A stretch of 64,000 nucleotides of DNA from Sphingopyxis sp. GTDB taxonomy: Bacteria; Pseudomonadota; Alphaproteobacteria; Sphingomonadales; Sphingomonadaceae. The stretch is from the NCBI RefSeq assembly GCF_016793825.1, contig NZ_JAEULM010000016.1, positions 33,930 through 97,929 of the forward strand. The letters are read 5' to 3'. The notes under the pieces are model-generated. The model saw only the letters and a program-made list of their open reading frames with translations, was not told the DNA's origin and searched no databases. Position numbers and translations under genes: made by a program. This document shows, one piece after another, positions 1-64,000 of the stretch (its first letter is position 1; each line of letters opens with the position of its first letter).

Positions 1-77
1 TCAACAAGCGCTTCGGCGGTCTTACGCTCAAGCGTTGATCGATCGTTTCCTCCCCGTCGCCAAGCGATGGGGGCGGA

Positions 78-1550
78 TCAGCCCAGAACCTTTGCAAGCG
101 CGCTTTGCCATCCGGCAAGGCGCGTTTTGCGTTTGTCGGCGTCGAGCGACGGCGTAAAGCGAGTGGCGGTTCCGCGCATCGCGGCGGCGGCGCTAGCAAG
201 GTCGGGGTAGAGCCCGGCGCCCGTCGCGGCGAGCATCGCAGCGCCGAGCGCGGTGCTTTCGACAAAGTCGGGGCGCTCGACGGCGATCGCCAGCATGTCG
301 GCCAGATCCTGTGCCATCCAGTCGTTCGCCGCCATGCCGCCGTCGATGCGCACCTCGGCCCAATCGACGCCATCGGCTGCGAAAGCCGACTTCAGGTCAT
401 GTGCCTGATAGGCTTGTGCCTCGAGCGCGGCGCGAGCGACGTGCGCCTTGCCGCTTGCAAAGCTCAGCCCCGATAGCGCCGCGAGCGCGTCGGGCCGCCA
501 ATGTGGCGCGCCGAGGCCGGCGAGCGCGGGTACGAGATAGACACCGCCGTTGTCGGCGACCGAGCGGGCGAGTCCTTCGCTCTCGCTCGCGCTTGCGAGC
601 AGGCCGAGCCCGTCGCGCAGCCATTTGATCAGGCTGCCCGCGACGAACACCGACCCTTCGAGCGCATAGCTTCGGCTATCGCCTTCCTGCACGAGGATGG
701 TGGCGAGCAGGCGGTTGGTCGACACGGGGCGCGAGGCGCCGCTTGCGGAGAGGATGAAGGCGCCGGTGCCGAAGGTTGCCTTGGTTTGCCCCGGCGACAG
801 ACAGGCCTGCCCGATCGTTGCCGCTTGCTGGTCGCCCGCCATGCCGGAAATGGGTATTGCGCTGCCGAACAGCGTCGGATCGGTCATGCCGACGGTCGTG
901 GTGCAGCCGGTGATTTCGGGCAGCAGGCCCATGGGGACACCCAGCAGGTCACATAGCTCGCGATCCCAGCCGCCGCGCCCGTTGATGTCCATGAGCAGCG
1001 TGCGCGAAGCGTTGCTTGCATCGGTGACATGGACCCCGCCGGTCAGGCGATAGACAAGATAGGACTCGACCGTTCCGACCGCGAGCCGGTCGCCCGCTTC
1101 GGTCAACTGCGGCCAATGCTTCAGTGCCCAGCCGATCTTGGTGCCTGAAAAATAGGGGTCGAGCAGCAGGCCGCTCCTCGCCTGCGCCATCGGCTCGTGC
1201 CCCGCCTCCTTGAGTGCCGCGCAGTCGGGCGCCGAGCGGCGGTCCTGCCAGACGATGGCGGGCGCCAGGGGTTCGCCGGTCTCCCGGTCCCAGAAAACGA
1301 CGGTCTCGCGCTGGTTGGTGATGCCGATCGCCGCGACCGCATCCGCGCCGCCGGCCTGGGCGATCATCTCGCGCGTGCAGGCGAGGGTCGCGTCCCAGAT
1401 TTCCGCGGCGTCATGTTCGACAAGGCCGGGGCCGGGATAATATTGCCGGAACTCGCGCTGCGCACTGCCAAGCGGCGTGCCGTCCGCGGCAAAGAGCATG
1501 GTGCGGGTCGAGGTGGTGCCTTCGTCGATGACGATGATTTTCTCGGCCAT
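78..1550 (-). CDS. glpK: Glycerol kinase
   Basis: FGGY kinase motifs IDEGTTSTR, ITNQRET, DPYFSGTK, GDQQAA, TFGTGAF. Start moved to MAEKIIVID (CAT at 1548-1550), which has a GGAGAGG-like RBS upstream on the minus strand. Confidence 0.95.
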   Translation of the reverse strand: MAEKIIVIDEGTTSTRTMLFAADGTPLGSAQREFRQYYPGPGLVEHDAAEIWDATLACTREMIAQAGGADAVAAIGITNQRETVVFWDRETGEPLAPAIVWQDRRSAPDCAALKEAGHEPMAQARSGLLLDPYFSGTKIGWALKHWPQLTEAGDRLAVGTVESYLVYRLTGGVHVTDASNASRTLLMDINGRGGWDRELCDLLGVPMGLLPEITGCTTTVGMTDPTLFGSAIPISGMAGDQQAATIGQACLSPGQTKATFGTGAFILSASGASRPVSTNRLLATILVQEGDSRSYALEGSVFVAGSLIKWLRDGLGLLASASESEGLARSVADNGGVYLVPALAGLGAPHWRPDALAALSGLSFASGKAHVARAALEAQAYQAHDLKSAFAADGVDWAEVRIDGGMAANDWMAQDLADMLAIAVERPDFVESTALGAAMLAATGAGLYPDLASAAAAMRGTATRFTPSLDADKRKTRLAGWQSALAKVLG

Positions 1551-1859
1551 GATCCTCTCCCTCTTTCGTATTTGATGACGAAAGAAAGGCGCCGCGACAA
1601 GATGCGCGACACTTACATTCGTAACCGACTTGCAAAATTGCGCCGGCCATGCCATATATTGTGCAGCGCAGCATGGCGGGATTATCCGTCGCAACACCCG
1701 GCAGCGTGATTTTCCCGCCCGTTTCAGGCGCGGGACGAGCCGGATTCGCGCTTTGTCCCCAGAGGCACCCTTTCACGCGGGTCGTTTCGAACCCGCGGCC
1801 GTGCGCCGTCCGTTCGATGCGAACGGATGCGCCTGCGCGTCGCCCTATGTGAGTATATT

Positions 1860-3242
1860 ATGACGACTTTCAATGACTTTGGTCTGCACGCCGACATTAA
1901 TCGCGCGCTTGCCGCCAAGGATTACACCACCCCGACACCGATTCAGACGCAGGCGATCCCGCCGCTGATGAAGGGTCGCGACCTGTGTGGTATTGCGCAG
2001 ACCGGTACCGGCAAGACCGCCGGTTTTTCGCTGCCGTCGATTCACCACCTGCTGACCTATCCGCACCGCACCAACCCGCGTAGCTGCCGGATGCTCGTGC
2101 TGGCGCCGACGCGGGAACTCGCCGCGCAGATCGCGCAGAGCTGCCGCGATTATGGCCGCTTTACCAAGCTGCGGGTATCGACCGTGTTCGGCGGCGTGCC
2201 GATCAACAAGCAGATCCGCGACCTCAGTCAGGGTGTCGACATCCTTGTCGCAACGCCGGGCCGTTTGCTCGACCTGATCGACCAGCGGGCGCTGCGTCTC
2301 GACGACGTCGAGGTCTTTGTCCTCGATGAAGCAGACCAGATGATGGACATGGGCTTCATCCATTCGCTGCGCCGCATCGCCAAGCTGCTGCCGTCGCGCC
2401 GCCAGAACCTGTTCTTTTCGGCCACCATGCCCAAGGAGATCGCGCATCTGGCCGAGCAGTTCCTGAACGATCCGGTTACCGTCTCGGTCACGCCGCAGGC
2501 GACGACGGTGGAAAAGATCCGCCAGTTCTCGACCTTCGTTGAACAGAAGGAAAAGCAGGCCCTGCTCCATGCCGTCATTGCGCGTGAGGCGATCGACCGC
2601 GCCCTGATCTTCACCCGTACCAAGCATGGCGCGGACCGCGTCGTGCGCCATCTGGCAGGCGCGGGGATCAAGGCGATGGCGATCCATGGCAACAAGAGCC
2701 AGTCGCAGCGCACCCATGCGTTGCAGGCGTTCCGTTCGGGCGACATCAAACTGCTCGTCGCGACCGACATCGCCGCGCGCGGTATCGACGTCTCGGGGGT
2801 CAGCCATGTGATCAATTTCGAGATTCCAAATGTTCCCGAACAATATGTCCACCGCATCGGGCGCACCGCGCGCGCCGGCGCGGAAGGCGTGGCGATCAGC
2901 TTCATCGCACCTGACGAACGGCCCTATATGAGGGATATCGAGCGCGTCACCCGGTCCAAATCCGAACCGATGCCGCTGCCCGACAATTTCAGCGAGATGG
3001 TGCGCAACCTGCCCAAGCCGGCGCAGCCGCCGCGCGATACCGGCAGCAAGGGGCGCAACCCGCAGCGCCAGCGCGAAGACGCGCTGCGCGGCCGCGACGC
3101 GGGCAAACCGCGCGGCGACCGTGGTCCGCGCCGGGATGGCGCCGCCGCCGTCGAAGGTGGCGAGGGCCAGCGCAAGCGTCGTTTCCGTCCCCGCAACAAG
3201 AGCGTGGGCGCGCACAAGGGCGCGGTAAAGCGGGTCGGCTGA
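1860..3242 (+). CDS. DEAD-box ATP-dependent RNA helicase (RhlE-like)
   Basis: Motifs AQTGTGKT, LAPTRELA, DEAD, SAT, HRIGRTAR, plus a basic low-complexity C-terminal tail. Start set at MTTFNDFG (1860). Confidence 0.95.
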   Translation: MTTFNDFGLHADINRALAAKDYTTPTPIQTQAIPPLMKGRDLCGIAQTGTGKTAGFSLPSIHHLLTYPHRTNPRSCRMLVLAPTRELAAQIAQSCRDYGRFTKLRVSTVFGGVPINKQIRDLSQGVDILVATPGRLLDLIDQRALRLDDVEVFVLDEADQMMDMGFIHSLRRIAKLLPSRRQNLFFSATMPKEIAHLAEQFLNDPVTVSVTPQATTVEKIRQFSTFVEQKEKQALLHAVIAREAIDRALIFTRTKHGADRVVRHLAGAGIKAMAIHGNKSQSQRTHALQAFRSGDIKLLVATDIAARGIDVSGVSHVINFEIPNVPEQYVHRIGRTARAGAEGVAISFIAPDERPYMRDIERVTRSKSEPMPLPDNFSEMVRNLPKPAQPPRDTGSKGRNPQRQREDALRGRDAGKPRGDRGPRRDGAAAVEGGEGQRKRRFRPRNKSVGAHKGAVKRVG

Positions 3243-3263
3243 ATCCCGCACATTCTGGCGCGT

Positions 3264-3350
3264 GTTCGCGCCGAGCTTGTCGAAGTACCGATCTTTCCTC
3301 TAGCGTCCGACGCAGAGGGACGACGGTGCCTTGACGGGCTCGGTGCGAAC
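3264..3350 (+). repeat. Imperfect inverted-repeat (REPIN-like) intergenic element with 27-nt arms
   Basis: Arm 3264-3290 GTTCGCGCCGAGCTTGTCGAAGTACCG pairs with 3324-3350. On the + strand there are 5 G-U pairs and 1 mismatch. An inner CCTCT/AGAGG stem lies between the arms. Confidence 0.75.
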
Positions 3351-3361
3351 GGGGGCAGAGG

Positions 3362-5020
3362 ATGATCGGACAGGCTGCTGGGGAAACCGCCGAAACGTCA
3401 CAAAGCCAGCGCAAGGTCATCCTGGCGTCGTCGCTCGGCACCGTGTTCGAATGGTATGATTTCTACCTCTATGGCCTGCTTGCGACGATCATTTCGGCGC
3501 AGTTCTTTTCGGGCGTCGACGAGACCACGGGCTTCATCTTCGCGCTGGCGGCTTTTGCTGCGGGCTTTGCGGTACGACCGTTCGGTGCGCTGGTTTTCGG
3601 GCGCATCGGTGACCTCGTGGGGCGCAAGAACACCTTTCTGGTGACCATGGGCCTTATGGGCCTTTCGACCTTTCTGGTCGGCGTGCTGCCAGGCTATGCA
3701 TCGATCGGCGTCGCGGCGCCGGTGTTGCTTGTCCTTCTTCGCCTTGTGCAGGGGTTGGCGCTGGGCGGCGAATATGGCGGCGCGGCAACCTATGTCGCCG
3801 AACATGCGCCGGAAGGAAAACGGGGGCTCTTCACCAGCTTCATCCAGACCACGGCGACGCTCGGGCTGTTCGCGGCGCTCGGTGTGGTGATCATCATCCG
3901 CTCGCTGATCGGTGAGGAAGCCTTTGCCGACTGGGGCTGGCGCCTGCCGTTTCTCATTTCGGTGATCCTGCTCGGAGTGTCGCTCTGGATCCGTCTCCAG
4001 CTCGAAGAGAGCCCGGTCTTTCAGCAAATGAAAGCGGAAGGCACGACCTCGAAGGCCCCTCTCACCGAAGCCTTCGGGCGCTGGGCGAACCTGAAATGGG
4101 TTGTCATCGCACTCTTCGGCGCGGTCGCGGGGCAGGCGGTCGTCTGGTATTCGGGTCAATTCTATGCGCTGTTCTTTCTCGAAAAAACGCTGAAGGTCGA
4201 TGGCGCGACGGCCAATATCATGATCGCCATCGCGCTGGCACTCGGCACGCCCTTCTTCATTTTCTTTGGCTGGCTCAGCGACAAGATCGGACGCAAGCCG
4301 ATCATCCTCGCGGGCTGCACGCTCGCCGCGCTGACCTATTTTCCGGCGTTCCAGATGCTGACCAGTGCCGCCAATCCGGCACTGGCAGAGGCGCAGGCGC
4401 GCGCACCGGTCACGGTCCTGACGTCGCATGGGAAATGCTCGTTCCAGTTCGATCCGATCGGTAAGAACAAGTTCAACGGCAGCGGCTGCGACATCGCCAA
4501 ATCCTACCTCGCCAAGGCCGGCATTCCGTATGAGCATGTCGTACAGAACTCTCGGCGCTGGGACAGATCCATCACCATCGTTCGGGTTGGCGACACCGGC
4601 GTCGATATCCCCGAACCCGGACAATATGATGGCGCCGAAGGTGGGATGACGAAGCCGCTGGAAACGGCGCTGAAGGCTGCCGGTTATCCCGCCAGGGCCG
4701 ACCCGGCGCGGATCGACAAGCCGATGGTCGTCGCGATCCTCTTCTATCTCGTCCTGCTCGTGACGATGGTTTACGGGCCGATCGCGGCGCTGCTGGTCGA
4801 ACTGTTCCCCAGCCGCATTCGCTACACCGCAATGTCGCTACCTTATCATATCGGCAACGGCTGGTTCGGAGGTTTTCTACCGACAACGGCGTTCGCGATG
4901 GTCGCGGCCACCGGTAATATCTATTATGGCCTATGGTACCCGGTGGTGGTCGCGGCGGCCACGGTCGTCGTCGGGCTGCTGTTCCTGCCCGAGACATTCC
5001 GCAGACCGATCCACGCATAG
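3362..5020 (+). CDS. MFS transporter, metabolite:H+ symporter (MHS) family, with an inserted extramembrane domain
   Basis: Motifs GTVFEWYDF, RPFGALVFGRIGDLVGRK, GGEYGGA, LSDKIGRKP, ELFPSRIRYT. A hydrophilic insert of about 120 aa lies in the C-terminal half. Confidence 0.92.
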   Translation: MIGQAAGETAETSQSQRKVILASSLGTVFEWYDFYLYGLLATIISAQFFSGVDETTGFIFALAAFAAGFAVRPFGALVFGRIGDLVGRKNTFLVTMGLMGLSTFLVGVLPGYASIGVAAPVLLVLLRLVQGLALGGEYGGAATYVAEHAPEGKRGLFTSFIQTTATLGLFAALGVVIIIRSLIGEEAFADWGWRLPFLISVILLGVSLWIRLQLEESPVFQQMKAEGTTSKAPLTEAFGRWANLKWVVIALFGAVAGQAVVWYSGQFYALFFLEKTLKVDGATANIMIAIALALGTPFFIFFGWLSDKIGRKPIILAGCTLAALTYFPAFQMLTSAANPALAEAQARAPVTVLTSHGKCSFQFDPIGKNKFNGSGCDIAKSYLAKAGIPYEHVVQNSRRWDRSITIVRVGDTGVDIPEPGQYDGAEGGMTKPLETALKAAGYPARADPARIDKPMVVAILFYLVLLVTMVYGPIAALLVELFPSRIRYTAMSLPYHIGNGWFGGFLPTTAFAMVAATGNIYYGLWYPVVVAAATVVVGLLFLPETFRRPIHA

Positions 5021-5075
5021 GACGGATTGACGGAGCCGGCCGGCAAGCTAGGGTTCGCCGGCTCGGAGGGGGCGT

Positions 5076-6131
5076 ATGCAGACGATCGATGAGGACGACT
5101 TCGAACCGCCGGTAGCGCGGCGTCCGTTATTTCGCCGCAAGCGGGTTCTGGTCCCGCTCGGTTTTCTTCTGGCCATTCTCGCCGCATTCCTGATGCTCCG
5201 CACCGCGGACACCGATCCGGATGCGATGATTGCCAAATATGGCGGCCCCAATGCAGCCTTCGCGGCCGGACCCGCGGGCCAGCGGATTCATTACCGCGAC
5301 GAGGGAAAGCGTGACGGCACGCCGATCGTCCTGATTCACGGTGCGAACAGCAGCCTCCAGACGTGGGAACCGCTCGTGCAGCGGCTTGGCGCCGACTACC
5401 GCATCGTCACGCTCGACCTGCCGGGTCACGGGCTGACCGGCGCTACCCCCGACACCGACTATTCGGCGGACGGCATGATGGCCGCGGTCGACGTCGTCGC
5501 GGCGAAGCTCGGACTCGACCACTTCGTCATTGGCGGCAATTCCATGGGTGGCTGGGTTGCCTGGCGCTATGCGCTGGAGCGCCCGGATCATGTCGACGCC
5601 CTGCTGCTGATCGACGCGGCGGGGATGCCGCTGCGCAAGGGCGAGAAGGCGCCGCAATCGAACGTGGGATTTCGTGTTCTTCAATATCCTCTCGGCCGCT
5701 GGCTTGCGACGCAGATCACGCCGCGTATGCTGGTCGAGGAATCGCTGCGCGGCTCGGTCGAAAATCAGGCGATCGTCAATGACGCTATGATCGACCGTTA
5801 TTGGGAATTGCTGCGCTTTCCGGGGAATCGCGAGGCGACGGTGATGCGCGCGCGGATGGACCGCGAACCCGCGATGGCGGCACGCGTCGGCGAAATCCAG
5901 GCGCCGACGCTGATCCTGTTCGGCAAGCAGGACAGGCTGATCAACGCCAGCGCGGCGCAGACCTTTCACGAGCGGATAGCGGGGTCTGAGGTCGTGCTGT
6001 TCGATGGCGTCGGGCACCTGCCGATGGAAGAATCACCCGATCGGACTGCGGCGGTCATCGCCGATTTCCTCAAGCGGCGGCTTGTCCCGCGCCCGACCGT
6101 TCCATCGGCATCGGATCCAGAAACGCGCTGA
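5076..6131 (+). CDS. Alpha/beta hydrolase with N-terminal membrane anchor
   Basis: LIHG oxyanion motif, DLPGHG, nucleophile elbow GNSMGG, C-terminal GHLPMEE. Confidence 0.9.
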   Translation: MQTIDEDDFEPPVARRPLFRRKRVLVPLGFLLAILAAFLMLRTADTDPDAMIAKYGGPNAAFAAGPAGQRIHYRDEGKRDGTPIVLIHGANSSLQTWEPLVQRLGADYRIVTLDLPGHGLTGATPDTDYSADGMMAAVDVVAAKLGLDHFVIGGNSMGGWVAWRYALERPDHVDALLLIDAAGMPLRKGEKAPQSNVGFRVLQYPLGRWLATQITPRMLVEESLRGSVENQAIVNDAMIDRYWELLRFPGNREATVMRARMDREPAMAARVGEIQAPTLILFGKQDRLINASAAQTFHERIAGSEVVLFDGVGHLPMEESPDRTAAVIADFLKRRLVPRPTVPSASDPETR

Positions 6132-6837
6132 TCCGTTCCGCGACCTGCGTGGCGTGAGTAAAGGGAAAGAGGTGCGATCCCGGCACCACTTCCAGTACGG
6201 CGCCATCGATCAGATCGGCGATCGCCTGTCCGTGGCAGGCTGGAACGACGCCGTCGCGCTCGCCCATCAGGATCAGGACTGGAAGTCCTTTTAGATGCGG
6301 CAGCATCGCGGTGCTGGTCCAGCCGGCCATCGCCATCGTCTGGTAGGTGAGGCCGAGCGGCGTCGCCGTGGGCAGCTTCAATCCGCTCGCCAGCATGTCG
6401 TCGTCCAGCATTGCGGCCCAACCGATCCCCGGCGCCGTGACGGCAGGCGTCGTTGCCATCAGCACCAGCCGCCGGATGCGGCCTGGAAACTGAATTGCGA
6501 TCTGCTGTGCCATCGCGCCGCCCCAACTGAACCCGGCAAGGTCGATCTGCACATGGCCTAGGCGGTCGGCGATTTCCATAACCACCGCTGCCATCGTCGG
6601 GGCGCCATAGGGCAGCAGGGCATCGGGCGACCCGCCGACGCCGGGCATGTCCAGCGTCCACACTTCGCGGCCATGAAGCTGGGCAAGCAGCGGTGCCGCT
6701 GCGGTAATATCGGCGCCGATGCCGTTGAGGAACAGGAGCGGTGTTCCCCCCGCGTCGGCACGCCAGCGTGCGACGCGCAGCGTCAGGCCATAGACATGTT
6801 CGGTGGTGAGGGACGGGTTCCCGCTGATCCTGCTCAT
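6070..6837 (-). CDS. Alpha/beta hydrolase, PHA-depolymerase (PhaZ)-like
   Basis: LLFLNGIGA, DMPGVGGS, GFSWGGAMAQQ (resembles Pseudomonas PhaZ GVSWGGALAQQ), GERDGVV, GSH. Start moved to MSRISGNP (6837). Confidence 0.75.
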   Translation of the reverse strand: MSRISGNPSLTTEHVYGLTLRVARWRADAGGTPLLFLNGIGADITAAAPLLAQLHGREVWTLDMPGVGGSPDALLPYGAPTMAAVVMEIADRLGHVQIDLAGFSWGGAMAQQIAIQFPGRIRRLVLMATTPAVTAPGIGWAAMLDDDMLASGLKLPTATPLGLTYQTMAMAGWTSTAMLPHLKGLPVLILMGERDGVVPACHGQAIADLIDGAVLEVVPGSHLFPFTHATQVAERISAFLDPMPMERSGAGQAAA

Positions 6838-6883
6838 GCGCCCAGCCTTGGCACAGGTTGGAAGCGGACGAAAGGCCGCCGCG

Positions 6884-7132
6884 TCAACTCGCCTGCTTCG
6901 CCGCTTCCGCCGCCGCCTGCTCGTAGCGCAGACAGTCGAAGATCTTGGCCCCCGCGAGGAAGACCGAGCCGCTGCAGGCGACGAGCAGCAGCTTTCCGCC
7001 GATGCCGGGATAATGGTCGAGATAGGCCATGCCGCGCGCCATCGCCCCGACGCCGAGGGCATAAATGATCAGACACGCTTCGAGGCGAGTCTTGATGACG
7101 AACAGGCGTCCGATTTTTTTCAACATTACCAT
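6884..7132 (-). CDS. Small two-TM membrane protein of unknown function (82 aa)
   Basis: Two hydrophobic segments and an Ala/Lys tail. It fills the gap between neighbouring genes in the same orientation. Confidence 0.75.
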   Translation of the reverse strand: MVMLKKIGRLFVIKTRLEACLIIYALGVGAMARGMAYLDHYPGIGGKLLLVACSGSVFLAGAKIFDCLRYEQAAAEAAKQAS

Positions 7133-7192
7133 ACCCTAGGCAAGCGCCGTGCCAGTGGCGCAAATCGGGGATTCGACGCGACCGGCTTATGG

Positions 7193-7208
7193 TAAACTGT
7201 AAATTAAC
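7193..7208. promoter_or_regulatory. Putative CtrA-like box
   Basis: TAAA-ctgtaaa-TTAAC differs by one base from TTAA-N7-TTAAC. GANTC sites lie at 7170-7174 and 7248-7252. Confidence 0.35.
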
Positions 7209-7269
7209 TCGACAGACGATCAAGCGCGTCGATCATGCCGCCCTTCTGAATCGGGTTCCGTGCGGGAAA

Positions 7270-7779
7270 TCAGATGGCGTTTCGTTCGACTTCGGCCACG
7301 GCGAGCAGTTTGACCATCAGTATGAACTTTTCGAGCGTTTCCTTGCTGGCACCCTTCAGTGCGTCACCGATTTCGGGGTCGGCGTGCAACATGTGGGTGA
7401 GCACAAGCTCGAATTCTGCATCTCCCGAGCCGGTCTTCGCCAGATTGCGGATTTGTCCCAGCGGCCTCGTGCGCAATACTGCAAGCGCAGTATGGCTCCA
7501 CGTCGGATGACCGAGCTGGCGGGCCAGCGTGTCGGCTGCAAACCGCATGGCGGCCGAACCGTTGGCGTGCAGTGCGCTATCGACGGACCAGCGTTCGGGA
7601 CGGGCGCACCGATCGACGGCAATTGTCAGCGCGTCGATATCCGCGGCGCTGCGGGGACGCCTGGCGATTATCGCGTCGCCTATCGACGCGCGGACGTCGG
7701 GCGTGACGGCTTCATAGACGCAATCGCCGGGCGCCGCAGATTGCAGCATCAATGCCAACGCCGACATCAGGAACGACAT
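7270..7779 (-). CDS. Hypothetical exported protein
   Basis: Signal-peptide-like MSFLMSALALMLQSAAP followed by a helical-looking domain with two Cys. Start moved to 7779. Confidence 0.6.
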   Translation of the reverse strand: MSFLMSALALMLQSAAPGDCVYEAVTPDVRASIGDAIIARRPRSAADIDALTIAVDRCARPERWSVDSALHANGSAAMRFAADTLARQLGHPTWSHTALAVLRTRPLGQIRNLAKTGSGDAEFELVLTHMLHADPEIGDALKGASKETLEKFILMVKLLAVAEVERNAI

Positions 7780-7881
7780 GGGGAGTATCCTCTGATCATT
7801 GCCCAGACGGGATATGTACCGCGGATGCCGTGGCGGCAAAGCGAGTTTGGTTGCCCCGGCAGGTTTCGCCGTTCGCTCCAG

Positions 7882-9132
7882 CTATTCGAGTTCGCCCAGA
7901 TCCAGTGCGTGCAACAAGGCCGCGCGAGCGCGCCGAACATCGCGGACGAGCGCGGCGGAGGCGAGGTCTCCGGGCGCGATCGCTTCGGGCCAGTACGCCG
8001 CAACGACCTCCGCAATTCGGTCGAGTGTCGCCGGATCCGCCATGAAGCGCGGATCGATGGCCGCCGGCTCCGCGACGACGCGCAAGCGCAGGCAGGCAGG
8101 GCCGCCCCCGTTCGCCATCGACTGGCGAACATCGACCGGCAGCAGCCGGCGAATCGGACCGTTGCCCGCGACATGCGCCTCCAGCCAGCGCCAGACCGGC
8201 TCGATCGCGCGGGCCTCGGTCGGCAAAACCAGCCCCATACCGCCATCCTCCGGCAGGCTGACGAGCTGGGCATTGAAGAGATAGGATTGGATCGCCTCGG
8301 GCAGGCTCACCGCACTGGCCGGCACCTCGACGATCTCGACCTCGGGGAAGGCGGCGCGGATCTGCGCATGCGCGCCGACGCGATCCTCGAACGCGGTCTC
8401 GTGTGTAAAGAGCACGCGCTCGTTTGCGACCGCGACCACGTCGTTGTGGAAGGCGCCGCCCTGAATGGCAACGTCCGACTGCTGAATGAACAGCGTGCGC
8501 GCCGGATCGAGCCGATGCTTGCGGGCGATCGCCTTCGACGCATCGAGGTGCTGGCGCGCGGGGAAGCGACCGCCACCGACTCCGTAAACGAAGATTTCGA
8601 CACCGGGCGACCCGTGCCCCGCACAGAGCCGCATATGGTTCGCGGCCCCTTCGTCGCCGAAGGGGGCGGGAACGGGGCCATGAACGGCGAACGCCGGATT
8701 GGCGAAGGCCAGGCGAAGCTGCGCCAGCGTGCCCTGCCATTCGTGGCTGCGATGCGGCATGGTGACGAGGTTCGCGACCGTCAGATGGCATTTGCCGTCG
8801 CCGCTGTCGGGAGCAGGAGAGACCGTTGCGGCGTTGGCGGCCCACATCGACGACGCCGACCAGGCTTGCGCGCGCAAGTGCGGTTCGGCGGCATCGATCG
8901 ATGTGGATAGCGTTTCGAGCCAGGGTGCATCGGGCCGGTTGAGCGGCATGAAAAACCCCTGAGGCAGGCCGAGCGCTAAATTGTGGCGCATCTTCTCGAT
9001 GCCCTGCAGCGCCGCGGCGCGCGGCTGCGAAACATCGCCGGCATTGTTCGCCGACGCGATGTTGCCGCGGCTCAGCCCGGCGTAGTTGTGGCTGGGACCG
9101 ATGATCCCGTCGAAGTTGATTTCGGTGAGCAT
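7882..9132 (-). CDS. astB: N-succinylarginine dihydrolase
   Basis: EINFDGIIGPSHNYAGLS, SASSMWAANAAT, GDEGAANH, FHNDVVAV, SMANGGGPACLRLRV. Confidence 0.96.
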   Translation of the reverse strand: MLTEINFDGIIGPSHNYAGLSRGNIASANNAGDVSQPRAAALQGIEKMRHNLALGLPQGFFMPLNRPDAPWLETLSTSIDAAEPHLRAQAWSASSMWAANAATVSPAPDSGDGKCHLTVANLVTMPHRSHEWQGTLAQLRLAFANPAFAVHGPVPAPFGDEGAANHMRLCAGHGSPGVEIFVYGVGGGRFPARQHLDASKAIARKHRLDPARTLFIQQSDVAIQGGAFHNDVVAVANERVLFTHETAFEDRVGAHAQIRAAFPEVEIVEVPASAVSLPEAIQSYLFNAQLVSLPEDGGMGLVLPTEARAIEPVWRWLEAHVAGNGPIRRLLPVDVRQSMANGGGPACLRLRVVAEPAAIDPRFMADPATLDRIAEVVAAYWPEAIAPGDLASAALVRDVRRARAALLHALDLGELE

Positions 9133-9135
9133 GGC

Positions 9136-10137
9136 CTAGCGTCCGATCCAGCTGATCTGGTCGCCGGCGCCGATACGGAGCATGCGCGCGGCTTCGGCGT
9201 CGATGGTGCTGCCTGCGCCGACCTTTCCGAAACAGCAGCGAAAGTCCGACAGATTGCCGGTCGCGATCAACGCATCTTCGCCGCCCTCGGCGACGCCGGC
9301 AATCGCGACATGCTTCGCATCGCGGACGCTCGCGACCTGGTCGGTGCGTGCGGTCATCGTCGGTCCGCCATCGAAGATATCGACGTAGTTTTCAAAGGCG
9401 AACCCTTCGTTTTCAAGCATCCGCATCGCCGCGCGTCCGGTCGGGTGCGGAATGCCGATGACGCTGCGCGCCTGCTCGCTGAGCATCGCGATATAGACGG
9501 GGTGCTTGGGCATCAGGTCGGCGATGAACTGGTTGCCGTGCACGGCGTTGAACTGATCGGCTTCCTGAAAATTCATGCCGAAGAACTTGCCCGCGACGCC
9601 GTCCCAAAAGGGCGATCCACCCGCTTCGTCGATGACGCCGCGCAGTTCGGCAAGAATGCGATCGCCGAAACGCGCGCGGTGGCGCGCGATGAACAGATAA
9701 CGCGACCGCGCGAGCAACAGTCCAAGTCCCCCCGCGCGCGCCGCGGGATGCAGGAACAGCCCGCCAACTTCGCTCGCGCCGTTCAGGTCGTTGCTGAGCA
9801 TGAGCACCTGCGCGTGGAAGGTGCGGTCGAGCTGTTCGCTATGCTTGCTGTCGGTGCCGATGCGATAGGAATAGAAGGGCCAGCGCTGCCCGACTTGCCC
9901 AAAGATCTGGCAGGTGCCGCGCACTTCGCCGCTGTCGAGATCCTCGAGCACCATCAGGTACAGTTCGTCGGCCGGATATTCCTTCTCCGAGTTGAAACCT
10001 GCCTCGGCGCGCTCCAGCTTCGCGCGCAGTGCCTGCCGGTCGGGAGGCAGGTTGGTGAAGCCGCCTCCCGTCAGTTTCGCCATTTCGTAAATGCTTTGAA
10101 GGTCGCCCGGCTTGGCTGCCCGGATCACATAATTCAC
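9136..10137 (-). CDS. astA: Arginine N-succinyltransferase
   Basis: VIRAA, GFTNLP, SEVGGLFL, LLARSRYLF, AELRG, SPFW, DIFDGGP. The GTG start at 10137 overlaps the upstream stop (GTGA). Confidence 0.93.
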   Translation of the reverse strand: MNYVIRAAKPGDLQSIYEMAKLTGGGFTNLPPDRQALRAKLERAEAGFNSEKEYPADELYLMVLEDLDSGEVRGTCQIFGQVGQRWPFYSYRIGTDSKHSEQLDRTFHAQVLMLSNDLNGASEVGGLFLHPAARAGGLGLLLARSRYLFIARHRARFGDRILAELRGVIDEAGGSPFWDGVAGKFFGMNFQEADQFNAVHGNQFIADLMPKHPVYIAMLSEQARSVIGIPHPTGRAAMRMLENEGFAFENYVDIFDGGPTMTARTDQVASVRDAKHVAIAGVAEGGEDALIATGNLSDFRCCFGKVGAGSTIDAEAARMLRIGAGDQISWIGR

Positions 10138-11342
10138 ACCGTCCCCCGTTCCGCTATTCTTGTCATGGTAAGGGCCGAGAGCTGCGCGCGCTCGGCAAGG
10201 CTGTCGACGATCAGAAACTCGTCCGATGAATGGATCGCGCCGCCGCGTGGGCCCATCGTGTCGACCACGGGTACGCCGCAAGCCGCGATATTGTTGCCGT
10301 CGCACACCCCTCCGGTGGCGTTCCAGCCGATGGTCAGGCCAAGCGCGGCGCCGCAGCTTCGCACCAGTTCGAACAATCGGGTCGCGGCGGGGTCGAGCGG
10401 CTTTGGCGGGCGGTTGAAATTGCCGTGGAGGTGACAGTGCACGTCATGGTCGCGCGAAATCGCGGCGATCGCATCACGCAGCGCGGCTTCGGCCGCCGCC
10501 ATCGCGTCCGGGGTCGATGGGCGCATGTTGACCCGCAGGATCGCCTGGTCGGGGACGATATTGTTGGGGCCGCCGCCGTCGATCTTGGCCGGGTTGACTT
10601 TCAGCGTGTCCGATTTGAGCGCGCCGAGGCGCAGCGCCAGATCAGCCGCGGCGAGCAGGGCGTTCCGGCCGTCCTGCGGGTTGCGTCCGGCATGGGCAGC
10701 GCGGCCGTGAACGACGACCGAGAAATTGCCGCTCCCCGGCCGCGCGCCCGCGAGCGTTCCGTCGGGCAGCGCCGGTTCATAGGTCAGCGCGGCGGTCTTG
10801 CCCTTAGCCAGTTTGGCGATGAGAGCGGCCGAGGCGTGGCTTCCCGTTTCCTCGTCGCTGTTGATCATCACGTCATAGCCGACGCGCGGCGCGACAGGAG
10901 AAGCCTCGAGCGCATGCAACGCCGCCAGGATCACCGCGATCCCGCCCTTCATGTCGGCGGTTCCCGGGCCGTTGAGCACGCCGTCCTCCAGCCACCGGAG
11001 CGACTGGAATGGATGGTCGGCCGCAAAGACCGTGTCCATATGGCCGGTCAGCAGTAACTGTACAGGAGCCTCTGGCCGCACGCGGACGTGCAGGTGGTCA
11101 CCGCGCTGGACGATATTCACCTGGCCGGCAGTATCGACGCTCTCGACCGGATCGGCCGGTACCAGCCGAACGTCGCCGGGCAGCGAGGCAAAGGCATCAG
11201 CAAGCCGGCCCGCGACATCTTTCAGTCCAGCCAGATTGCCGGTGCCGCTGTTGACGGCCGCCCATTGTTCGACCTGCGACAGCATCGGGGCATCGGCTGC
11301 GCGTTCGAGCGCGGCAGTTTCGGTTGCGCTGAGGGTGGTCAT
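10134..11342 (-). CDS. M20 family metallo-hydrolase (ArgE/DapE/carboxypeptidase G2-like)
   Basis: Metal ligands in TGHMDTV, ADMKGG, SDEETG and IHSSDE. Translationally coupled to astA. Start MTTLSAT (11342). Confidence 0.9.
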   Translation of the reverse strand: MTTLSATETAALERAADAPMLSQVEQWAAVNSGTGNLAGLKDVAGRLADAFASLPGDVRLVPADPVESVDTAGQVNIVQRGDHLHVRVRPEAPVQLLLTGHMDTVFAADHPFQSLRWLEDGVLNGPGTADMKGGIAVILAALHALEASPVAPRVGYDVMINSDEETGSHASAALIAKLAKGKTAALTYEPALPDGTLAGARPGSGNFSVVVHGRAAHAGRNPQDGRNALLAAADLALRLGALKSDTLKVNPAKIDGGGPNNIVPDQAILRVNMRPSTPDAMAAAEAALRDAIAAISRDHDVHCHLHGNFNRPPKPLDPAATRLFELVRSCGAALGLTIGWNATGGVCDGNNIAACGVPVVDTMGPRGGAIHSSDEFLIVDSLAERAQLSALTMTRIAERGTV

Positions 11343-11394
11343 GGCACGGCTATAGCCAGCCGGGCGGGGCTTTGCGACCCCTTGTCGCCATAGA

Positions 11395-12066
11395 TCAGCC
11401 GGCGCGTGCAAACCAGATCAGATGCCGCGCGCCCTTGCCGTTGCTGCGCGCCCGCACGCTGATCTCTTCGACTTGAAAACCCGCATCTTTCAGGCGCCGC
11501 GAGAATCGCGGATCGGGCGCCGCCGACCAGATCGCCAATATCCCGCCGGGCCGAAGCGCCGCCTTCGCGCGGGCCAGCCCGCCGGCCGAATAGAGGCGGT
11601 CGTTGCCGACGCGGGTCAGGCCATCGGGGCCATTGTCGACGTCGAGCAGGATGGCGTCGTAGCGCCGTGTCGCGGTCGATATGACTTGCGCGACGTCGGT
11701 CAGCTGAATTTCCACGCGCGGGTCGTCGAGGCAGCCCACGGTCATCGATGTCATTGGCCCGCGGGCCCAGTCGATGATGGCAGGGACCAGCTCCGCTACC
11801 GTTATCCGCGCGTCGGCACCCAGCCGTGCCAGCGCCGTGCGCAGGGTAAATCCCATGCCATAGCCGCCAATCAAAAGGTGAGGGATGGCGTCATGGTGCA
11901 GCCGGTCGCAGCTCATCTCGGCCAGCGCTTCCTCGGAGCCGCTCATCCTGCTGCTCATCAATTCGTTGCCGCCCATGGCGATGGTGAATTCGTCGCCGCG
12001 CCGGAACAGGCGGAGCGGGTCGCCGTCGGGTACGGCCGCCGTGCCGACAAGTTCGCGTGCTATCAT
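11395..12066 (-). CDS. Spermidine-synthase-like SAM-dependent methyltransferase-fold protein
   Basis: [41 protein letters not shown]. The real gene is the C-terminal part of the 588-aa ORF, with start MIARELV (12066). Confidence 0.85.
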
Positions 12067-12195
12067 GGGGTCTCTATAGGCGGCGAGATCCGGCTTTGGC
12101 ACCCCATTGCCAACCGCGGCCATTCGCGGCATAGGGCGGCGGCCCTTTCCTCCCCGGGTCCACAGGCGCCAAGCGCCGACCAACAAGGGTGCTTC

Positions 12196-14292
12196 ATGAC
12201 TGATTTTCTCGACCGCCGCGGCCTGTCCGTCGATTCGCGCATCGTTCGGTTCATCGAGGATCGCGCCATTCCCGGCACCGGACTGGATGCCGACCGTTTC
12301 TGGACCGATTTCGCGGCGCTCCTTGGAACGCTGGCGCCCCAAAATGCCGCCCTGCTGGCAACGCGCGAGGATCTGCAGAGCGCGATCGACGCCTGGCATC
12401 AGGCGCGCGAAGGGCAGCCGCACGATCCCGCCGCCTATCAGGCGTTCCTTCGCGAGATCGGCTATCTCGTCCCCGAACCGTCGCCGTTCCAGATCGGCAC
12501 CGCGAACGTCGACCCTGAAATCGCGACGATGGCGGGACCGCAACTCGTCGTCCCCGCATTGAACGCCCGCTTCGCACTCAATGCCGCCAACGCACGCTGG
12601 GGTAGCCTGTATGATGCCTTCTACGGCACCGATGCGCTCGATGCACCGCCGGCACGCCCCGGCGGCTACGATGCCGAACGGGGGACGGCGGTTATCGCCC
12701 GTGCGAAGGCGTTCCTCGACGAAACGGTCCCTCTCGCGTCGGGGAGCTGGGCCGACTGGCAAGGTGGACAATTGACGCTCGCCGACCCGTCGCAATGGGC
12801 AGGCAGCAAGCCCGGCGCCATCCTGCTCCGCCACAATGGCCTGCACATCGAGCTGGTGATCGATCCCGACAGCGCGATCGGCAAGACCGATCCGGCGGGC
12901 ATCGCCGATGTCGTGCTCGAAGCCGCGTTGACGACGATCATCGACCTTGAGGACAGCGTCGCGGCGGTCGATGGCGAGGACAAGGCGCTCGGCTATACGA
13001 ACTGGCTGGGCCTGATGCGCGGCGACCTCTCCGAAAGTTTCGACAAGGGGGGCAGGACGATCACCCGCGCGATGGAACCCGACCGGCAGTGGACGGCGCC
13101 CGATGGCACGCCCTTCGCGCTGCCGGGTCGTAGCGTGATGTTCGTGCGCAACGTCGGTCATCTGATGACGACGCCGATGATCAGGCTACCGAACGGCGCC
13201 GAAGCGCCCGAGGGCATCTGCGACGCGGTCATCACCAGCCTCTGCGCGCTCCACGACCTCAAGGGGCGTGGCAATCTGCGCAACAGCCGCGCCGGCAGCA
13301 TCTATATCGTGAAGCCCAAGCAACACGGTCCCGAGGAGTGCGCCTTCACCGACCGCCTGTTCGACGCAGTCGAGGATGTGCTGGGCCTGCCGCGGCACAC
13401 GATCAAGGTCGGCGTGATGGACGAAGAGCGCCGGACCAGTGCCAATCTGGGTGCGTGCATTCACGCAGTGAAGGACCGCATCGTCTTCATCAACACCGGA
13501 TTCCTCGATCGCACGGGCGACGAGATACATACGTCGATGCGCGCCGGTCCGATGATTCCCAAGGGCGAGATGAAGGCAAGCGACTGGATCGCCGCCTACG
13601 AGGACCGCAACGTGCGCATCGGCCTTGCCTGCGGACTGTCGGGCAAGGCGCAGATCGGCAAGGGCATGTGGGCGATGCCCGATCTGATGAAGGCGATGAT
13701 CGAGGCAAAGATCGGCCATCCACGGTCGGGCGCGAATACCGCATGGGTGCCGTCGCCAACCGCGGCGACGCTGCACGCGCTGCACTATCACCAGGTCGAC
13801 GTCTTTGCGCGGCAGAGCGAGATTGCGGGCGAGGCGGTGCCGGCGATCGACCGTCTGCTTGCCATTCCCGTCGCGACCGGTCGCAACTGGAGTGAAGCCG
13901 AGGTGGCGCGCGAGCTCGACAATAATTGCCAGGGCATCCTGGGCTATGTCGTGCGTTGGATCGATCAGGGCGTGGGCTGTTCGAAGGTTCCCGACATCGA
14001 CGACGTCGGCCTGATGGAGGATCGCGCGACGCTGCGTATCTCCAGCCAGGCGCTTGCCAACTGGCTGCTCCATGGCGTCTGCACCGAAGCGCAGGTCGAT
14101 GCTGCTCTGGCGCGTATGGCGGCGAAGGTCGATGCGCAGAACGCGGGCGACGCGCTCTACGAAAAGCTTACGCCCGAAGGTGTCGCCTGGCAGGCCGCCC
14201 GCGCGCTGATCTTCGAGGGCGTGACACAGCCGTCGGGTTATACCGAGCCGCTGCTGCACAAATATCGGCAGGAAAAAAAGGCAGCCGCCTGA
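12196..14292 (+). CDS. glcB: Malate synthase G
   Basis: [80 protein letters not shown]. Start MTDFLDR (12196). Confidence 0.97.
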
Positions 14293-14354
14293 ACTGGCGT
14301 TCGGGCGGGGCACGGGCTATGGCAATCGCCGAGGGCTGATCTGGGGGGATTGCC

Positions 14355-14735
14355 ATGCTTCGTCGCGTTTTTCGCCAATCGGTTGTTCCGGCTGCGCTCA
14401 TCATGGCGGCCGTGTCCGTCGCGCCCGTGGCCGCGCAGGACAGCACGCCGTCGAGCGGGGTCTTCAAGACGGGTCAGCAGGTCTATGACCTTTGCACGTC
14501 GAAGGCCGGAACCGATCAGGACAATTGCGACTATTTCATCATGGCCGCGCACGACATGGTCAAACTCTATGGCGATACCAAGATGGCGGAAGGAAATATC
14601 TGCCTGCCGCAGGGGATCAAGGCGATCGAAGTTCGCGCGGTCGTTCTGGACTATTGGCGCGGCAAGATGGCTGGTTTAAAATATTCGGCAGTAAGTTCGA
14701 TCCGGAACGCGCTCTTCCAGAAATATCCCTGCTGA
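14355..14735 (+). CDS. Rap1a/Tai-like (T6SS amidase immunity fold) exported protein
   Basis: Signal peptide, then TGQQVYDLC...CDYFIMAAHD...ICLP...VVLDYWR...ALFQKYPC. This matches the Rap1a four-Cys pattern that ends in (F/Y)PC. Confidence 0.75.
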   Translation: MLRRVFRQSVVPAALIMAAVSVAPVAAQDSTPSSGVFKTGQQVYDLCTSKAGTDQDNCDYFIMAAHDMVKLYGDTKMAEGNICLPQGIKAIEVRAVVLDYWRGKMAGLKYSAVSSIRNALFQKYPC

Positions 14736-14802
14736 CGTTCGGCGGGCGCGCTGCGGAATTTCCCGTGCGTTCGGTTGCGGCGGGACAAGGGGGAGAGGGG
14801 CG

Positions 14803-16815
14803 ATGGCGGCGCCGTTCAATTTCGGGCAGCTCAAATTCCTGAAAGCGTTGACCGAAGCGCTGTTCCACGGGGCGTCGATGGCGATCACGCCCGATCAGGT
14901 CGTCGCCAACGTGACCGATCTGTTCGCGAAGGTTGGCGGGACCAAACTCGACGAAATACGTCTGTCGTTGACCGCGACCGAGATCGTGTTGGGCCCGATG
15001 TTCGCCGAAGCCGATGTCCAGACGCGCGCGCGGCGGATCGAACGGCGCCTCCAGAACAGCCAGATCGACCTGTTTCAGGACATGGCGCGGCTGCGTGGGA
15101 TCATCTATGGCTGCTATTATGGCCATTGGCAGCCGGGCCTTGAACCCGGTGACGAGGATGCCAACGCAGCCAATCCAGTGCATGCGCAGATCGGCTTTAC
15201 CTTGCCAAAACATCGCACACGCGGGGCAGGGGAAATGCCGCTCACCCGTATCGACGGGCGCGAGATCGAGGCGGCGCACATCCTCGACGCCGCGACACTC
15301 GGCGACGAATATGATGTCATCGTCATTGGTTCGGGCGCGGGCGGCGCCGTTGCGGCGTTCCATGTCGCGGCGCGCGGCTACAAAGTCCTGATCGTCGAAG
15401 CCGGTCCCTTTTATCCGTCGCCGAGGATCAACCACCATGAACTCGACATGGTCGCCAACCTCTTCAAGCATGGCGCGCTCCAGACCTCGACCAATCGCGA
15501 TTTCGTCGTGTTTCAGGGGCGCTGCGTCGGGGGGTCGTCGACGATCAACAACGGGATATGCCTGCGCGTCAACGAGGCGGGGCGCACGCATCCCGATGCG
15601 GTCGATGTCCTTGCCAAATGGGCCAGCGTCGGCGCGCCGGTCGATGCCGCCGCCTTCCATCAGAGCTACGACGCGATACAGCGGCGCCTTGGCATCGCAC
15701 CCATCGAGCCACGGAGCGGAAGGCATAATGGCCCGCACCTGATGAACGGCTGGCACGCCTATGCCGCGACGTCGAACGATCCCAGGGACCAGCGTGCGGT
15801 GACCGACTGGTTCGCCAAGAATTTCGGACCGCCGAACACACCGGCTGCCTGCGCCTATTGCGGCTATTGCAACGCGGGTTGTTCGTACGGGCGGCGGATG
15901 GGAATGGCGCAGACCTATCTTCCGGACGCTTGCCGCGATCATGGCGCGCGCATTCTGCCCGGCACCAAGGCGGATCATATCGTCTGGCAGACAGCGATCG
16001 ACGGACGGCGCGAGGCGGAGGCGGTGAAGCTGATCCTGCCCGACGGATCGAAAATACTCGTCCGCGCGCGAGTCGGCGTCATCGTGGCTGGCGGGACCAT
16101 CGCTTCGTCGAAACTGCTCGCGCGCAGCGACATCGACCGCACCGGCTATCAGGTGTCGCTCAATATCGCGTCGCCCGTGGTCGCGCTGATGCCGCCGGGC
16201 GTCGGCGGCAACGCATGGGACGAGGACCAGATGGCAAGCTACGTCGATTGCGGCGACTTCCTCCTCGAAAGCCATTTCCAGCCGCCAATGGCGATGGCGT
16301 CGCTGATGCCCGGCTGGTTCGGCGAACATGCGGCGCGGATGCGGAATTTCGGCCGGGTCCATTCGGCAGGCATCCTCTTTCCCGCCGATCGTCGTGGTCG
16401 GGTGAAGGACGGCAAGCTGGAATTCAAGCTCGATCCCGACGACGACCTGCCGGTGCTGCGCCGCGCAATGGCGACACTGACCAAGGTGCATTTCGCCGCC
16501 GGCGCGCTCGAATGCTATCCAGCGCTGAGCAAGGGTCAGACGATCACGCCGGGTATGGATATTGACGCTTTCTTCGCGGATGCGATCGAGGAAGCCGACG
16601 ACGTGACCCTGTCGAGCAGCCATCCGCACGGTGGCAACGCGATCAATGAAGATCCGCAATATGGCGTCGTCGATCCCGAGTGCCGCGTCCACGGAACCAC
16701 GAACGTGCTGGTCACCGACGCCAGTGTCTTCCCCACCTGTATCCGCGTCAATGCGCAATGGACGACAATGGCGATGGCACATTATGCGACCGCGCGGAGC
16801 GATCCGTTTCGCTAG
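14803..16815 (+). CDS. GMC-family FAD oxidoreductase with N-terminal extension
   Basis: IGSGAGG dinucleotide motif, VLIVEAG, GRCVGGSSTIN, CAYCGYCNAGC, SHPHGG, DASVFP, VNAQWT. Confidence 0.88.
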   Translation: MAAPFNFGQLKFLKALTEALFHGASMAITPDQVVANVTDLFAKVGGTKLDEIRLSLTATEIVLGPMFAEADVQTRARRIERRLQNSQIDLFQDMARLRGIIYGCYYGHWQPGLEPGDEDANAANPVHAQIGFTLPKHRTRGAGEMPLTRIDGREIEAAHILDAATLGDEYDVIVIGSGAGGAVAAFHVAARGYKVLIVEAGPFYPSPRINHHELDMVANLFKHGALQTSTNRDFVVFQGRCVGGSSTINNGICLRVNEAGRTHPDAVDVLAKWASVGAPVDAAAFHQSYDAIQRRLGIAPIEPRSGRHNGPHLMNGWHAYAATSNDPRDQRAVTDWFAKNFGPPNTPAACAYCGYCNAGCSYGRRMGMAQTYLPDACRDHGARILPGTKADHIVWQTAIDGRREAEAVKLILPDGSKILVRARVGVIVAGGTIASSKLLARSDIDRTGYQVSLNIASPVVALMPPGVGGNAWDEDQMASYVDCGDFLLESHFQPPMAMASLMPGWFGEHAARMRNFGRVHSAGILFPADRRGRVKDGKLEFKLDPDDDLPVLRRAMATLTKVHFAAGALECYPALSKGQTITPGMDIDAFFADAIEEADDVTLSSSHPHGGNAINEDPQYGVVDPECRVHGTTNVLVTDASVFPTCIRVNAQWTTMAMAHYATARSDPFR

Positions 16816-16830
16816 CCTGACCGCCGAAGA

Positions 16831-16909
16831 CGTTCGCATCGAGCGAAGTCGGGATACCCGTCGGATTGGCGCAGTTTCGACTGTGTCTCGACTTCGCTTG
16901 ACGCGAGCG
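16831..16909 (+). repeat. Imperfect inverted-repeat (REPIN-like) intergenic element with 27-nt arms
   Basis: 16831-16857 CGTTCGCATCGAGCGAAGTCGGGATAC pairs with 16883-16909. On the + strand there are 4 G-U pairs and 1 mismatch. It shares the GTTCGC-N2-CGAGC...GTCG core with the 3264 element. Confidence 0.8.
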
Positions 16910-16926
16910 GCTATGGGGCGGCGGAA

Positions 16927-17655
16927 ATGACCTTCACTGTTGCCGCCCTCTATCGTTTTGCGCCATTCGACCATCCCGCCGCGCTGCGCCAGCCTTTGCT
17001 CGACATCTGCGCGGTGCATGGCGTCAAGGGTACGCTGCTGCTTGCGCGCGAAGGCGTCAACGGCACGATCGCGGGCGCGGACGACGGTATTGCCTCGGTC
17101 ATCGCGCATATTCGCGCGCTCCCCGATTGCGCCGGCCTCGACGTGAAATATTCGACCGCCGCGGCGATGCCCTTCCAGCGCCTCAAGGTGCGGCTCAAGA
17201 AAGAGATCGTCACCATGAAGGTGCCGGGACTGGACCCGGCGCGCGATGCCGCACCCTATGTAGACCCGGCGGACTGGAATGCCATCGTCGATGATCCAGA
17301 CACCGTGCTGATCGATACGCGCAACGGTTTCGAGGTCGGCTATGGCAGCTTTACGGGCGCGATCGATCCGCGAACGGAGCGTTTCGGCGATTTCCCGGAC
17401 TGGTGGCGCGACCATGCTGCCGAGTTCGCGGGAAAGCGCATTGCGATGTTCTGCACCGGCGGCATCCGCTGCGAAAAATCGACCGCCTTCCTGCGCAGCG
17501 AGGGTGTCGCGGATGTCGTCCACCTGAAGGGCGGGATCCTTGCCTATCTGGAACAGGTGCCCGCAACGCAGACGCGGTGGCATGGCAGTTGCTTCGTCTT
17601 CGACGAGCGCGTCAGCGTGGGGCACGGCCTCGTCGAGGTTGGCGAGAAGGACTAG
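16927..17655 (+). CDS. trhO: Rhodanese-domain tRNA U34 hydroxylase TrhO/YceA family, short form
   Basis: ALYRF, GTLLLAREGVNGTIAG, RLKVRLKKEIVTM, IDTRN, MFCTGGIRCEK, HLKGGIL.YL, CFVFDERV. The usual Cys-rich C-terminal region is absent. Confidence 0.85.
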   Translation: MTFTVAALYRFAPFDHPAALRQPLLDICAVHGVKGTLLLAREGVNGTIAGADDGIASVIAHIRALPDCAGLDVKYSTAAAMPFQRLKVRLKKEIVTMKVPGLDPARDAAPYVDPADWNAIVDDPDTVLIDTRNGFEVGYGSFTGAIDPRTERFGDFPDWWRDHAAEFAGKRIAMFCTGGIRCEKSTAFLRSEGVADVVHLKGGILAYLEQVPATQTRWHGSCFVFDERVSVGHGLVEVGEKD

Positions 17656-17727
17656 CCTCTCAATTCGCCAAATCCGTCATCGCGGACCGAACCTCGTTTG
17701 ACGATGGCGAGAGTGTCGTTCGAAAGG

Positions 17728-19038
17728 TCACCCCACGGTCAGCGTATAGGTGACCCGATAATCGCTCGCGTCGCCGTTCAGCGTCCTGGTGAAGGTTCCC
17801 GGCACATTGCCGATATCGACCGTCCCGATATTGTCGCTGCCGCCGATATCGTCGAATTCGCGAAGCTGAAAGCTCACCGGCTGCTCAAAAGCGAAATTCC
17901 GGTCGACCACCCAGCTTTCTCCGCGTTTGATAGAGAAGATTTCGCGCGACCCCTCGGGGAAGCGTTCGCCGGTGTTGAAACGCAGGAATAGCTGGTCGGG
18001 AAGCCCCAGGCCGAGCCGGCCGGTCAGCTTCACCGCTTCGACATGGATGTTCGACAACATATATTTCTTTGCAGTCGGCGCAGCCGCGACCATCACTGGC
18101 TTGGCCGCCGGCGGCGCGGCCTTCGGGTTCTTGCCGAGCCGTGTGACGCTTTCGTTCGCCTGGGTGGCATATTTTCCGGCAGGGAATTCGGCGAGATAGG
18201 CCTTGAACGCGCTGGCGCTGTTTTCGGCGACCGCGCCTTTCCACATCAAATCTTCCAGCGCGGCGCGGTTGCCCGTTGCGGCCTGCCCGGCGCGCGGGAC
18301 CAGATAGACGGGGGTACCGGTGATGCTGGCGCTGACGAAGGGCCGTTGCAGCCCGCCCGTCGCCGCCAGCACGTCATCGCGAATGGCGCCGCCGAGGAGC
18401 TGGACCGGCAAGTCGGGCTGCGGCAGGCGCTTGGCGAGCGAGGTCGCGAAGGGCGAGTTCACACCGGTTCCATCGGCCGCGGTCTGTCCCGGCGCGGCCG
18501 CGAAGATTACCAGGACGTCGTCGGCCTCCACCCCCGCAAGCCCGTTCACGACGGCGCGGGTGCCCGATCGCCAGGATCGGCCAAAGGGATTGTTGCGGCA
18601 CGAATCGAGAATGACGACGCGGATCCGCGCGCCCGACACCGCCTCCATCATCCGGTCGAGATTGATCGCTTCATACGGCAGGTCGAGGTCGGATTTCAGT
18701 TGCGCGTCGGTCGGGATCAACCAGTTCTTCCCCTGCGCCTCGATCCCGTGGCCAGCGTAATAGACCATCGCGACTTCGGCGCCGTCGGCCTTGGCGCGAA
18801 AGTCGCGCATCGTCTTCTGGAAGTCGTTGACCGACAGGTTGGCTGCGATCGTAACATCGTCGAACCCCGCGCTGCGCGCCGATGCCGCGACGATCTTGAT
18901 ATCGTTGGCGGGGTTGGTGAGGCGGCTGGTGTTCGCATAATTGCTGTTGCCGACGATCAGCGCGACCTTGCGGGCCTCGGCGCTTGTCGGGACGAGCAGG
19001 AAGATGGCGGTGATCAGGGCGAGCCAGGTGCGCATCAT
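17728..19038 (-). CDS. Exported caspase-like (peptidase C14) protein with a C-terminal beta domain
   Basis: Signal peptide, KVALIVGNSNY, LTNPAND, dyad YYAGHG and ILDSCR, NSPFATSL, YLAEFPAG linker. Confidence 0.9.
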   Translation of the reverse strand: MMRTWLALITAIFLLVPTSAEARKVALIVGNSNYANTSRLTNPANDIKIVAASARSAGFDDVTIAANLSVNDFQKTMRDFRAKADGAEVAMVYYAGHGIEAQGKNWLIPTDAQLKSDLDLPYEAINLDRMMEAVSGARIRVVILDSCRNNPFGRSWRSGTRAVVNGLAGVEADDVLVIFAAAPGQTAADGTGVNSPFATSLAKRLPQPDLPVQLLGGAIRDDVLAATGGLQRPFVSASITGTPVYLVPRAGQAATGNRAALEDLMWKGAVAENSASAFKAYLAEFPAGKYATQANESVTRLGKNPKAAPPAAKPVMVAAAPTAKKYMLSNIHVEAVKLTGRLGLGLPDQLFLRFNTGERFPEGSREIFSIKRGESWVVDRNFAFEQPVSFQLREFDDIGGSDNIGTVDIGNVPGTFTRTLNGDASDYRVTYTLTVG

Positions 19039-19053
19039 CTTGCTATCCTCTCG

Positions 19054-19680
19054 TCACGATGCGGCGTGGGCGGCGCCATATTCGACCCAGCCAAAGGGGC
19101 GTGGGGTCTTCGGCATATAGGCGGCGCCCTGTCGATCGACTGCAAATCCGGCTTTTTCATAAGCATCGGCGATCGGCCGCGTGAGATGGCAATTGCCTCC
19201 GATGCGCTTCCATACAGGCTCGATGCGCCGCTGCCATTTGGCGACGCCCGCGTCGGGAGCGCCGCCATGTTCGAGGAACAGCGCGGTGCCGCCGGGTTTC
19301 AGCACGCGACGGATTTCGCCGAGCACCGCTGCCTGATCGGCGACCGAGCAGAGCGTGAAGGTCGTGACCACCGTGTCGAAGCGTCCGCTCTCGAACGGCA
19401 TCGCTTCGCCGATGCCGCCCTGAATGTCGGCTGGCATCCCGCGTGCCGCAGCGGCAGCTCGGCTCATCGCGAGCAGTTCGGGTGAGGGGTCGAGCCCGGT
19501 GAAATGCGTCACGCGCGTCGGGTCATAGAATTCCATGTTGATGCCCCCGCCGCAGCCGAGTTCCAGAACGTCGCCCGCGGCATGCGGTACGACCCGGCTT
19601 CGCGCTTTCATGATCTGCCCTTGCGAGCAGGCGCATTTGATCAGCCGCGGCACCCCATGACGTTCCCACCAACTCGCCAT
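19054..19680 (-). CDS. Class I SAM-dependent methyltransferase
   Basis: VLELGCGGG, GLDPS, FDTVV..FTLCSV, LKPGG, FLEHG. Confidence 0.9.
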   Translation of the reverse strand: MASWWERHGVPRLIKCACSQGQIMKARSRVVPHAAGDVLELGCGGGINMEFYDPTRVTHFTGLDPSPELLAMSRAAAAARGMPADIQGGIGEAMPFESGRFDTVVTTFTLCSVADQAAVLGEIRRVLKPGGTALFLEHGGAPDAGVAKWQRRIEPVWKRIGGNCHLTRPIADAYEKAGFAVDRQGAAYMPKTPRPFGWVEYGAAHAAS

Positions 19681-19773
19681 TTTTCCGACTCCCCTTGGCG
19701 CGGAAGGTGACCCTTGCTAGCGCGGTTGGCAACACCCATCTGTGCGGTCCCGCACAGGATTCGAAAGACTGTC

Positions 19774-20739
19774 ATGCCTGCTACGCACCACACCAAAATG
19801 CTCATTCTGGGTTCCGGCCCGGCCGGTCTGTCGGCCGCCATCTATGCCGCGCGCGCGGGAATGAAGCCGATCGTCGTGCAAGGGCTGCAGCCGGGCGGCC
19901 AGCTGACCATCACCACCGACGTCGAAAACTATCCCGGCTTTGCCGAAGTCATCCAGGGGCCTTGGCTGATGGAACAGATGACCGCGCAGGCGACGCATGT
20001 CGGCACGAGCATGATCTGGGACACGATTGTCGATGTCGACCTGTCGGTGCGGCCGTTCAAGCTGACCGGCGACGGCGGCGACGTCTATCTCGCTGAAACG
20101 CTGGTGATCGCGACCGGCGCACAGGCGAAATGGCTGGGGGTTTCGGGTGAGCAGGAACTGGGCGGCAAGGGGGTTTCGGCCTGCGCGACCTGCGATGGTT
20201 TCTTCTATCGCAGCAAGAAGGTGGTCGTGATCGGTGGCGGCAACACCGCGGTCGAGGAGGCGCTGTATCTGACCAACCACAGCGACGATGTGACGCTGAT
20301 TCATCGCCGCGACCATCTGCGCGCCGAAAAGATCCTGCAGGATCGCCTCCACGCGAACCCCAAGATCAAGGTGCTCTGGAACAAGCGCGTCGACCGGTTC
20401 GTTGCCGGCGAGGGTGCGGCGGGACTCGTTGGCGTCGATCTGATCGATACCGTCACCGGCGAGGCCAGCCACGAGCCGACCGACGGCGGCTTCGTTGCGA
20501 TCGGCCACAGCCCGTCGACCGAATTGTTCAAGGGTAAACTGCCGCTCGACGACGACGGCTATCTTCATGTGACGCCGGGCACGTCGCTGACGTCGATCCC
20601 GGGCGTGTTCGCCGCCGGCGACGTGACGGACAAGGTATATCGGCAGGCGGTGACCGCGGCGGGCATGGGGTGCATGGCCGCGCTTGACGCCGAGCGCTTT
20701 CTGGCCGAGGCGGAGTATAAGGCGCTGGTGGAGGCGTAG
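19774..20739 (+). CDS. trxB: Thioredoxin reductase
   Basis: GSGPAG, GGQL, CATCDG, GGGNTAVEEA, HRRD, FAAGDV, QAVTAAG. Start MPATHHT (19774). Confidence 0.97.
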   Translation: MPATHHTKMLILGSGPAGLSAAIYAARAGMKPIVVQGLQPGGQLTITTDVENYPGFAEVIQGPWLMEQMTAQATHVGTSMIWDTIVDVDLSVRPFKLTGDGGDVYLAETLVIATGAQAKWLGVSGEQELGGKGVSACATCDGFFYRSKKVVVIGGGNTAVEEALYLTNHSDDVTLIHRRDHLRAEKILQDRLHANPKIKVLWNKRVDRFVAGEGAAGLVGVDLIDTVTGEASHEPTDGGFVAIGHSPSTELFKGKLPLDDDGYLHVTPGTSLTSIPGVFAAGDVTDKVYRQAVTAAGMGCMAALDAERFLAEAEYKALVEA

Positions 20740-20785
20740 GCCGGGTCGGAAGGAAGGGTGCGACCGGGGGACGACATCGCCTTTT

Positions 20786-20811
20786 CGTCACCCTGACCTT
20801 GTTTCAGGGTC
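20786..20811 (+). repeat. Solo CGTC-type REP
   Basis: CGTC tag overlapping the start of hairpin ACCCTGA-ccttgtt-TCAGGGT, located between convergent genes. Confidence 0.65.
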
Positions 20812-20921
20812 CGTGACCTGCCGTTTCCTTCTATGCGGCGCCAGTTGAGAGCTCAGGCCATGGGGGCTGAGGCAAGTTCGGCACGACGATTTTGGAGGGC
20901 AGCTCTACGCCCGCAACATCG

Positions 20922-21710
20922 TCAGCCCAATCTCTCCAATATCCGCGCCGCCAGCCATTCGGCGTCTCGCCCGGCAAAGCTGTGGGACGGGCTGTCGAGC
21001 CGCTCGACCGCGACAGGCGGCTGCTTGCAGCTTTCCACAAACGCCTGCGCGGTACGGTCGCCGGTCGCGAGCAGGATCGTCGCGGGACAGACGAGAGTCG
21101 CCATCGCGCGGTCGAGCCGGGCCGGCAAGCTGCCGGGTAAAGAGACAGGCTTAGCTTTGCCGAGCGCGGACAGGCCGCGCAGCAGTTTGCGGATATCGAT
21201 CTCGCCCCTGAGCAGGCGGAGCAGGCTTTTGGGGTCTTTCAGCCGCGAAAGATAGCGCGCGCGGATCGCCGCAGCGGGGGGCAGGACAGGTTCATCCGCT
21301 TCCGCCCCGCTCTCGTCATAGGTCCAGGGATTGGCGAGGAGCAGCGCATCGATCGGCAACGGCTGGTGCAGCAGCAGTGCGCTCGCCGCATCGCAATTGC
21401 CGAAGGCGACGATGCGCGTGACGTGCGGCGCGGCCGCGCGGAAGGCGGCGATGGCGGCTGCGACGTCGGGGCCGCTGTTCGCATAGCCGCCGTTCTCGCC
21501 GGTGCTGTCCCCGACCCCGCGCCGGTCGAACCGGAACACCGGATAGCCTTCGCCGGCGATCCGCTGTGCGAGCATAGCCATGCCGCGATGCGCGCCGCTG
21601 CGAACTTCGTTGCCGCCGGAGACGATCAGCAGGCCCGTCGCGCCCGGCGCCTCGTCGAGACTTGCGGCGAGCGTCGCGCCTTCGCACCCAAAGCTCAGCT
21701 GATGCCGCAT
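20922..21710 (-). CDS. Alpha/beta hydrolase 1, exosortase A system-associated
   Basis: VSGGNEVRSGAHRG, FRFDRRGVGDS, FGNCDAAS (Cys at the nucleophile elbow), LLANPW. Start MRHQLSF (21710). Confidence 0.85.
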   Translation of the reverse strand: MRHQLSFGCEGATLAASLDEAPGATGLLIVSGGNEVRSGAHRGMAMLAQRIAGEGYPVFRFDRRGVGDSTGENGGYANSGPDVAAAIAAFRAAAPHVTRIVAFGNCDAASALLLHQPLPIDALLLANPWTYDESGAEADEPVLPPAAAIRARYLSRLKDPKSLLRLLRGEIDIRKLLRGLSALGKAKPVSLPGSLPARLDRAMATLVCPATILLATGDRTAQAFVESCKQPPVAVERLDSPSHSFAGRDAEWLAARILERLG

Positions 21711-22375
21711 GTCTTGCTCCAGGCGGCGATGTCCGAGGCGATCGCGCCGGCCATGGCGGCGTCCTCGCCCGGCTCCGCGCGCAGCCACAGCGGGGTTCCC
21801 GCGATGCCGTCGGCCCCGAGGCCGACGCTGCGAAGCGGCGCGACCGGTTGCGGTTCGGCGCTGCCAAGCTGAGCGACCATTGCTGGCGACAGCGCATTGC
21901 CGGCCAGCAGCAACGTCGCGGTTTGCGCATCGGCTTGCAGGCTGTCCAGCGACGATTCGATACCGGCTTCGCGATCCGCCGTCACCCGCCCGCGCAGCAT
22001 CGTCCGGAGCAGCGGGGCGCCGCCGACAGGGGCGAGGCGCCACCATGCCGACGCCGCTGGCCGATGATCGATCAACGCACCTCCACGAACCGAGGCGACA
22101 AGGATCGGGCCGTCGATTCCGTCCGCATTCTTGGCGAGCGCATCCTGCCAGCGGTCGAGATCGACGAGGTCAAGCGGTACGAGGCTTTCATTCTGCCCCG
22201 GAAGATCGGGTAGCACCGCCGCAAACCCGTCCGCCGCCAGCTCCCGCATCGCCAGCACCAGCGTGCGGCGCAGCCGGTTCGCTTCATCGAACAGCGGCGG
22301 GACGATCAGGACGGTTGCGCGTGGCGCGCCTGCGGGGTCGATCCGCAATTGATGCTCGGTAGCATCCGCCGCCAT
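21695..22375 (-). CDS. Alpha/beta hydrolase 2, exosortase A system-associated
   Basis: PPLFDEANRLRR, PDLPGQNES, ASVRGGAL, PLWLRAEP. It overlaps hydrolase 1. Confidence 0.8.
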   Translation of the reverse strand: MAADATEHQLRIDPAGAPRATVLIVPPLFDEANRLRRTLVLAMRELAADGFAAVLPDLPGQNESLVPLDLVDLDRWQDALAKNADGIDGPILVASVRGGALIDHRPAASAWWRLAPVGGAPLLRTMLRGRVTADREAGIESSLDSLQADAQTATLLLAGNALSPAMVAQLGSAEPQPVAPLRSVGLGADGIAGTPLWLRAEPGEDAAMAGAIASDIAAWSKTCGIS

Positions 22376-22397
22376 GATAAGCAGCCCTCTCTTCTAT

Positions 22398-22474
22398 CGT
22401 CATCCCGGCGAAGGCCGGGATCTCGCCGTGGCTGGAAACTCCACGGCGAGATCCCGGCCTTCGCCGGGATGACG
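22398..22474. repeat. Perfect CGTC-REP dimer (REPIN), 34-bp stem
   Basis: 22398-22431 is the exact reverse complement of 22441-22474, with a 9-nt loop. Each arm starts with CGTC and contains its own ATCCCGGC/GCCGGGAT hairpin. Confidence 0.95.
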
Positions 22475-22497
22475 GGATAGAAGGGAAGCGATGGCCG

Positions 22498-22764
22498 TCA
22501 CCCCGCTACCTTGCGCTCGGAAAAGGCGAGAAGATTGCCATAGGTTTCAAATATTTCGCCATCGATCTCATCATCGTCGATGATGATGCCGAGGCGATCC
22601 TCTATTTCGGTCAGCACCGTCGCGACCGCCATCGAATCGAATTCGGGCAGGGCGCCGAACAGGCCGCTGTCGTCGGTCAGAGCAGCGGCGCGACGTTCGC
22701 CGAGGCCGAGGACGTCGGCGAGCAGTGCGCGAAGAATGGCATCGACGGTGGCGTTATCGGTCAT
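22498..22764 (-). CDS. Acyl carrier protein (exosortase A system-associated)
   Basis: Acidic 88-aa protein with the phosphopantetheine motif LPEFDSMAV and the segment IEDRLGIII. Start MTDNATV (22764). Confidence 0.92.
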   Translation of the reverse strand: MTDNATVDAILRALLADVLGLGERRAAALTDDSGLFGALPEFDSMAVATVLTEIEDRLGIIIDDDEIDGEIFETYGNLLAFSERKVAG

Positions 22765-23768
22765 ATGTCTTTCCTGAGCAGGGAACGCGCAAAGGCCTTG
22801 GATGCCGGTCCCCATGCCGCGAGCCGCGTCGGATTGAAAGCCTCGATCCGCCACAACGGTTCGTGCCGGTTCATCCAGTCCCGTTTATAAGCGTCGTTTC
22901 CTGTTCCGAAGTCGATGCGCTTCACACCATCGATCTCGATCGTGTGGCGAAACAGCGCGGCCGACAACAGGGTTCCGGGGGACGCCTTCAGGCTGTCTTC
23001 GACATGAGCGAGCTTGTGGATGAAAGCGGTGCCATCCTCGACGGTCCAGAATTGCGCGGCGACCGGGGCGCCGTCGATGCGGGCGAGACCCATGCGAAAG
23101 GTGCCGCGCGCGCTTTCGGCCTCCGCAAAGGCACGAAGCAGTGCCGGATGGCCTTCCTCGGGCTTCCAGCTCGCGGCATAGATTTGTTCGTAGGCGATCC
23201 AGCTTTCGGGATCGAAGCGGGTGAGCAGTGCGATATCGACGATGGCCTTCTTCGCCTTACGCTGGACGGTGCTGCGCAGCGCGCCCGGTCGGCTCGCCCA
23301 CCAGCTGTCATGGTCCATTCCGGACAGGTCGAGCCAATGGCGGTCGCCGGCGCGGGTTGCATCGATCCACCAGCCGGCCGCGCGCAGCCCGGCTACGATC
23401 GTTTGCCGCTCGTCGTCGCGCACCGGAAACAGCGACAGGCGCGCGCCTCGGCGGCGCAGCTTGCGGAACAGATCCGTCAGTGCCGCTTCGTGGTCGCGCG
23501 GGCCGGTGTACAGCGGCCGGATCGCAAAACTGTACCAGTTGGCAAGACCGGCAAGATGATCCGGCTTGTCGATGCGGAGCGCCAGCCATGCCGTCGCGGC
23601 GCCGGCGCTGCCGCGCGCATCGAACCGTCCTTCACCTGCAAATCCATGGGCGGTGAGCAGGTCGAACCATGCGGGCTGGTCAAAGGGCGTCGCAAAGCCT
23701 GCGGCTTTTGCCGCATCATCATTAGCGTGATCTTCACCGTTCCCTTGCATGGTCGCGCGCTCTATCAC
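22761..23768 (-). CDS. GNAT-fold acyltransferase (CelD/BcsL-like)
   Basis: PFDQPAWF, LANWYSF, RPGALRSTVQRK, SWKPEE, VAAQFW, SPGTLL, IDFGTGNDAYKRDW. Its stop overlaps the ACP start (ATGA). The start could be 23750. Confidence 0.85.
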   Translation of the reverse strand: MIERATMQGNGEDHANDDAAKAAGFATPFDQPAWFDLLTAHGFAGEGRFDARGSAGAATAWLALRIDKPDHLAGLANWYSFAIRPLYTGPRDHEAALTDLFRKLRRRGARLSLFPVRDDERQTIVAGLRAAGWWIDATRAGDRHWLDLSGMDHDSWWASRPGALRSTVQRKAKKAIVDIALLTRFDPESWIAYEQIYAASWKPEEGHPALLRAFAEAESARGTFRMGLARIDGAPVAAQFWTVEDGTAFIHKLAHVEDSLKASPGTLLSAALFRHTIEIDGVKRIDFGTGNDAYKRDWMNRHEPLWRIEAFNPTRLAAWGPASKAFARSLLRKDI

Positions 23769-23785
23769 GAAGCTCCTAACAGCCG

Positions 23786-25318
23786 ATGACCACTTTAGAA
23801 AATCCGCCGTCGCGTCCGATCGACCATCTCGTCCATTTTGGCGCGCCGGATGCGGCTGCGCTGCTCATCGGCGACGCCGTCACCACGTTCGCCGACCTCG
23901 ATGCGGGCGTCGGCCGGCTGGCGTCGTGGCTGCTCGATCAGGTTGGCGGTCCCGGCGAGCGCGTCGCAAGCTGGAGCGCAAAGACGCGCGCCGCCTGCCT
24001 GATGCCGCTTGCCGCCGCGCGCGCGGGTTTGATCCATGTTCCCGTCAACCCGCTGCTGAAGGGGCCGCAAGTTGCGCACATCCTGTCCGACAGCGGCGCG
24101 AAACTGCTCGTCACCAATGCTGCGCGCGCAGACATGCTCGGCGCGGAACGCCCCGAAGACTGCGCATATCAGGATCTGAAGATCGCCGAAGACGTCATCG
24201 ATTCGGGTGGACAGGCGCTGCCGCCTTCGACCGCCCGGCCGGACGACCTGGCCGCGATCCTCTACACCAGCGGTTCGACCGGCCGCCCCAAGGGGGTGAT
24301 GCTGAGCCATGCCAATCTGTGGCTCGGCGCCGAGAGCGTGGCGTCCTATCTGAACCTCGTGCCCGATGATCGCGTGCTTGCGGTCCTGCCCTTCAGCTTC
24401 GATTATGGACAGAGCCAGTTGCTTTCAAGCTGGTACGCGGGGGCGGCGGTCGCACCGCTCGATTATCTGACCCCGCGCGACGTTGTGAAGACGGCCGCGC
24501 GGCATCGCATCACGACCCTTGCCGGCGTGCCGCCGCTGTGGGTGCAACTCGTCGAGAGCGAATGGCCTGCCGATACTGCCGCGCTGCTGAGGCGGCTGAC
24601 GAACAGCGGCGGTGCGCTGACGCCCTCGCTCATCGACGCGATGCGTGCGACTTTCCCTCGCGCCGATATCTACCCGATGTATGGGCTGACGGAGGCGTTT
24701 CGGTCGACCTGGCTCGATCCGGCGCTCGTCGCCGACCATCCGACGTCGATGGGCCGCGCGATTCCACACGCCGAAATCCTCGTTTGCCGCGCCGACGGCA
24801 GCATCACGAACGACGACGAGGCGGGCGAACTGGTCCATGCGGGTCCGCTGGTTGCCAAGGGCTATTGGCGCGACGAGGAGCGGACGGCGCAGCGCTTCCG
24901 GCCGGCGCCTGCCGCATCGCGTTATGGGGGAACGGCGGTCTGGTCGGGCGATACCGTGCGCCGCGATGGCGATGGACTGCTCTATTTCGTGGGCCGCGAC
25001 GATGCGATGATCAAAACGGCGGGCAATCGCGTCAGCCCGACGGAGATCGAGGATGTCGCGGTCGCTTCGGGCCTCATTTACGAAGCGGTGGCATTCGGCG
25101 TTCCCGACCCGCGGCTGGGCGCCGCGATCGTGCTGATCGTACGCGGCAGAAACGGCCGTGACGATGCCGACGGGCTTGCCGCCTATCTGCGACAGAATCT
25201 GCCGAATTTCATGCAGCCGCAAGTGGTCGAATGGCGCGATGCGTTGCCGCGCAATCCCAACGGCAAGCTCGACCGTGTCGCGATCGCGGCCGAGTGGGCG
25301 CCGAAGGTGGCGGCATGA
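23786..25318 (+). CDS. AMP-forming acyl-CoA/ACP ligase, exosortase A system-associated
   Basis: Adenylation motifs YTSGSTGRPKG, YGLTEA, SGD, VGR.D.MIK, PRNPNGK. Confidence 0.93.
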   Translation: MTTLENPPSRPIDHLVHFGAPDAAALLIGDAVTTFADLDAGVGRLASWLLDQVGGPGERVASWSAKTRAACLMPLAAARAGLIHVPVNPLLKGPQVAHILSDSGAKLLVTNAARADMLGAERPEDCAYQDLKIAEDVIDSGGQALPPSTARPDDLAAILYTSGSTGRPKGVMLSHANLWLGAESVASYLNLVPDDRVLAVLPFSFDYGQSQLLSSWYAGAAVAPLDYLTPRDVVKTAARHRITTLAGVPPLWVQLVESEWPADTAALLRRLTNSGGALTPSLIDAMRATFPRADIYPMYGLTEAFRSTWLDPALVADHPTSMGRAIPHAEILVCRADGSITNDDEAGELVHAGPLVAKGYWRDEERTAQRFRPAPAASRYGGTAVWSGDTVRRDGDGLLYFVGRDDAMIKTAGNRVSPTEIEDVAVASGLIYEAVAFGVPDPRLGAAIVLIVRGRNGRDDADGLAAYLRQNLPNFMQPQVVEWRDALPRNPNGKLDRVAIAAEWAPKVAA

Positions 25319-26544
25319 AGCCGCACGGCCCGATACCATCCGGCTTTTCCGCCGATGCCGATGGCATGCTGCTGATCGGCGGCCGGCGGGCCGACGACCT
25401 TGCTAAGGCTGCGGGCGATACGCCGCTCTTCGTCTATGACGGCGCGATGCTGGCCGCGCGGGTTGCCGAATGGCGCCGGGCGATGCCTGCCGAGGTGCAA
25501 TTGCATTATGCGATGAAGGCCAACCCTTACGCCCCATTGCTGGGGCGAATGGCTGGCCTTGTCGATGGGTTCGATGTCGCATCGGGCGGGGAACTCGCCG
25601 CCGCACTCGCTAGCGGCATGTCCGCGGACCACATCAGTTTCGCCGGCCCCGGCAAGCGCGATCGCGAGCTGGAGGCCGCCATATCGGCGGGTGCGACGAT
25701 CAATCTGGAATCGGCGGGTGAGGCCGATCGGGCGCTTGCGATCGGCGCGCGGCTTGGCGTCGTGCCCCGGCTCGCGGTCCGGGTGAACCCCGATTTCGAC
25801 CTCAAGGGGTCGGGGATGAAGATGGGCGGCGGCGCAAAGCCGTTCGGCGTCGATGCCGTCGCGGTTCCCGCGCTGGTCGGGCGCCTGCTCGAAGCCGGCG
25901 CCGATTGGCGGGGTTTTCATATTTTTGCCGGATCGCAGGCCCTTGATGCAGGGGCCATCGCCGATACGCAGGCGCAAACGCTCGCGCTCGCGGCACGCCT
26001 TGCGGCGGAGATCGGCCGCACGCCACCTCTCGTCAACCTGGGCGGCGGAATGGGCGTGCCCTATTTCCCGGGCGATACCGCCGTCGATGCCGTCGCGGTC
26101 GGTCGGGCGCTCGGCGATGCTCTTGCGGCGCGCGATCGGCGTCTTGCCGACAGTCGCTTCGCGATGGAACTCGGGCGCTGGCTGGTCGCCGAGGCGGGCG
26201 TATATCTGACGCGCGTCGTCGACAGGAAAACCAGCCATGGCGAGACCTTTCTGGTGACCGATGGCGGCCTCCACCATCAGCTTGCCGCGAGCGGCAATTT
26301 CGGGACCGTCATTCGCCGCAACTATCCGATCGCGGTGGCGAACCGCTTTGGCGCCGAACCTTCCGAAACGGTGTCGGTTGTCGGCTGTCTTTGCACGCCG
26401 CTCGATCGGCTCGGCGATCAGGTCGCACTTCCATATGCCGATGTTCATGATCTTGTTGTGATTTTTCAGGCGGGCGCCTATGGCGCAACCGCGAGTCCGT
26501 CGGCCTTTCTGGGGCAGGGGCGAGCGCAAGAGATGCTGGTCTGA
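25315..26544 (+). CDS. PLP-dependent decarboxylase (fold type III, DAP-DC/BtrK-like), exosortase A system-associated
   Basis: YAMKAN (PLP Lys), FAGPGK, HIFAGSQ, NLGGG, ELGR.LV, CLCTPLD, GAYG. Start MKPHGP overlaps the ligase stop (ATGA). Confidence 0.92.
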   Translation: MKPHGPIPSGFSADADGMLLIGGRRADDLAKAAGDTPLFVYDGAMLAARVAEWRRAMPAEVQLHYAMKANPYAPLLGRMAGLVDGFDVASGGELAAALASGMSADHISFAGPGKRDRELEAAISAGATINLESAGEADRALAIGARLGVVPRLAVRVNPDFDLKGSGMKMGGGAKPFGVDAVAVPALVGRLLEAGADWRGFHIFAGSQALDAGAIADTQAQTLALAARLAAEIGRTPPLVNLGGGMGVPYFPGDTAVDAVAVGRALGDALAARDRRLADSRFAMELGRWLVAEAGVYLTRVVDRKTSHGETFLVTDGGLHHQLAASGNFGTVIRRNYPIAVANRFGAEPSETVSVVGCLCTPLDRLGDQVALPYADVHDLVVIFQAGAYGATASPSAFLGQGRAQEMLV

Positions 26545-26726
26545 CGGGATCCGATAAAGGTTAACTTCTGTGCCGGATTGGCACAGAGTTCTGCGACGAC
26601 GGTGTGAACTTATCCCAATACTAACGGTATGTTCACCCTTTTCGAGCAATGGCTGACCCTGACGCAATGGCTGTCTTCGCGAGGTTCCGGGACTTGCGGG
26701 CATCCGGCCGTTCGAAAGGTGACTAG

Positions 26727-27389
26727 ATGAAAACGTCCTTCCCCTCGCTTCGCGCTGCCAAGGCCGCACTGGTTTCGGGCATCGCCGCGACCGCGCTCAC
26801 GGGCTGCATCGGCACCAGCGGGGGCCCCGCGCCGCAGTTGCCGAGCGCGAACTTCGTCGCCAATCAGGAAGGACCGGGCGAAGAATATATCATCGGGCCG
26901 CTCGACGAACTCCAGATCTTCGTCTGGCGCAATCCGGAGCTTGGCGGCAAGGTGCAGGTGCGCCCCGACGGCCGCATCACGACGCCACTGATCACTGATA
27001 TGCCCGCCGTCGGCAAGACGCCCACGATGCTGCAACAGGACATCAAGCTGCAACTCAGCCAGTATATCACCGATCCGATCGTCAGCGTGATCGTTACCAG
27101 TTTCAACAGCACCTTCTCGCAGCAGGTGCGCGTTGTCGGCGCGACCGAAAAGCCGGCGTCGATCCCGTTCCGTGCCAACATGACGGTGCTGGATGCGATG
27201 ATCGCGGTCGGCGGCCTTGGCGAATATGCCGCAGGCAACAAGGCGCGGCTGGTACGATTCGACAAGGGTACGGGCAAGCAGGAGGAGTTTGGCCTGCGCC
27301 TCAATGACCTGATCAAGCGCGGCGACATCAAAGCGAATGTCCGGTTGCAGCCGGGCGACGTGATCATCATTCCCGAAAGCATGTTCTGA
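26727..27389 (+). CDS. Polysaccharide export lipoprotein (Wza/OPX), XrtA system
   Basis: Lipobox LTGC, YIIGPLDEL.IFVWRNPEL, VRPDGRITTPL, LQPGDVIIIPES. Confidence 0.93.
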   Translation: MKTSFPSLRAAKAALVSGIAATALTGCIGTSGGPAPQLPSANFVANQEGPGEEYIIGPLDELQIFVWRNPELGGKVQVRPDGRITTPLITDMPAVGKTPTMLQQDIKLQLSQYITDPIVSVIVTSFNSTFSQQVRVVGATEKPASIPFRANMTVLDAMIAVGGLGEYAAGNKARLVRFDKGTGKQEEFGLRLNDLIKRGDIKANVRLQPGDVIIIPESMF

Positions 27390-27450
27390 CCAAAACCGAC
27401 CGCTGAATCGCAGCTTTTGCCCCAGAGGCTTTGAGGACTGACCAGAGACG

Positions 27451-28983
27451 ATGAACGGCCTTTACGACGAATTCCGGGTGGCGCTGCACAGCGTCTGGAC
27501 ACGCCGTTGGCTCGTGCTCGCCGTGGCGTGGGCAATCTGCATCCTCGGCTGGCTCGCGGTCGCCTCGATTCCGAACCGCTATGACAGCCGCGCTCGCTTG
27601 CTGGTCGATATCAATCAGATTTTGCCCGACGACGCGGCGGGTGCCAGCGGGCAGCAGATCGACCAGATCCGCGAAACGCTGACCAGTGCGCGCAATCTGG
27701 AAAAAGTGGCGGCAACGACCGGCTTGATCGGTCCCGATGCGGGCGAACGCGACAAGGCGGGCGCCGTCGCGATGCTGCAAAACAACATCAAGGTCGTCCC
27801 GCAGCAACAGAATATCTTCGAAATCACGTCGTCCGTAGCGGTCGGCAGCCTGTCGGACGCCGACAATGCCAAGCTGGCATCGGGCGTGCTCGACAGCCTG
27901 ATCACCGTGTTTCGTGACGATCAACTCCGCGGTGGCCGCACGGACGCGCGCGAAGGGTTGAAGTTTCTCGACGCCCAGATCGCCGATCGCGAAACCGCGC
28001 TGCGCGAGATCGAGGCGCGGCGCGCGACCTTCGAGGCGCAGAATATTGGCTTGATCCCCGGCGGCTCGGGTTCGCCGGCGCAGCGCGTCGATGCGGCGCG
28101 CGCCGAACTCAGCCAGATCGATTCGCAGCTCATATCGGCGCAGGCCCAGCTTTCGGCTGCGAGCGGTCAGCTTGCTTCAACGCCTGCCACGGTAGCGGGC
28201 GGCAATGGCGGCGTCGGTGGCAGCGTTGCGCGCCAGCAGCTTGCCGGCGCACAGGGCGAATTGTCGGCGATGCATGCACGCGGCCTGACCGATGCGCATC
28301 CCGACGTGATCGCGCTCAAGAGCCAGATCGCTTCGTTGAAGGCGATCGCCGACCGCGAAGGCACCGGCGGCGGCGGTGGTGGGGTGCAGAACCCAGCGTA
28401 TGCCTCGCTGGCAGCGATGCGTGCCGAGCGTCAGGCGACGGTGAGCGCGTTGAATGCTCGCAAGGCGCAGCTCATGGGCGATATCGCCCGGATCACCTCG
28501 CAGCAGATCCAGAACCCCGGCATCGCGGCCGAATATGACCGCATCAACGGCGAATACACCGCGCTGAAGGCGCAATATGACAAGCTTCTCGGCCAGCGCG
28601 AACAAGTCCGGATGCGCGGGCAGGTGCAGACGGAAACCGATGCGATCAAGGTTGAACTGCTCGACCCGCCTTCGAAGCCGACAAGCCCTGCGGCGCCAAA
28701 CCGACCACTGTTTCTGACGCTCGTGCTCATTGCCGGGCTGGGCGGCGGCGTCGCCGCGGCGTTCGGCCTCAGCCAGGTACGCACGAGCTATGCGACCGCG
28801 GCGAAGCTCGAACGCGCGAGCGGACTGCCGGTGATTGGTTCGATTACCGAGGTGGTAACCCCCGAGCGCCATGTCGAACGCAAGAAAAGGCTGGTGTGGC
28901 TCGCCGGCGGAGCGGGGGCGCTCGTCGGCCTCTATGCGCTGCTGCTGATCGCCGAGTTCGTCCAGCGCGGCATGGTCGCGTGA
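27451..28983 (+). CDS. Polysaccharide chain-length determinant (Wzc/Wzz transmembrane part)
   Basis: Two TM segments flank a coiled coil. Motifs THPDVIAL and LDPPSKP...PNR. Confidence 0.9.
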   Translation: MNGLYDEFRVALHSVWTRRWLVLAVAWAICILGWLAVASIPNRYDSRARLLVDINQILPDDAAGASGQQIDQIRETLTSARNLEKVAATTGLIGPDAGERDKAGAVAMLQNNIKVVPQQQNIFEITSSVAVGSLSDADNAKLASGVLDSLITVFRDDQLRGGRTDAREGLKFLDAQIADRETALREIEARRATFEAQNIGLIPGGSGSPAQRVDAARAELSQIDSQLISAQAQLSAASGQLASTPATVAGGNGGVGGSVARQQLAGAQGELSAMHARGLTDAHPDVIALKSQIASLKAIADREGTGGGGGGVQNPAYASLAAMRAERQATVSALNARKAQLMGDIARITSQQIQNPGIAAEYDRINGEYTALKAQYDKLLGQREQVRMRGQVQTETDAIKVELLDPPSKPTSPAAPNRPLFLTLVLIAGLGGGVAAAFGLSQVRTSYATAAKLERASGLPVIGSITEVVTPERHVERKKRLVWLAGGAGALVGLYALLLIAEFVQRGMVA

Positions 28984-28997
28984 GCGGGGAAGAAGAC

Positions 28998-30029
28998 ATG
29001 AACGATCAACGCCCCGTCAAGCGCCCGCCTTCGCTGCTCGAACGCGCGGCCGACATGTTCGGTCTCGACCCCGCGAAGGACGCGGCGACCATCGACGTTT
29101 CGAAGCTGCCGCCGGAGCCCGAGAAAAGGGTTCGCAAGAGCAAGGCGCAGACCGAATCCGTCGTCGAGGTTCGGCAGGCCGAAGTCCTGCCGCCGATCGT
29201 CGAAACTGCGCCCGCGGTCGAAGCGGCGCCAGCGCCGACACCCTCGGCGCGCAAGGACGTCGCCAGGGCCGCCCCTGCCGTCGTTCCAACGCGGCAAGGA
29301 AGCATCGATCGCGCGCGTCTCGCCGCCAACAGCATGATCGTACCGGGCGCGCCTGTCACGGGCATTTCCGAAGAATATCGCATCGTGAAGCGCGAGATCA
29401 TCCGGAACTTTTCGGGCACCGCGAACCGGCCGGTCGTGCCGCGCGGACATCGCGTCCTGATCGCGTCCGCCAACCCCGGCGAAGGCAAGACCTTTTCCGC
29501 TGTCAACCTCGCACTCAGCCTCGCGGTCGAAGCCGACCACGATGTGCTGCTGATCGACGCCGATATCGCGAAGCCGAGCGTGCTCGATACGCTGGGCCTC
29601 GAAAACGGCCCGGGTCTGATGGATGCGCTGGCGGATCCGCACCTGCCGCTCGGCGATTGCCTGATCCAGACCGATATTCCGGGGCTGAAGGTCATGCCTG
29701 CGGGGACGCAGCGCCTGAACGATACCGAATTGCTCGCATCGGCGCGGACCGAGGCCTTGCTTGCCCAGCTTGAGGCGGGCGCGCCCGGGCGCATTCTGAT
29801 CCTCGATTCGCCTCCGGTTCTTGCGGCGTCGCCCGCTGCGGTGCTTGCGGGGCACGTCGGCCAGCTGATCATGGTCGTGCGCGCCGACCAGACGATGGAA
29901 AGCGCATTGCGCGATGCGATCGGACTGATGGGCGCGTGCCCGCATATCCAGCTTCTCCTCAACGGAGTGAAATTCTCGCCGGGCGGCCGCCGCTTCGGCA
30001 CCTATTATGGACAGGGAGGCGCGTCATGA
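28998..30029 (+). CDS. XrtA-associated tyrosine autokinase (CpsD/CapB)
   Basis: SEEYRIVK, Walker A SANPGEGKT, LLIDAD, ILDSPP, C-terminal TYYG. Start MNDQRP (28998). Confidence 0.9.
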   Translation: MNDQRPVKRPPSLLERAADMFGLDPAKDAATIDVSKLPPEPEKRVRKSKAQTESVVEVRQAEVLPPIVETAPAVEAAPAPTPSARKDVARAAPAVVPTRQGSIDRARLAANSMIVPGAPVTGISEEYRIVKREIIRNFSGTANRPVVPRGHRVLIASANPGEGKTFSAVNLALSLAVEADHDVLLIDADIAKPSVLDTLGLENGPGLMDALADPHLPLGDCLIQTDIPGLKVMPAGTQRLNDTELLASARTEALLAQLEAGAPGRILILDSPPVLAASPAAVLAGHVGQLIMVVRADQTMESALRDAIGLMGACPHIQLLLNGVKFSPGGRRFGTYYGQGGAS

Positions 30030-31741
30030 TGCGCACCAATGCCAGTATGCGCCGTGGGGCGGCGCTTGCGGCGCTGTTGCTCGCCGGAACCGCGACGAGC
30101 GCGCAGGCGCAGTTTTCGGGTGATCCGGGCGCGAGCGATGCGTCGCCCCGGGGAGCATCCGCTGCCGACGGTGCCGCGGACAAGAAGGGCAAGCGTGGCG
30201 AACGCCAGCGCAAGGAACGCCGCGTCGATGTCAGCCCCTATCTCGAAGTCGGGCAGGTGCTCAGCGCCGACCTCAAGAATGGCGGCGATGTTCTGACCTA
30301 TACGACCGCGGCGATCGGCGTCGACGTTGCGGTGGCGACGCGCCGGGCGGAGGTCGCGGCGGGTGTCCGGTACGAGCATCAGTTCGGCTGGGGCAAACAG
30401 AACGATCAGGATGTGATCAGCGGTATCGCGCGCGGGCGGGTCGATGTCGCGCAGGGGCTCAGTCTCGAAGGCGGCGCGCTTGCCACGCGCACGCGCGCCG
30501 ACGGTGGCGGCAGCGACAGCAGCCTGTTCGTCGGCAACCGGAACAATGTTGCGAACACCTATTCCTTTTATGCCGGCCCGACCTTCGCGCGCCGTATCGG
30601 CGGACTGGATGTCGGGGCGGGGTATCGCTTCGGCTACACCAAGGTCGACGTGGACGCGCCGACATTGCTGCCGTCCGGCGCGCTCGTGCAAAATGTCTTC
30701 GACAGCTCGACAAACCATGTCGCCTGGGCAAGCGTCGGCCAGCGGCCGGGTGATCTGCCGTTCGGCTGGCAGGTTTCCGGCGGCTATGAACGCGAGGACG
30801 CGAGCCAGCTGGACCAACGCTATGAAGGCAAATTCGCGCGCGCCGACGTGACCGTGCCGGTCGGCCCGACCTTGGCGCTGCTTGGCGGTGTCGGCTATGA
30901 GAATATCGAGATCGGCCAGCGCGATCCGGTGCTCGACGTCAACGGCGTGCCGGTCCGCGACGCCAGCGGTCGCTTCGTCACCGACACGTCGACGCCGCGC
31001 AAGCTTGCGTTCGATACCGACGGGTTGATCTGGGATGCGGGCGTCATGTGGCAGCCAAGCCGTCGCACGTCGCTTACTGCAAAGGTCGGCCGCCGTTATG
31101 GCGACATGATCTACACCGGCAGTTTCGTTTATCGCCCCGACCACGCGACGACGTTTCAGGTCGGCGTTTATGACGGGCTTTCCAGCTTCGGGCGCGGGCT
31201 GTCGACCGGGCTAGCGGCGCTTCCGACGCAGTTCGACCCCTTGCGCAACCCGATAACCGGCGATTTCAACAATTGCGTCTTCGGCGAACAGGGTGGGGGT
31301 TGCCTGGGCAATCAGCTCGGCACGCCGACCGCGGCGCAGTTCCGCAATAGCGGCGTCCAGGCCGTCATGAGTTCGCGCACCTATGGCTGGAGCTATGGCG
31401 TCGGCGTCGGCTATGATCGCCGCCGCCTGCTGGTGCCGCGTACGTCGCCGATCGCGTCGCTCAACGGCATCACGGACGAGAATTATTATCTGTTCCTGAC
31501 CGCTGGCCATCCGATCGACCGCGATTCCGACATTACCTTGTCGGGCTATCTCAATTATTTCGACAATGGTTCGCCGGGGGGCAGTGATGTCCAGTCCGCC
31601 GGTCTGACGGCATCCTATGGACGGCGTTTCTGGCGCGGCCTGACGGGAACGGCGGCCGCCAGCCTGACCGCTTTCGATCAGGACGGCTTCAACAGCCAGT
31701 TGATCGGATCCGCTCTGGTGGGCCTGCGTTACAATTTCTGA
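30026..31741 (+). CDS. Outer-membrane beta-barrel protein of the PEP-CTERM/XrtA locus
   Basis: Signal peptide, alternating beta-strand pattern, terminal LRYNF. The start overlaps the kinase stop (ATGA). Confidence 0.8.
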   Translation: MMRTNASMRRGAALAALLLAGTATSAQAQFSGDPGASDASPRGASAADGAADKKGKRGERQRKERRVDVSPYLEVGQVLSADLKNGGDVLTYTTAAIGVDVAVATRRAEVAAGVRYEHQFGWGKQNDQDVISGIARGRVDVAQGLSLEGGALATRTRADGGGSDSSLFVGNRNNVANTYSFYAGPTFARRIGGLDVGAGYRFGYTKVDVDAPTLLPSGALVQNVFDSSTNHVAWASVGQRPGDLPFGWQVSGGYEREDASQLDQRYEGKFARADVTVPVGPTLALLGGVGYENIEIGQRDPVLDVNGVPVRDASGRFVTDTSTPRKLAFDTDGLIWDAGVMWQPSRRTSLTAKVGRRYGDMIYTGSFVYRPDHATTFQVGVYDGLSSFGRGLSTGLAALPTQFDPLRNPITGDFNNCVFGEQGGGCLGNQLGTPTAAQFRNSGVQAVMSSRTYGWSYGVGVGYDRRRLLVPRTSPIASLNGITDENYYLFLTAGHPIDRDSDITLSGYLNYFDNGSPGGSDVQSAGLTASYGRRFWRGLTGTAAASLTAFDQDGFNSQLIGSALVGLRYNF

Positions 31742-31756
31742 TTCGGGGAACAGGCG

Positions 31757-32929
31757 ATGTACGATCAATATTATGGTTTCACCGGCCGTCCCTTCCAGCT
31801 GACGCCGGACCCCGCTTTCTATTTCGAGAGCGGCACGCACCGGAAGGCCATGTCCTACCTTGGCTACGGCCTCGCGCAGGGAGAGGGCTTCATCGTCATC
31901 ACCGGCGATGTCGGTGCGGGCAAGACGACCCTCGTCGGGCACCTCATGAACACGATCGACCCCAATCGGCTGACCGCGGTCAAGCTGGTGTCGACGCAGG
32001 TCGAGGGCGACGACCTTCTCCGCCTTGTCGCGGAGCAGTTCGGCCTTGAATGGGAAGGGCAAAGCAAGGCCGAATTGCTGCGTTCGATGGAGGAATATCT
32101 GCGCGACCAGGCGCGCGCCGGCCGCCGCACCCTTCTGATCGTCGACGAGGGACAAAATCTCGCCATCTCGGCGCTCGAAGAGCTGCGGATGCTGTCGAAC
32201 TTCCAGCTCGGCGGTCATTCGCTGCTGCAGATCTTCCTGCTGGGGCAGCCCGAATTCCGCCAGACGCTGTTCCACACGCCGACGCTCGAACAACTTCGCC
32301 AGCGTGTGATCGCGACGCACCACCTCGATCCGATGGAGCCCGAGGAAGTCGAACCCTATATCCTCCACCGCCTGAAGAAGGTTGGCTGGACCGGAAATCC
32401 CAGTTTCGCGCCCGAGGCGTACGAACTGATCTTCGATTATAGCGACGGCGTGCCGCGCAAGTTGAACGTGCTGGTCAGCCGTCTGCTGCTGTTCGGCGCG
32501 GTCGAGGAACTGCATCGCATCTCGGCGCAGCATGTCCGCAATGTCATCGCCGAGGTCGAAGCCGATCGCGGCGTCGACGAGGCGAGCCTCGCGCCGCTGC
32601 CGGTCGAGGAGGTCGTCGCGCATGCCGCGGCCGCTGTTGCGCCGGCCGAGGATCGCGCGCTCGATTGGCCTGCGGCGGCGCCGGACGGGCGAGCGCCGTT
32701 CGCTGCGCCGATCGAAGTCGGCGAGACAGCGGATAATTCTGCGCCCGTGGCGCCCGCCATCGACGAGGCACAGATCGCCGAGCTTCAGCGGCATATCGCG
32801 AGCCTCGAGGAACGGCTGGTCGAACAGGACGCGGCGCTGCGTCGCGTACTCGACCTGCTGATCGAATGGGTCGAACGTGATCCCGAGAACGCACCCAACC
32901 CGGCGAAATCCGAGGTCTGGGCCGCGTGA
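31757..32929 (+). CDS. ExeA-like AAA ATPase, XrtA/PEP-CTERM system-associated
   Basis: YGFTGRPFQLTPDP, GDVGAGKTT, IVDEGQN, LLGQPE, LRQRV, GVPRKLN. Confidence 0.92.
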   Translation: MYDQYYGFTGRPFQLTPDPAFYFESGTHRKAMSYLGYGLAQGEGFIVITGDVGAGKTTLVGHLMNTIDPNRLTAVKLVSTQVEGDDLLRLVAEQFGLEWEGQSKAELLRSMEEYLRDQARAGRRTLLIVDEGQNLAISALEELRMLSNFQLGGHSLLQIFLLGQPEFRQTLFHTPTLEQLRQRVIATHHLDPMEPEEVEPYILHRLKKVGWTGNPSFAPEAYELIFDYSDGVPRKLNVLVSRLLLFGAVEELHRISAQHVRNVIAEVEADRGVDEASLAPLPVEEVVAHAAAAVAPAEDRALDWPAAAPDGRAPFAAPIEVGETADNSAPVAPAIDEAQIAELQRHIASLEERLVEQDAALRRVLDLLIEWVERDPENAPNPAKSEVWAA

Positions 32930-32974
32930 CGCGCTGAGCATCATCCGCTACGAGGTTGATGAAGGTGAGGAAAA

Positions 32975-33835
32975 ATGCAGAACGGCCTGTCGGTCGATGT
33001 CGAGGACTGGTTTCAGGTCGGCGCATTTGAGCGCACGATCGACCGTGCCGACTGGCCGGCGCTGGAATGCCGCGTCGAGGCGAATGGCGATGCCGTGCTG
33101 CAAATATTCTCCGACGCGGGGGTTCGGGGCACGTTCTTCACGCTCGGCTGGGTTGCCGAACGCTATCCTGCATTGATCAAGCGCATTGTCGATGCGGGGC
33201 ACGAACTCGCGAGCCACGGCTATGACCACAAACGGGTGTTCCACATGACGGCCGACGAGTTCGCGGCGGACCTGAAGAAGACGCAGGCGATTCTCGAAGA
33301 TATCGGAGGCACCCCAATTCGCGGGTATCGCGCGCCCAGCTTTTCGGTCGACGCGCGCACACCGTGGGCTCACCCGGTTCTCGCCGAACAGGGCTATGCC
33401 TATTCGTCGAGCGTCGCGCCGGTGGTGCACGATCATTATGGCTGGTCGGAAAGTCCGCGCCATGTCTGGCAGCCGCTTGATGACAGCGCGCTCGTCGAAT
33501 GGCCGGTGGCGACCGCCCGGATCGCCGGGCGCACGCTCGCGGCGGGCGGCGGAGGGTTCATGCGGATGCTGCCATATGGCTTCACACGCTGGGCCGTCGC
33601 GCGAATGAATGCCGAAGGCCATCCGGCCATCCTCTATTTCCACCCGTGGGAGATCGATCCCGGGCAGCCGCGGGTCGCGAACGCGCCGATCAGGTCGAAA
33701 GTTCGTCATTACACCGGCTTGGCGGCCATGGCTGGCAAGCTGAAGAAGCTGCTTGCCGATTTCGAATGGACGCGGGCCGATGCTCTGCTTCCGGCCCAAC
33801 AGGAGCGCGCCCGGCCATGGCGCGCCGCTGCGTGA
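32975..33835 (+). CDS. Polysaccharide deacetylase, XrtA system
   Basis: SVDVEDWF, TFFTLG, HELASHG, GYRAPSFS, YFHPWEIDP. Confidence 0.93.
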   Translation: MQNGLSVDVEDWFQVGAFERTIDRADWPALECRVEANGDAVLQIFSDAGVRGTFFTLGWVAERYPALIKRIVDAGHELASHGYDHKRVFHMTADEFAADLKKTQAILEDIGGTPIRGYRAPSFSVDARTPWAHPVLAEQGYAYSSSVAPVVHDHYGWSESPRHVWQPLDDSALVEWPVATARIAGRTLAAGGGGFMRMLPYGFTRWAVARMNAEGHPAILYFHPWEIDPGQPRVANAPIRSKVRHYTGLAAMAGKLKKLLADFEWTRADALLPAQQERARPWRAAA

Positions 33836-34899
33836 ACGCACCCGTGCATCCGGTAATGGACGCGATCACGGTGTTGCCGCTGGACGACCCGGCGGCATGG
33901 GATGCCTATGTCGTCGCCCACCGGGACGCTACGCCGTTCCACAGCAGCGCCTGGTGCCGCGCGGTGACGAAAGCGACTGGCCATCGGTGCCATGCGCTGG
34001 CGGCGTATGATGCGAAAGGCGCGATGGCGGGTTTGTTGCCGCTCCACCACATCCGCTCGCCGCTGTTCGGGCAGGCGCTGGTTGCCACGGGCTTCGCCGT
34101 CGATGGGGGGATGCTCGTCGGCAGCAAGTCGGTTGCCGCCGCGCTTTCAGAAGCGGCGGCCGGGCTGGCCCGGACGCTCGGCATTTCATCGGTCGAGTTG
34201 CGCGGCGGTCCCCTGCCGGACGGCGAAGGCTGGCGCCGCGAAGACGGGACCTATGCGGGTTTCATCCGCGATCTTGCAACCGACGATGAGGCCGAACTGC
34301 TCGCCATTCCCCGCAAACAGCGGGCCGAAGTGCGCAAGGCGCTGGAAAGCGACCTGACCGTGACGACGGGGCACGGCGCGGCCGAGCGGCGCGATCATTA
34401 TCGCATCTATGCGACGAGCGTCCGCAACCTCGGCACGCCGGTCTTTCCGAAACGGCTCTTTGATGCGGTGCTCGATGCCTTCGGTGACGATGCCGATATC
34501 CTGACCATTCGCGAGAAGGGCCAGCCGGTCGCCAGTGTGCTGAGCCTGTACTGGCGTGGTGCGGTCATGCCCTATTGGGGCGGCGGCACGGCCGCCGCGC
34601 GCAAGTTGCGCGCCAACGAACTGATGTATTTCGCGCTGATGCGGCACGCTCGTGCAAAGCGATGCGCCCGGTTCGATTTCGGCCGGTCCAAGGTTGGAAC
34701 CGGCCCCTGGTCGTACAAGAAGAACTGGGGTTTCGAACCGCGCCCGCTCGTCTATTCGCGTTGGCTCGCGCCGGGTGAGGCGGCGCGCGACACGAATCCG
34801 AACAGCGCCAAATACCGGTTGCAGGTCGATCTTTGGAAAAAGCTGCCGCTCTGGGCGGCGAACCGCATCGGGCCGTTGATCGCGCGCGGACTGGGTTAG
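33832..34899 (+). CDS. FemAB-like (GNAT-fold) protein, XrtA system
   Basis: TPFHSSAW, RKQRAEVRK, VRNLGTPVF, YWGGG, FDFGRSK, YKKNWG. The GTG start overlaps the deacetylase stop. Confidence 0.9.
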   Translation: MNAPVHPVMDAITVLPLDDPAAWDAYVVAHRDATPFHSSAWCRAVTKATGHRCHALAAYDAKGAMAGLLPLHHIRSPLFGQALVATGFAVDGGMLVGSKSVAAALSEAAAGLARTLGISSVELRGGPLPDGEGWRREDGTYAGFIRDLATDDEAELLAIPRKQRAEVRKALESDLTVTTGHGAAERRDHYRIYATSVRNLGTPVFPKRLFDAVLDAFGDDADILTIREKGQPVASVLSLYWRGAVMPYWGGGTAAARKLRANELMYFALMRHARAKRCARFDFGRSKVGTGPWSYKKNWGFEPRPLVYSRWLAPGEAARDTNPNSAKYRLQVDLWKKLPLWAANRIGPLIARGLG

Positions 34900-34905
34900 C
34901 CGGAG

Positions 34906-36111
34906 ATGCCCGAAATCCTGTTTCTCGTCCATCGCGCGCCTTGGCCGCCCGACCGCGGTGACCGGATCCGTAGCTGGCACATGTTCGAAGCGCTTGCAAA
35001 GCTGGCGCCGGTGCATGTCGTGGCGCTGGCCGACAACGAGGCCGGCGCGGATATGGCGCGCCGAAAAATGGCACCGCTTTGCAAAAGCTTGTTGATTGAG
35101 GTGCGCAAGGCATCTCGTCCGATCGCACTTGCGCAGGCGGTATGGCGCGGCGAACCGGTATCGAACCGGCTGTTCAGGAGCGCGGCTGTCATACGGCATG
35201 TCGACGGGTTGCTGCGCGGGCGCGACATCACGCATATCGTCGCCTTCTCGGGCCAGATGGCGCAATATCTGCCGGACGCATTCGACGGTCCCGTCATCAT
35301 GGATTTCGTCGATGTCGACTCCGCGAAATTCGCAACTTACGCGGCGCAGGATGCTCGGCAGCCGCTGCACTGGATTCATGCGCGCGAGGCGCGCGAACTG
35401 GGCGCGTTCGAGGTCGCCGTCGCGCGCGCCGTCGATACCAGCCTCTTCGTCAGCGAAGCCGAAGCCGCGCTCTTTCGCGACCAAAGCGGTCTCGGCGTCG
35501 ACAAGGTTCGCGCGGTCGAGAATGGCATCGACACCGATGTTTTCGATCCATCGCTGCCCTTCGAAGCGATCGACCGACCTGCGGGACCGCTGGCGGTCTT
35601 TACCGGGCAGATGGACTATCGTCCGAACATCGACGCCGTGCGCTGGTTCGCGACCGACGTGCTTCCGATCATCCGTCGCCGCCATGCTGCTGCGGGCTTC
35701 GCCATCGTCGGCCGCGCCCCGACCGAAGAGGTGCGCGCACTGGCGGCGCTGCCCGGCGTGACCGTCACCGGCGAGGTACCCGACATGCGCCCCTGGCTCG
35801 CAGCGGCCGATGCGGTCGTGGCGCCATTGCTGCTCGCGCGCGGGGTGCAGAACAAGTTGCTCGAAGCCATGGCGATGGCGCGGCCGGTGGTTGCGAGCGC
35901 CGCTGCCGCAACGGGGATCGACGCCCAGCCCGGGACGCACCTGCTTGTCGCCGAGGGTGCGGGCGCAATGGCAGCCGCGACCGTGAAGCTTTTCGACGAT
36001 CCCGATGCGGCCACGAAAATGGGCCAGGCAGCGCGCGCGCAGATGATTGCCCGCTACGGTTGGGGCGCGCGGTTGGCTCCGCTCGCGGGCCTGTTGGGGC
36101 TGGCGGCATGA
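34906..36111 (+). CDS. GT4 glycosyltransferase, XrtA system
   Basis: HRAPWPPDRGDRIRS, DFVDVDS, NGID, FTGQMDYRPN, GVQNKLLEAMAMARPVV. Confidence 0.92.
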   Translation: MPEILFLVHRAPWPPDRGDRIRSWHMFEALAKLAPVHVVALADNEAGADMARRKMAPLCKSLLIEVRKASRPIALAQAVWRGEPVSNRLFRSAAVIRHVDGLLRGRDITHIVAFSGQMAQYLPDAFDGPVIMDFVDVDSAKFATYAAQDARQPLHWIHAREARELGAFEVAVARAVDTSLFVSEAEAALFRDQSGLGVDKVRAVENGIDTDVFDPSLPFEAIDRPAGPLAVFTGQMDYRPNIDAVRWFATDVLPIIRRRHAAAGFAIVGRAPTEEVRALAALPGVTVTGEVPDMRPWLAAADAVVAPLLLARGVQNKLLEAMAMARPVVASAAAATGIDAQPGTHLLVAEGAGAMAAATVKLFDDPDAATKMGQAARAQMIARYGWGARLAPLAGLLGLAA

Positions 36112-37622
36112 CGGCGGCGGAGACGATGGCTTCGGCAAAGGGCTGGACGCACTGGCAGCGGCATCTGACAGCACTTGCGGCGCTGTCGGCTGCGATCATT
36201 GCCATTTTCCATCGCGATGCCGCGGACATGGTTGGGATCTGGTGGCACAGCTCCACCTTCACCCATTGTCTGTTGATGGTGCCGATGATCGGCTGGCTCG
36301 TTTCGCAGCGCACGGCGCTGCTGAAGCCGCTGATGCCGGCCTGCTGGTGGCGGGCGCTTGTCTGGATCGCGGGAGCCGGGGTGGTCTGGCTGGTCGGCGA
36401 AGCGGCCGGCGTCGCTTTGTTTCGCCAACTCGGGCTGGTGTTGATGTTGCAGGGTGCGGTCGCCGTTACCCTGGGTGAAAAGCTGACGAGAGGCCTGCTC
36501 TTTCCGCTCGCCTATGCGCTGCTGCTCGTGCCGTTCGGTGAGGAGCTCGTCCCGCTTCTCCAGACGCTGACGGCGCAGATTTCGATGCTGCTGCTCCATC
36601 TCTCGGGCTTGCCGGCCGAGCTGGAAGGCGTCTTCATCACGACGCGCGCCGGCTTCTTCGAAGTGGCGGAGGCCTGCTCGGGGGTCAATTTCCTGATCGC
36701 GATGCTCGCCTATTCGGTGTTCGCCGCGCATCTGTGTTTCAAAAGCTGGACGCGGCGGATCGTGTTCGTCGCGCTGGCACTCGCAACGACGATCCTTGCC
36801 AACGCCCTGCGCGCCTATGGCACGATGGTCGCCGCCGAAATCTGGGGGATAGAGGCGGCGGGCGGGATCGATCATGTCTTTTACGGGTGGGTCTTCTTCG
36901 GGCTGGTCGTGCTGGTCGTGATGCTCGTCGCACGGCGTTCGTTCGACCGGCCGGCGAACGATATCGCCGTCGATGTAACGCGGCTGGGCGGTGTGCCGCG
37001 TCACGTCGGTTCGGCGAAAATGGTGCTTCCCGCCGCGCTTGCCATTCCCTTGCTGTTCGTGGGCTGGGCAATGCTGATCGGTGGCCGATCGGCGCCGCTT
37101 CCAGGGAGCATGCCGGTTGCGACGCCTCCCGGCTGGATGGCTGCTTCGCCTGGACAAGTGGCGTGGCTCCCGCGTTTCGACGGCGCCGATCAGCAGGTCG
37201 TCCGTCATTTCGAAGATGCCGCCGGTCGCCGCGTTACCGTCGCGATCGGCGGATACCGGCGGCAAGCCGAGGGGCGCGAAGTCGTCGGATTCGGACAGGG
37301 CGCGATCGACCCGGACAGCAGATGGGCGTGGAGCGCGGCGTTGGCCCCCATTGACGGCGGCAAGGCCGAACGGTTGCTTCATCCCGGCCCCGTGCTGCGC
37401 GATGCCGTGACTTGGTATGTCGTCGACGGTCGGGTTTCCGGAAGCGGGCGCGCCGCCAAGCTGGCGGGTCTGGAAGCGCGTTTATTTGGTGGCGATCCGC
37501 GTGCGCTGTCGCTGATCGTGTCGTCTGAAGAGGTAAAAGGCGGCCACGATGCGATCGCCGATTTCGTTTCCGCGTCGGGCGGAGCGCAGGCGATGGCTGA
37601 CCGCGCGCTGAAACTGCGCTAA
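36108..37622 (+). CDS. xrtA: Exosortase A fused to an EpsI-like domain
   Basis: TFTHCLL, FEVAEACSG (catalytic Cys), ANALRA (Arg), DH..YGW (His), followed by a periplasmic EpsI-like C-terminus. Start MTAAET (36108). Confidence 0.93.
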   Translation: MTAAETMASAKGWTHWQRHLTALAALSAAIIAIFHRDAADMVGIWWHSSTFTHCLLMVPMIGWLVSQRTALLKPLMPACWWRALVWIAGAGVVWLVGEAAGVALFRQLGLVLMLQGAVAVTLGEKLTRGLLFPLAYALLLVPFGEELVPLLQTLTAQISMLLLHLSGLPAELEGVFITTRAGFFEVAEACSGVNFLIAMLAYSVFAAHLCFKSWTRRIVFVALALATTILANALRAYGTMVAAEIWGIEAAGGIDHVFYGWVFFGLVVLVVMLVARRSFDRPANDIAVDVTRLGGVPRHVGSAKMVLPAALAIPLLFVGWAMLIGGRSAPLPGSMPVATPPGWMAASPGQVAWLPRFDGADQQVVRHFEDAAGRRVTVAIGGYRRQAEGREVVGFGQGAIDPDSRWAWSAALAPIDGGKAERLLHPGPVLRDAVTWYVVDGRVSGSGRAAKLAGLEARLFGGDPRALSLIVSSEEVKGGHDAIADFVSASGGAQAMADRALKLR

Positions 37623-37633
37623 GCGATACGGAC

Positions 37634-39529
37634 ATGTGTGGGATCGCGGGCATTTATCATCTGGAGACGGCAAAGCCCGTCGATCCGTCGCGCGTTCGCG
37701 CCATGTTGCATCCGATGGCGCATCGTGGGCCCGACGGTTCGGGCGAGTGGACCGCACCGGGGGTGGGTCTTGGGCACCTCCGCCTCTCGATCATCGATAT
37801 CGAGGGTAGCCCCCAGCCGATGGCGAGCGACGACGAGGCAGTCATGCTCACCTATAACGGCGAGATCTATAATTTTCGCGAGCTGCGTGCCGAGCTCGAG
37901 GATCGCGGCCATCGCTTCCGGACCAGTGGCGATACCGAGGTGATCATCGCCGCCTGGCGGCAATGGGGGCCCGATTGCCTGTCGCGGTTGAATGGCATGT
38001 TCGCATTCGCGATCCACGATCATCGGCGTGCTTGCCTGTTTCTCGCGCGCGACCGGCTGGGCGTGAAGCCGCTCCACGTTGCGCGCCTGTCGGACGGTTC
38101 GATCGCCTTTGCGTCGGAACTGAAAGGCCTGCTTCGCCATCCGTTGCTGCGGCAGGAGGCCAATCTGACGGCGGTCGAGGATTTCCTCGCGCTGGGTTAT
38201 GTACCCGATGACAATTGCATCGTCGCAGGGGTCGAGAAATTGCCCGCCGGGCATTTCCTCCTTCTCGAACGCGGCAAGCCTGTGCCGGCGCCGACGCGCT
38301 GGTGGGCGCCCGACTTTTCCCGGCGTGTCCGGGCGAGCGAGGGGGAGGCGGCCGAACATCTTCTTCACCTGATGCGCGCCGCCGTTACCGATCGCATGGT
38401 CGCCGACGTGCCGCTCGGCGCGTTCCTGTCGGGCGGCGTCGACAGCAGCGCGGTTGTCGCGTTGATGGCAGAGGGGAGCGCGAAGGCGGTCAAGACGTGC
38501 ACGATCGGATTCGATCAGGCATCGCTCGACGAGACCGTCTATGCGCAGCAGATCGCCGCGAGGTTCGCGACCGACCATCGCACGCGCACCGTTGCCGCCT
38601 CCGATTTCGCGATCGTCGACAGGATCGCCGACATGTTCGACGAGCCGTTCGCCGACGCCAGCGCCTTGCCGACCTATCGCGTCTGCGAACTCGCCCGCGA
38701 GGACGTGACCGTGGCGCTTTCCGGCGATGGCGCGGACGAGGCGTTCGCCGGGTATCGCCGCCTCGTTTTTCAACATCAGGAGGAACGGCTACGCGGGTTG
38801 ATCCCGCGTGTCCTGCGCAAGGGGCTGTTCGGACCATTGTCGCGCATATGGCCGCAAATGGACTGGGCACCCCGGCCGCTGCGCGCCCGCGCCACGCTGG
38901 CGAGCCTGGCAAAGAGCGGGGCGGAGGGATATTCGGAGGCGGTCGGGGTTACGGGGCCCGCACAGCGTGCGCGGTTGTTCAACGATGCGGCGGTGACCGC
39001 GCTTGGCGATCATATTGCCGAAGCGCGCTACTGGAAGGCGATGCATGAGGCGCCAGCGCGCGAACCGCTCGATCGGGCGCAATATGCCGACCTTCAGATA
39101 TGGCTCCCCGGTGACATCCTGACCAAGACCGACCGGATGAGTATGGCGGTCAGCCTCGAAGCCCGCGAACCGCTGCTCGATTATCGCCTGATCGAATTTG
39201 CCGCGAGCCTGCCCGCGTCGATGCGCGTCAAGGGCGGGACGGGAAAGGCGATCATGAAGCAGGCGCTGGAACGCTATTTGCCGCACGATATTCTGTACCG
39301 TCCCAAGATGGGGTTCGTGACCCCTGTCTCGCAATGGTTCCGGGGGCCGCTGGTCGAGCAGGCAAGGGCGCTCGCGACCTCGTCGACGCTGGCGCGCGCG
39401 GGCTGGTTCGACATGGCGGAAATCGAACGGGTCGTCGCCGCGCATCAGTCGGGGCGGCGCGACCATGGGCGACTGATCTGGCAATTCTTCATGCTGGAGA
39501 AGTCGTTGGCGAAGCTGTTCGGGATATAG
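37634..39529 (+). CDS. Asparagine-synthase-like glutamine amidotransferase, XrtA system
   Basis: N-terminal MCGIAG (Ntn Cys2), HRGPD, RDRLGVKP, LSGGVDSS, SGDGADE, DRMSMAVSLEAREP. Confidence 0.95.
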   Translation: MCGIAGIYHLETAKPVDPSRVRAMLHPMAHRGPDGSGEWTAPGVGLGHLRLSIIDIEGSPQPMASDDEAVMLTYNGEIYNFRELRAELEDRGHRFRTSGDTEVIIAAWRQWGPDCLSRLNGMFAFAIHDHRRACLFLARDRLGVKPLHVARLSDGSIAFASELKGLLRHPLLRQEANLTAVEDFLALGYVPDDNCIVAGVEKLPAGHFLLLERGKPVPAPTRWWAPDFSRRVRASEGEAAEHLLHLMRAAVTDRMVADVPLGAFLSGGVDSSAVVALMAEGSAKAVKTCTIGFDQASLDETVYAQQIAARFATDHRTRTVAASDFAIVDRIADMFDEPFADASALPTYRVCELAREDVTVALSGDGADEAFAGYRRLVFQHQEERLRGLIPRVLRKGLFGPLSRIWPQMDWAPRPLRARATLASLAKSGAEGYSEAVGVTGPAQRARLFNDAAVTALGDHIAEARYWKAMHEAPAREPLDRAQYADLQIWLPGDILTKTDRMSMAVSLEAREPLLDYRLIEFAASLPASMRVKGGTGKAIMKQALERYLPHDILYRPKMGFVTPVSQWFRGPLVEQARALATSSTLARAGWFDMAEIERVVAAHQSGRRDHGRLIWQFFMLEKSLAKLFGI

Positions 39530-39713
39530 CGCTTCCGCCCGAGCGGTGTTGATGGTCGTTACGAGGACGTGCCAGACGTCGACCGACCATTCTCGTCATC
39601 GCCGGGACGACCGTGTCTGGACCGCTAGCTGTCATTTCGTCCTGCGGAAGAAGATCGAAGGGCGTAGATGAATCGCCACGCCCTTTTAACGACTTGCTGC
39701 TAGGCTGCGCGCG

Positions 39714-40910
39714 ATGACGGTTCATCCCGCCTTTCCCATCAGCGGTACGCCAGTGCCTTCCGACGCGGCGCCCTTGACGGTGCGCGTCGTCGATCCGCTC
39801 GCGTTGTCGGACGACCTTGCCGCGGCTTGGGACCGACTTGCCGACGGGGCCAGCGAGCCCAATCCTTTCGCCGAACGCTGGTGTCTGCAATCGGCGCTGC
39901 ATCTGCTCGATCCCGACCGGCGGGCGCGGCTGGTGTTCGTCCGGGAGGGGAGTGACGGCGCGCTCATCGGGGTGATGCCGCTTGCGCCGGCGTCCAGATA
40001 TGGACGTTTGCCGTTGCGGCACGTGACGGGTTGGGCTCACCCCAACCAGTTCCATGGCGCGCCACTCGTCCGGGCCGGAATGGAGCATCTCTTCTGGTCG
40101 ATCCTGCTGGGTTGGTGCGATGCCTCGGATTGGGCGCACACGCTGCTTCATGTGCCGCGACTGACCGAAGATGGGCCTTTGCACCTCGCGCTTGTCGATG
40201 CTGTGCGGGCGCGCGGCGCCGAGGCCGAGGTCGTACATCGCGAGGAGCGCGCGTTGCTGGAAAGCAGCCTGTCGCCCGAAGCCTATTGGGATGAAGCCGT
40301 ACGCGCAAAAAAGCGCAAGGAACTCCGCCGTCAGGCCAATCGGCTTGCCGAGCAGGGGCTCCCCTCCTTCCGCCATTGGCGGGCCGGGGATGGGCTCAAC
40401 GTCTGGATCGACGATTTCCTCCATCTCGAGGTGCGCGGCTGGAAAGGCAAAGCGGAATCGGCGCTGGCCAGCCATGGCGAGACCGAAGCCTGGTTTCGGG
40501 CGATCCTTGCGGGTGCGGCCGAAGCGGGCAAGCTGGACATGCGTTCACTCGATCTCGACGGGCGGCCGCTCGCGATCCTGATCAATTTCCTGTGCCCGCC
40601 GGGCGGCTTTTCTTTCAAGACGGCGTTCGATGAGGAATATGCGCGTTTTTCGCCCGGCGTGCTGTTGCAGCAAGCGAACCTCGATCTGCTGAACGATGGC
40701 CGTCTCGGGTGGGTGGACAGCTGCGCGGCGCCCGGACATCCGATGATCGACAGTGTGTGGCGCGAGCGCCGTCATCTCGTGTGGATCAATGCGCCCTTGT
40801 CGGGCGGTTCCGACCGGCTGCGCTTTCGCGCGCTGGCCAAGGTAGAGAGGGTCTGGCGGCGCTGGAAAGACGGGCCATCGGTCGCCAGTTCTGTGCAGGA
40901 TGCGACATGA
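39714..40910 (+). CDS. GNAT-fold acyltransferase (CelD/BcsL-like)
   Basis: EPNPFAE.W, KKRKELRRQ.NRL, LE..GWKG, FKTAFDEEYARFSPG.LL, DSCA.PGHPM. Confidence 0.85.
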   Translation: MTVHPAFPISGTPVPSDAAPLTVRVVDPLALSDDLAAAWDRLADGASEPNPFAERWCLQSALHLLDPDRRARLVFVREGSDGALIGVMPLAPASRYGRLPLRHVTGWAHPNQFHGAPLVRAGMEHLFWSILLGWCDASDWAHTLLHVPRLTEDGPLHLALVDAVRARGAEAEVVHREERALLESSLSPEAYWDEAVRAKKRKELRRQANRLAEQGLPSFRHWRAGDGLNVWIDDFLHLEVRGWKGKAESALASHGETEAWFRAILAGAAEAGKLDMRSLDLDGRPLAILINFLCPPGGFSFKTAFDEEYARFSPGVLLQQANLDLLNDGRLGWVDSCAAPGHPMIDSVWRERRHLVWINAPLSGGSDRLRFRALAKVERVWRRWKDGPSVASSVQDAT

Positions 40911-41773
40911 AAACCGTGCAAGCTGACCTCGAACATGTCTTCCCCGACGAAACGATCGCCCGGATGGAGGCTCTCTATCCCGCGCAGGCGGGGCTGCTGC
41001 ATCATCTTCTGCCCGATCATCCGCTTCTTTCGCTCGAGGCGTTGGCACAGCTTGGCGAAGGCCTGCCTGGCGCGCAGGTCGAATATAATCCCGGCGATGT
41101 GCCGATCGGCATCAAGCCCGCGGACATCCCCACGAATGGCCTTTCGATCGGCGAGACAATCCGCACGATCGATACCAACCGCAGCTGGGCCGTGCTCAAG
41201 AATATCGAGACCGTCGCCGAATATCGCGCGCTCCTCATGGATCTTCTCGGCGAACTGAAGTCCGTAGTCGAGCCGCGGACCGGCGCCATGCTGACGCCGC
41301 AGGGCTTTGTCTTCATCTCTTCGCCCGGATCGATCACGCCGTTCCATTTCGATCCCGAGCATAACATCCTGCTGCAACTGCGCGGACGGAAAGTGATGAA
41401 TGTCTGGCCGGCGGGCGATGAGCGCTTTGCGCATCGTGTCGAGCATGAACGCTATCACACGGGCGGCCACCGCAACCTGCCGTGGCAAGAGGCGTATCGG
41501 GACGGGGCGCAGCAGGTGCCGCTCGGTCCGGGTGACGCCGTGCTGATGCCGGTGATGGCGCCGCATTTCGTTGCCAATGGAGACGCGCCGTCGGTGTCGC
41601 TTTCGATCACCTGGCGCAGCGAGTGGAGCTATCGCGAGTCGGAGGCGCATGCTGCCAACGCCGCGCTTCGGCGTATGGGGCTCGACCCCGCCATGCCGCC
41701 GCGCTGGCCAAGCTATGCCTGGGTAAAGACCGTCGGCTGGCGTATCGCGCGCAAGCTTGGGTTGGTGTCCTGA
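40907..41773 (+). CDS. JmjC/cupin-like Fe(II)/2-oxoglutarate dioxygenase
   Basis: TPFHFDPEHNILLQLRGRK (HxD plus Lys), LGPGDAVLMP, distal PHFV. Start MKTVQAD overlaps the GNAT stop (ATGA). Confidence 0.85.
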   Translation: MKTVQADLEHVFPDETIARMEALYPAQAGLLHHLLPDHPLLSLEALAQLGEGLPGAQVEYNPGDVPIGIKPADIPTNGLSIGETIRTIDTNRSWAVLKNIETVAEYRALLMDLLGELKSVVEPRTGAMLTPQGFVFISSPGSITPFHFDPEHNILLQLRGRKVMNVWPAGDERFAHRVEHERYHTGGHRNLPWQEAYRDGAQQVPLGPGDAVLMPVMAPHFVANGDAPSVSLSITWRSEWSYRESEAHAANAALRRMGLDPAMPPRWPSYAWVKTVGWRIARKLGLVS

Positions 41774-41856
41774 ACCGCCCGTTACAGATTGCTTTCAATT
41801 CAGAACATTTGGCGTTATGGGCGCGCATCCCGATATTTCGAGGTCCTAGAGGATAG

Positions 41857-42075
41857 ATGGCGAAAGAAGAACTTCTGGAAATGCGCGGCCAGGTGGTCGA
41901 ACTGCTCCCCAACGCGATGTTCCGCGTTAAGCTGGAAAACGATCACGAGATTCTGGGCCACACGGCCGGGAAAATGCGCAAGAACCGCATTCGCGTGTTG
42001 GTCGGCGACGAAGTTCTCGTTGAACTCACTCCCTATGACCTGACCAAGGGTCGGATCACCTATCGCTTCAAGTGA
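41857..42075 (+). CDS. infA: Translation initiation factor IF-1
   Basis: [28 protein letters not shown]...GRITYRFK. Confidence 0.98.
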
Positions 42076-42662
42076 GCGGCGCGGCGACACCTCCCGCGCT
42101 GGTTCTCGCTTCGACTTCGCCCCGGCGTCTCGAACTGCTCGCGCGGATCGGCCTGACGCCGTCGCGCATTGCGGCGCCCGAGATCGATGAAACGCCGCTG
42201 AAGGGAGAGCTTCCGCGCGCCTATGTAGCGCGGCTTGCGCAGAGCAAGGCGCTTGCGGTCGATCGCGCGGCGGAAGAGGCCGTGCTGGCGGGCGATACGA
42301 CGGTCGCGGTCGGACGCCGTATTCTCGAAAAGCCGACCGACGAAGCCGATCTTCGCCGCATGCTCCTGCTGCTCTCGGGGCGGCGGCACCATGTCTATTC
42401 GGGCGTTTGCGTCGTCGGTATCGACGGCAGGCCGCGCGTTCGCGTTGCCGATACGATCGTCGCCTTCAAGAGGCTGAGCGCCGCCGAGATCGACTGGTAT
42501 GTCGAAAGCGGTGAGGGAATGGGCAAGGCGGGCGGCTACGCGATCCAGGGCCGGGCCGAGATATTCGTCCGGTTCCTGTCGGGCAGCCATTCGAACGTCG
42601 TCGGCCTGCCGCTTCTGGAAACGCGCGGCTTGCTGAGCAGCGCTGGCATTCCGCTTGGCTGA
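42072..42662 (+). CDS. maf: Maf-family nucleoside triphosphate pyrophosphatase
   Basis: [40 protein letters not shown]. Confidence 0.95.
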
Positions 42663-43627
42663 GTGGTTTTATGAAGCCGGCATTGGCGAATGTCGCGCCG
42701 CGCTGGTCGAGGACGATCGGATCATCGAGGCGCGGATCGAGCGCGATGACGAGCGCCCGCGCGTCGGCGCGGTGATCGGGGCGCGGCTGGTCGAAACGGG
42801 GAAGGCAGCGCGTTGTGCTAGACCTGCCTGGCGAGCCGCTGGCCACGCTGACGCCGCCGCAGGGCCTTTCGATCGGTGCGAGGTTGACTGTCGAGATCGT
42901 CCGCATGGCTTTGCGCGAGCGTGGGCGCGAAAAGCCGGCGCGCGCGCGCATGACCGATGCGCCGCTCACCGATGGACCCGACTTGCGGGCGCGCATCGTC
43001 GCAACGGGCTTTCCCGTGATGGATATGGTGCCGACAGGAAGCGACCGGCTGGAGCAGGTGGGCTGGTCCGAACTGATCGATCACGTGCGCACCGGGCATT
43101 GGCCCTTTGTCGGCGGTGCCCTGTGGATCGACGCGACGCCGGCGATGACTCTGATCGACATCGACGGTGAGGGAGATGCCCCGACGCTCGCCAGGGCTGG
43201 CGGCAGGGCTGCGATAAATGCGATCCGTTGCTGCGACATCGGCGGATCGATCGGTATCGATTTTCCGTCGCTTCCCGGACGAGGGGAACGGCAGGCGATC
43301 GACGCGCTGATCGACGAGCTTTTGCCGCAACCGTTCGAACGCACGGCGATCAATGGCTTCGGCCTGATGCAGATCATCCGCCGCCGCCAGCGGCCGTCGC
43401 TGATAGAGCAGGTCCGCCTCGATCCTGTCGGCACCGATGCTGCAATGCTGCTGCGCCAGGCCGAGCGGACGATCGGAACGGGCGTGTTGCACCTGACCAC
43501 GCGGCCCGCGGTTGTGGACCATATCGCACGGCATCCCGACTGGACGGCCGAATTGCAAAGGCGCACGGGGCGTCCGGTCGAGATTATCGCCGATGCGCAA
43601 GGGAAGGGATCGGGCCATGCCCAGTGA
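42655..43627 (+). pseudogene. RNase E/G-family (Rng-like) gene split by a +1 frameshift near 42813
   Basis: The N-terminus [12 protein letters not shown]...ETGKAAR is in the frame of 42655. The remainder, VLDLPGEP...IDIDG...IGIDFP...GFGLMQIIRRR, is in the frame of 42815. The span is 973 nt = 324 codons + 1. Confidence 0.8.
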
Positions 43628-43811
43628 AGCGGCCGCAAGACAGGCGAAATGCCCGCGCTGCGGCAAACCGCGCGTGCAGGAGTTCCGCCCTTTCTGCAGC
43701 CGCGGCTGCCGCGACCGGGACCTCAACCAGTGGTTCGACGAAGGCTATCGCCTGCCTGCGCACGAGGGCCCTGATGGCGGCACCGACGACGATCGATTGG
43801 GCGACGCCTGA
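43617..43811 (+). CDS. yacG: DNA gyrase inhibitor YacG
   Basis: CPRCGK...RPFCSRGC...DLNQW zinc-finger pattern. Start MPSEAA (43617). Confidence 0.93.
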   Translation: MPSEAAARQAKCPRCGKPRVQEFRPFCSRGCRDRDLNQWFDEGYRLPAHEGPDGGTDDDRLGDA

Positions 43812-43907
43812 GGTCGGAAATTAGCGCAACAAAGGCTCTGGACAGGACGAAAGGCCCTGCCTATAGCCGCCGCTCGCCAGCAGGCCGACCGGTCTTGCGA
43901 AGCCCGT

Positions 43908-43983
43908 GCCCGGGTAGCTCAGTTGGTAGAGCATGCGACTGAAAATCGCAGTGTCGGCGGTTCGACCCCGTCCCCGGGCACCA
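43908..43983 (+). tRNA. tRNA-Phe (GAA)
   Basis: GCCCGGG acceptor stem, D-arm AGCTCAGTTGGTAGAGC, anticodon loop CTGAAAA, GGTTCGA T-loop, encoded CCA; 76 nt. Confidence 0.97.
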
Positions 43984-44243
43984 CTGCTCTTCGTAATAGT
44001 CTCGCAAGCCAAGGTTGTTCAGACGGGACATGTGACGCCAAGGTCATCGGATCGGTTCCATTCTCACTGAATTACGGGCGTCATTTACGGGGGGGTCGCG
44101 CTTGCTCGGGAATCCCGTTTGTAAGCGAAGTCTGAGGCGAGTGCAGGCAGGCATCGCATCGACTTGTTTCCGTCAGTGCGGGTCCGATGGCTTCCGGCGC
44201 AACCCGCCACCGAAAATTTCAGAAATCCGGTTGCCAAACAGGT

Positions 44244-45170
44244 TCAGGATCGCAGACGCTGATTGATCTCCCGAGCGAAATCGTCGCAAAGGGCCAGGGC
44301 AGCTTTCAAAACGGTATCGGTGACTGCGGTATGCGGGCGAGCGGGCGACAGGATGACGTCGTATGTGATCTCGACCGCGGGTAGAAACGGGCGGATTACG
44401 ACCTTTTCCTGAGGATAGGCGAGCGCCGTTAGTGGTTCGACCAGCGAAACGCCGATGCCGTCCGCGACAAGGCTGTATACCGTGTGTGTTCGCTGCGTTT
44501 CGACAACGGTCAACGGCTCGACTTTTTCGCGCTGCAGCAATTTGGCGGTTGCCACGATCGGGGTCACTTCCTGTGCAAGCGCGATGAATGGCACGTCCTT
44601 CAAGGCCGACACCTCTATCACGCGCCGGTCGGCGAGCGGATGGCCGGCCGGGATGGCGCAGACGAGTTCGGCCGACAGCAATTTGCGCACGTCGAGCGTC
44701 TGGCTCGCGGTCGCGATCCCGCAAAGCCCGATGTCGGCTTCTCCCGCGGCGACCATCTGTGTGACGATCGTCGGGTCCCTCACGATAACGGCAAAAGAAG
44801 CTTTGGGATGCTGCGCGCGCACGCGCTGCAACAGTCGCGAGATGGCTATCGTCGAAAAAAGGGGCGCACAGGCGATGCGCAGTGGCGCCTCGCGCTTGTT
44901 TGGAAGCTCGCGCGCTCGATCGAGGAACAGTTCCACGTTGGCCAACGCAACCTTGGCCTGCTGATACAGCGCCAATGCGTCCGCAGTCGGGACCAGTCGC
45001 TTGCGACTGCGATCGAAGAGGGCCACGCGAAGCTCGCTCTCCAAATCCTTTATATGCCGGCTCACCGCAGGCTGCGCCAGCCGCAAGAGCTTGGCGGCAG
45101 CGCTGACACTCCCCGTATCAATCACGGCCCGAAAGACGACATATCGACGAAGATTCATATGCTCTACCAT
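44244..45170 (-). CDS. LysR-family transcriptional regulator
   Basis: HTH GSVSAAAKLLRLAQPAVSRHIKDLE, LFDRSRKRLVPT. Divergent from the catabolic operon. Confidence 0.95.
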   Translation of the reverse strand: MVEHMNLRRYVVFRAVIDTGSVSAAAKLLRLAQPAVSRHIKDLESELRVALFDRSRKRLVPTADALALYQQAKVALANVELFLDRARELPNKREAPLRIACAPLFSTIAISRLLQRVRAQHPKASFAVIVRDPTIVTQMVAAGEADIGLCGIATASQTLDVRKLLSAELVCAIPAGHPLADRRVIEVSALKDVPFIALAQEVTPIVATAKLLQREKVEPLTVVETQRTHTVYSLVADGIGVSLVEPLTALAYPQEKVVIRPFLPAVEITYDVILSPARPHTAVTDTVLKAALALCDDFAREINQRLRS

Positions 45171-45208
45171 TATATCTTATGCGCATTTATCACGCTTTTT
45201 TATATCAT
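45170..45208 (+). promoter_or_regulatory. AT-rich promoter/operator motif TTATA-N21-TTTTT-TATATCAT
   Basis: Read directly between LysR and the Adc-like gene. A near-identical architecture recurs at 54949-54988 on the minus strand. Confidence 0.4.
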
Positions 45209-45356
45209 GGAGCCGGCCTACAATCCAGTCACACAATGGGAGGGCCATCATTTTGCATTTTCGTACCAGCCTTGCACACAGACGGAACCGCGCCGCAAAG
45301 ATCGGTCGAACGTGCATGGATCTCACCGTGCGGTTGGCGCGGCGGCAGGCTTGGCA

Positions 45357-46187
45357 ATGAGTTACCGCTTCGAGCCGGGCCGCATCTACCGAATGCCAAC
45401 TCACTTTGGCCCCTCGGTCAGTCCGCGCCAGCCGCCCACAGCGAAAGAATATGACTGGTCCGCTTCCGAATGTCTTTCGGTCAGTGTGACCTTGCCGGTC
45501 GACCGTGATGGCCTCGAAGGCCTTTTGCCGCCGGGATTTGCGTTGCTTGGCGCCCCGGAGCTTTGCCTGACCTTTTCGTATCTTACCAATCTGCCATGGC
45601 TCGCCGGGCGTGGGTACAACACTCTCGGCGTGACCGTGCCCGTGCGCTATTGCGACGCGCACGTCGGCTCACTGATGCTGGTGCTGTGGGAAAATATGGC
45701 CGATCCCATTCTTACCGGGCGCGAAGAGCTCGGCATGCCGAAGATATTTTGCGACTTGCCGGCTGCGCGTCGCACCGGTGCGACCATCGACTGCACCGCC
45801 GAATGGCATGGCTTCCGCTTCCTGAATCTGACCGTTTCCAGTCTGCATGAGAGTCTGGATACAGCCTTGCCCGATCCCGCGACCTTGCCGACCCGCGGGC
45901 AACTTCTGCATTATCGCCATCTCCCTGCGGTGGGCGATTGGGGCCGGGTCAGCGTGGCGGAAGTCACGCTGACCCCGCCCGCGCGGGGGGATGCGGTCCT
46001 GGCCGTGGAAACCGGCATGGCGCGGATCGACTGGCACGTTCCGCGCTGGGAGGACATGCCGACGCAAAGCGAGATCGTGAACCGGCTTGCCAGCATCTGC
46101 GTTGCCGACAACGGCTGCGGCGAGATTCTCGTCACGCGCGGCGGGGCCTATGAGCACCGCGACCAGCAAGTGGTGGCAAGGCTATGA
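45357..46187 (+). CDS. Acetoacetate decarboxylase-like (ADC superfamily) protein
   Basis: YRMPTHFGP, YLTNLPWLAGRGYN, LVLWEN, GREELGMPK (Schiff-base Lys position). Start MSYRFEP (45357). Confidence 0.85.
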   Translation: MSYRFEPGRIYRMPTHFGPSVSPRQPPTAKEYDWSASECLSVSVTLPVDRDGLEGLLPPGFALLGAPELCLTFSYLTNLPWLAGRGYNTLGVTVPVRYCDAHVGSLMLVLWENMADPILTGREELGMPKIFCDLPAARRTGATIDCTAEWHGFRFLNLTVSSLHESLDTALPDPATLPTRGQLLHYRHLPAVGDWGRVSVAEVTLTPPARGDAVLAVETGMARIDWHVPRWEDMPTQSEIVNRLASICVADNGCGEILVTRGGAYEHRDQQVVARL

Positions 46188-46693
46188 CGGCCGGAGCCAT
46201 GATCGTCGACCTCGCAGCACATCCTGAATATGCGGAGATCGTCGCATTCTGGGTCGATCGCGAATGGGCGATTTTTTCCAAGCGGTCGTTCGCGGAGACG
46301 CTGGCGCGATATCGCGACACACCGGGACCGGGAAGACTGCCGATCACGCTCGTTGCACTCGTGGGCGGTAATCCGTGCGGCGTCGCCAGTCTGCGCGAGA
46401 AGGACAGTTTCGACTGGCTGCCGGATATTTGTCACTGGGTTTGCGGAGTCTATGTGTCGCCGGACAGGCGCGGCATGGGGGTCGCCGGTCACCTCTGCCG
46501 CGCACTGGAGGTCCGTGCCGTGCAATTGGGCATCCATCAACTCCATCTCGCTACCGAGACAGAACGGGACTCGCTCTATCATCGGCTGGGCTATGCCGAG
46601 GTCGGGCAAACCGAACATCACGGTATGAATTATTTGCTGCGTAAATCGCTGCTATCCAACAAGGCTTATGGTGGAGGCGATGATGCACGCTAA
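46184..46693 (+). CDS. GNAT N-acetyltransferase
   Basis: GVASL, W..GVYVSPDRRGMGVA..L, LHLAT, LYHRLGY. Coupled to the upstream gene by ATGA. Confidence 0.88.
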   Translation: MTAGAMIVDLAAHPEYAEIVAFWVDREWAIFSKRSFAETLARYRDTPGPGRLPITLVALVGGNPCGVASLREKDSFDWLPDICHWVCGVYVSPDRRGMGVAGHLCRALEVRAVQLGIHQLHLATETERDSLYHRLGYAEVGQTEHHGMNYLLRKSLLSNKAYGGGDDAR

Positions 46694-48143
46694 TCCTGCC
46701 CCCTCCTTCATATCGGGTAGGATGCGGATCGGCCATGCATGGATTGCGGCCGATCCGCATCCTACCATCAGCCCGGCGACCGGGCAGTTGATCGGTTCAG
46801 CCTCTCTGGGAACAGCGGGACATATCGACGATGCGGTTGTCGCCGCGCGGTGCGCGGCTCAACGGCTGGCGCGGCTGAGCGTATGGGACCGCGCCGCGCT
46901 TTGCCGCCGCGTGGGGCAGGCGATAGCCGCCCGGGCGGATGAGCTGGCAATGCTCCTTGCCAACGAGCAGGGCAAGCCATTCGAAAGCGAAGCAAAGGAC
47001 GAGTTGGCCTTTGCCGTCGAAGCCTTCGAAGTGGCTGCCGAGGCAGTGAAGCATGTCAACGGCACGAGCTTTCCGCTGCGCGAGGCGGGTCGTCTGGGGA
47101 TCACCGCCCTGCGTCCGCGCGGCGTTTACGGTGTGATCACCCCCTGGAATTACCCGATAGCCATTTCCTGCGCCTATTATCTGGCCCCGGGACTGGCGGC
47201 CGGGAACGCGCTGGTGTGGGTGCCCGCGCTCACGACATCGCTGGTCGCCTCGTTGTTGATGGAATGCCTGGAAGCGGCGGACTTGCCCGATGGCGCCGTG
47301 AATCTCGTCACCGGGCATGGCGCCGTCGTCGGCGATGCGCTCGCCGGCCATCGCGATGTCGATGCCGTCGGCTTTACCGGCAGCACGGCGACGGGACGGA
47401 GCGTCGCCATGCGCGCTGCGGGCAAACCCGTTTCACTGGAACTCGGCGGCAACGGCCCGACCATCGTCTTCGCCGACGCCGATCTAGACCTTGCTGCCGC
47501 ACGGATCTGCGAGGGCGCATTCACGAACGCCGGGCAGACCTGCACCGCGACGGAGCGCGTGCTCGTCGAACGATCTGTTCATGATGAGTTGCGCGAACGA
47601 CTTGTTGCCCGCGCCTCTGCGGTGGTTCTTGGCGATCCGTTCGATCCGGCGACCATGATGGGGCCACTGCACAATCAGGACACCGTCGACAAGGTTCTGG
47701 CGCATCTGGACGATGCGTGCGCGGCGGGCGCGACCATCGATTGCGGCGGTGCGGTCGCGACGGGTTTCGCCACGCCGCTCTATTTTCCGGCGACGGTCGT
47801 CTCGGGCGTCGGGGTTGGGACGCTGCTCAACAGGGAGGAGACATTCGGCCCGGTCGTGCCGCTGCTCTCCTTCGCGGACGAGGAGGAGCTTCAGGCGATC
47901 ACGCGCGCCAGCCGTTATGGTCTTTTCGCGTCGGTGTTCACGCGCTCCGTCAATACGGCGATGCGCCAGGCCGGGCGGCTGCGCGCCGGGGTGGTCCACA
48001 TCAACGAAATGTCCGCCTATTGGGACCTGACCGTGCCCGGTGGCGGCGCGTCCGGCAGCGACAGCGGCACCGGGCGCATCGGGATCGCCCAGTCGATCCG
48101 GGCGATGTCCGACGAGGTGACGGTCACCCTGGGGTTCGGATGA
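46680..48143 (+). CDS. NAD(P)-dependent aldehyde dehydrogenase
   Basis: ITPWNYP, FTGSTATG, ELGGNGP, AGQTCTA, EETFGPV. Start at 46680 follows a GGAGG RBS. Confidence 0.95.
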   Translation: MMHANPAPSFISGRMRIGHAWIAADPHPTISPATGQLIGSASLGTAGHIDDAVVAARCAAQRLARLSVWDRAALCRRVGQAIAARADELAMLLANEQGKPFESEAKDELAFAVEAFEVAAEAVKHVNGTSFPLREAGRLGITALRPRGVYGVITPWNYPIAISCAYYLAPGLAAGNALVWVPALTTSLVASLLMECLEAADLPDGAVNLVTGHGAVVGDALAGHRDVDAVGFTGSTATGRSVAMRAAGKPVSLELGGNGPTIVFADADLDLAAARICEGAFTNAGQTCTATERVLVERSVHDELRERLVARASAVVLGDPFDPATMMGPLHNQDTVDKVLAHLDDACAAGATIDCGGAVATGFATPLYFPATVVSGVGVGTLLNREETFGPVVPLLSFADEEELQAITRASRYGLFASVFTRSVNTAMRQAGRLRAGVVHINEMSAYWDLTVPGGGASGSDSGTGRIGIAQSIRAMSDEVTVTLGFG

Positions 48144-49321
48144 CGGCGCCCGCCTGGCGCCGTCGTCTTGGCGCCTGGGCGGACGAGCTCCGCGCCCTCC
48201 GCCACGACCTTCACCGCTACCCCGAAACCGCATTCGAAGAGGTTCGCACCGCGGCGACGGTCGCGCGGCTGCTCCGCCGCTGGGGTGTCGAAACGCACGA
48301 AGGCATCGCCGGAACCGGCGTGGTCGGCGTCATTCGGGGCGGCGATGGGCCGATGATCGGGCTTCGCGCCGACATGGATGCGCTCAACATGGAGGAAGCG
48401 AATGCGTTCGCTCACCGCTCCGAAGTGCCGGGCAAGATGCACGGTTGCGGGCATGACGGCCACACGGTGATGCTGCTGGCGGCCGCTCGGCTGCTGGCGG
48501 AGAGGCCGCACTTCGGCGGCACGGCGATCCTGATCTTTCAGCCCGCCGAAGAGGCCGAAGGCGGTGCCCAGGCGATGATCGATGCAGGACTTTTCGACCG
48601 CTGGCCGGTCGATGCCGTGTTCGCGCTGCACAATCTGCCCGGGCTGCCGATCGGCCATTTCGCGTTGCGGCCAGGACCCATCATGGCGGGTGTCGAGGAT
48701 TTCACGATCAGGATCGAAGGCAAGGGCGGCCATGGCGGCATTCCCCACAGGACGATCGATCCGATTCCGGCGATCGCCGAGATCGTGCTGGCCTGCCAGA
48801 CCATCGTGGCCCGGGCGATCGACCCGCTCGCCGCCGCGGTCGTGAGCGTCACGCGCCTGTCCGCCGGAGCCAGCAACAATGTCGTGCCCGACTCCGCACA
48901 GATTGGCGGCACGTTTCGCTATCTGGACGGCGCGACAGGGGACGTGATCAGGAGCAGGCTCACGGCGCTGACCCGCGGCGTGGCCGCCGCCCACGGCGTG
49001 ACGGGGCATTTCGATTGCTTCGACGCCTATCCGCCCACCGTCAATAGCGATGCTGAAACCGCATTCTGCGCAGCGACACTGCGTACGTTCGTTGGCGCGG
49101 AACGGCTGGATGAGAGCACCCCGCCGCTGATGGGCGCTGAGGATTTTTCCTTCATGCTCAACCGTCGGCCGGGCTGTTACGCCTTCATCGGCAACGGCGA
49201 CGGAGCGGGTTCGTGCATGATCCACAACCCGCGCTATGATTTCAACGATGCCAGCATCCCTATCGGCGCGGAGTATTTCGTGCGGCTGGTCCACGCCTTC
49301 TGTGCAAGGTCCGGCCGATGA
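48140..49321 (+). CDS. M20 amidohydrolase (aminoacylase/hippurate hydrolase-like)
   Basis: LHRYPE, LRADMDAL, MHGCGHDGH, FQPAEE, GAEDF, IHNP. Start MTAPAW (ATGA overlap). Confidence 0.93.
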   Translation: MTAPAWRRRLGAWADELRALRHDLHRYPETAFEEVRTAATVARLLRRWGVETHEGIAGTGVVGVIRGGDGPMIGLRADMDALNMEEANAFAHRSEVPGKMHGCGHDGHTVMLLAAARLLAERPHFGGTAILIFQPAEEAEGGAQAMIDAGLFDRWPVDAVFALHNLPGLPIGHFALRPGPIMAGVEDFTIRIEGKGGHGGIPHRTIDPIPAIAEIVLACQTIVARAIDPLAAAVVSVTRLSAGASNNVVPDSAQIGGTFRYLDGATGDVIRSRLTALTRGVAAAHGVTGHFDCFDAYPPTVNSDAETAFCAATLRTFVGAERLDESTPPLMGAEDFSFMLNRRPGCYAFIGNGDGAGSCMIHNPRYDFNDASIPIGAEYFVRLVHAFCARSGR

Positions 49322-50622
49322 AGGCGCCCGAACGCGCCACCCTGGTGCTGGCCGAGGCGTGTGAGCGCTTCGCGCACTTCGGTCTCCTCTCCATCCTCGC
49401 TCTTTATCTCACCGCAAGCACGGCAACGGGCGGATCGGGGTGGGCGACCGGCGACGCGCTGAAGCTGGTCGGCACCTACAGCGCAGGAATCTATGCCGTT
49501 TCGGTCGTAGGGGGGTGGCTGGCCGATCGCGTCATCGGCACCTGGCGCGGCGTGAAGGCAGGGTCGATCGCCATGGTGGCCGGTCATGCCATATTGGTCT
49601 CGTCGCAGTTCTTCCACGCCTTTGGCCGCTGGATCGACCCGCAGACGATGCTCTATGTCGGCCTGTCGCTGATCGTCCTGGGCACAGGGTTGTTCAAGCC
49701 CAACGTGACGGTCCTCTTCGGTCAGGCCTTTCCGGCCGAAGGAGTGGCACGCGAACGTGGCTTCCTGCTCTTTTACGTCGGGATCAACTTTGGTTCGATG
49801 CTGGGGCCGATACTGGCAGGTGGACTGGGCGAGCGGGTCGCGTGGGGGTGGGGCTTCGTTGCTGCGGGTTCGGCGTCGCTGATCGCCTGCCTGGCGTTGG
49901 CGATACCTGGTCGGCGCGCGATCCCGGTTTCGTCCGCGACGATCGCCCCGGAAGCGGGTGGCGGGAGCTGGCGGGACGTCGCGTCACGCTATCGCGTGCT
50001 GCTGGCCATGGCGCTCGCGTCCGTGCTGTTCTGGACCGCGCTGGAGCAAAGCGCCGGGCTGCTGTCGCTCTATGCCTATCATCATACCGATCGCTTTCTG
50101 CTGGGTTTCGAGGTTCCGGCGACATGGATGCAATCGCTCGAGCCCTTGCTCGTCCTGGCGGTTGCGCCGGCCGTGGCCGGCTTGTGGCTGTATCTTGACC
50201 GAACAGGCCGCGTTCCGGGCGTCGGAACCCGGGCGGCGATAGGGCTATTTTCGCTGACCTTTGCCTTTGTCCTGTTCGTCGGCGCGACGATGGAACGCGA
50301 CGCGGTGGGCAAAAGCAGCCTTGCGTGGCTGGTCGCCGGCTATCTTTCGATCGCCACGGCCGAGGTGCTTATCTGGACGATGAGCCTGTCGATGGTGACG
50401 AAAATCGCGCCGCCTGCCCGGTCCGGACAGGTGATGGGAGCCTGGTATCTTACCTATGCCCTGGGTGCGTTTCTGGCCGGTCGGATCGGCGCGGAAGTCG
50501 ATTCATGGGGTGATCGCGTCGTGTTCGGCGTGATTGCGGCGCTGACCGGCGGAGCCGCGCTGCTCTATCTGCTCGCGCGGCGGCGAATGGCGGTCTGGGA
50601 ACGGCGGGCGCTGTCGCTTTAG
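49318..50622 (+). CDS. POT/PTR family proton-coupled oligopeptide transporter
   Basis: EACERFAHFG (ExxERF motif variant), GGWLADR, GLFKPN, FYVGINFG, SMVTKIAP. Confidence 0.92.
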   Translation: MKAPERATLVLAEACERFAHFGLLSILALYLTASTATGGSGWATGDALKLVGTYSAGIYAVSVVGGWLADRVIGTWRGVKAGSIAMVAGHAILVSSQFFHAFGRWIDPQTMLYVGLSLIVLGTGLFKPNVTVLFGQAFPAEGVARERGFLLFYVGINFGSMLGPILAGGLGERVAWGWGFVAAGSASLIACLALAIPGRRAIPVSSATIAPEAGGGSWRDVASRYRVLLAMALASVLFWTALEQSAGLLSLYAYHHTDRFLLGFEVPATWMQSLEPLLVLAVAPAVAGLWLYLDRTGRVPGVGTRAAIGLFSLTFAFVLFVGATMERDAVGKSSLAWLVAGYLSIATAEVLIWTMSLSMVTKIAPPARSGQVMGAWYLTYALGAFLAGRIGAEVDSWGDRVVFGVIAALTGGAALLYLLARRRMAVWERRALSL

Positions 50623-50632
50623 GGTCCCGATC

Positions 50633-51481
50633 CTAGCGCCCCGACGCCATGGGATCCTGGTCCTGGCTGCGGTGACCTTCGAAGCCCGCGCAAACCGCGA
50701 TGCTCTGGCTGGTGATCAGGCGGCCCAGGTCGGACAGGAGAAAGATGACCAGGGCGGCGACATCGACGGCTTCGACCGCGACGCGCAGGGAGTTGGCGGC
50801 GATTGTGTCGCCCCACAGGTCCTCGGCGGACACGCCGCTCGCCTCCGCCGCGGCGGCAATGACCGTGCGGACGCGATCTCCCTCGACGGTGCCGGGGAGG
50901 ACGGTGTTGACCCGGATCGCATGGCGTCCGAGATCCATCGCCAGCGTCTCCGTGAAACCAATCACCGCCTTTTTCGACGTGGCATAGGCCAGCCGCATGG
51001 GAAAACCGCCCCGCGCGATCGCTGCCGACGACAGGTTGACGATCGAGCCGCCGTTCCTCTTGAGCCAGGGAATGGCGGCTCTCGTGCAATAGAACATCCC
51101 GTCGAGGTTGACGGCAAGCGTTCGTCGCCAGGCTTCGACCGAAATCCCGTCCGGCGACATGGTGGGTCCGGCGATGCCCACGCCATTGACGAGGCCGGTC
51201 ACCCCCCCCATCATCGTTGCGGCATTGTTGACGGCTTCGTTCGCCGCATCGGCGTCGGCGACGTCGCAATGAATCGCGCAAAGCTGGCCGGTAGCAGGTA
51301 GTCGACCGATGGCATCGACATCGGCGTCGAGGATCACCACCGATGCGCCGGACGCGACGGCCATCTCGGCGATCGCGCGCCCTATCCCGCTGCCGCCGCC
51401 CGTGATGACGACCCGCTGCTCCGAAAGGTCCAGCGTCAGGGCTTGCGACAAGGTCATCGTTGCGAAACTTTCATCGATCAT
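50633..51481 (-). CDS. SDR family oxidoreductase
   Basis: TGGGSGIG, LVNGVG, NLSS, YATSK, VLPG. Start MIDESF overlaps the MFS stop (ATGA). Confidence 0.93.
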   Translation of the reverse strand: MIDESFATMTLSQALTLDLSEQRVVITGGGSGIGRAIAEMAVASGASVVILDADVDAIGRLPATGQLCAIHCDVADADAANEAVNNAATMMGGVTGLVNGVGIAGPTMSPDGISVEAWRRTLAVNLDGMFYCTRAAIPWLKRNGGSIVNLSSAAIARGGFPMRLAYATSKKAVIGFTETLAMDLGRHAIRVNTVLPGTVEGDRVRTVIAAAAEASGVSAEDLWGDTIAANSLRVAVEAVDVAALVIFLLSDLGRLITSQSIAVCAGFEGHRSQDQDPMASGR

Positions 51482-52749
51482 CCTACCTCGATCATGGCCG
51501 CGCGCTTTGCAGCGACCCCGAAAAGCAGGAATGCGAGCGCCGAAGACATCGTCGCCATCAGCGCCAGTATGACACCCAGACTGAGCGCGCCCGCAAAAAC
51601 CTGTTGATTGAGCAGGGCGACGGTGGGCGGCCCCGCGCCCAACCCTGCGATCGCGATCGTCGCCGTCATCGCGGCCGTCGTGATTCCGATCCTGCTGGCC
51701 GGGATTACCTGTGTCAGCACCGCGTACGCCGCGACCGGCGCGGCCGTGACCGCCCCAACCCACAGCGCCAGCGCGAGGAGAACGGACGGTGTCATCGTCG
51801 CGGCGAAGATCAGGCTGCCGAACAAGCCCAACAGGGCTATGCGGCCCGCCGTCCGCAATTGGGCGGGCACGCCGCCGCGGCGCAGGGCACGATCGGCCAG
51901 GGCCCCACCCAGCAAGGTTCCGCCGATCGAGGCGGTGATCGTGATTGCGCCGATCGTCTTGGCGGCCGCTGCCGTCGCCATGCCGTGTTCGCGGGTCAGC
52001 AGCGCCGCTGTCCAGGCGAAGATGCCGCTATCGGCGAAAGCCATCAGGGCAATGGCGCCGCAGATGAGAGCTGCGATGACTGCTCCTGGTCGAAAGGACG
52101 ACACGGCTTCGACGACCCGCTGTGCCGATCCCTGCCTTTGCGGTTCGGGAAAGGCGAGCAGCAACAGCGCAACAAGCGGCCCCGGCACGGAAAGGATCAG
52201 AATCGTCTGCCGCCAGGGCGCGCCGGCATATTCGAACAGGGTGTTGTGAAACATGTTCGTTAGAACCAGGTCATACACGACGCCGCTTGCCGCGAACGCT
52301 GTTCCATACCCTACGGTGACGCCGGTCATGAAGATGCCGATCGCCATGCCGCGCCGTTCGGTCGTGAAGCTGTCGGTGATGATCGAAACGGCAATCGGGA
52401 TGAGTGCCGCCTCGCCAACGCCGACGGCAATCCGCGCCGCGAAAAGTGCGCCATAGGTCGGGGCGAGGCTGCACGCCGCCGTCGCCCCGCTCCACAGCAC
52501 GAGCATCGCCGCTGCGAGTCTGATGCGGGGAATCCTGTCGGTCGCCATGCCAAGGGGCAGCGCCGCGATCCCATAAGATAGCGCGAACGCCGGTCCGAGC
52601 AGCAAACTGACCGCCGTGTCATCGATCAGGAACTGCGTCTTCAACTGATCGATGAACGGGTGCAGCACCAGCCGGTGGGAGAAGGCGATGACGGCTGTCG
52701 CGGTCAGCAACGAGAGCAGCAGCCAGGATTGCCAGCGATCGCGTGTCAT
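51478..52749 (-). CDS. MFS transporter (spinster/aromatic-acid-like)
   Basis: PLGMATDRIPR, ARIAVGVGEAA, FTTERRG.A.GIF, and about 12 hydrophobic segments. Confidence 0.9.
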   Translation of the reverse strand: MTRDRWQSWLLLSLLTATAVIAFSHRLVLHPFIDQLKTQFLIDDTAVSLLLGPAFALSYGIAALPLGMATDRIPRIRLAAAMLVLWSGATAACSLAPTYGALFAARIAVGVGEAALIPIAVSIITDSFTTERRGMAIGIFMTGVTVGYGTAFAASGVVYDLVLTNMFHNTLFEYAGAPWRQTILILSVPGPLVALLLLAFPEPQRQGSAQRVVEAVSSFRPGAVIAALICGAIALMAFADSGIFAWTAALLTREHGMATAAAAKTIGAITITASIGGTLLGGALADRALRRGGVPAQLRTAGRIALLGLFGSLIFAATMTPSVLLALALWVGAVTAAPVAAYAVLTQVIPASRIGITTAAMTATIAIAGLGAGPPTVALLNQQVFAGALSLGVILALMATMSSALAFLLFGVAAKRAAMIEVG

Positions 52750-52770
52750 CGTGCCGACCGCGCCAGGAGA

Positions 52771-54906
52771 TCAGAAACGGACGCCGAGACGGGCCTCGAA
52801 GGTTCGCGGAGCCCCATAACGCTCGACGACGCCGAAGATATCATAGTCGTTCCTGGTGACCGCATAGAGCTTGTCCGTGATATTGAGGACGGCCATAGAA
52901 AAATAGATCGCGTCATTCACGTCGTATCGGGCGGTCGCTGACCACAGCGCATACCCCTTTTGTCGCTCGATAGCCGGATTGTTGAATCCTGGCAGCAGCG
53001 TGTTCGATTGATATTTGACGTCGGTTCTGAGCTGCAATGCGTTGTGATCGCCGAGCGGCAGATCATACGCGATTCCGCCGGTCAACGTCCACTTCGGGGT
53101 CAATGGCAACTCGATCCCCGACAGATCGTCTCCGCGCGGGTTGACGAAGTTGCGGATCGTTGAATCAACGTAGAGAATATGCGCGTCCAATGTGAGCCGG
53201 TCGGTGGCTCGTGCGTTCGCGCTTGCCTCTATGCCGTAGACTTTGGCGTTCGCATCGTTGGTCACCCGCGTGACGTTGCCGATCGGGTCGAGCGTGCGGA
53301 GCTGGACCTTCGAATAGTCATAATAGAAGCCCGCGATCTCGTAACCGATGACTCCGGTCCGGCCCTTGGCGCCGATTTCGTACGCGTTCAGCGCCTCCGG
53401 CCCGTAAAGCCCCAGATCGCCTCCGACGTTGAACCCGCCCGCCTTCAGACCCCGCGAGTAATTCGCATAGAACATCGACGAAGCCGACGGGCGCCAGCGG
53501 AGTTGAAGCGACGGAGTGAAGCTTTTCGAGCGCGTGATCCCGGACTCATCGGGCGACCCCGCGCGGCTGCTGTAGGCCGCGCGCTTTCGATCGGACGTGT
53601 AACGCCCGCCGCCGATCAGGGTCAGATCGTCGGACAGATCGACTTCGGCGTTTATGAAGGCGGCGAACGACGTCGACCTGAACCTTGTTTCCTCATCAAA
53701 GATCACGAAGTCGCCCGAGCTGGGGAGCCGATAGTCGAGGCCTACCTTGCCCGTTTCGCGAAACGCATAGAGACCGGCGACGACGCGCGTGTGTGCCGCG
53801 CTGTCCGTCCTGATCTGAAGTTCTTGCGACACGGCGCGCGACGATTGGTCGTGGGTTTCGATTTCATCGATAATACCGGCCGGATTGCCGGCCGCATCGG
53901 TGTCGAGCACATACTTCATCTTGAAATGCGTGAAGCCGGTGATCGATTGCAATTCGACCGCGCCAAGGGGCACCGAGACGTTGAGGGCGCCCACCAGCGC
54001 ACTGGTGCGACGTGTGGTCGGCAGGTCGGTCGATATCAAACGCGGGCCACGCCGTTGAATGCTGCCAGCATACACGCCGCCGGGCGCGCTCAATTCCGGG
54101 CTGTACTGAAAGCCCGTACCCAGGCCGCCATCGTCGTCGACATACTGGACCGCCAGCCGGATTTTCGCATCACCCGCCTTGAAAACGCCAATCCCGCGCA
54201 AGGCCACGATATACTGATTGTCCAGCGGCGCGTCGTGCAGGAAGCTTTTGGTATAGCCGTCGTCTTTCGCAACGGCTCCCGACAGGCGAATGCCGCTTTC
54301 CTCGGCGATCGGCACGCCCACGGCGAAACGGACGCGATACAGATCGAAACTGCCCAGCCCGAGCGAGACCTCGCCGCCCCGCGCCACGCTGCTGTCGGGG
54401 ATCAGGTTGATGGCACCGCCCGTGGCGTTGCGACCATAGAGGGTGCCCTGCGGACCTTTCAGAATTTCGATACGATCGATGTCGAACAGCTCGGTGAGCG
54501 CCATGTCGGGCTGCGGCAGATAGACGCCGTCGAAATGGACCGCGACCGAAGGGTTCGCGCCAAAGCTGGCGGCGTTGCTGCTGACGCCGCGGAGCGCGAT
54601 GTTGGTGCCATCCACACGCGGAGCGAAGTTCAGTCCCGGCGTAAGGCGCGTCAGCTCGGCGGTGGAGTTGATGCCGGCCCCGGCCAGCGTATCGGCGCTG
54701 AAGACGTCGAGTGTCGACGGGACGTCGAGGGTGGTTTCGGCCTTCTTGCGAGCCGTAACGACGATTTCGTCGGAGGATACGGCTCCGCTGCCGGTTTGGG
54801 CTTCGGACGGAGCGGGCATCAGAATGATGCCGGCCACGCCTACCTGCAGCGTTGCGGCCAGTTGGCGGATACGCTTCCGTGATCGACCCGAGATTGCACT
54901 TTTCAT
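52771..54906 (-). CDS. TonB-dependent receptor
   Basis: TonB box EIVVTARK, RIEILKGPQGTLYGRNATGG, terminal PRTFEARLGVRF. Start MKSAIS (54906). Confidence 0.95.
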   Translation of the reverse strand: MKSAISGRSRKRIRQLAATLQVGVAGIILMPAPSEAQTGSGAVSSDEIVVTARKKAETTLDVPSTLDVFSADTLAGAGINSTAELTRLTPGLNFAPRVDGTNIALRGVSSNAASFGANPSVAVHFDGVYLPQPDMALTELFDIDRIEILKGPQGTLYGRNATGGAINLIPDSSVARGGEVSLGLGSFDLYRVRFAVGVPIAEESGIRLSGAVAKDDGYTKSFLHDAPLDNQYIVALRGIGVFKAGDAKIRLAVQYVDDDGGLGTGFQYSPELSAPGGVYAGSIQRRGPRLISTDLPTTRRTSALVGALNVSVPLGAVELQSITGFTHFKMKYVLDTDAAGNPAGIIDEIETHDQSSRAVSQELQIRTDSAAHTRVVAGLYAFRETGKVGLDYRLPSSGDFVIFDEETRFRSTSFAAFINAEVDLSDDLTLIGGGRYTSDRKRAAYSSRAGSPDESGITRSKSFTPSLQLRWRPSASSMFYANYSRGLKAGGFNVGGDLGLYGPEALNAYEIGAKGRTGVIGYEIAGFYYDYSKVQLRTLDPIGNVTRVTNDANAKVYGIEASANARATDRLTLDAHILYVDSTIRNFVNPRGDDLSGIELPLTPKWTLTGGIAYDLPLGDHNALQLRTDVKYQSNTLLPGFNNPAIERQKGYALWSATARYDVNDAIYFSMAVLNITDKLYAVTRNDYDIFGVVERYGAPRTFEARLGVRF

Positions 54907-54948
54907 GACGGTTCCCCCCTTGTGTTTTGGGGAGCATAGGTCGCGGCG

Positions 54949-54988
54949 ATGATATACAAAAAGACACAAACTGGGCAATTGGTTATAA
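54949..54988 (-). promoter_or_regulatory. AT-rich motif TTATA-N21-TTTTT-G-TATATCAT upstream of the TonB receptor
   Basis: The reverse complement of 54949-54988 matches the architecture at 45170-45208 with one extra base. Confidence 0.4.
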
Positions 54989-55102
54989 CGATGCAGCATG
55001 AACTCGAGCCTCATCCTGCGGCTCGATACGGCGATCTCGGGCGTCGCCGGGTGAACGCTCAGTCGCGGTCGGTGGCGGCCGCCTCAGGTGATGCAGCCGA
55101 TA

Positions 55103-55540
55103 TCATATGGTGCTGAGCAACAGGCTGGTTTCGCTATTCTCCACGCCGTCGATCGTCCGCACTTCGCGAAGGACACGGTCGAAATCGGAGAGGCTTTGCG
55201 CGCTGATGTCGGCGATCAGGTCCCAGTTGCCGTTCGTGGTGTGCAGCGCGCGGATTTCGGTTATCCCGCGCAGTTTCTGGATGACCTGGGTGGTCGATCG
55301 GCCGTTGACCTCGATCAGCATGACCGCACGCACAGTGAGGTCGTCATAATCCTCTCGTACGCGCACGGTGAAACCCAGCAGCGCGCCGGTGTCGAGCAGT
55401 CGGTCGAGCCGGTTCTGGATGGTGCCTCGCGCAACCCCCAGCGCGCCCGCCAGCTTCGACAAGGAGGCGCGCCCATCCACCCTGAGGAGGGCGATGATAC
55501 GGCGATCGAGGTCGTCAGGGATGAATTTCGCGATTCCCAT
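55103..55540 (-). CDS. Lrp/AsnC-family regulator
   Basis: DDLDRRIIALLRVDGRASL..LA..LGVARGT...RL; TTNGNWDL. Divergent from ocd. Confidence 0.93.
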   Translation of the reverse strand: MGIAKFIPDDLDRRIIALLRVDGRASLSKLAGALGVARGTIQNRLDRLLDTGALLGFTVRVREDYDDLTVRAVMLIEVNGRSTTQVIQKLRGITEIRALHTTNGNWDLIADISAQSLSDFDRVLREVRTIDGVENSETSLLLSTI

Positions 55541-55694
55541 ATGATCTGCCTTGTCAAGTGCGTTGCTGACGGTTTGTATAACGAAACTATAAAAACTCTC
55601 CAGATCTGATCAATTTTCAGGGCGAGATGGTGATTTCGACAGACGATAGGGGCAATTAGACTTGGCGGGCCCCTGCCATTGTCAAGGATCCACC

Positions 55695-56741
55695 ATGCCA
55701 CCCGCACCTTCCCAACTCGCCTATATCCCGTTCGTGAGCGTCGAAAACATGATGCGCTTCATCCACCATTTCGGTGTCGAGCAGGTGCTTATCGAACTCA
55801 CCGATGCGATCGAGGCCGACTATCGGCGATGGGATGTCTTTGAGAAGATCCCGCGCCTCGCGTCGCACTCGCGCGATGGGGTTATCGAATTGATGCCGAC
55901 ATCCGACGGCGAGGCGTTCAGCTTCAAATATGTCAACGGCCATCCGAGCAATATGGCGAAGGGTTTTCAAACGGTGGCGGCGTTCGGCCTGCTTGCGCGG
56001 GTCGATACCGGCTATCCGCTGATGCTTGCCGAAATGACCCTGCTGACGGCTTTTCGCACAGCCGCGACGTCGGCCATGGTCGCGCGCCACCTGGCCCCGC
56101 GCGAGGCCGGAGTGATGGCAATGATCGGGAATGGCGCGCAGGCTGAATTTCAGGCTCTGGCGATGAAAGCCGTGGTCGGGGTCAAAGAGGTGCGGCTGTA
56201 CGATATCGATGCGAAGGCAACCGAAAAGACCGTCCGCAATCTTCAGGGAAGCGGCTTGCGGGTCGTCTCGTGCAGCAGCGCCCAGGATGCGATCGAGGGT
56301 GCGCATATCATCACGACCTGCACCGCCGACAAGGCCTATGGAACGATCCTGACCGACAATATGGTGGGTTCGGGAATCCATATCAATGCGATCGGCGGCG
56401 ATTGCCCGGGCAAGACCGAGCTTCACCGGGACATCTTGTCGAGGGCGGACACTTTCGTCGAGTTCGAGCCTCAAACGCGGATCGAGGGCGAAATTCAGCA
56501 GATGGACCCAAGCTATCAGGTGACCGAATTCTGGAGGGTCCTGACCGGCGAGGCCGAAGGGCGGCGCGATGCCCGGCAGATTACGCTGTTCGACAGTGTA
56601 GGGTTCGCGACCGAGGATTTCTCGGCGCTTCGCTATATCCATTCGAAGTTGCAGGGGACCGATTTCTTCCAGCAGATCGATATCCTCGCCGACCCCGACG
56701 AGCCACGCGACCTTTTCGGGATGCTGCAACGCGCCGCCTGA
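55695..56741 (+). CDS. ocd: Ornithine cyclodeaminase
   Basis: GVIELMP, KYVNGHP, LTAFRTAATS, GNGAQAEFQ, GGDCPGKTEL, FDSVGFATED. Start MPPAPS (55695). Confidence 0.95.
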   Translation: MPPAPSQLAYIPFVSVENMMRFIHHFGVEQVLIELTDAIEADYRRWDVFEKIPRLASHSRDGVIELMPTSDGEAFSFKYVNGHPSNMAKGFQTVAAFGLLARVDTGYPLMLAEMTLLTAFRTAATSAMVARHLAPREAGVMAMIGNGAQAEFQALAMKAVVGVKEVRLYDIDAKATEKTVRNLQGSGLRVVSCSSAQDAIEGAHIITTCTADKAYGTILTDNMVGSGIHINAIGGDCPGKTELHRDILSRADTFVEFEPQTRIEGEIQQMDPSYQVTEFWRVLTGEAEGRRDARQITLFDSVGFATEDFSALRYIHSKLQGTDFFQQIDILADPDEPRDLFGMLQRAA

Positions 56742-56827
56742 TATCGGCGCACAAGGATCAGCGTTCGCCCTGGCCGGCCGCCGGTTTTCATGGCGCGAGA
56801 CTGGTCGCGGGGAATGGGGACGGAATA

Positions 56828-57775
56828 ATGGAAAAAAGAAAAATCACGCTGATCGGTGCGCCCGTGGAATTGGGCGCCGGCCTGCGCGGCTGCGCAATGG
56901 GACCAAGCGCGATGCGTATTTCGGACCTTGCGGCCACCCTTGCCGCCCTTGGACATGATGTGGCCGATGACGGCGATGCCGAGCCCGTGGCAGTGTCCGA
57001 CATCGGCTTGCGCGGCAACGCGCGGAACGCGGAAAATATCGTCGGCTGGGCACGCGCGCTTGAAGACGCCGCGTACAGGACGTTGAAGGCCGGGCGCCTG
57101 CCCCTGTTCATGGGTGGCGATCATGCGCTCGCGATCGGAAGCGTCTCCGGCGCTGCCCGGCATGCGCGCGAGTTAGGGCGTCCGCTTTGCGTTGTCTGGC
57201 TCGATGCGCATGCGGATTTCAACACGCCGGCCACCTCCGAATCGGGGAACATGCACGGTATGCCTGTCGCCTTTTATTGCGGTGAACCGGGTTTTGACGG
57301 CATTCTGGGCCACGATCGGGCGACTGTCGATCCCGGCAATGTTTTCATGCTCGGCATCCGGTCGGTCGATGAGCGCGAGCGCCAGCTGATCGCGGAGCGC
57401 GGCGTGCAGGTTTTCGACATGCGCGCGATCGACGAATTCGGCGTGGCGCCGATCGTCCGCCGTATCCTTGCCCATGTCGAGCGACTGGGCGCACTGCTTC
57501 ACGTCAGTCTCGATGTTGACTTCCTCGATCCGTTCATTGCACCGGGCGTCGGGACAACGGTCAGTGGCGGCGCCAATCTTCGCGAGGCGCACTTGATCAT
57601 GGAGATGCTCTGCGAATCGGGCCTCACGACTTCCATGGATCTCGCCGAACTCAACCCCTATCTCGACAATCGCGGAAAAAGTGCGCGCCTGCTGACTGAT
57701 CTCACCGCCAGTCTTTTCGGACGCAAGGTGCTCGACAAGGCTGCCATCCACTCGTCGCTGGTGCACCATTTTTGA
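56828..57775 (+). CDS. rocF: Arginase
   Basis: Mn ligands in GGDHALAIG, DAHADFN, HGMP, SLDVDFLDP, and ELNP. Start MEKRKI (56828). Confidence 0.95.
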   Translation: MEKRKITLIGAPVELGAGLRGCAMGPSAMRISDLAATLAALGHDVADDGDAEPVAVSDIGLRGNARNAENIVGWARALEDAAYRTLKAGRLPLFMGGDHALAIGSVSGAARHARELGRPLCVVWLDAHADFNTPATSESGNMHGMPVAFYCGEPGFDGILGHDRATVDPGNVFMLGIRSVDERERQLIAERGVQVFDMRAIDEFGVAPIVRRILAHVERLGALLHVSLDVDFLDPFIAPGVGTTVSGGANLREAHLIMEMLCESGLTTSMDLAELNPYLDNRGKSARLLTDLTASLFGRKVLDKAAIHSSLVHHF

Positions 57776-58257
57776 CGAACAAGGCCTCGGTCGATCCGGG
57801 ATCGATACGCCAAGTGCCACGCGGAGCCGCCAAATACGCTTTCGGCTCGTCCAGAGACGGGTTCGAGACCTTCTGCGGCGATTATCCATGCCATATCGGC
57901 GGTTCTTCGACCCGAAACGGGGGCGGGTCTGGCTCGGCCGTCGATTGTCACGATCGGCGGGGCAATCCGGATTTCATCGGGCCGCGACATAGCGCGCCGC
58001 GTTTGATCGCCAGATGGATTTGGCAGCTCCGGCGTCGAGCTTTTCGAATCCGCGGCACGGGCAGGGGCAGGGTCGGGTCGACGGGCGACAAGCCGGTCAT
58101 TCTGCGCGCCGCGCGACCGAAATCGACCAGATCATATGAAAATACTATGCGAGGCGGCATTTCATTCTCTCGAATTCAAACGCGCCCCGCTCCTATTCGG
58201 TAGCCCGCAGACGACTCGTGCCACGTCCCGTGGCCAGCGCCTTGCTGGAGCAACACC

Positions 58258-58344
58258 ATGCAGGATCTCATCTGGGTCGGCATCACCCTCACTCTCCTCG
58301 CCGCGAGCCTCGGTTATGCGCGGCTGCGCGCATCTGGGTGGTGA
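58258..58344 (+). CDS. 28-aa single-TM peptide resembling the small ORF that precedes kdpFABC
   Basis: GGAG RBS at 58247-58250, then MQDLIWVGITLTLLAASLGYARLRASGW*. It is below the ORF-track cutoff, and the similarity is recalled rather than searched. Confidence 0.5.
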   Translation: MQDLIWVGITLTLLAASLGYARLRASGW

Positions 58345-58594
58345 CCGCGAATAGCCCGGCATCACCGCGACAGGCACCATCTTTGCGTCCACTGCATTCT
58401 GGTGCCCATGACCGAGCAACCGATACCGTAGCGTAAACTGTTGCTTTTTGGTCACTAATACAGGGAAAATTGGTCGTTTTCTCGCGCGCGCGTTGACGCG
58501 GGAAGGCGGTTGGCTACAGCGGCCGCCACCGTCGGCATCTCCCACCTAGGTCCTATTGGACCTGCGCTTGGCGGTTTTGGAGAGAGAAACCATC

Positions 58595-61246
58595 ATGAAT
58601 TTGCGCAACATCTTGTTGGGCGCCACCATGCTGTGCGCCGCGACCACCCCCGTTTTCGCCTTTGCGCAGGACGCCACTCCCGCCGACGATGCGGCGGCGG
58701 CCGACACGACCGACTATGGCAACGAGATCATCGTGACCGCGTCGAAGCGTTCGCAGACGCTGCAGGATACGCCGATCGCGGTCTCGGTCACCTCCGCCGC
58801 CGATCTTCAGAACGCCCAGATCCGCGACCTCATCGACCTCCAGTCGGCGGTCCCCAGTCTGCGCGTCTCGCAGCTTCAGTCGAGCGCGAACACCAACTTC
58901 ATCATCCGCGGTTTCGGCAATGGCGCGAACAACGCGGGCATCGAGCCTTCGGTCGGTGTTTTCATCGACGGCGTCTATCGTTCGCGCTCGGCCGCCCAGA
59001 TCGGCGACCTTCCGAACGTCGAACGGATCGAAGTGTTGCGGGGCCCGCAGTCGACGCTGTTCGGCAAGAACGCATCGGCAGGCGTGATCAGCATTGTCAC
59101 GCAAAAGCCGCAGTATGAATTCGGCGGTTCGGTCGAGGCGAGCTATGGCAATTACGACGCCATCGTCCTCAAGGGCAACATCACCGGCCCGATCAGCGAC
59201 ACCGTCGCCTTTTCGCTCGGCGCCAACTTCAACCGTCGCGACGGTTATGCGCAGGACTTGAAGCTGAACACCGATGTCAACGACCGCAACCGCTGGGGCG
59301 TTCGTGGACAGTTGCTGTTCGAACCGACCGACGCGCTGTCGATCCGCCTGATCGGCGACTATGACAAGATCGACGAGAATTGCTGCATCGCGGGCAACGT
59401 CATCGCCGGCCCGACGGTCGCGATCACCAACGCGCTTGCTGGCGGCGCCAGCGTCGATGCCAACAACCCGTTCTCGTACAAGGTTTACAACAACTTCCTG
59501 TCGTCGAACGAGATCGAGAACTACGGCGGATCGGCCCAGATCGACTATGAAATGGGCAGCCTTGGGCTGACCTCGATCACCGCCTATCGTCAGGTGCGTG
59601 CGCTCACCAACCAGGATTCGGATTTCACCGGTGCGGACCTGATCGGGGAGAACAGCCAGAATCTGGGCATCGATACCTTCACCCAGGAGTTCCGGGTCAC
59701 TTCGGACTTCGACGGTCCGCTCAACTTCCTGCTCGGCGGCTATTATTTCAACGAGAAGATCAAGCAGAAGAACGATATCCGCTTCGGCGCGGATTTCCGT
59801 CCCTATGCCGGCGCGCTGATCAATCCGGCTGCGGTTCTGACGTCGCCGAATCCGCGCGCTGCCGGAAATGCGGTGGTCGCGGGCCTCGAGCAGCAGATCG
59901 GCGGGATCCTCGGCAATCCGGCACTTTATGCCGGCCAGTTCTTCCGGCAGGGGGACGGTCTCGACGAATCTTACCGCATGAAGGACGAAGCCTTCTCGAT
60001 CTTCGGAACGGTCGATTTCGAGGTCACTGACCGACTGACCCTCACGATCGGCGCGAACTATACGAAGGACCGCAAGCGTTTCTCGACCAATGTGATCAGC
60101 AGCGACGTCTTCTCGGGCCTCGATCTGGTCGGCATCGGGCGGACCGCCATCACTCAGCAGGGCATCGCCACGACGGTGGGCAACGCCCTGGGTCTGGGGC
60201 GTCTTGCAACCGCGGCCGAGATCGGAGCCTTTGCCCAGGCGCAGCCCGCCGCCTTCGGTCAGATCAACGCCGGGGCAGCGGCTTTCGCCGCGGCGAACCA
60301 GAATAATGCGGCGGTTAATCCGCTGCTGGCGCTCCGGCCGCTGCAGTTCCTGCCGCCGTTCCTCAACGTTCCGAACGCTGTCGAGCCCGGCAAGACGAAT
60401 GACGGCGATCTGTCGTACAGCGTGCGTGCCGCGTATGAGCTGACCGATACGGTCAATGTCTATGCGACCTATGCGACGGGCTTCAAGGCAAGCTCGGTCA
60501 ACCTTTCGCGCGACAGCCGGCCGACGGCGGCCGACCTGTCGGGGATCATCGCGGGCGGCCTCGGCGTTCCGAACCTGGTTTCGGGCTCGCGCTTCGCCGC
60601 TCCTGAGGAATCGACGGTCTATGAGTTCGGGCTGAAGGGCCAGTGGTCGGTCGCGGCGGTGAACATCGCGGTGTTCAAGCAGTCGATCAAGGGCTTCCAG
60701 TCGAACGTCTTCACCGGGACGGGCTTTGCGCTCGCCAATGCCGGCAAGCAGTCGACCTTCGGTATCGAGTTCGACGGTTCGGTGCGCCCGGTGGACGGCC
60801 TCAACCTGACGCTGGCCGCGACGTATCTCGATGCCAAGTACGACAGCTTCGTGAACTCGGCATTCGGCGATATCTCGGGCACCACGCCCGCCGGTATTCC
60901 CGAACTGTCGCTGTCGGTCGGCGGAACCTACACCTACGAATTCGCAGGCGGGACCAAGGCGATCGCGCATGTCGATTATGCTTATGAAAGCCCGGTCCAG
61001 ATCGTCGAAGGCCTGACCGGCTTCCCCGCCAGCGTCGCGAAGAATCTGAAGCGTGAAGTGAACCAGCTCAATGCCTCGTTCACCGTTGCGCTGACGAACG
61101 GTTTCGAGCTGGGCGTGTGGGGCCGTAACCTCACCAATGCGCAGTATCTGACGACGATCTTCCCCGCGGTTGCCCAGTCGGGCAGCGTATCGGGCTACCC
61201 CAGCCAGCCGCGCACCTACGGCGTGACTGGTCGCTTCAAATTCTGA
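58595..61246 (+). CDS. TonB-dependent receptor
   Basis: Signal peptide, EIIVTASKR, IRGFG, EVLRGPQSTLFGKNA, terminal PRTYGVTGRFKF. Start MNLRNI (58595). Confidence 0.96.
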   Translation: MNLRNILLGATMLCAATTPVFAFAQDATPADDAAAADTTDYGNEIIVTASKRSQTLQDTPIAVSVTSAADLQNAQIRDLIDLQSAVPSLRVSQLQSSANTNFIIRGFGNGANNAGIEPSVGVFIDGVYRSRSAAQIGDLPNVERIEVLRGPQSTLFGKNASAGVISIVTQKPQYEFGGSVEASYGNYDAIVLKGNITGPISDTVAFSLGANFNRRDGYAQDLKLNTDVNDRNRWGVRGQLLFEPTDALSIRLIGDYDKIDENCCIAGNVIAGPTVAITNALAGGASVDANNPFSYKVYNNFLSSNEIENYGGSAQIDYEMGSLGLTSITAYRQVRALTNQDSDFTGADLIGENSQNLGIDTFTQEFRVTSDFDGPLNFLLGGYYFNEKIKQKNDIRFGADFRPYAGALINPAAVLTSPNPRAAGNAVVAGLEQQIGGILGNPALYAGQFFRQGDGLDESYRMKDEAFSIFGTVDFEVTDRLTLTIGANYTKDRKRFSTNVISSDVFSGLDLVGIGRTAITQQGIATTVGNALGLGRLATAAEIGAFAQAQPAAFGQINAGAAAFAAANQNNAAVNPLLALRPLQFLPPFLNVPNAVEPGKTNDGDLSYSVRAAYELTDTVNVYATYATGFKASSVNLSRDSRPTAADLSGIIAGGLGVPNLVSGSRFAAPEESTVYEFGLKGQWSVAAVNIAVFKQSIKGFQSNVFTGTGFALANAGKQSTFGIEFDGSVRPVDGLNLTLAATYLDAKYDSFVNSAFGDISGTTPAGIPELSLSVGGTYTYEFAGGTKAIAHVDYAYESPVQIVEGLTGFPASVAKNLKREVNQLNASFTVALTNGFELGVWGRNLTNAQYLTTIFPAVAQSGSVSGYPSQPRTYGVTGRFKF

Positions 61247-61291
61247 TCGCGTCCGGGGCGGCACGCACCCCGGCGCTTTCGGACAAAAAGA

Positions 61292-61321
61292 AGCCCGGCC
61301 TCTCGTTCGAGAGGCCGGGCT
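61292..61321. terminator. Bidirectional rho-independent terminator
   Basis: 13-bp stem AGCCCGGCCTCTC / GAGAGGCCGGGCT with a 4-nt loop, preceded by an A-run and followed by a T-run, between convergent genes. Confidence 0.9.
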
Positions 61322-61340
61322 ATTTTCGTTTTGGATGTGA

Positions 61341-64000
61341 TTAGAATTTGATGCCGGCACCGATGCCATAGCGGCGCGGTTCCAGCGTGAAGATGTTGGT
61401 GAACAGGCCCGACGACTGATCGGTCAGATACAGACCCGTCGTCGCGTTGCTGTCGAAGATGTTCTGAATAAAGCCGCGGACGTACCAGCGATCGCTGTCG
61501 CCGTTGAGCTGGATCTGGGCGTTTGCCTGCGCATAACCCTTCACCTTGTTCACCCGGCCGTTGAAGATGTTGCCATAGCTGTCGCCCGTGTAGGTCAGAT
61601 CCATGCGTGGGACGAGTGACATGCCGCTGCTGAAGTGGATCGTATGCTGAACGCCGGCCGAGAATTTGACATTCGGTGCCTGCGGCAGCTTGTTCCCCTT
61701 GATGCTGATCGGCACGCCGCCGCCATAAGCAGTGATGGCGCCGTTGGTCCCCGCCGCGGCCGCAACCAGCGCGTCGCAGCTCGAGAACGCACCGCTGCCT
61801 GCGCCGAGACCCGAGTCCGACGGGAACGGCGTCGGACCGCGCAGCCCGGTAGCCGCCGTCAGCCCCTTGCTCGCGTTGATGCCGTTGTTGACCGCCGTGA
61901 CGAAAGCATCCGCCGCCGCCTGGCCGCCGACATTGGCGACGATCGCGCAGTTGAATGCCTGGCCGATGTCCTTGATGATCACCGAGTTCGGCAGGCCGCC
62001 CGAGGGATCACGCTGGTTGATGAACAGCGTATCGTCCGTCACCTTGGTGTTCAGATAGCTGAAGCCGAGGTTGATCAGCCAATCCGGATCGGGGCGGATG
62101 ATGCCTTCCGCTTCGAAGCCCCAGATGTCGGCGTCGACGTTATCGTTGAGCGACGTACGCGCGACGATACGGCTGAGCTGCAGGCCTTTGTACTTGTAGT
62201 AGAAGCCGGTCAGGTTCAGCTGAAGCGCCCCGTTGCCGAAGGTGTTCTTTGACCCGATTTCGAATGCATCGACGATTTCCGAATCGAAGGATTCGGTCAC
62301 ACCCGGGATGATCACCTGCAAGGCCGGATTGATACCGCCCGATTTGTAGCCGCGCGAATAGGACGCATAGAGCAGATTGTCGTCGGTGATCTTGAAATCG
62401 ACGACGGCGCGGCCAGTCACTTCGTCGAACTTGAACGTCCGGTCGCGGAACATCTGGGCGCCGGGGAGCCCCGTTGCACCGGTGTCGGCGTCGAACGTCC
62501 CCGCATAGGGCGAGTTGAAGATCGAGCCGGTGGTGCCATAGGGCACAAGGAAGTTCGCGAGCGTCGAGTTCGATATGTCGTGCTTCTTGTCGTTGTTATA
62601 CCGGACGCCAACGGTGAACTTCAGTCGGTCGCTCGCTTCGAAATAGGCTTCGCCAAAAATCCCGTAGGATGTGAGCTTGAACACCTCGTCGTGGTTCTTG
62701 AAGTAGGGCGATCCCAGATAGGATGGCGGAAGGCCCCGCGACAGGGCGGTGAAGGTGCCGAACAGCGAAGCGAAATAGTCGATCGCGAAGGCGTTGATGT
62801 AATAATCGCCGTTCGTCGTCTTCGACTGCGAATAGATACCGCCGAGAAGGAAGTTGAACGGTCCGTCGAAGTCGCTGGTGATGATGGATTCCGCCGCCCA
62901 GCTTTCGTTCTTCGCCACCGAGCGGTCGAACGCGAGGGGACCTGCGCCGCAGACGCCGTCGCCGCCGAAAACGCCAAGACCGTTCGGATTGGTGTTCGAC
63001 GTGCAGAGTTGACCGGCCGGTCCATCGGGAATCAGCGCGGCCGCGATCGGTGCGAAATAGGCGTTGGTGCCGGGCAGCCCCGGAATGCCGTTCGCAGCAA
63101 GGAAGGCCAGCGAATTCAGGCCCTGCTGAAGCGGCGCGCGGCTGGCGACGTCGAGGTTATAGTCCTGCCGCGAATCGATGCGGGTACGCTGGTAGATGCC
63201 CGTCAAGCCGACGTTGATCGTGCCGAAGCTGTGATCAAGATGCGCTTGTGCCTGAATTTCGTCGGTGAAATACTCGGGCGTGAAATCGGTGTTGACCGTC
63301 CGGACGTCTTCGGGCTCGACCGTGCCGGCGTTTGCGTCGGGGCCATAGAGGCTACCCACGCCAAGACCAAGCAGCGGTGAAATGCCGTTGAGGCCGAACA
63401 CTTCGCGCGAACCCAGCACGCTGGGGAAGGTGGAGTTGCCGTTCACCTTGCCATATTCACGGCGGTTGTTGAGGCAGCCGAGCACGCCTGTCGGATCGCG
63501 CTGACAGAGCTGCTTCTGGATGCGCAGACGGTCATCCTTTTCGCGGAAATAATAACCCATCAGGTCGATCGTCGTGTCGGGGCCGGGTTCCCACCGCAGC
63601 GATCCGCGGATCGCGTACATATCGCGGCCGTCGATATGGCTGTTGTCGAACAGGTTCTTCGTATAGCCGCCCCGCTTCAGATAGAAGCCCGCGACACGAG
63701 CGGCAAAGGTATCTCCCAGCGGGATGTTGACCATCCCTTTGACCTTATAGGCGTCGAAGTTGCCATATTCGCCATCGACGGCCGCCTGGAACTGGCCGGG
63801 CTTGGGCTTGGCCGTGACGAAGTTGACCACGCCCGAGGTGGCATTGCGTCCGAACAGGGTGCCTTGCGGTCCGCGCAGGACCTCGATGCGCTCAAGATCG
63901 AAATACTCCGTTTCGAAGAGGCGCGTGCCGAAAAGCGGCGAGCCGTTCACATGGATCGCGGTCGCACTGTCGCAACTGAAGCCGACGCAAAGGTCGCCGA
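61341..64000 (-). CDS. TonB-dependent receptor (5' end outside the window)
   Basis: EVLRGPQGTLFGRNATSG, SYSRGYKSGG, terminal PRRYGIGAGIKF. The frame stays open to the window edge. Confidence 0.95.
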   Translation of the reverse strand, partial: GDLCVGFSCDSATAIHVNGSPLFGTRLFETEYFDLERIEVLRGPQGTLFGRNATSGVVNFVTAKPKPGQFQAAVDGEYGNFDAYKVKGMVNIPLGDTFAARVAGFYLKRGGYTKNLFDNSHIDGRDMYAIRGSLRWEPGPDTTIDLMGYYFREKDDRLRIQKQLCQRDPTGVLGCLNNRREYGKVNGNSTFPSVLGSREVFGLNGISPLLGLGVGSLYGPDANAGTVEPEDVRTVNTDFTPEYFTDEIQAQAHLDHSFGTINVGLTGIYQRTRIDSRQDYNLDVASRAPLQQGLNSLAFLAANGIPGLPGTNAYFAPIAAALIPDGPAGQLCTSNTNPNGLGVFGGDGVCGAGPLAFDRSVAKNESWAAESIITSDFDGPFNFLLGGIYSQSKTTNGDYYINAFAIDYFASLFGTFTALSRGLPPSYLGSPYFKNHDEVFKLTSYGIFGEAYFEASDRLKFTVGVRYNNDKKHDISNSTLANFLVPYGTTGSIFNSPYAGTFDADTGATGLPGAQMFRDRTFKFDEVTGRAVVDFKITDDNLLYASYSRGYKSGGINPALQVIIPGVTESFDSEIVDAFEIGSKNTFGNGALQLNLTGFYYKYKGLQLSRIVARTSLNDNVDADIWGFEAEGIIRPDPDWLINLGFSYLNTKVTDDTLFINQRDPSGGLPNSVIIKDIGQAFNCAIVANVGGQAAADAFVTAVNNGINASKGLTAATGLRGPTPFPSDSGLGAGSGAFSSCDALVAAAAGTNGAITAYGGGVPISIKGNKLPQAPNVKFSAGVQHTIHFSSGMSLVPRMDLTYTGDSYGNIFNGRVNKVKGYAQANAQIQLNGDSDRWYVRGFIQNIFDSNATTGLYLTDQSSGLFTNIFTLEPRRYGIGAGIKF

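Follow-up and report, generated by a model that had tools for sequence, protein, structure and literature searches.

What do six genes do that lie directly against an exosortase A (XrtA) polysaccharide locus, and that belong to a gene set long catalogued as "function unknown"? The genes occupy positions 20922–26544 of the window, by which we mean the whole analysed stretch of 64,000 nucleotides from Sphingopyxis sp. A sequence-only reading had proposed a butirosin-like pathway, in which a ligase loads an acyl carrier protein (ACP), a decarboxylase acts on the carrier, and a GNAT or hydrolase-fold enzymes transfer the product to a surface glycan. With confidence slightly better than even, we favour a vicenistatin/butirosin-type carrier-protein pathway that decorates an XrtA-dependent exopolysaccharide with an aminoacyl unit. 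At the level of sequence, the loading and on-carrier decarboxylation half of the earlier interpretation was supported, whereas VinN is a closer ligase precedent than DltA and hydrolase 2 is probably not a hydrolase. The pathway would provide testable chemistry for the gene set; a full-text search found no paper on these exosortase-associated families.

The presence of all six genes was confirmed by ORF positions and family profile matches, and they form two divergent arms. On the minus strand lie hydrolase 1 (21710 to 20922, 262 aa; TIGR03100, 207 bits, cut-off 168), hydrolase 2 (22375 to 21695, 226 aa; TIGR03101, 34 bits, cut-off 203), a stand-alone ACP (22764 to 22498, 88 aa; PF00550, motif DSM) and a putative double-GNAT transferase of the FemX/MprF type (23768 to 22761; PF13480, 62 bits), which is 335 aa long from the GTG at 23768 or 329 aa if the start is the ATG at 23750. 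The plus strand carries a VinN-like AMP-forming ligase (23786–25318, 510 aa; TIGR03098, 645 bits, cut-off 592), labelled "acyl-CoA ligase" by NCBI, and a BtrK-like fold-III PLP decarboxylase (25315–26544, 409 aa; TIGR03099, 560 bits, cut-off 478). ATGA coupling, previously described for each arm, was found where the ACP start overlaps the GNAT stop and the decarboxylase start overlaps the ligase stop, but hydrolases 2 and 1 overlap by 16 nt (ATG...TGA). No obvious signal peptides were seen by eye in the six translations, suggesting that the proteins act in the cytoplasm, before export.

[quoted passage not shown] The ligase is VinN-like (C4 substrates) and the sole solved close relative of the decarboxylase acts on Glu; L-Asp is the most likely substrate, with L-Glu as the alternative. 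The PLP decarboxylase would then strip the free alpha-carboxyl on the carrier, as predicted from BtrK homology, giving beta-alanyl-S-ACP or 4-aminobutyryl-S-ACP. Hydrolase 1, probably complexed with the Arg-bearing, nucleophile-less hydrolase 2, might accept the acyl group as a thioester through its Cys-Asp-His residues and pass it to a polysaccharide precursor in the cytoplasm, at a hydroxyl or an amine. The double GNAT, found in roughly three in four Sphingomonadales loci, could aminoacylate the new free amine or itself carry the aminoacyl group to an amino sugar. The result would be an XrtA-dependent exopolysaccharide bearing an amine-terminated acyl decoration; transfer to exopolysaccharide or to PEP-CTERM glycans is a step that we infer solely from the gene neighbourhood.

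The chemistry of the first two steps has precedents. In Vin-type triads, a stand-alone ACP is charged by an AMP-binding enzyme with an acidic amino acid, attached by the side-chain carboxyl, before a PLP decarboxylase acts on the bound substrate; the VinN/VinL/VinO triad recurs as FlvN/L/O in fluvirucin and as BolO/BolC/BolN in bolagladin biosynthesis (PMC11284099, PMC7756342). Decarboxylation on the carrier is established both for VinN/VinL/VinO, where it follows side-chain loading (PMC11284099), and for BtrI/BtrK (PMC7857480). Unlike the Vin system, which belongs to an antibiotic cluster, the window module has no PKS, second adenylating enzyme (VinM) or VinK acyltransferase; downstream it has a FemX-type double GNAT, an alpha/beta enzyme with a Cys nucleophile and a pseudo-hydrolase that bears Arg, and it sits in an exosortase A polysaccharide locus. 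With the butirosin system of Bacillus circulans (BtrI/BtrJ/BtrK) it shares a small carrier protein and, as proposed here, attachment of the product to a sugar. However, BtrJ belongs to the ATP-grasp ligases and the window ligase is an AMP-forming ANL enzyme, no equivalents of BtrH, BtrG or BtrO/V were identified in the window module, and the amino acid loaded may be Asp instead of Glu.

As the sequence-only reading had noted, the module lies directly upstream of the polysaccharide export genes, the first of which starts at 26727. The adjoining locus (26727–39529, plus strand) is a complete XrtA/PEP-CTERM set, encoding an export protein, chain-length determinant, Tyr kinase, outer-membrane protein, ATPase, deacetylase, FemAB and glycosyltransferase as well as XrtA-EpsI and an AsnB-like amidotransferase. 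Its NCBIfam matches (TIGR03027, 03007, 03018, 03016, 03015, 03006, 03019, 03087, 03109+02914 and 03108) were above cut-off except for TIGR03018 (200.8 against 230.65) and TIGR03016 (25.5 against 90.85). XrtA itself is 10 kb from the module. The expected co-occurrence with exosortase A was borne out among 301 Pseudomonadota genomes, where XrtA was present in 13 of the 15 that carry the decarboxylase as compared to 4 of the 286 others (Fisher p about 1e-17). The gene order was identical in 21 of 80 Sphingomonadales loci and partially kept in most others. Since the order recurs and the decarboxylase tracks XrtA, the arrangement is not due to chance, and the locus is an ordinary, typical member of a widespread uncharacterised gene set. 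In the "Exosortase A system-associated" TIGRFAMs/NCBIfam set (TIGR03098–TIGR03101), the families are named but their chemistry is unassigned. The window ligase, decarboxylase and hydrolase 1 exceed the curated cut-offs, whereas hydrolase 2, a short and divergent form, misses its own, and the ACP and GNAT have no curated model.

The strong association with XrtA could also mean that, with unchanged core chemistry, the acceptor is a protein, the unit or a FemX-built dipeptide being placed on PEP-CTERM proteins or their glycans, or providing the amine onto which XrtA would join PEP-CTERM proteins after cleavage. The genome encodes 17 PEP-CTERM tails and the locus three FemX-type double GNATs, and FemXAB makes the amine acceptor for sortase A. 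We nevertheless regard a protein acceptor as unlikely, given that the six proteins appear to work in the cytoplasm before export and that no PEP-CTERM gene lies within the locus.

A separate small molecule or lipid, such as an N-acyl-beta-alanine-type aminolipid or a siderophore-like compound of the bolagladin kind, might instead be made by genes that share only location and regulation with the XrtA locus. Secondary metabolites are the products of all the characterised relatives (Btr, Vin, Flv and Bol; PMC11284099, PMC7756342). In some genomes the cassette is found tens of kb away from XrtA or on a different contig, and sister-clade ligase-decarboxylase pairs are also found without XrtA. Yet genes of the PKS, NRPS, condensation or KAS III type are absent from the locus in the window, and in 80 Sphingomonadales loci the cassette sits directly against the export genes, with a distribution that tracks XrtA; an unconnected product thus seems quite improbable.

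For decoration of the exopolysaccharide, the candidate transfer enzymes are the two hydrolase-fold proteins and the GNAT. Hydrolase 1 has an alpha/beta-hydrolase fold with a Cys106-Asp218-His243 triad and a G-N-C-D-A elbow. The Cys nucleophile that had been read from the sequence is real, being conserved in 40 of 41 Sphingomonadales relatives and in five of five distant ones, and the Asp and His are invariant among the relatives. We propose that hydrolase 1 is a thioester-forming transacylase. Its AlphaFold model (pLDDT 90.6) was closest to cinnamoyl esterases and monoglyceride lipases; as these are plain esterases and lipases, a proofreading or deprotecting role would be equally compatible with the fold. 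Hydrolase 2, a short and divergent alpha/beta-fold protein, has no catalytic His, and its nucleophile position is taken by an Arg that does not vary across the elbow-motif variants listed for 52 aligned homologues. Without a nucleophile or a His, it is probably not a hydrolase but a non-catalytic partner of hydrolase 1. Binding between the two is suggested by gene coupling and by one natural hyd2-hyd1 fusion in a single genome (L018:4605-6446). Hydrolase 2 is usually 215–230 aa long in Sphingomonadales and 281–302 aa elsewhere.

The structure model of the GNAT (pLDDT 92.2) is of the FemX/MprF double-GNAT type, its top folds being the MprF synthase domain, Weissella FemX and Sba18/Sbb17 (E about 1e-13; TM 0.54–0.64 on the query and up to 0.70 on the shorter Sba18/Sbb17 chains), although sequence identity to FemX, MprF and Sba18 is only 11–18%. 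Solved relatives of this type use aminoacyl-tRNA, and Sba18 was solved in complex with streptothrisamine, according to the PDB entry title. For the window GNAT the donor may be aminoacyl-tRNA or aminoacyl-ACP. The GNAT was found in 38 of the 50 Sphingomonadales loci that span the arm; its absence from the other 12 indicates that it is not essential to the core.

This bears on the further possibility that hydrolase 1, together with hydrolase 2, edits or deprotects, either clearing wrongly charged ACP in the manner of a type II thioesterase or, like VinJ, taking off an aminoacyl group that serves as protection, leaving the double GNAT as sole transferase. The hydrolytic nature of the nearest folds and the Pfam match to Hydrolase_4, the S33 aminopeptidase family, speak for such a role, and VinJ is an alpha/beta-type amidohydrolase of the Vin pathway (PMC11284099). 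We give it little credence, since the conserved nucleophile is Cys and not Ser, which speaks for transfer by way of a thioester intermediate, and since hydrolases 1 and 2 are curated constant members of a set from which the GNAT is missing in a quarter of related loci.

The loading half of the favoured carrier-protein pathway starts from the ACP, whose phosphopantetheine site lies in EFDSMAV. Its best solved relative was 2lki (62.6 bits), the Ser is kept in six distant orthologues, and the gene adjoins the ligase-decarboxylase pair in six of eight distant loci. For the ligase, the pocket profile of the family was matched best, among single domains, by VinN (3wv4/3wvn; 114 bits, compared with 67 bits or less for the other single domains shown), with 33% pairwise identity over 190 aa of the pocket region. 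D206, S274 and R306 align with VinN Asp230, Ser299 and Arg331, supporting retention of the residues that hold the alpha-amino-acid head group and, at the sequence level only, the earlier proposal that the ACP is charged with an amino or dicarboxylic acid. The pocket Asp and Arg, as well as FD and YGLTEAFRS, are invariant in an 11-sequence family alignment that includes four sister-group ligases and leaves out the most divergent relative (L026), which differs at FD/YGLTEAFRS. Judged by sequence, VinN is the closest ligase precedent, rather than BtrJ or the previously suggested DltA (162 bits for VinN, 119 for DltA). DltA/DltC D-alanylation of teichoic acids shares a ligase, a small carrier protein and, as proposed for the window, delivery of an amino acid to an envelope polymer, but has no decarboxylase; no DltB or DltD families were among the family matches returned for the neighbouring genes.

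BtrK, an L-glutamyl-[BtrI ACP] decarboxylase, was the closest solved relative of the window decarboxylase (230 bits, E 3e-67, about 38% identity), ahead of SbnH (126 bits), whose substrate is also a conjugated amino acid, and of the true DAP decarboxylases (LysA; 121 bits or less). The decarboxylase and BtrK have in common GPGK, KMGG and a 4-residue insert not found in LysA, and carry DGG[LM]HH, PLCTPxD and SPxxFL where LysA has DAxMNDLxRP, CETGD and YNxR. In the tree, XrtA-type, sister, BtrK and SbnH sequences cluster together (94/99) and two LysA sequences stand apart as a clade (97/97). At the sequence level these matches support the butirosin analogy for this step, and the decarboxylase is predicted to act on a carrier-tethered amino acid.

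Free-metabolite chemistry, with an acyl-CoA ligase for a fatty or organic acid, a DAP/ornithine-type decarboxylase that provides lysine or a diamine, and an ACP for some unrelated acylation, would fit the NCBI ligase name, the CoA-ligase-like A5 motif (YGLTE), the similar full-length scores of the ligase against acyl-CoA synthetases and adenylation domains, and the 222.6 bits of the decarboxylase on the LysA model, but is very doubtful given the amino-acid-binding residues of the ligase, its ATGA coupling to the decarboxylase in most relatives with the ACP nearly always alongside, and the evidence against a LysA-type DAP decarboxylase (score below the cut-off of 297.9, LysA motifs missing, and a separate bona fide LysA encoded on contig C32).

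The ACP and hydrolase 2 genes, which overlap by 4 nt in most relatives, are separated in the window by 122 nt containing a REP-like perfect hairpin (22398–22474, no strand; 34-nt arms, 9-nt loop), the first 24 nt of which occur in 22 copies in the genome.

The six genes described by the sequence-only reading at 20922-26544 were verified by ORF listing and profile searches. Four of them lie on the minus strand and are transcribed in the order GNAT, ACP, hydrolase 2 and hydrolase 1. These encode a PF13480 protein of the GNAT type (22761-23768, with a GTG start at 23768 and an alternative ATG at 23750), an ACP of 88 aa (22498-22764, PF00550, with EFDSMAV), the so-called hydrolase 2 (21695-22375, 34 bits on TIGR03101 with a cut-off of 203) and hydrolase 1 (20922-21710, 207 bits on TIGR03100 with a cut-off of 168). 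The plus strand encodes an AMP-forming ligase (23786-25318, 645 bits on TIGR03098 with a cut-off of 592) and a fold-III PLP decarboxylase (25315-26544, 560 bits on TIGR03099 with a cut-off of 478). The ligase, the neighbouring decarboxylase and hydrolase 1 thus score above the cut-offs of the curated set of proteins associated with the exosortase A (XrtA) system, whereas hydrolase 2 scores below its own.

The expected ATGA coupling in each arm was found for the GNAT and ACP genes and for the ligase and decarboxylase genes, but not for the remaining two junctions of the minus arm, since the two hydrolase genes share 16 nt and the ACP and hydrolase 2 genes are separated by a gap of 122 nt. This gap holds a perfect inverted repeat (22398-22474) with 34-nt arms and a 9-nt loop, the first 24 nt of which occur in 22 copies in the genome. 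The hairpin is a REP-like element, and because the ACP and hydrolase 2 genes overlap by 4 nt in most relatives, it is an insertion into a translationally coupled operon. The divergent starts of the GNAT gene (GTG at 23768 or ATG at 23750) and the ligase gene (ATG at 23786) are 17-35 bp apart, and an AGGAG sequence is located 4 nt upstream of the GTG. No sigma-70 promoter was found in a scan of this divergent gap, and each arm must have its promoter within the coding region of the other.

The profile searches also identified a complete XrtA/PEP-CTERM locus 3' of the module, and the genome encodes 17 PEP-CTERM tails. The locus encodes an export protein, a chain-length determinant, a tyrosine kinase, an outer-membrane protein, an ATPase, a deacetylase, a FemAB protein, a glycosyltransferase, XrtA-EpsI (300 bits on the XrtA model at about 36171-37622) and an AsnB-like amidotransferase, and has trxB and infA at its two borders. 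The gene for the amidotransferase (37634-39529) is situated 11 kb from the decarboxylase gene; in two distant genomes, its counterpart lies directly 3' of the decarboxylase gene on the same strand (L012:10649-12487 and L013:6020-7855). This placement hints that the amidotransferase works together with the cassette.

Over its whole length, the ligase obtained similar scores against adenylation domains and acyl-CoA ligases. Its domains are of the PF00501/PF13193 AMP-binding type, whereas BtrJ, the ligase of the butirosin pathway, is an ATP-grasp enzyme. The best single-domain match to the substrate-pocket profile of the ligase family was VinN of the vicenistatin pathway (3wv4/3wvn, 114 bits), while no single domain of the other chains listed exceeded 67 bits. 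LgrA, the apparent top match over the whole length, was rejected as the closest relative, as its 256 bits combine two domains with 116 and 138 bits. The pairwise alignment of the ligase with VinN covers 190 residues at 33% identity and contains one gap. According to the profile and pairwise alignments, D206 (in SFDYG), S274 (in TNSGG) and R306 (in TEAFR) of the ligase fall on residues 246, 315 and 347 of the VinN chain, which correspond to Asp230, Ser299 and Arg331 because of a constant tag offset of 16. The roles of these three residues in binding the substrate head group were taken from PMC7756342.

The Asp and the Arg, the latter within a YGLTEAFRS block, are invariant across the profile alignment of 11 family sequences, and the Ser position is occupied by Ser or Thr in 12 of the 14 aligned ligases. 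In L026, the locus of the most divergent relative, the block reads YGLTECHRC. Judged from these sequence comparisons, the ligase is VinN-like, and since its head-group residues are placed as in VinN and BolO, Asp is slightly favoured as the substrate. A search for glutamate mutase, considered as a source of 3-methylaspartate, gave no match in the genome, and the control genomes likewise gave no response. L026 contains three ligase genes in a row and has the ligase that is most similar to VinN (41%).

The best match of the decarboxylase among all PDB sequences was BtrK (230 bits, E 3e-67), which is deposited as L-glutamyl-[BtrI acyl-carrier protein] decarboxylase. It was followed by SbnH with 126 bits and by genuine DAP decarboxylases with at most 121 bits, and the identity between BtrK and members of the decarboxylase family is 35-40%. 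We considered whether the protein might instead be LysA, but the TIGR01048 model of LysA gave 222.6 bits, which is below the cut-off of 297.9, and the genome encodes a separate LysA on another contig (C32:5739-6890). The alignment further revealed several motifs that BtrK shares with the family and that set both apart from LysA, namely GPGK (GVGK in LysA), KMGG, DGG[LM]HH (DAxMNDLxRP in LysA), PLCTPxD (CETGD in LysA) and SPxxFL (YNxR in LysA), as well as a four-residue insert that LysA lacks. In the maximum-likelihood tree, the two LysA sequences formed a clade of their own (support 97/97), and the XrtA-type, sister-group, BtrK and SbnH sequences clustered together (94/99). The LysA reading was therefore rejected on the score, the motifs, the tree and the separate LysA gene, and by its sequence the decarboxylase is to be classified as BtrK-like. 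BtrK, SbnH and their relatives are decarboxylases of conjugated amino acids without a role in polyamine synthesis (PMC7857480).

The two hydrolase-like proteins differ in their nucleophile elbows. In hydrolase 1 the elbow is G-x-C-D-x-A, so that Cys replaces the Ser of the canonical Ser-His-Asp alpha/beta hydrolases while the Asp and His are kept. The Cys is conserved in 40 of 41 Sphingomonadales sequences and in all five distant relatives (5/5), and Asp218 and His243 are invariant. In one Sphingomonas relative (L106:6794-7537), the Cys is replaced by Gly (G-N-G-D-G). The predicted structure (pLDDT 90.6) shows a lidded alpha/beta-hydrolase fold of the ordinary kind, with cinnamoyl esterases and monoglyceride lipases as its nearest folds. 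The fold comparison gave no specific functional match, and the sequence search against PDB returned nothing useful. In hydrolase 2, the nucleophile position is occupied by Arg in all elbow variants listed for 52 aligned homologues (S-V-R-G-G in the window, G-L-R-x-G elsewhere) and there is no conserved His. Based on its position and on the shared x-R-x-G elbow and PPxFxExN motifs, we regard hydrolase 2 as orthologous despite the low score. The protein is short, but it is not a decayed pseudogene, as proteins of 215-230 aa that retain the conserved motifs are the norm in Sphingomonadales.

A single ORF of 613 aa in a gammaproteobacterial-type locus (L018:4605-6446) represents a natural fusion of hydrolase 2 and hydrolase 1, in which the N-terminal half is hydrolase 2-like with a G-C-R-F-G elbow and the C-terminal half is hydrolase 1-like with G-L-C-D-G. 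We infer that hydrolase 1 is a catalytic Cys enzyme and hydrolase 2 its non-catalytic partner. A PhaC-like polyamide polymerase was considered for the Cys enzyme and set aside, the Cys being the single feature in its favour.

The predicted structure of the GNAT protein (pLDDT 92.2) is a double GNAT, a fold that it would share with the FemX/MprF aminoacyl transferases. Its 27 best fold matches were all aminoacyl-tRNA-dependent transferases of this group, namely the MprF synthase domain, FemX/FemA and Sba18/Sbb17. The latter two, peptide synthases that depend on aminoacyl-tRNA, were solved as complexes with streptothrisamine (for Sba18 according to the title of the PDB entry). The sequence search of the GNAT protein against PDB returned nothing useful, and the homologue search recovered close Sphingopyxis relatives only. 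The gene is present in 38 of 50 related loci, and it is therefore an accessory rather than a core member of the module. The locus encodes two further, very divergent PF13480 proteins, and a recent duplication of the three is ruled out by pairwise E-values of about 0.006. At the far end of the XrtA locus (39714-41773), one of these, a BspF-like double GNAT with 136 bits, is coupled to a protein of the cupin/JmjC type. The cupin/JmjC gene (40709-41773) is a possible hydroxylase candidate, and the two could act as a hydroxylase-transferase pair on the same product.

The decarboxylase profile was used to collect 80 loci from Sphingomonadales. The commonest gene order, hyd1<hyd2<ACP<GNAT<|ligase>decarboxylase>export>..., was found in its exact form in 21 of these, and most of the others were truncated versions. 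Another eight loci were collected outside Sphingomonadales, seven of them from other classes of Pseudomonadota and one alphaproteobacterial. The gene order is rearranged among these eight, one of which (L013) is an exact copy of the layout in the window. The ligase gene adjoins the decarboxylase gene in seven of the eight, with no ligase found near the decarboxylase in L017, and the genes for ACP, hydrolase 2 and hydrolase 1 are usually located beside the pair. In one sample of 301 Pseudomonadota genomes, the decarboxylase scored above the cut-off in 15 and XrtA in 17, and both did so in 13 (Fisher's p about 1e-17). The gene arrangement is more than a product of chance. Sister decarboxylases with 373-456 bits, under the TIGR03099 cut-off, were identified in loci L019-L026. 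A related ligase that has retained the FD and YGLTEAFRS motifs often still accompanies them, and in some of the genomes no XrtA scores above the cut-off.

With exosortase A in its locus and PEP-CTERM proteins in its genome, the module is a typical member of a widespread set that is catalogued but unstudied; a full-text search of the literature found no study of these families. The most fitting description is that of a polysaccharide-locus variant of the vicenistatin and butirosin pathways of on-carrier decarboxylation. In the former, VinN attaches methylaspartate through its beta-carboxyl group to VinL, a stand-alone ACP, on which VinO subsequently decarboxylates it (PMC11284099). As in the vicenistatin, fluvirucin and bolagladin pathways, the window encodes a stand-alone ACP and a PLP decarboxylase with the ligase, which has counterparts of Asp230, Ser299 and Arg331. 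However, VinM (a second adenylating enzyme), the acyltransferase VinK and a PKS/NRPS acceptor were not found among the genes at positions 14.8-43.6 kb of the window. With the butirosin pathway the module shares a BtrK-type decarboxylase.

By homology to these systems, the ligase would attach the side chain of Asp (or Glu) to the ACP, and decarboxylation of this predicted, ACP-tethered substrate on the carrier would yield a beta-alanyl or 4-aminobutyryl thioester. The proposal of the sequence-only reading that loading and decarboxylation take place on the ACP is thus largely borne out at the sequence level, by the VinN pocket residues in the ligase and the BtrK motifs and tree position of the decarboxylase. 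The genomic context suggests that the Cys enzyme and/or the double GNAT may then pass the unit to a precursor of the XrtA-dependent polysaccharide in the cytoplasm.

Many environmental and floc-forming bacteria possess the exosortase A/PEP-CTERM system; to our knowledge, its accessory enzymes and the fate of the sorted proteins are not understood. We know of on-carrier decarboxylation only from antibiotic and siderophore pathways, and the pathway proposed here would extend it to surface-polymer tailoring. A chemistry backed by precedent for the ligase, ACP and decarboxylase core makes four "hypothetical equivalog" families experimentally approachable, and the Cys alpha/beta enzyme with its pseudo-hydrolase partner may represent a new type of transferase. 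A far more speculative idea, to which we give little credence, is that the module provides the exosortase system with its missing amine acceptor. A unit of the beta-alanyl or GABA type, to which the FemX-like enzyme might add further residues, would be grafted onto the exopolysaccharide repeat unit, and its free terminal amine would be the nucleophile that receives the cleaved PEP-CTERM proteins from XrtA. Sortase A uses the Fem-built cross-bridge, and if the idea were true, the unit would be its Gram-negative counterpart, and the Cys alpha/beta enzyme and the Arg-bearing pseudo-hydrolase would constitute a new type of ACP-to-glycan transacylase.

A caspase-like protein with an EACC1-associated type domain (56 bits) is encoded just outside the locus (17728-19038) and appears to be unconnected with the module. 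Elsewhere in the genome, a second and more distant exosortase-like gene (C12:4743-5516, 137 bits on the XrtA model) shares its contig with several PEP-CTERM genes.

Follow-up and report, generated by a model that had tools for sequence, protein, structure and literature searches.

A coupled tandem-GNAT transferase and predicted JmjC oxygenase beside the Sphingopyxis XrtA locus: a candidate surface-glycan tailoring module

Results

At the downstream edge of an XrtA/PEP-CTERM exopolysaccharide (EPS) locus in Sphingopyxis sp., two genes on the forward strand of the 64,000-nucleotide stretch of DNA that we analysed (hereafter, the window) overlap by a single ATGA. The first (39714..40910, +) encodes P0002, a 398-aa tandem-GNAT transferase of the Acetyltransf_6 family with a FemX-like fold, and the second (40907..41773, +) encodes P0001, a predicted JmjC-type Fe(II)/2-oxoglutarate (2OG) oxygenase of 288 aa (Cupin_8/JmjC). 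The overlap of start and stop, read directly in the sequence at 40907..40910 (+), is indicative of translational coupling, and a Shine-Dalgarno-like AGGA sits 6 nt before the ATG of the cupin gene. Each gene is present in a single copy; a search of the genome with P0002 returned no paralogue at E <= 0.001. Upstream of the pair, and outside the module, lies the gene for the XrtA/PEP-CTERM amidotransferase (37634..39529, +; TIGR03108 at 886 bits against a cut-off of 816.9), which is the last gene of the canonical XrtA locus. Downstream, and likewise outside the module, infA (IF-1; 41857..42075, +; identified by its translation and by Pfam eIF-1a) is followed by maf (42072-42662; Maf). The initial annotation of this DNA, in which ATGA-coupled genes close the EPS locus, is borne out by both the reading frames and these boundaries.

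Between the amidotransferase and GNAT genes lies a spacer of 184 bp, which holds a GC-rich hairpin followed by TTTT (39658..39685, no strand assigned), a terminator-like match that also appears in the centroid fold. Shuffled versions of the full spacer fold just as well (z = -0.27), and the hairpin hints weakly at an operon boundary. No sigma-70-like promoter was found for the pair. Two further long GNAT-fold proteins are encoded in the region, which agrees with the three originally counted: an Acetyltransf_6 protein (22761-23768, -; Pfam) and a TIGR03019 FemAB-family XrtA/PEP-CTERM-associated protein (33832-34899, +). The latter resembles P0002 in its PF13480 family and its recurrent link to exopolysaccharide loci; P0002 itself had no match to TIGR03019 in an NCBIfam profile search.

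P0001 matches Pfam Cupin_8 at 30.6 bits (cut-off 27.4) and JmjC_2 below the cut-off, and an NCBIfam search placed it in no family. Its AlphaFold model (pLDDT 85) is matched by Foldseek, at a probability of 1.00, to YxbC (1vrb/7zcc), NO66, YcfD-like, FIH, and JMJD5 structures, and its sequence also matches JMJD5 and FIH. Model, Foldseek matches, and Cupin_8 together predict a double-stranded beta-helix (JmjC) fold. The iron triad H147-F-D149...H220 is intact and aligns to the metal ligands of JMJD5, and K162, in "LRGRK," aligns with the 2OG residue in the "GRK" of JMJD5; a lysine of this type, four strands into the barrel, binds the C5 carboxylate of 2OG in JMJD5 and FIH. Across 15-16 homologues of P0001, H220 is invariant and H147, D149, and K162 are each at least 90% conserved, the sole homologue without the full set being a stand-alone paralogue that has no GNAT partner. 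The H-x-D...H triad and GRK motif first noticed in the translation are conserved features of the family, and fold and catalytic residues identify P0001 as a JmjC/Cupin_8 Fe(II)/2OG oxygenase, a predicted 2OG hydroxylase. YxbC of B. subtilis (1vrb, 7zcc), the ribosomal oxygenases YcfD/NO66, FIH, and JMJD5 share the beta-helix fold, the HxD...H triad, and the 2OG-binding lysine with P0001, but at an identity of just 11-21%; NO66 (about 455 residues) is also far longer than the 288 aa of P0001, and the alignment covers part of the chain (TM by target about 0.35). Of these relatives, the ones whose substrate is stated are protein hydroxylases, and none is known to be paired with a Fem-like transferase. 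The cupin family counts 416 clusters (50% identity) at E <= 1e-30.

P0002 matches Pfam Acetyltransf_6 (PF13480) at 72.4 bits against a cut-off of 22. Its AlphaFold model (pLDDT 87) contains two tandem GNAT domains in the style of FemX, with top Foldseek matches that span ~370 aligned columns. The best of these are FemX (1ne9), FemA, MprF/aaPGS, Sba18/Sbb17, and the clavulanate tandem GNAT 2wpw; a PDB sequence search with P0002 gave no significant match, and the fold search alone was informative. FemX/FemA, MprF/aaPGS, and Sba18/Sbb17 (1ne9, 1lrz, 9goe, 4v34, 9wqx) share the tandem GNAT architecture with P0002 at TM of about 0.5-0.65 and Foldseek E of 1e-8 to 1e-11, but their sequence identity to it is just 8-13%. 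The modelled fold is that of aminoacyl-tRNA-dependent Fem/MprF transferases or of CoA-dependent enzymes, and not that of an ACP-dependent transferase. By itself it does not separate tRNA-dependent from CoA-dependent tandem GNATs, because the acetyl-CoA-using 2wpw matches P0002 too and scores similarly to the tRNA-dependent enzymes. The sole named family matched by P0002 is Brucella BspF (NF047385), and the alignment is nearly full length (residues 34-383 to model positions 58-409, E 1e-39); at 136.3 bits against a cut-off of 775, however, P0002 is not a BspF orthologue. BspF is described as a T4SS effector that is secreted and acts on host proteins, and it is reported to alter protein crotonylation (PMC7821425). 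We found no characterised member of the GNAT-cupin module and no paper on a pairing of JmjC with Fem-like or Acetyltransf_6 proteins, and the accessible parts of a comparative genomic study of bacterial JmjC neighbourhoods mention neither GNAT nor Fem (PMC2938197).

The two genes are kept together. Of the sampled Sphingomonadales genomes, 17 have this GNAT, and in every one the cupin gene lies directly beside it, usually with an overlap (4-25 nt in genera other than that of the window). Cupin homologues occur in 8 of 300 other alphaproteobacterial genomes, six of which have an Acetyltransf_6 gene adjacent to the cupin gene or <= 1.7 kb from it, in three gene orders; the remaining two loci are cut by contig ends. 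The same pairing is found in the metagenomic representatives P0183 and P0226, and in several metagenomic lineages the two are fused into a single Acetyltransf_6-Cupin_8 protein (P0145, P0147, P0148, and P0202). Frameshifts or assembly artefacts can be ruled out as the source of the fusions, given that P0148 is identical on many independent contigs (24, with index entries in 81 blocks of the collection). Because the coupling is kept across genera, we conclude that the GNAT and cupin genes form a real, coupled functional unit and not a chance arrangement; adjacency, overlap, and fusion all sustain the transferase/hydroxylase unit that the initial annotation had perceived. A complex prediction for the two proteins scored 0.01 against a mark of 0.32 and speaks neither for nor against the coupling.

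That annotation had also assigned the unit a place in a pathway: the JmjC enzyme would hydroxylate an aminoacyl unit that the ligase/ACP/decarboxylase module at 20922-26544 produces in ACP-bound form, and transfer of the product by the GNAT would complete the module. The pair of the window's own genus does lie about 13 kb downstream of this module, most genes of the XrtA locus share the strand of the pair, and the decarboxylase TIGR03099 is present in all 17 pair-bearing Sphingomonadales genomes, but the latter observation carries little weight because 34 of the 37 genomes of that family have TIGR03099 anyway. The wider distribution speaks clearly against such a pathway. TIGR03099 is present in 76 of 151 genomes and the pair in 17; 59 sampled genomes, including all nine of genus g3, have TIGR03099 above the cut-off and no pair, and one genome of the window's genus (G131) has the XrtA locus and both decarboxylase halves but lacks the pair. 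Conversely, the distant carriers G305, G160, and G344, in which the pair falls within Wzx/Wzy-type polysaccharide clusters, have no match above the cut-off to TIGR03099 or TIGR03108. The pair adjoins the XrtA locus in the window's own genus (g1) only; in seven sister genera 160-790 kb separates it from that locus, or the two are on different contigs, as judged from the positions of the amidotransferase and decarboxylase genes. The TIGR030xx models of XrtA-associated proteins matched neighbouring genes and neither protein of the pair, and the GNAT fold, as noted above, resembles tRNA- or CoA-dependent enzymes rather than ACP-dependent ones.

The pair therefore shows neither conserved linkage to or co-occurrence with XrtA hallmark genes nor the co-distribution with the ACP/ligase/decarboxylase module that a butirosin-type pathway would entail. 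Profiling the pair against the decarboxylase genes, the check proposed with the model, finds the pair independent of the ACP module, which by the terms of the initial annotation undoes the ACP part. We conclude that the pair is a genus-specific neighbour of the XrtA locus and not part of the ACP/ligase/decarboxylase pathway; the idea that it completes that module is largely refuted by distribution and is, in our judgment, very improbable. The accompanying analogy to BtrO survives as one of role only. Butirosin synthesis by BtrO/BtrH shares with our pair the common idea that an aminoacyl unit is hydroxylated and then moved to a glycan-type acceptor, but the proteins are not homologous to the pair, nor does the distribution of the pair tie it to an ACP. 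BtrO is a flavin-dependent monooxygenase that acts on an ACP-bound intermediate, not a JmjC enzyme, and BtrH is not a GNAT.

Several genomic contexts point to surface polysaccharides. Besides the XrtA locus of the window's own genus, G305 has two pairs and a third Acetyltransf_6 gene within a cluster that also encodes Wzx, Wzz, Wzy, GT4, and a deacetylase; in G160 and G344, a Wzx flippase gene stands between the cupin and GNAT genes; the gene for the fused P0202 adjoins a Polysacc_synt flippase gene; and in G389 a Polysacc_synt_3 gene lies some 2.5 kb from the GNAT gene, the two separated by an ATP-grasp gene. Because homologous pairs recur in polysaccharide clusters in this way, a glycan-linked (amino)acyl substrate, the other half of the original "ACP- or glycan-bound" proposal, is plausible. 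Other settings count against it. In 13 genomes of the seven sister genera, the pair stands among the housekeeping genes hisD-nusB-thiL-hppA on one side and tesB on the other, with no glycan gene nearby. Miscellaneous neighbours accompany it elsewhere: maf and amino-acid enzymes in G397, an autotransporter and DUF4915 in G254, and an L,D-transpeptidase in G220. We rejected two candidate anchors for the pair, hppA/tesB, both of which lie on other contigs in the window's own genome, and infA-maf, as maf is nearby in the own genus and G397 only.

The housekeeping settings, together with infA directly downstream in the window, also fit a protein or peptide target. The GNAT, in the manner of Fem or L/F-transferases, would (amino)acylate a residue, and the JmjC enzyme would hydroxylate a side chain of the same protein. 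We consider this a serious rival, although its overall probability is modest. It would match the ribosomal oxygenases, FIH, and JMJD5, as well as a BspF that acts on lysines: the closest solved folds of the oxygenase include the protein hydroxylases NO66, YcfD-like, FIH, and JMJD5, those solved relatives with a substrate stated in the match list all act on proteins, and BspF, the one named family to which the GNAT has a sequence match, has its reported effect on protein crotonylation (PMC7821425). The gene for the fused P0148, moreover, has a TPR-sulfotransferase, an Asp/Arg hydroxylase, and an additional JmjC gene as neighbours, a setting that resembles the peptide-modification neighbourhoods described in the accessible parts of PMC2938197. 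Arrayed against a protein target are the Wzx flippase or polysaccharide genes beside or between the pair in at least four separate lineages, the window included, and the BspF match is far below its family cut-off (136 against 775 bits). Nor is any candidate substrate gene conserved alongside the pair.

A membrane lipid or small metabolite might instead be the target, for example a head group that is aminoacylated or N-acylated and then hydroxylated, in the manner of MprF/aaPGS or of OlsB/OlsC in ornithine-lipid synthesis. The soluble domains of MprF/aaPGS rank high among the structural matches of the GNAT, and tesB (acyl-CoA thioesterase II) follows the pair in nine sister-genus loci. Yet the presence of tesB and hppA seems to reflect conserved housekeeping synteny, in the window's genome neither gene is linked to the pair, lipid-synthesis genes do not recur near the pair, and neither protein has an MprF-type flippase-like membrane domain, as judged by Pfam matches, lengths, and models. 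We regard a lipid or metabolite target as improbable.

Discussion

The explanation that we favor is that the pair is an autonomous (amino)acylation and hydroxylation module whose acceptor is most likely a surface-glycan precursor, a proposal to which we assign somewhat less than an even chance. Which donor and which acceptor are used, and which enzyme acts first, we infer. The two genes would yield a co-translated, two-enzyme tailoring module that operates autonomously. The first enzyme, a cytoplasmic Fem-type tandem GNAT, would attach an acyl or aminoacyl group at a nucleophile of the acceptor; its fold suggests aminoacyl-tRNA as the donor, as for FemX, MprF, and Sbb17, and a short acyl-CoA, as reported for the distant relative BspF, is the alternative. 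The JmjC oxygenase would hydroxylate a side-chain carbon, either of the group so appended or, immediately before the transfer, of the acceptor. The acceptor itself would most likely be a sugar of a surface polysaccharide, lipid-linked or nucleotide-activated; for Sphingopyxis, the XrtA-dependent EPS, encoded next to the pair, is the candidate. The most specific version of this scheme, an undescribed pathway in which a Fem-type aminoacyl-tRNA-dependent transferase adds an amino acid to a surface-glycan precursor and the JmjC enzyme then hydroxylates its side chain, is rather unlikely as it stands. If true, it would constitute a new route to hydroxy-aminoacyl decorations of exopolysaccharides and, to our knowledge, the first case in which a bacterial JmjC hydroxylase acts on something other than a protein or a tRNA.

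For the transferase half, a parallel with a proposed role in glycan modification exists. HfsK (CC3689) of Caulobacter crescentus and its paralogues CC2278 and CC1244 are described, in the accessible parts of the study, as soluble tandem GNATs with FemX as the nearest solved fold; they have genetic links to EPS systems, and a role in the acylation of polysaccharide precursors, possibly at deacetylase-exposed amines, has been proposed for them (PMC5362036). HfsK is thus like P0002 in its tandem GNAT domains, FemX-nearest fold, and EPS link, a likeness by fold and family description; it differs in that it binds c-di-GMP, and those same parts describe no JmjC partner for it (PMC5362036). The Gram-negative Acetyltransf_6/Fem-like proteins of EPS loci, such as HfsK and the PEP-CTERM FemAB family, are still without a defined donor or acceptor. 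The CelD/BcsL-type proteins of cellulose loci are, we presume, also exopolysaccharide-linked Acetyltransf_6 (PF13480) proteins like P0002.

What is known of JmjC-only oxygenases concerns, almost exclusively, the hydroxylation of proteins or tRNA. A tightly coupled and at times fused pair offers a compact system in which the question of JmjC substrates and that of Fem-like donors and acceptors can be addressed together, either with two proteins or with one natural fusion. Our analysis also corrects the picture of the XrtA locus, in which the pair is a neighbour in one genus and not a component of the ACP/decarboxylase machinery. Two natural knock-outs exist among the genomes sampled: the cupin gene is disrupted by an IS element in one Sphingopyxis species (G122), and G131, of the same genus as the window, is without the pair.

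Gene organization and catalytic residues

The GNAT gene (39714-40910, + strand), whose 398-amino-acid product matches Pfam Acetyltransf_6 (PF13480, 72.4 bits), and the cupin/JmjC gene (40907-41773, + strand), whose 288-amino-acid product matches Cupin_8 (30.6 bits against a cutoff of 27.4) and, more weakly, JmjC_2, are translationally arranged as the initial annotation described them. Both open reading frames are read in the window; the GNAT stop codon and the cupin start codon share an ATGA at 40907-40910, with an AGGA motif 6 nt ahead of the cupin start. The H-x-D...H triad and GRK motif noted in the second protein are likewise borne out: its segment TPFHFDPEHN...LRGRK...APHF aligns with JMJD5 and FIH, with H147 and D149 as the HxD motif, K162 as the 2OG-binding lysine, and H220 as the distal histidine. 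On fold and catalytic residues, each protein falls within a known superfamily. Each gene is present in a single copy in the 3.86-Mb genome, and the close homologues all come from Sphingopyxis.

Conservation of the pair as a unit

We surveyed 151 same-order genomes, 300 genomes from across the class, and 1.84 billion representative proteins, the last by profile search; absences hold for the searched genomes. The GNAT occurs in 17 of the 151 same-order genomes, and in all 17 the cupin gene directly adjoins it, with overlaps of 4 to 25 nt. The cupin profile recovered eight further genomes from the class, six of which carry an Acetyltransf_6 gene adjacent to the cupin gene or one gene away (contig ends interrupt the other two). 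Gene order among these genomes varies: cupin, Wzx flippase, GNAT in G160 and G344; cupin, GNAT in G397 and G254; GNAT, cupin in G220; and two GNAT/cupin pairs with a third Acetyltransf_6 gene in G305. An association that persists through such reordering points to selection and not to synteny retained by descent.

The global profile search returned 416 cupin clusters at E <= 1e-30, and the best 150 of these include proteins in which an N-terminal Acetyltransf_6 domain is fused to a C-terminal Cupin_8/JmjC domain (P0145, 664 aa; P0147, 574 aa; P0148, 680 aa; P0202, 660 aa). The P0148 fusion is real, since the identical sequence was read from 24 contigs and the collection indexes it in 81 blocks. 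Two unfused representatives, P0183 and P0226, are each directly preceded by an Acetyltransf_6 gene. The order-level, class-level, and global samples thus all present the pair as a unit. The coupling is strong, not absolute, because a lone cupin with an intact triad exists (P0146) and some GNAT homologues have no cupin partner (in G389, G232, and G279, and as a second copy in G397). A literature search found no paper describing such a combination of JmjC and Fem-like enzymes; these are known folds in a conserved, sometimes fused, uncharacterized combination.

The catalytic residues are retained in all of these cupin proteins, fusions included, with the sole exception of a stand-alone paralogue in G030 (L016:8355-9173; 37% identity, no GNAT neighbor). 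Here H147, D149, and K162 are replaced by R, A, and Q, and the protein is probably catalytically dead; its gene adjoins hppA, the spot where sister genera hold an intact pair. A different disruption is found in G122, of the window's own genus (L017:9555-11661), where the GNAT is intact and the cupin gene lies in two pieces (9555-9779 and 11029-11661) interrupted by a ~1.25-kb insertion with HTH_Tnp_1 and rve (IS3-type) open reading frames; this genome is a natural knockout of the oxygenase.

Relationship to the XrtA/PEP-CTERM locus

The genes upstream constitute, by NCBIfam assignment, a canonical XrtA/PEP-CTERM locus: hydrolase 1 (20922-22046, -), an acyl-CoA ligase (23786-25318, TIGR03098), a decarboxylase (25231-26544, TIGR03099), a run encoding an export protein, chain-length determinant, tyrosine kinase, outer-membrane-protein-like open reading frame, and ATPase (26727-32929), a deacetylase (32975-33835), a FemAB-family protein (33832-34899, TIGR03019), a glycosyltransferase (34906-36111), an exosortase (36114-37622), and an amidotransferase (37634-39529, TIGR03108). 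A 184-bp spacer, containing one terminator-like hairpin that is weak evidence of an operon boundary, separates the amidotransferase gene from the pair, and infA, maf, and an Rne/Rng-like gene follow downstream. The pair therefore does close the exopolysaccharide (EPS) locus, standing at its 3' edge with housekeeping genes on the other side. The region also holds, as first noted, three long GNAT-fold proteins, the others being the TIGR03019 protein and a 335-aa Acetyltransf_6 protein (22761-23768, -). The gene for the latter sits immediately upstream of the ligase gene in divergent orientation and has no NCBIfam match, although every neighbor is assigned to a curated XrtA-associated family; as transferase for the ACP/ligase/decarboxylase module, its product is a better candidate than the pair studied here.

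The further proposal, that the pair completes the ACP module at 20922-26544, is contradicted by its distribution. Neither protein belongs to BspF, TIGR03019, or any XrtA-associated family, and the pair adjoins the XrtA amidotransferase only in the window's genus (G000, G057, G122, and G143). In 13 genomes of seven sister genera, 160 to 790 kb or a contig boundary separates it from the amidotransferase and decarboxylase genes, and it lies in a conserved run of housekeeping genes: hisD, nusB, thiL, and hppA, then GNAT and cupin, then sometimes a second Acetyltransf_6 gene, and tesB. The pair has moved, since hppA and tesB are on other contigs than the pair in its own genome. TIGR03099 scores above its cutoff in 76 of the 151 genomes, against 17 with the pair; it is present in all 17 pair-bearing genomes, yet also in 34 of the 37 genomes of that family. 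The decarboxylase occurs without the pair in 59 genomes, including all nine of genus g3, and G131, of the window's genus, has the XrtA locus and a decarboxylase gene split across two contigs and lacks the pair. Conversely, neither TIGR03099 nor TIGR03108 was found above cutoff in the pair carriers G305, G160, and G344. The pair occurs independently of the ACP genes, the very observation that the initial annotation named as refuting the ACP link. On these linkage and phylogenetic-profile counts the pair is not part of the XrtA/ACP system, and we regard a role in finishing the ligase/ACP/decarboxylase module as very improbable.

Predicted function

The predicted cupin structure (pLDDT 85) matches Bacillus subtilis YxbC, NO66, a YcfD-like ribosomal oxygenase, FIH, and JMJD5, and the modeled protein is a hydroxylase-type member of the JmjC 2OG oxygenases. 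The other model (pLDDT 87) shows a tandem GNAT that most closely resembles FemX, FemA, MprF/aminoacyl-PG synthases, and two peptide synthases that depend on aminoacyl-tRNA, Sba18 and Sbb17; the clavulanate-pathway tandem GNAT, which uses acetyl-CoA, scores close behind. BspF is the sole named sequence family matched, and at 136 bits against a cutoff of 775 it is a relative, not an orthologue.

Separate lineages repeatedly show polysaccharide genes near the pair. Sphingopyxis has the XrtA locus; G305 has a cluster that includes Wzx, Wzz, Wzy, GT4, and deacetylase genes; G160 and G344 have the Wzx flippase gene between cupin and GNAT; a flippase gene adjoins the fused P0202; and in G389 a Polysacc_synt_3 gene lies ~2.5 kb away from the GNAT, on the far side of an ATP-grasp gene. 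The nearest studied analogue is Caulobacter HfsK (PMC5362036), a FemX-like tandem GNAT that modifies holdfast polysaccharide and whose homologues cluster with EPS systems. Because of this recurrence and this analogue, we favor, tentatively and at a little under even confidence, a tailoring step that takes place in the cytoplasm and acts on a glycan precursor. In this reading the Fem-like enzyme would add an acyl or aminoacyl group, from an aminoacyl-tRNA or acyl-CoA donor, and the JmjC enzyme would hydroxylate the added group or the acceptor; donor, acceptor, and step order are our inference.

The main rival, a protein target, seems to us rather unlikely. It draws on the housekeeping character of most sister-genus contexts and on the solved oxygenase relatives with a stated substrate, which act on proteins. 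Other contexts are miscellaneous, and the fused P0148 sits among a TPR-sulfotransferase, an Asp/Arg hydroxylase, and an extra JmjC gene, recalling the peptide-modification neighborhoods described in PMC2938197; these too weigh against tailoring of a glycan. A lipid or small-molecule target we consider distinctly improbable.

The metagenome contigs bearing P0148 (L031:5262-12127) carry an Asp_Arg_Hydrox gene, a 305-aa open reading frame that falls in no family, a 288-aa JmjC-like gene distinct from the fusion, a divergent TPR-sulfotransferase, and an adjoining TonB-dependent receptor, and the cluster appears devoted to hydroxylation and sulfation of some target. The module is expanded in G305 (L019:9445-16479), where a single minus-strand run comprises three Acetyltransf_6 genes, two JmjC/cupin genes, and one gene for a Wzx-type flippase, and has Wzz, GT4, Wzy, and polysaccharide deacetylase genes on its flanks. 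Three sister-genus genomes (L004, L008, and L015) have a second, divergent Acetyltransf_6 gene of ~345 to 390 aa after the cupin (for example, L015:7810-8850, -), giving the order GNAT-cupin-GNAT, then tesB. A divergent cupin-then-Acetyltransf_6 pair in G397 (L022:7790-10778) directly adjoins maf, which the Sphingopyxis pair reaches via infA; this proximity may be due to chance or left over from an earlier location.

Follow-up and report, generated by a model that had tools for sequence, protein, structure and literature searches.

An acquired gene system in Sphingopyxis sp. for uptake and breakdown of a probable hydroxy amino compound, with an acetoacetate decarboxylase-like enzyme

Nine neighbouring genes of Sphingopyxis sp., located in the window (the whole stretch of 64,000 nucleotides that was analysed), genuinely make up an uptake-and-breakdown system that was gained by horizontal transfer, and the enzyme core of this system recurs in distant bacteria. 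With a probability of roughly one half, the system is controlled by a LysR-type regulator and serves the uptake and degradation of a small hydroxyl-bearing amino compound, via acetyl protection and a decarboxylation of the acetoacetate decarboxylase (ADC) type. Probably a 3-hydroxy amino acid, the compound would be imported in free form, as a short peptide or as an N-acyl conjugate; its route of degradation is probably one not yet described, and no paper describing this gene cluster was found in the literature.

Gene calling and domain searches showed all nine genes as they had been described in a sequence-only reading of this DNA. The gene for a LysR-type regulator (44244-45170, minus strand; PF00126 and PF03466) is divergent from an operon on the plus strand, which encodes the ADC-like enzyme (45357-46187; PF06314, 1.7e-32; containing TGREELGMPKIF), a GNAT N-acetyltransferase (46184-46693; PF00583), an NAD(P)-dependent aldehyde dehydrogenase, ALDH (46668-48143; PF00171, 3.2e-130), an M20D amidohydrolase (48140-49321; TIGR01891 above cut-off) and a proton-coupled, peptide-type importer of the POT family (49318-50622; PF00854, and TIGR00924 above cut-off). 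The operon on the minus strand starts with a TonB-dependent outer-membrane receptor (52771-54906; plug and barrel domains), followed by an MFS transporter (51478-52749; PF07690) and an SDR dehydrogenase (50633-51481; PF00106 and PF13561). ATGA overlaps, read directly in the sequence, join ADC and GNAT, ALDH and M20, M20 and POT, and MFS and SDR; the overlap between GNAT and ALDH is 11-26 nt, according to the choice of the ALDH start, and is not an ATGA. Between the stops of POT (50622) and SDR (50633) there are 10 nt. The ATGA coupling, the convergence at this point and the motif GREELGMPK had all been noted earlier, and were borne out in the sequence.

A lack of co-occurrence elsewhere, which the sequence-only reading had named as evidence against itself, was looked for and is not the case. 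Among 13 proteobacterial loci, ADC genes were present in 13, GNAT in 12, ALDH in 10, 3HCDH in eight and SDR in three (at one of these loci, L015, the SDR and ADC genes are 6 kb apart); a dehydrogenase of either type was present in 9-10 of the 13. The GNAT homologues adjoining ADC were 40-52% identical to the window protein; ALDH was not found at L007, L011 and L015. The closest arrangement is that of L001, where a divergent LysR gene stands beside SDR-GNAT-ALDH-POT-S15-ADC, with identities to the window proteins of 40% (LysR), 52% (SDR), 52% (GNAT), 55% (ALDH), 34% (POT) and 51% (ADC). L003 and L108 possess GNAT-POT-ALDH-ADC, adjoined by genes for an M20 enzyme of the ArgE type and for an S15 hydrolase, and a sphingomonad locus (G013) ADC-ALDH-GNAT-ArgE. 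Seven loci from Rhizobiales, Paracoccaceae and Parvibaculaceae, including Agrobacterium pAt plasmids, show GntR-ATPase-(ALDH)-GNAT beside SBP-permease-permease-ADC-3HCDH. The notion of all nine genes as one unit has to be narrowed, the conserved core being smaller, with M20, POT, MFS and TonB receptor replaceable. Still, the combination is more than chance, since it recurs in unrelated bacteria and since its two operons share a motif (see below) which is unique in the genome.

The ADC-like protein scored 113.3 bits against PF06314 (cut-off 29.8), and its AlphaFold model (pLDDT 79) matched structures of the ADC superfamily with TM values of 0.60-0.75, all other folds reaching at most 0.25. The Schiff-base motif G-R-E-x-x-G-x-P-K, within which Lys129 is located, is present as GREELGMPK and aligns with GREIWGFPK of the Legionella ADC; Arg122, Glu123 and Lys129 were invariant across 20 homologues. 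The Lys-Lys pair of true ADC was not encountered, the residue following Lys129 being Ile (Ile, Leu, Val or Tyr in relatives), and Glu61 of true ADC, in the segment Y-T-E-S-G, has no counterpart, as YTESG aligns with YNTLG. Thus, decarboxylation is not assured for this clade. The GNAT-linked ADC proteins form one clade (support 100/99); a sister clade from Chloroflexota and Poribacteria retains the ADC-dehydrogenase pair alone. The branch as a whole is common in genomes of these two phyla, many of them of sponge symbionts, judging by assembly names, and occurs also on Agrobacterium pAt plasmids. By fold, the protein is about equidistant from MppR, Sbi00515 and true ADC, and the analogy with MppR which had been drawn earlier holds at the level of the superfamily only: searches with the clade profile gave 3CMB, followed by true ADCs, and never MppR. 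An MppR-type cyclase was rejected (no profile match at E ≤ 10, 15% identity in the fold alignment, no PLP partner genes); an aminotransferase-fold gene like MppP or MppQ was present in none of the clusters examined.

The partner of the ADC gene is a dehydrogenase. The window SDR carries the cofactor motif ITGGGSGIG (TGxxxGxG) and the catalytic motif YATSK (YxxxK); with the SDR encoded in the L001 operon it shares 52% identity (252 bits, the second-best match having 146), and among 18 SDR matches in the genome it is by far the strongest. In the sister clade, an SDR gene lies about 0-300 nt from the ADC gene in many loci, and 56 of 75 have one at up to about 1.5 kb; in Rhizobiales, the ADC and 3HCDH genes share an ATGA overlap. 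One locus (L114) has three ADC paralogues, two of which each adjoin an SDR or 3HCDH gene. SDR and 3HCDH have unrelated folds, and each family includes 3-hydroxy-acid dehydrogenases; for the Agrobacterium 3HCDH, the nearest structures are L-gulonate 3-dehydrogenase and FHMPC dehydrogenase, both of which act on free acids. An anaerobe locus reads SDR-ADC-aldehyde:ferredoxin oxidoreductase, i.e., with an unrelated aldehyde oxidiser at the ALDH position. No dehydrogenase was found nearby in the GNAT-type loci L003, L108 and L100. The ADC-dehydrogenase pair is an ancient unit, which points to oxidation of a 3-hydroxy acid followed by decarboxylation of the 3-oxo acid, rather than to chemistry of the MppR type.

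It is possible, if rather unlikely, that the system and its acetyl protection are as proposed, but that the Schiff base of the ADC-like enzyme serves a retro-aldolase or hydratase-aldolase reaction, similar to that of Sbi00515 and Swit_4259, instead of a decarboxylation; the oxidised intermediate, a beta-hydroxy ketone or enone, would then be split, giving an N-acetyl-amino aldehyde for ALDH along with a small ketone or keto acid. Sbi00515, MppR and Swit_4259 are as near by fold (TM 0.60-0.70) as true ADCs, the missing Glu61 counterpart and second lysine would be in agreement, and so would an aldehyde-oxidising enzyme coming after the ADC gene. However, the clade profile detects true ADCs and none of these three proteins, even at E = 10; partners of the 3HCDH type typically yield 3-oxo acids, the classic substrates of decarboxylation; and the clusters conserve no enzyme for the second cleavage product.

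GNAT scored 47.8 bits against PF00583 (cut-off 20.7), with a weak likeness to amino-acid acetyltransferases of the PA4866/PAT type (phosphinothricin/MSO). ALDH scored 435 bits against PF00171, and its translation shows the catalytic Glu in LELGGNGP and Cys in NAGQTCTA; its best family matches were betaine-aldehyde, aminobutyraldehyde and succinic-semialdehyde dehydrogenases, all under cut-offs; no equivalog model cut-off was reached. M20D matched TIGR01891 (N-acyl-L-amino-acid amidohydrolases) with 334.6 bits (cut-off 153.75), contains the metal-binding HxCGHD motif in MHGCGHDGH, and has ILR1-like, YxeP and N-acyl-glutamine aminoacylase as nearest structures. The deacylase slot is occupied by M20D in the window and by an acetylornithine deacetylase of the ArgE type in L003, L108 and L100, all of which possess GNAT as well; in L001, which has GNAT, an S15 CocE/NonD hydrolase stands at this position and may act as deacylase or in conjugate release. 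The suggestion that GNAT and deacylase may protect and deprotect the amine gains some support: GNAT is nearly constant among the loci and deacylases of differing subfamilies accompany it, whereas in the Rhizobiales clusters GNAT was present and no deacylase was found. Alternatively, the role of M20D may be confined to that of a peptidase at the first step.

The hydrolases bear on another explanation, namely detoxification or salvage of a peptide-borne or beta-lactam-type antimetabolite, which we consider very doubtful. Hydrolases would open an imported conjugate, GNAT would neutralise a toxic amino compound, and ADC, ALDH and M20 would dispose of a penaldate-like N-acyl-aminomalonate-semialdehyde fragment, yielding N-acylglycine. 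The core is adjoined by hydrolases from families with known activity on compounds of this kind: divergent from the G013 operon are genes for a PF00144 serine hydrolase and a PvdQ-like Ntn acylase, a gene of the penicillin-amidase family adjoins ADC in L001, and S15 CocE/NonD hydrolases occur; the weak resemblance of GNAT to phosphinothricin/MSO acetyltransferases would fit as well. POT carriers take peptide mimics, and the M20D family includes hippurate hydrolase. Against this, hydrolases are missing from the Rhizobiales version, the binding protein of which is nearest to GABA-binding proteins, identity between the L001 and G013 acylases is just 23%, and the D-glutamate genes DgcN/DgcA near G013 could account for its hydrolases independently.

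The combined role in uptake and catabolism, which had been suggested before, fits with the presence of importers in all relatives, although their type differs among loci (POT, PotF-like ABC or Dpp). The window POT scored 212.9 against TIGR00924 (cut-off 130.2) and shows the ExxER motif of TM1 as EACERF, the next YY being replaced by HF; it is short (434 aa), typical bacterial POT carriers being about 60 residues longer. POT genes are found also in the clusters of L001, L003 and L108, and the Rhizobiales loci encode a binding-protein ABC importer. MFS has weak similarity to anion:cation symporter (ACS-type) carriers, with the D-galactonate transporter family as best NCBIfam match, far under cut-off; it may serve either as another importer at the inner membrane or to export a product.

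The two operons appear to be regulated jointly. One copy of a 13-nt promoter/operator motif, TTTTTTATATCAT (45196..45208, plus strand), is located 5' of the ADC operon and includes a -10-like TATCAT; the other, TTTTGTATATCAT (54949..54961, minus strand), lies 43-55 nt 5' of the receptor start codon and overlaps a promoter-like site, TTGCCC-18-TATCAT, which a promoter scan placed at 54978-54949, ahead of the receptor operon. Two matches in the window compare with 0.03 expected. The segment with the motif is conserved in the intergenic region of L107, and a LysR gene also adjoins the 81% ADC homologue; the window LysR is a probable activator of both operons. Both are located inside a 14.4-kb strain-specific insertion adjoining tRNA-Phe (GAA; ARAGORN, 43908..43983, plus strand), which forms its left edge: homology to 30 genomes of the same genus ends at about window position 43985, and in two of the three relatives that were compared, synteny picks up again at 58423/58435. 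That the convergent operons are mere neighbours, the receptor-MFS-SDR operon serving another nutrient, e.g., a siderophore or an organic acid, is highly improbable. In its favour, the best family match of the receptor is a siderophore-receptor subfamily (under cut-off), neither MFS nor receptor accompanies the cluster in other genomes, and MFS genes by other sphingomonad ADC-like genes have a different, aromatic-type context. Against it, exact copies of the motif occur in the 3.86-Mb genome at just these two promoters, the window SDR is an orthologue of the in-operon SDR of L001, and one insertion holds both operons; the earlier view of two operons as one system is thereby strengthened.

For the preferred reading, uptake and breakdown of a hydroxyl-bearing amino compound with acetyl protection and decarboxylation, the following route can be envisaged. 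The compound would cross the outer membrane through the TonB-dependent receptor and the inner membrane through POT, perhaps also MFS; M20D, or the S15 and acylase enzymes of relatives, may first release it from a conjugate. GNAT would acetylate the free amino group with acetyl-CoA, and the acetyl group would keep the amine from reacting with the carbonyl which SDR (3HCDH-type in Rhizobiales) should form next by oxidising the hydroxyl, yielding a 3-oxo acid. The latter would form a Schiff base with Lys129 of the ADC-like enzyme and lose CO2; the resulting N-acetyl-amino aldehyde would be converted by ALDH into an N-acetyl amino acid, from which M20D would release an ordinary amino acid and acetate. 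An aldehyde as the putative ADC product is favoured by the presence of ALDH in most loci and by the aldehyde:ferredoxin oxidoreductase of the anaerobe; if a secondary hydroxyl were oxidised, decarboxylation would yield a ketone and leave ALDH without a role. A serine-type skeleton is the simplest fit which uses every enzyme: N-acetylserine would be converted via N-acetyl-aminomalonate semialdehyde, N-acetylaminoacetaldehyde and N-acetylglycine to glycine. This worked example may be wrong, since simpler catabolic routes for serine exist.

If the proposal is true, it would provide the first physiological role for a large uncharacterised branch of the ADC superfamily (2,335 database matches at E ≤ 0.001) and a new example of acetyl-protected catabolism. 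Should the ADC step give an aldehyde from a 3-oxo acid, the enzyme would be a Schiff-base counterpart to malonate semialdehyde decarboxylase, the fold of which is unrelated. A more far-reaching, quite doubtful version would have the clade consist of unrecognised Schiff-base decarboxylases for 2-substituted 3-oxopropanoates, the GNAT branch acting on 2-(acylamino)-3-oxopropanoate; serine-type (D- or L-) or penaldate-type compounds (from opened beta-lactams) would then give glycine via N-acetylaminoacetaldehyde and N-acetylglycine, independently of folate and PLP. The compact, conserved Rhizobiales version, which comprises nine or ten genes, one of them for a binding protein, should make the substrate directly testable by ligand screening.

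Among solved structures, the closest relative is 3CMB, an "acetoacetate decarboxylase" of the archaeon Methanoculleus marisnigri JR1 from structural genomics (profile E 3e-46, about 28% identity, TM 0.71-0.75), which has the same GxREx-GxPK lysine motif. True ADC (EC 4.1.1.4; 3BH2, 3BGT, 3C8W) is the sole characterised class found by the clade profile, with 14-21% identity; fold and GRE..G.PK Schiff-base lysine are common to it and the clade, and its chemistry, decarboxylation of a 3-oxo acid, agrees with the proposed role. In the clade, however, the second lysine of KK is replaced by Ile, Leu or Val and Glu61 by Thr or Leu, and the context is an amino-compound import cluster instead of solvent fermentation. 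MppR, Sbi00515 and Swit_4259, which have the superfamily fold, a lysine Schiff base and 15-20% identity, show that the ADC scaffold is capable of non-decarboxylating chemistry; the latter two are ADC-like aldolase-dehydratases, and MppR functions in enduracididine biosynthesis with PLP partners, which the window cluster lacks.

With respect to pathways, the carnitine route (L-carnitine dehydrogenase, BKACE, thioesterase) has the same theme of a 3-hydroxy acid converted to a 3-oxo acid. Models for carnitine dehydrogenase-like enzymes gave the best scores, under cut-offs, for the 3HCDH partners, and in Devosia-type relatives ADC-3HCDH is directly 5' of BKACE, which in L008 is followed by a 4HBT thioesterase (the L115 contig ends at that point). 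BKACE and thioesterase are both absent from the window, though, and its GNAT would be unusable on the quaternary amine of carnitine. Precedents for acyl protection are the arginine succinyltransferase pathway (AST, AstA-E), the aerobic beta-lysine pathway of Pseudomonas B4 and SnaA-YxeK-YxeP of B. subtilis. Their logic of an N-acyltransferase using acyl-CoA, ALDH or keto-acid chemistry and a dedicated deacylase matches that of the window cluster, and YxeP is among the structures nearest to the window M20. Unlike these precedents, the cluster is without transaminase, monooxygenase and BKACE, and an ADC-family enzyme with a dehydrogenase as central step is not known to be used by any of the three. 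For the proposed sequence of oxidation, decarboxylation and aldehyde oxidation there is a precedent in Pseudomonas AT3, in which tropic acid is degraded via phenylmalonic semialdehyde and phenylacetaldehyde to phenylacetate.

The gene coordinates were checked by ORF listing, translation, and scans with Pfam and NCBIfam models, which bore out the nine genes, their coupling, their convergence and the lysine motif described in the sequence-only reading. Besides the LysR regulator gene (44244–45170, minus strand), the plus strand carries genes for the acetoacetate decarboxylase (ADC)-like protein (PF06314; 45357–46187; GREELGMPK in the protein), a GNAT acetyltransferase (46184–46693), an aldehyde dehydrogenase, ALDH (46668–48143; catalytic motifs LELGGN and GQTCTA), an M20D amidohydrolase (48140–49321; HGCGHDGH) and a POT carrier (49318–50622; EACERF), the motifs being present in the translations. 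On the minus strand are those for an SDR (50633–51481; TGGGSGIG and YATSK in the translation), an MFS transporter (51478–52749) and a TonB-dependent receptor (52771–54906). ATGA overlaps were found at four junctions (ADC/GNAT, ALDH/M20, M20/POT and MFS/SDR), and the stop codons of the convergent operons are 10 nt apart.

The motif TTTTKTATATCAT is present in two copies in the window (expected: 0.03), each upstream of one operon and in the same orientation as that operon; in the whole 3.86-Mb genome these were the only exact copies, with one more site containing a single mismatch. It includes a −10-like TATCAT and a poor −35, a promoter layout which, judged from the sequence, would resemble that of activator-dependent promoters, and its conservation extends to the intergenic region of the 81% homologue. 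The roughly 140 nt that separate the promoter-like motif from the ADC start (45209–45356) are partly conserved in comparison with the locus of that homologue (L107, 2812–3007), for example in TTTGCATtTTC..ACCAGC; this stretch may function as a leader or as an additional regulatory site. Concerning the second operon, the operon SDR of L001, a locus from a Pseudomonadota MAG, matches the window SDR far better than any other protein of the genome (252 bits versus 146 for the next). MFS genes beside ADC-like genes in other sphingomonads were rejected as support for the second operon, since the ADC subfamily there is another one and the surrounding genes (FAA hydrolase, Amidohydro_2) mark an aromatic-type context. 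One such row, MBL hydrolase-fumarylacetoacetase-Amidohydro_2-ADC-MFS in sphingomonad G176 (L102, 6991–12882), has an ADC-like protein of about 38% identity; its context is of the aromatic or diketo-acid type and is unrelated to the nine-gene system.

The reading of gene context extended to about 115 loci, and recurrence of the gene combination outside the window was confirmed: the identity of the ADC-like homologues drops from 99% and 81% to about 52%, and loci of those at roughly 50% carry GNAT, ALDH and dehydrogenase genes. In L001, a LysR gene adjoins SDR-GNAT-ALDH-POT-S15 hydrolase-ADC; identities to the window are 40% (LysR), 51% (ADC), 52% (GNAT), 55% (ALDH), 34% (POT) and 52% (SDR). L003, from a Steroidobacteraceae MAG, and L108 contain GNAT-POT-ALDH-ADC, with an S15 hydrolase and an ArgE-type M20 enzyme on the flanks. 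The Agrobacterium pAt plasmids, together with six further alphaproteobacterial loci, show GntR-ABC ATPase-(ALDH)-GNAT divergent from SBP-permease-permease-ADC-3HCDH, and a sphingomonad of another genus (G013) has ADC-ALDH-GNAT-ArgE-type deacetylase. A Devosia-type variant without GNAT (L008, 2056–12118; L115, 728–10290) reads ALDH-Dpp ABC-ADC-3HCDH-BKACE, followed in L008, from Devosia, by a 4HBT thioesterase gene, at which point the contig of L115 stops. This variant ties the GNAT-linked ADC clade to a carnitine-like set for 3-oxo-acid cleavage. All-against-all clustering of the ORFs from 13 loci found ADC in all 13, GNAT in 12, ALDH in 10, 3HCDH in eight, the PotF-like ABC set with GntR in seven and POT in four; SDR, S15 hydrolase and ArgE-type M20 were each found in three, the SDR gene of L015 lying some 6 kb away from the ADC gene. 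Full-text literature searching yielded no description of the cluster or clade, and the rhizoSMASH paper makes no mention of ADC, homoserine or carnitine.

Several neighbouring genes were also recorded. The ABC-type version in Agrobacterium (L004 and L009; plasmids CP138323 and pAt1D1609b) lies on conjugative pAt plasmids of crown-gall isolates, with a chemoreceptor/CheW pair at about 1–3 kb and a LuxR-type gene at about 3.4 kb; it could represent a plant-metabolite or opine-like trait. A gene for an MlrC-like peptidase is located upstream of the Devosia cluster. The operon of G013 (L100, 3064–19012) is divergent from genes for a PvdQ-like Ntn acylase (810 bits, cut-off 950) and a PF00144 serine hydrolase; D-glutamate genes (DgcA/DgcN) are nearby, and the opposite flank carries a gamma-glutamyl-amine synthetase-like gene, an RpiR regulator, a gene of the N-formylglutamate amidohydrolase family and an amino-acid permease.

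The ADC gene was found in 9 of 201 genomes of the family and was absent from both same-genus genomes in that sample. Homology with 30 same-genus genomes ends at a tRNA-Phe gene (43908–43983); gene order is shared again from about 58423 onwards in two of the three relatives that were examined, which have only 2–2.7 kb at the site; the third has unrelated DNA there. Thus, the nine genes lie within a strain-specific insertion of 14.4 kb (43984–58422), in which neither an integrase nor an att-like direct repeat of the tRNA end was found. The insertion also contains genes for an Lrp/AsnC regulator (55103–55540, minus strand), a bona fide ornithine cyclodeaminase (55662–56741, plus strand; 559.6 bits, cut-off 350) and an arginase (about 56828–57775, plus strand; 286.8, cut-off 227.6). 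These three were not found adjoining the cluster in other genomes; a functional tie to it, with arginine or ornithine as end product, is conceivable.

As to the class of the ADC-like enzyme, its nearest structure is that of the functionally uncharacterised protein 3CMB. True ADCs were the next matches of the clade profile and were weak; MppR, Sbi00515 and Swit_4259 were never matched, even at E=10, and by fold comparison the characterised ADC-superfamily classes are about equally distant (TM 0.60–0.70). The lysine motif GRE..G.PK is invariant in the homologues, but the second lysine and the Glu of the YTESG segment of true ADCs are both missing from the clade. From these profile, fold and residue comparisons it follows that the protein is a superfamily member outside the true-ADC and MppR families. 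The earlier comparison with MppR holds for the common superfamily fold and not beyond it. The chemistry of the enzyme was inferred from gene context. Acetoacetate decarboxylation as its main role was rejected, since a good carbon source would thereby be lost and most clusters lack genes that could supply acetoacetate.

In a maximum-likelihood tree of 86 proteins, the GNAT-linked ADC-like proteins and those of Devosia formed one clade (support 100/99). The sister clade (75 entries; loci L016–L089; 38–44% identity) comprises Chloroflexota, Poribacteria and others, many of them apparently sponge-associated, judging by assembly names. Its loci usually have no GNAT, ALDH or transporter gene; in 56 of the 75, the ADC gene has an SDR gene no more than about 1.5 kb away, and often the two are immediate neighbours. 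This two-gene SDR-ADC module is very common there and uncharacterised. The dehydrogenase of the Rhizobiales has the 3HCDH fold, its gene overlapping the ADC stop codon, and one metagenomic contig (L114, 1509–12705) carries three ADC paralogues, as 3HCDH-ADC, lone ADC, and SDR-ADC-aldehyde:ferredoxin oxidoreductase-3HCDH, two of which adjoin an SDR or 3HCDH gene. The ADC-dehydrogenase pair is an old unit, and the same position being taken by SDR and 3HCDH enzymes, which are of unrelated folds, argues for a common reaction. 3-Hydroxy-acid dehydrogenases exist in both folds, and the Agrobacterium 3HCDH is nearest to enzymes acting on free acids (L-gulonate 3-dehydrogenase/lambda-crystallin, FHMPC dehydrogenase), and also to carnitine-dehydrogenase-like models. 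The most economical reading is oxidation of a 3-hydroxy acid to a 3-oxo acid, followed by decarboxylation by the Schiff-base enzyme.

The ALDHs of the loci come from different subfamilies (36–55% identity) and were thus recruited more than once. An anaerobe-type locus has the order SDR-ADC-aldehyde:ferredoxin oxidoreductase, with an aldehyde oxidiser unrelated to ALDH, and another has SDR-ADC-acyl-CoA synthetase. GNAT is nearly universal in the clade of the window protein, and the amide hydrolase beside it varies: an M20D aminoacylase nearest to ILR1-like proteins and YxeP in the window, an ArgE-type acetylornithine deacetylase (above NCBIfam cut-offs) in L003 and L100, and an S15 CocE/NonD enzyme in L001, which may deacylate or may release the compound from a conjugate. 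This pattern fits acetyl protection with subsequent deprotection: the amine would be acetylated ahead of carbonyl formation, and the acetyl group would be removed at the end from an N-acetyl amino acid.

The importer types point to a small zwitterionic amino compound as substrate. The Agrobacterium binding protein (encoded at L004, 7244–8284) resembles GABA-binding PotF-like proteins (Atu4243, Pf622) most closely, and binders of mannopine, agropine and polyamines less so; POT is the importer in the window, L001, L003 and L108, and a Dpp-type system in Devosia. In the latter two versions, uptake of the substrate in peptide or amide form is possible and would account for the extra hydrolases. 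Oxidation and decarboxylation give an aldehyde only if the hydroxyl of the 3-hydroxy acid is primary; serine is the simplest natural amino compound to qualify. The route would then run from N-acetylserine via N-acetyl-aminomalonate semialdehyde, N-acetylaminoacetaldehyde and N-acetylglycine to glycine and acetate. Chemical precedents are tropic acid degradation and the serine 3-dehydrogenases. This route employs every conserved enzyme; the odds that a serine skeleton is the actual substrate are low. The same route would accept a penaldate-type fragment derived from opened beta-lactams. The acylase, PF00144 and S15 genes that neighbour some loci would be consistent with this; these links are few and may be explained otherwise. 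GABOB and carnitine-like acids would yield a ketone, leaving ALDH without a role, and carnitine is not acetylatable; homoserine or its lactone leaves the ADC-like enzyme without one. Ectoine or N-acetyl-DABA would require a transaminase, and polyamines an oxidase or transaminase. 5-Aminolevulinate, hydroxylated arginine or lysine, leupeptin-type peptide aldehydes, ornithine lipids and siderophore recycling each leave at least one conserved enzyme without a role.

Taken as a whole, the interpretation as breakdown of an N-acylated or peptide-like amine with a protect/deprotect pair was supported in part and sharpened, the GNAT/deacylase pattern being in agreement with it. The same logic of acyl protection is known from the arginine succinyltransferase pathway, the aerobic beta-lysine pathway and SnaA-YxeK-YxeP; the system would be a variant of such acyl-protected catabolism around an uncharacterised ADC clade.
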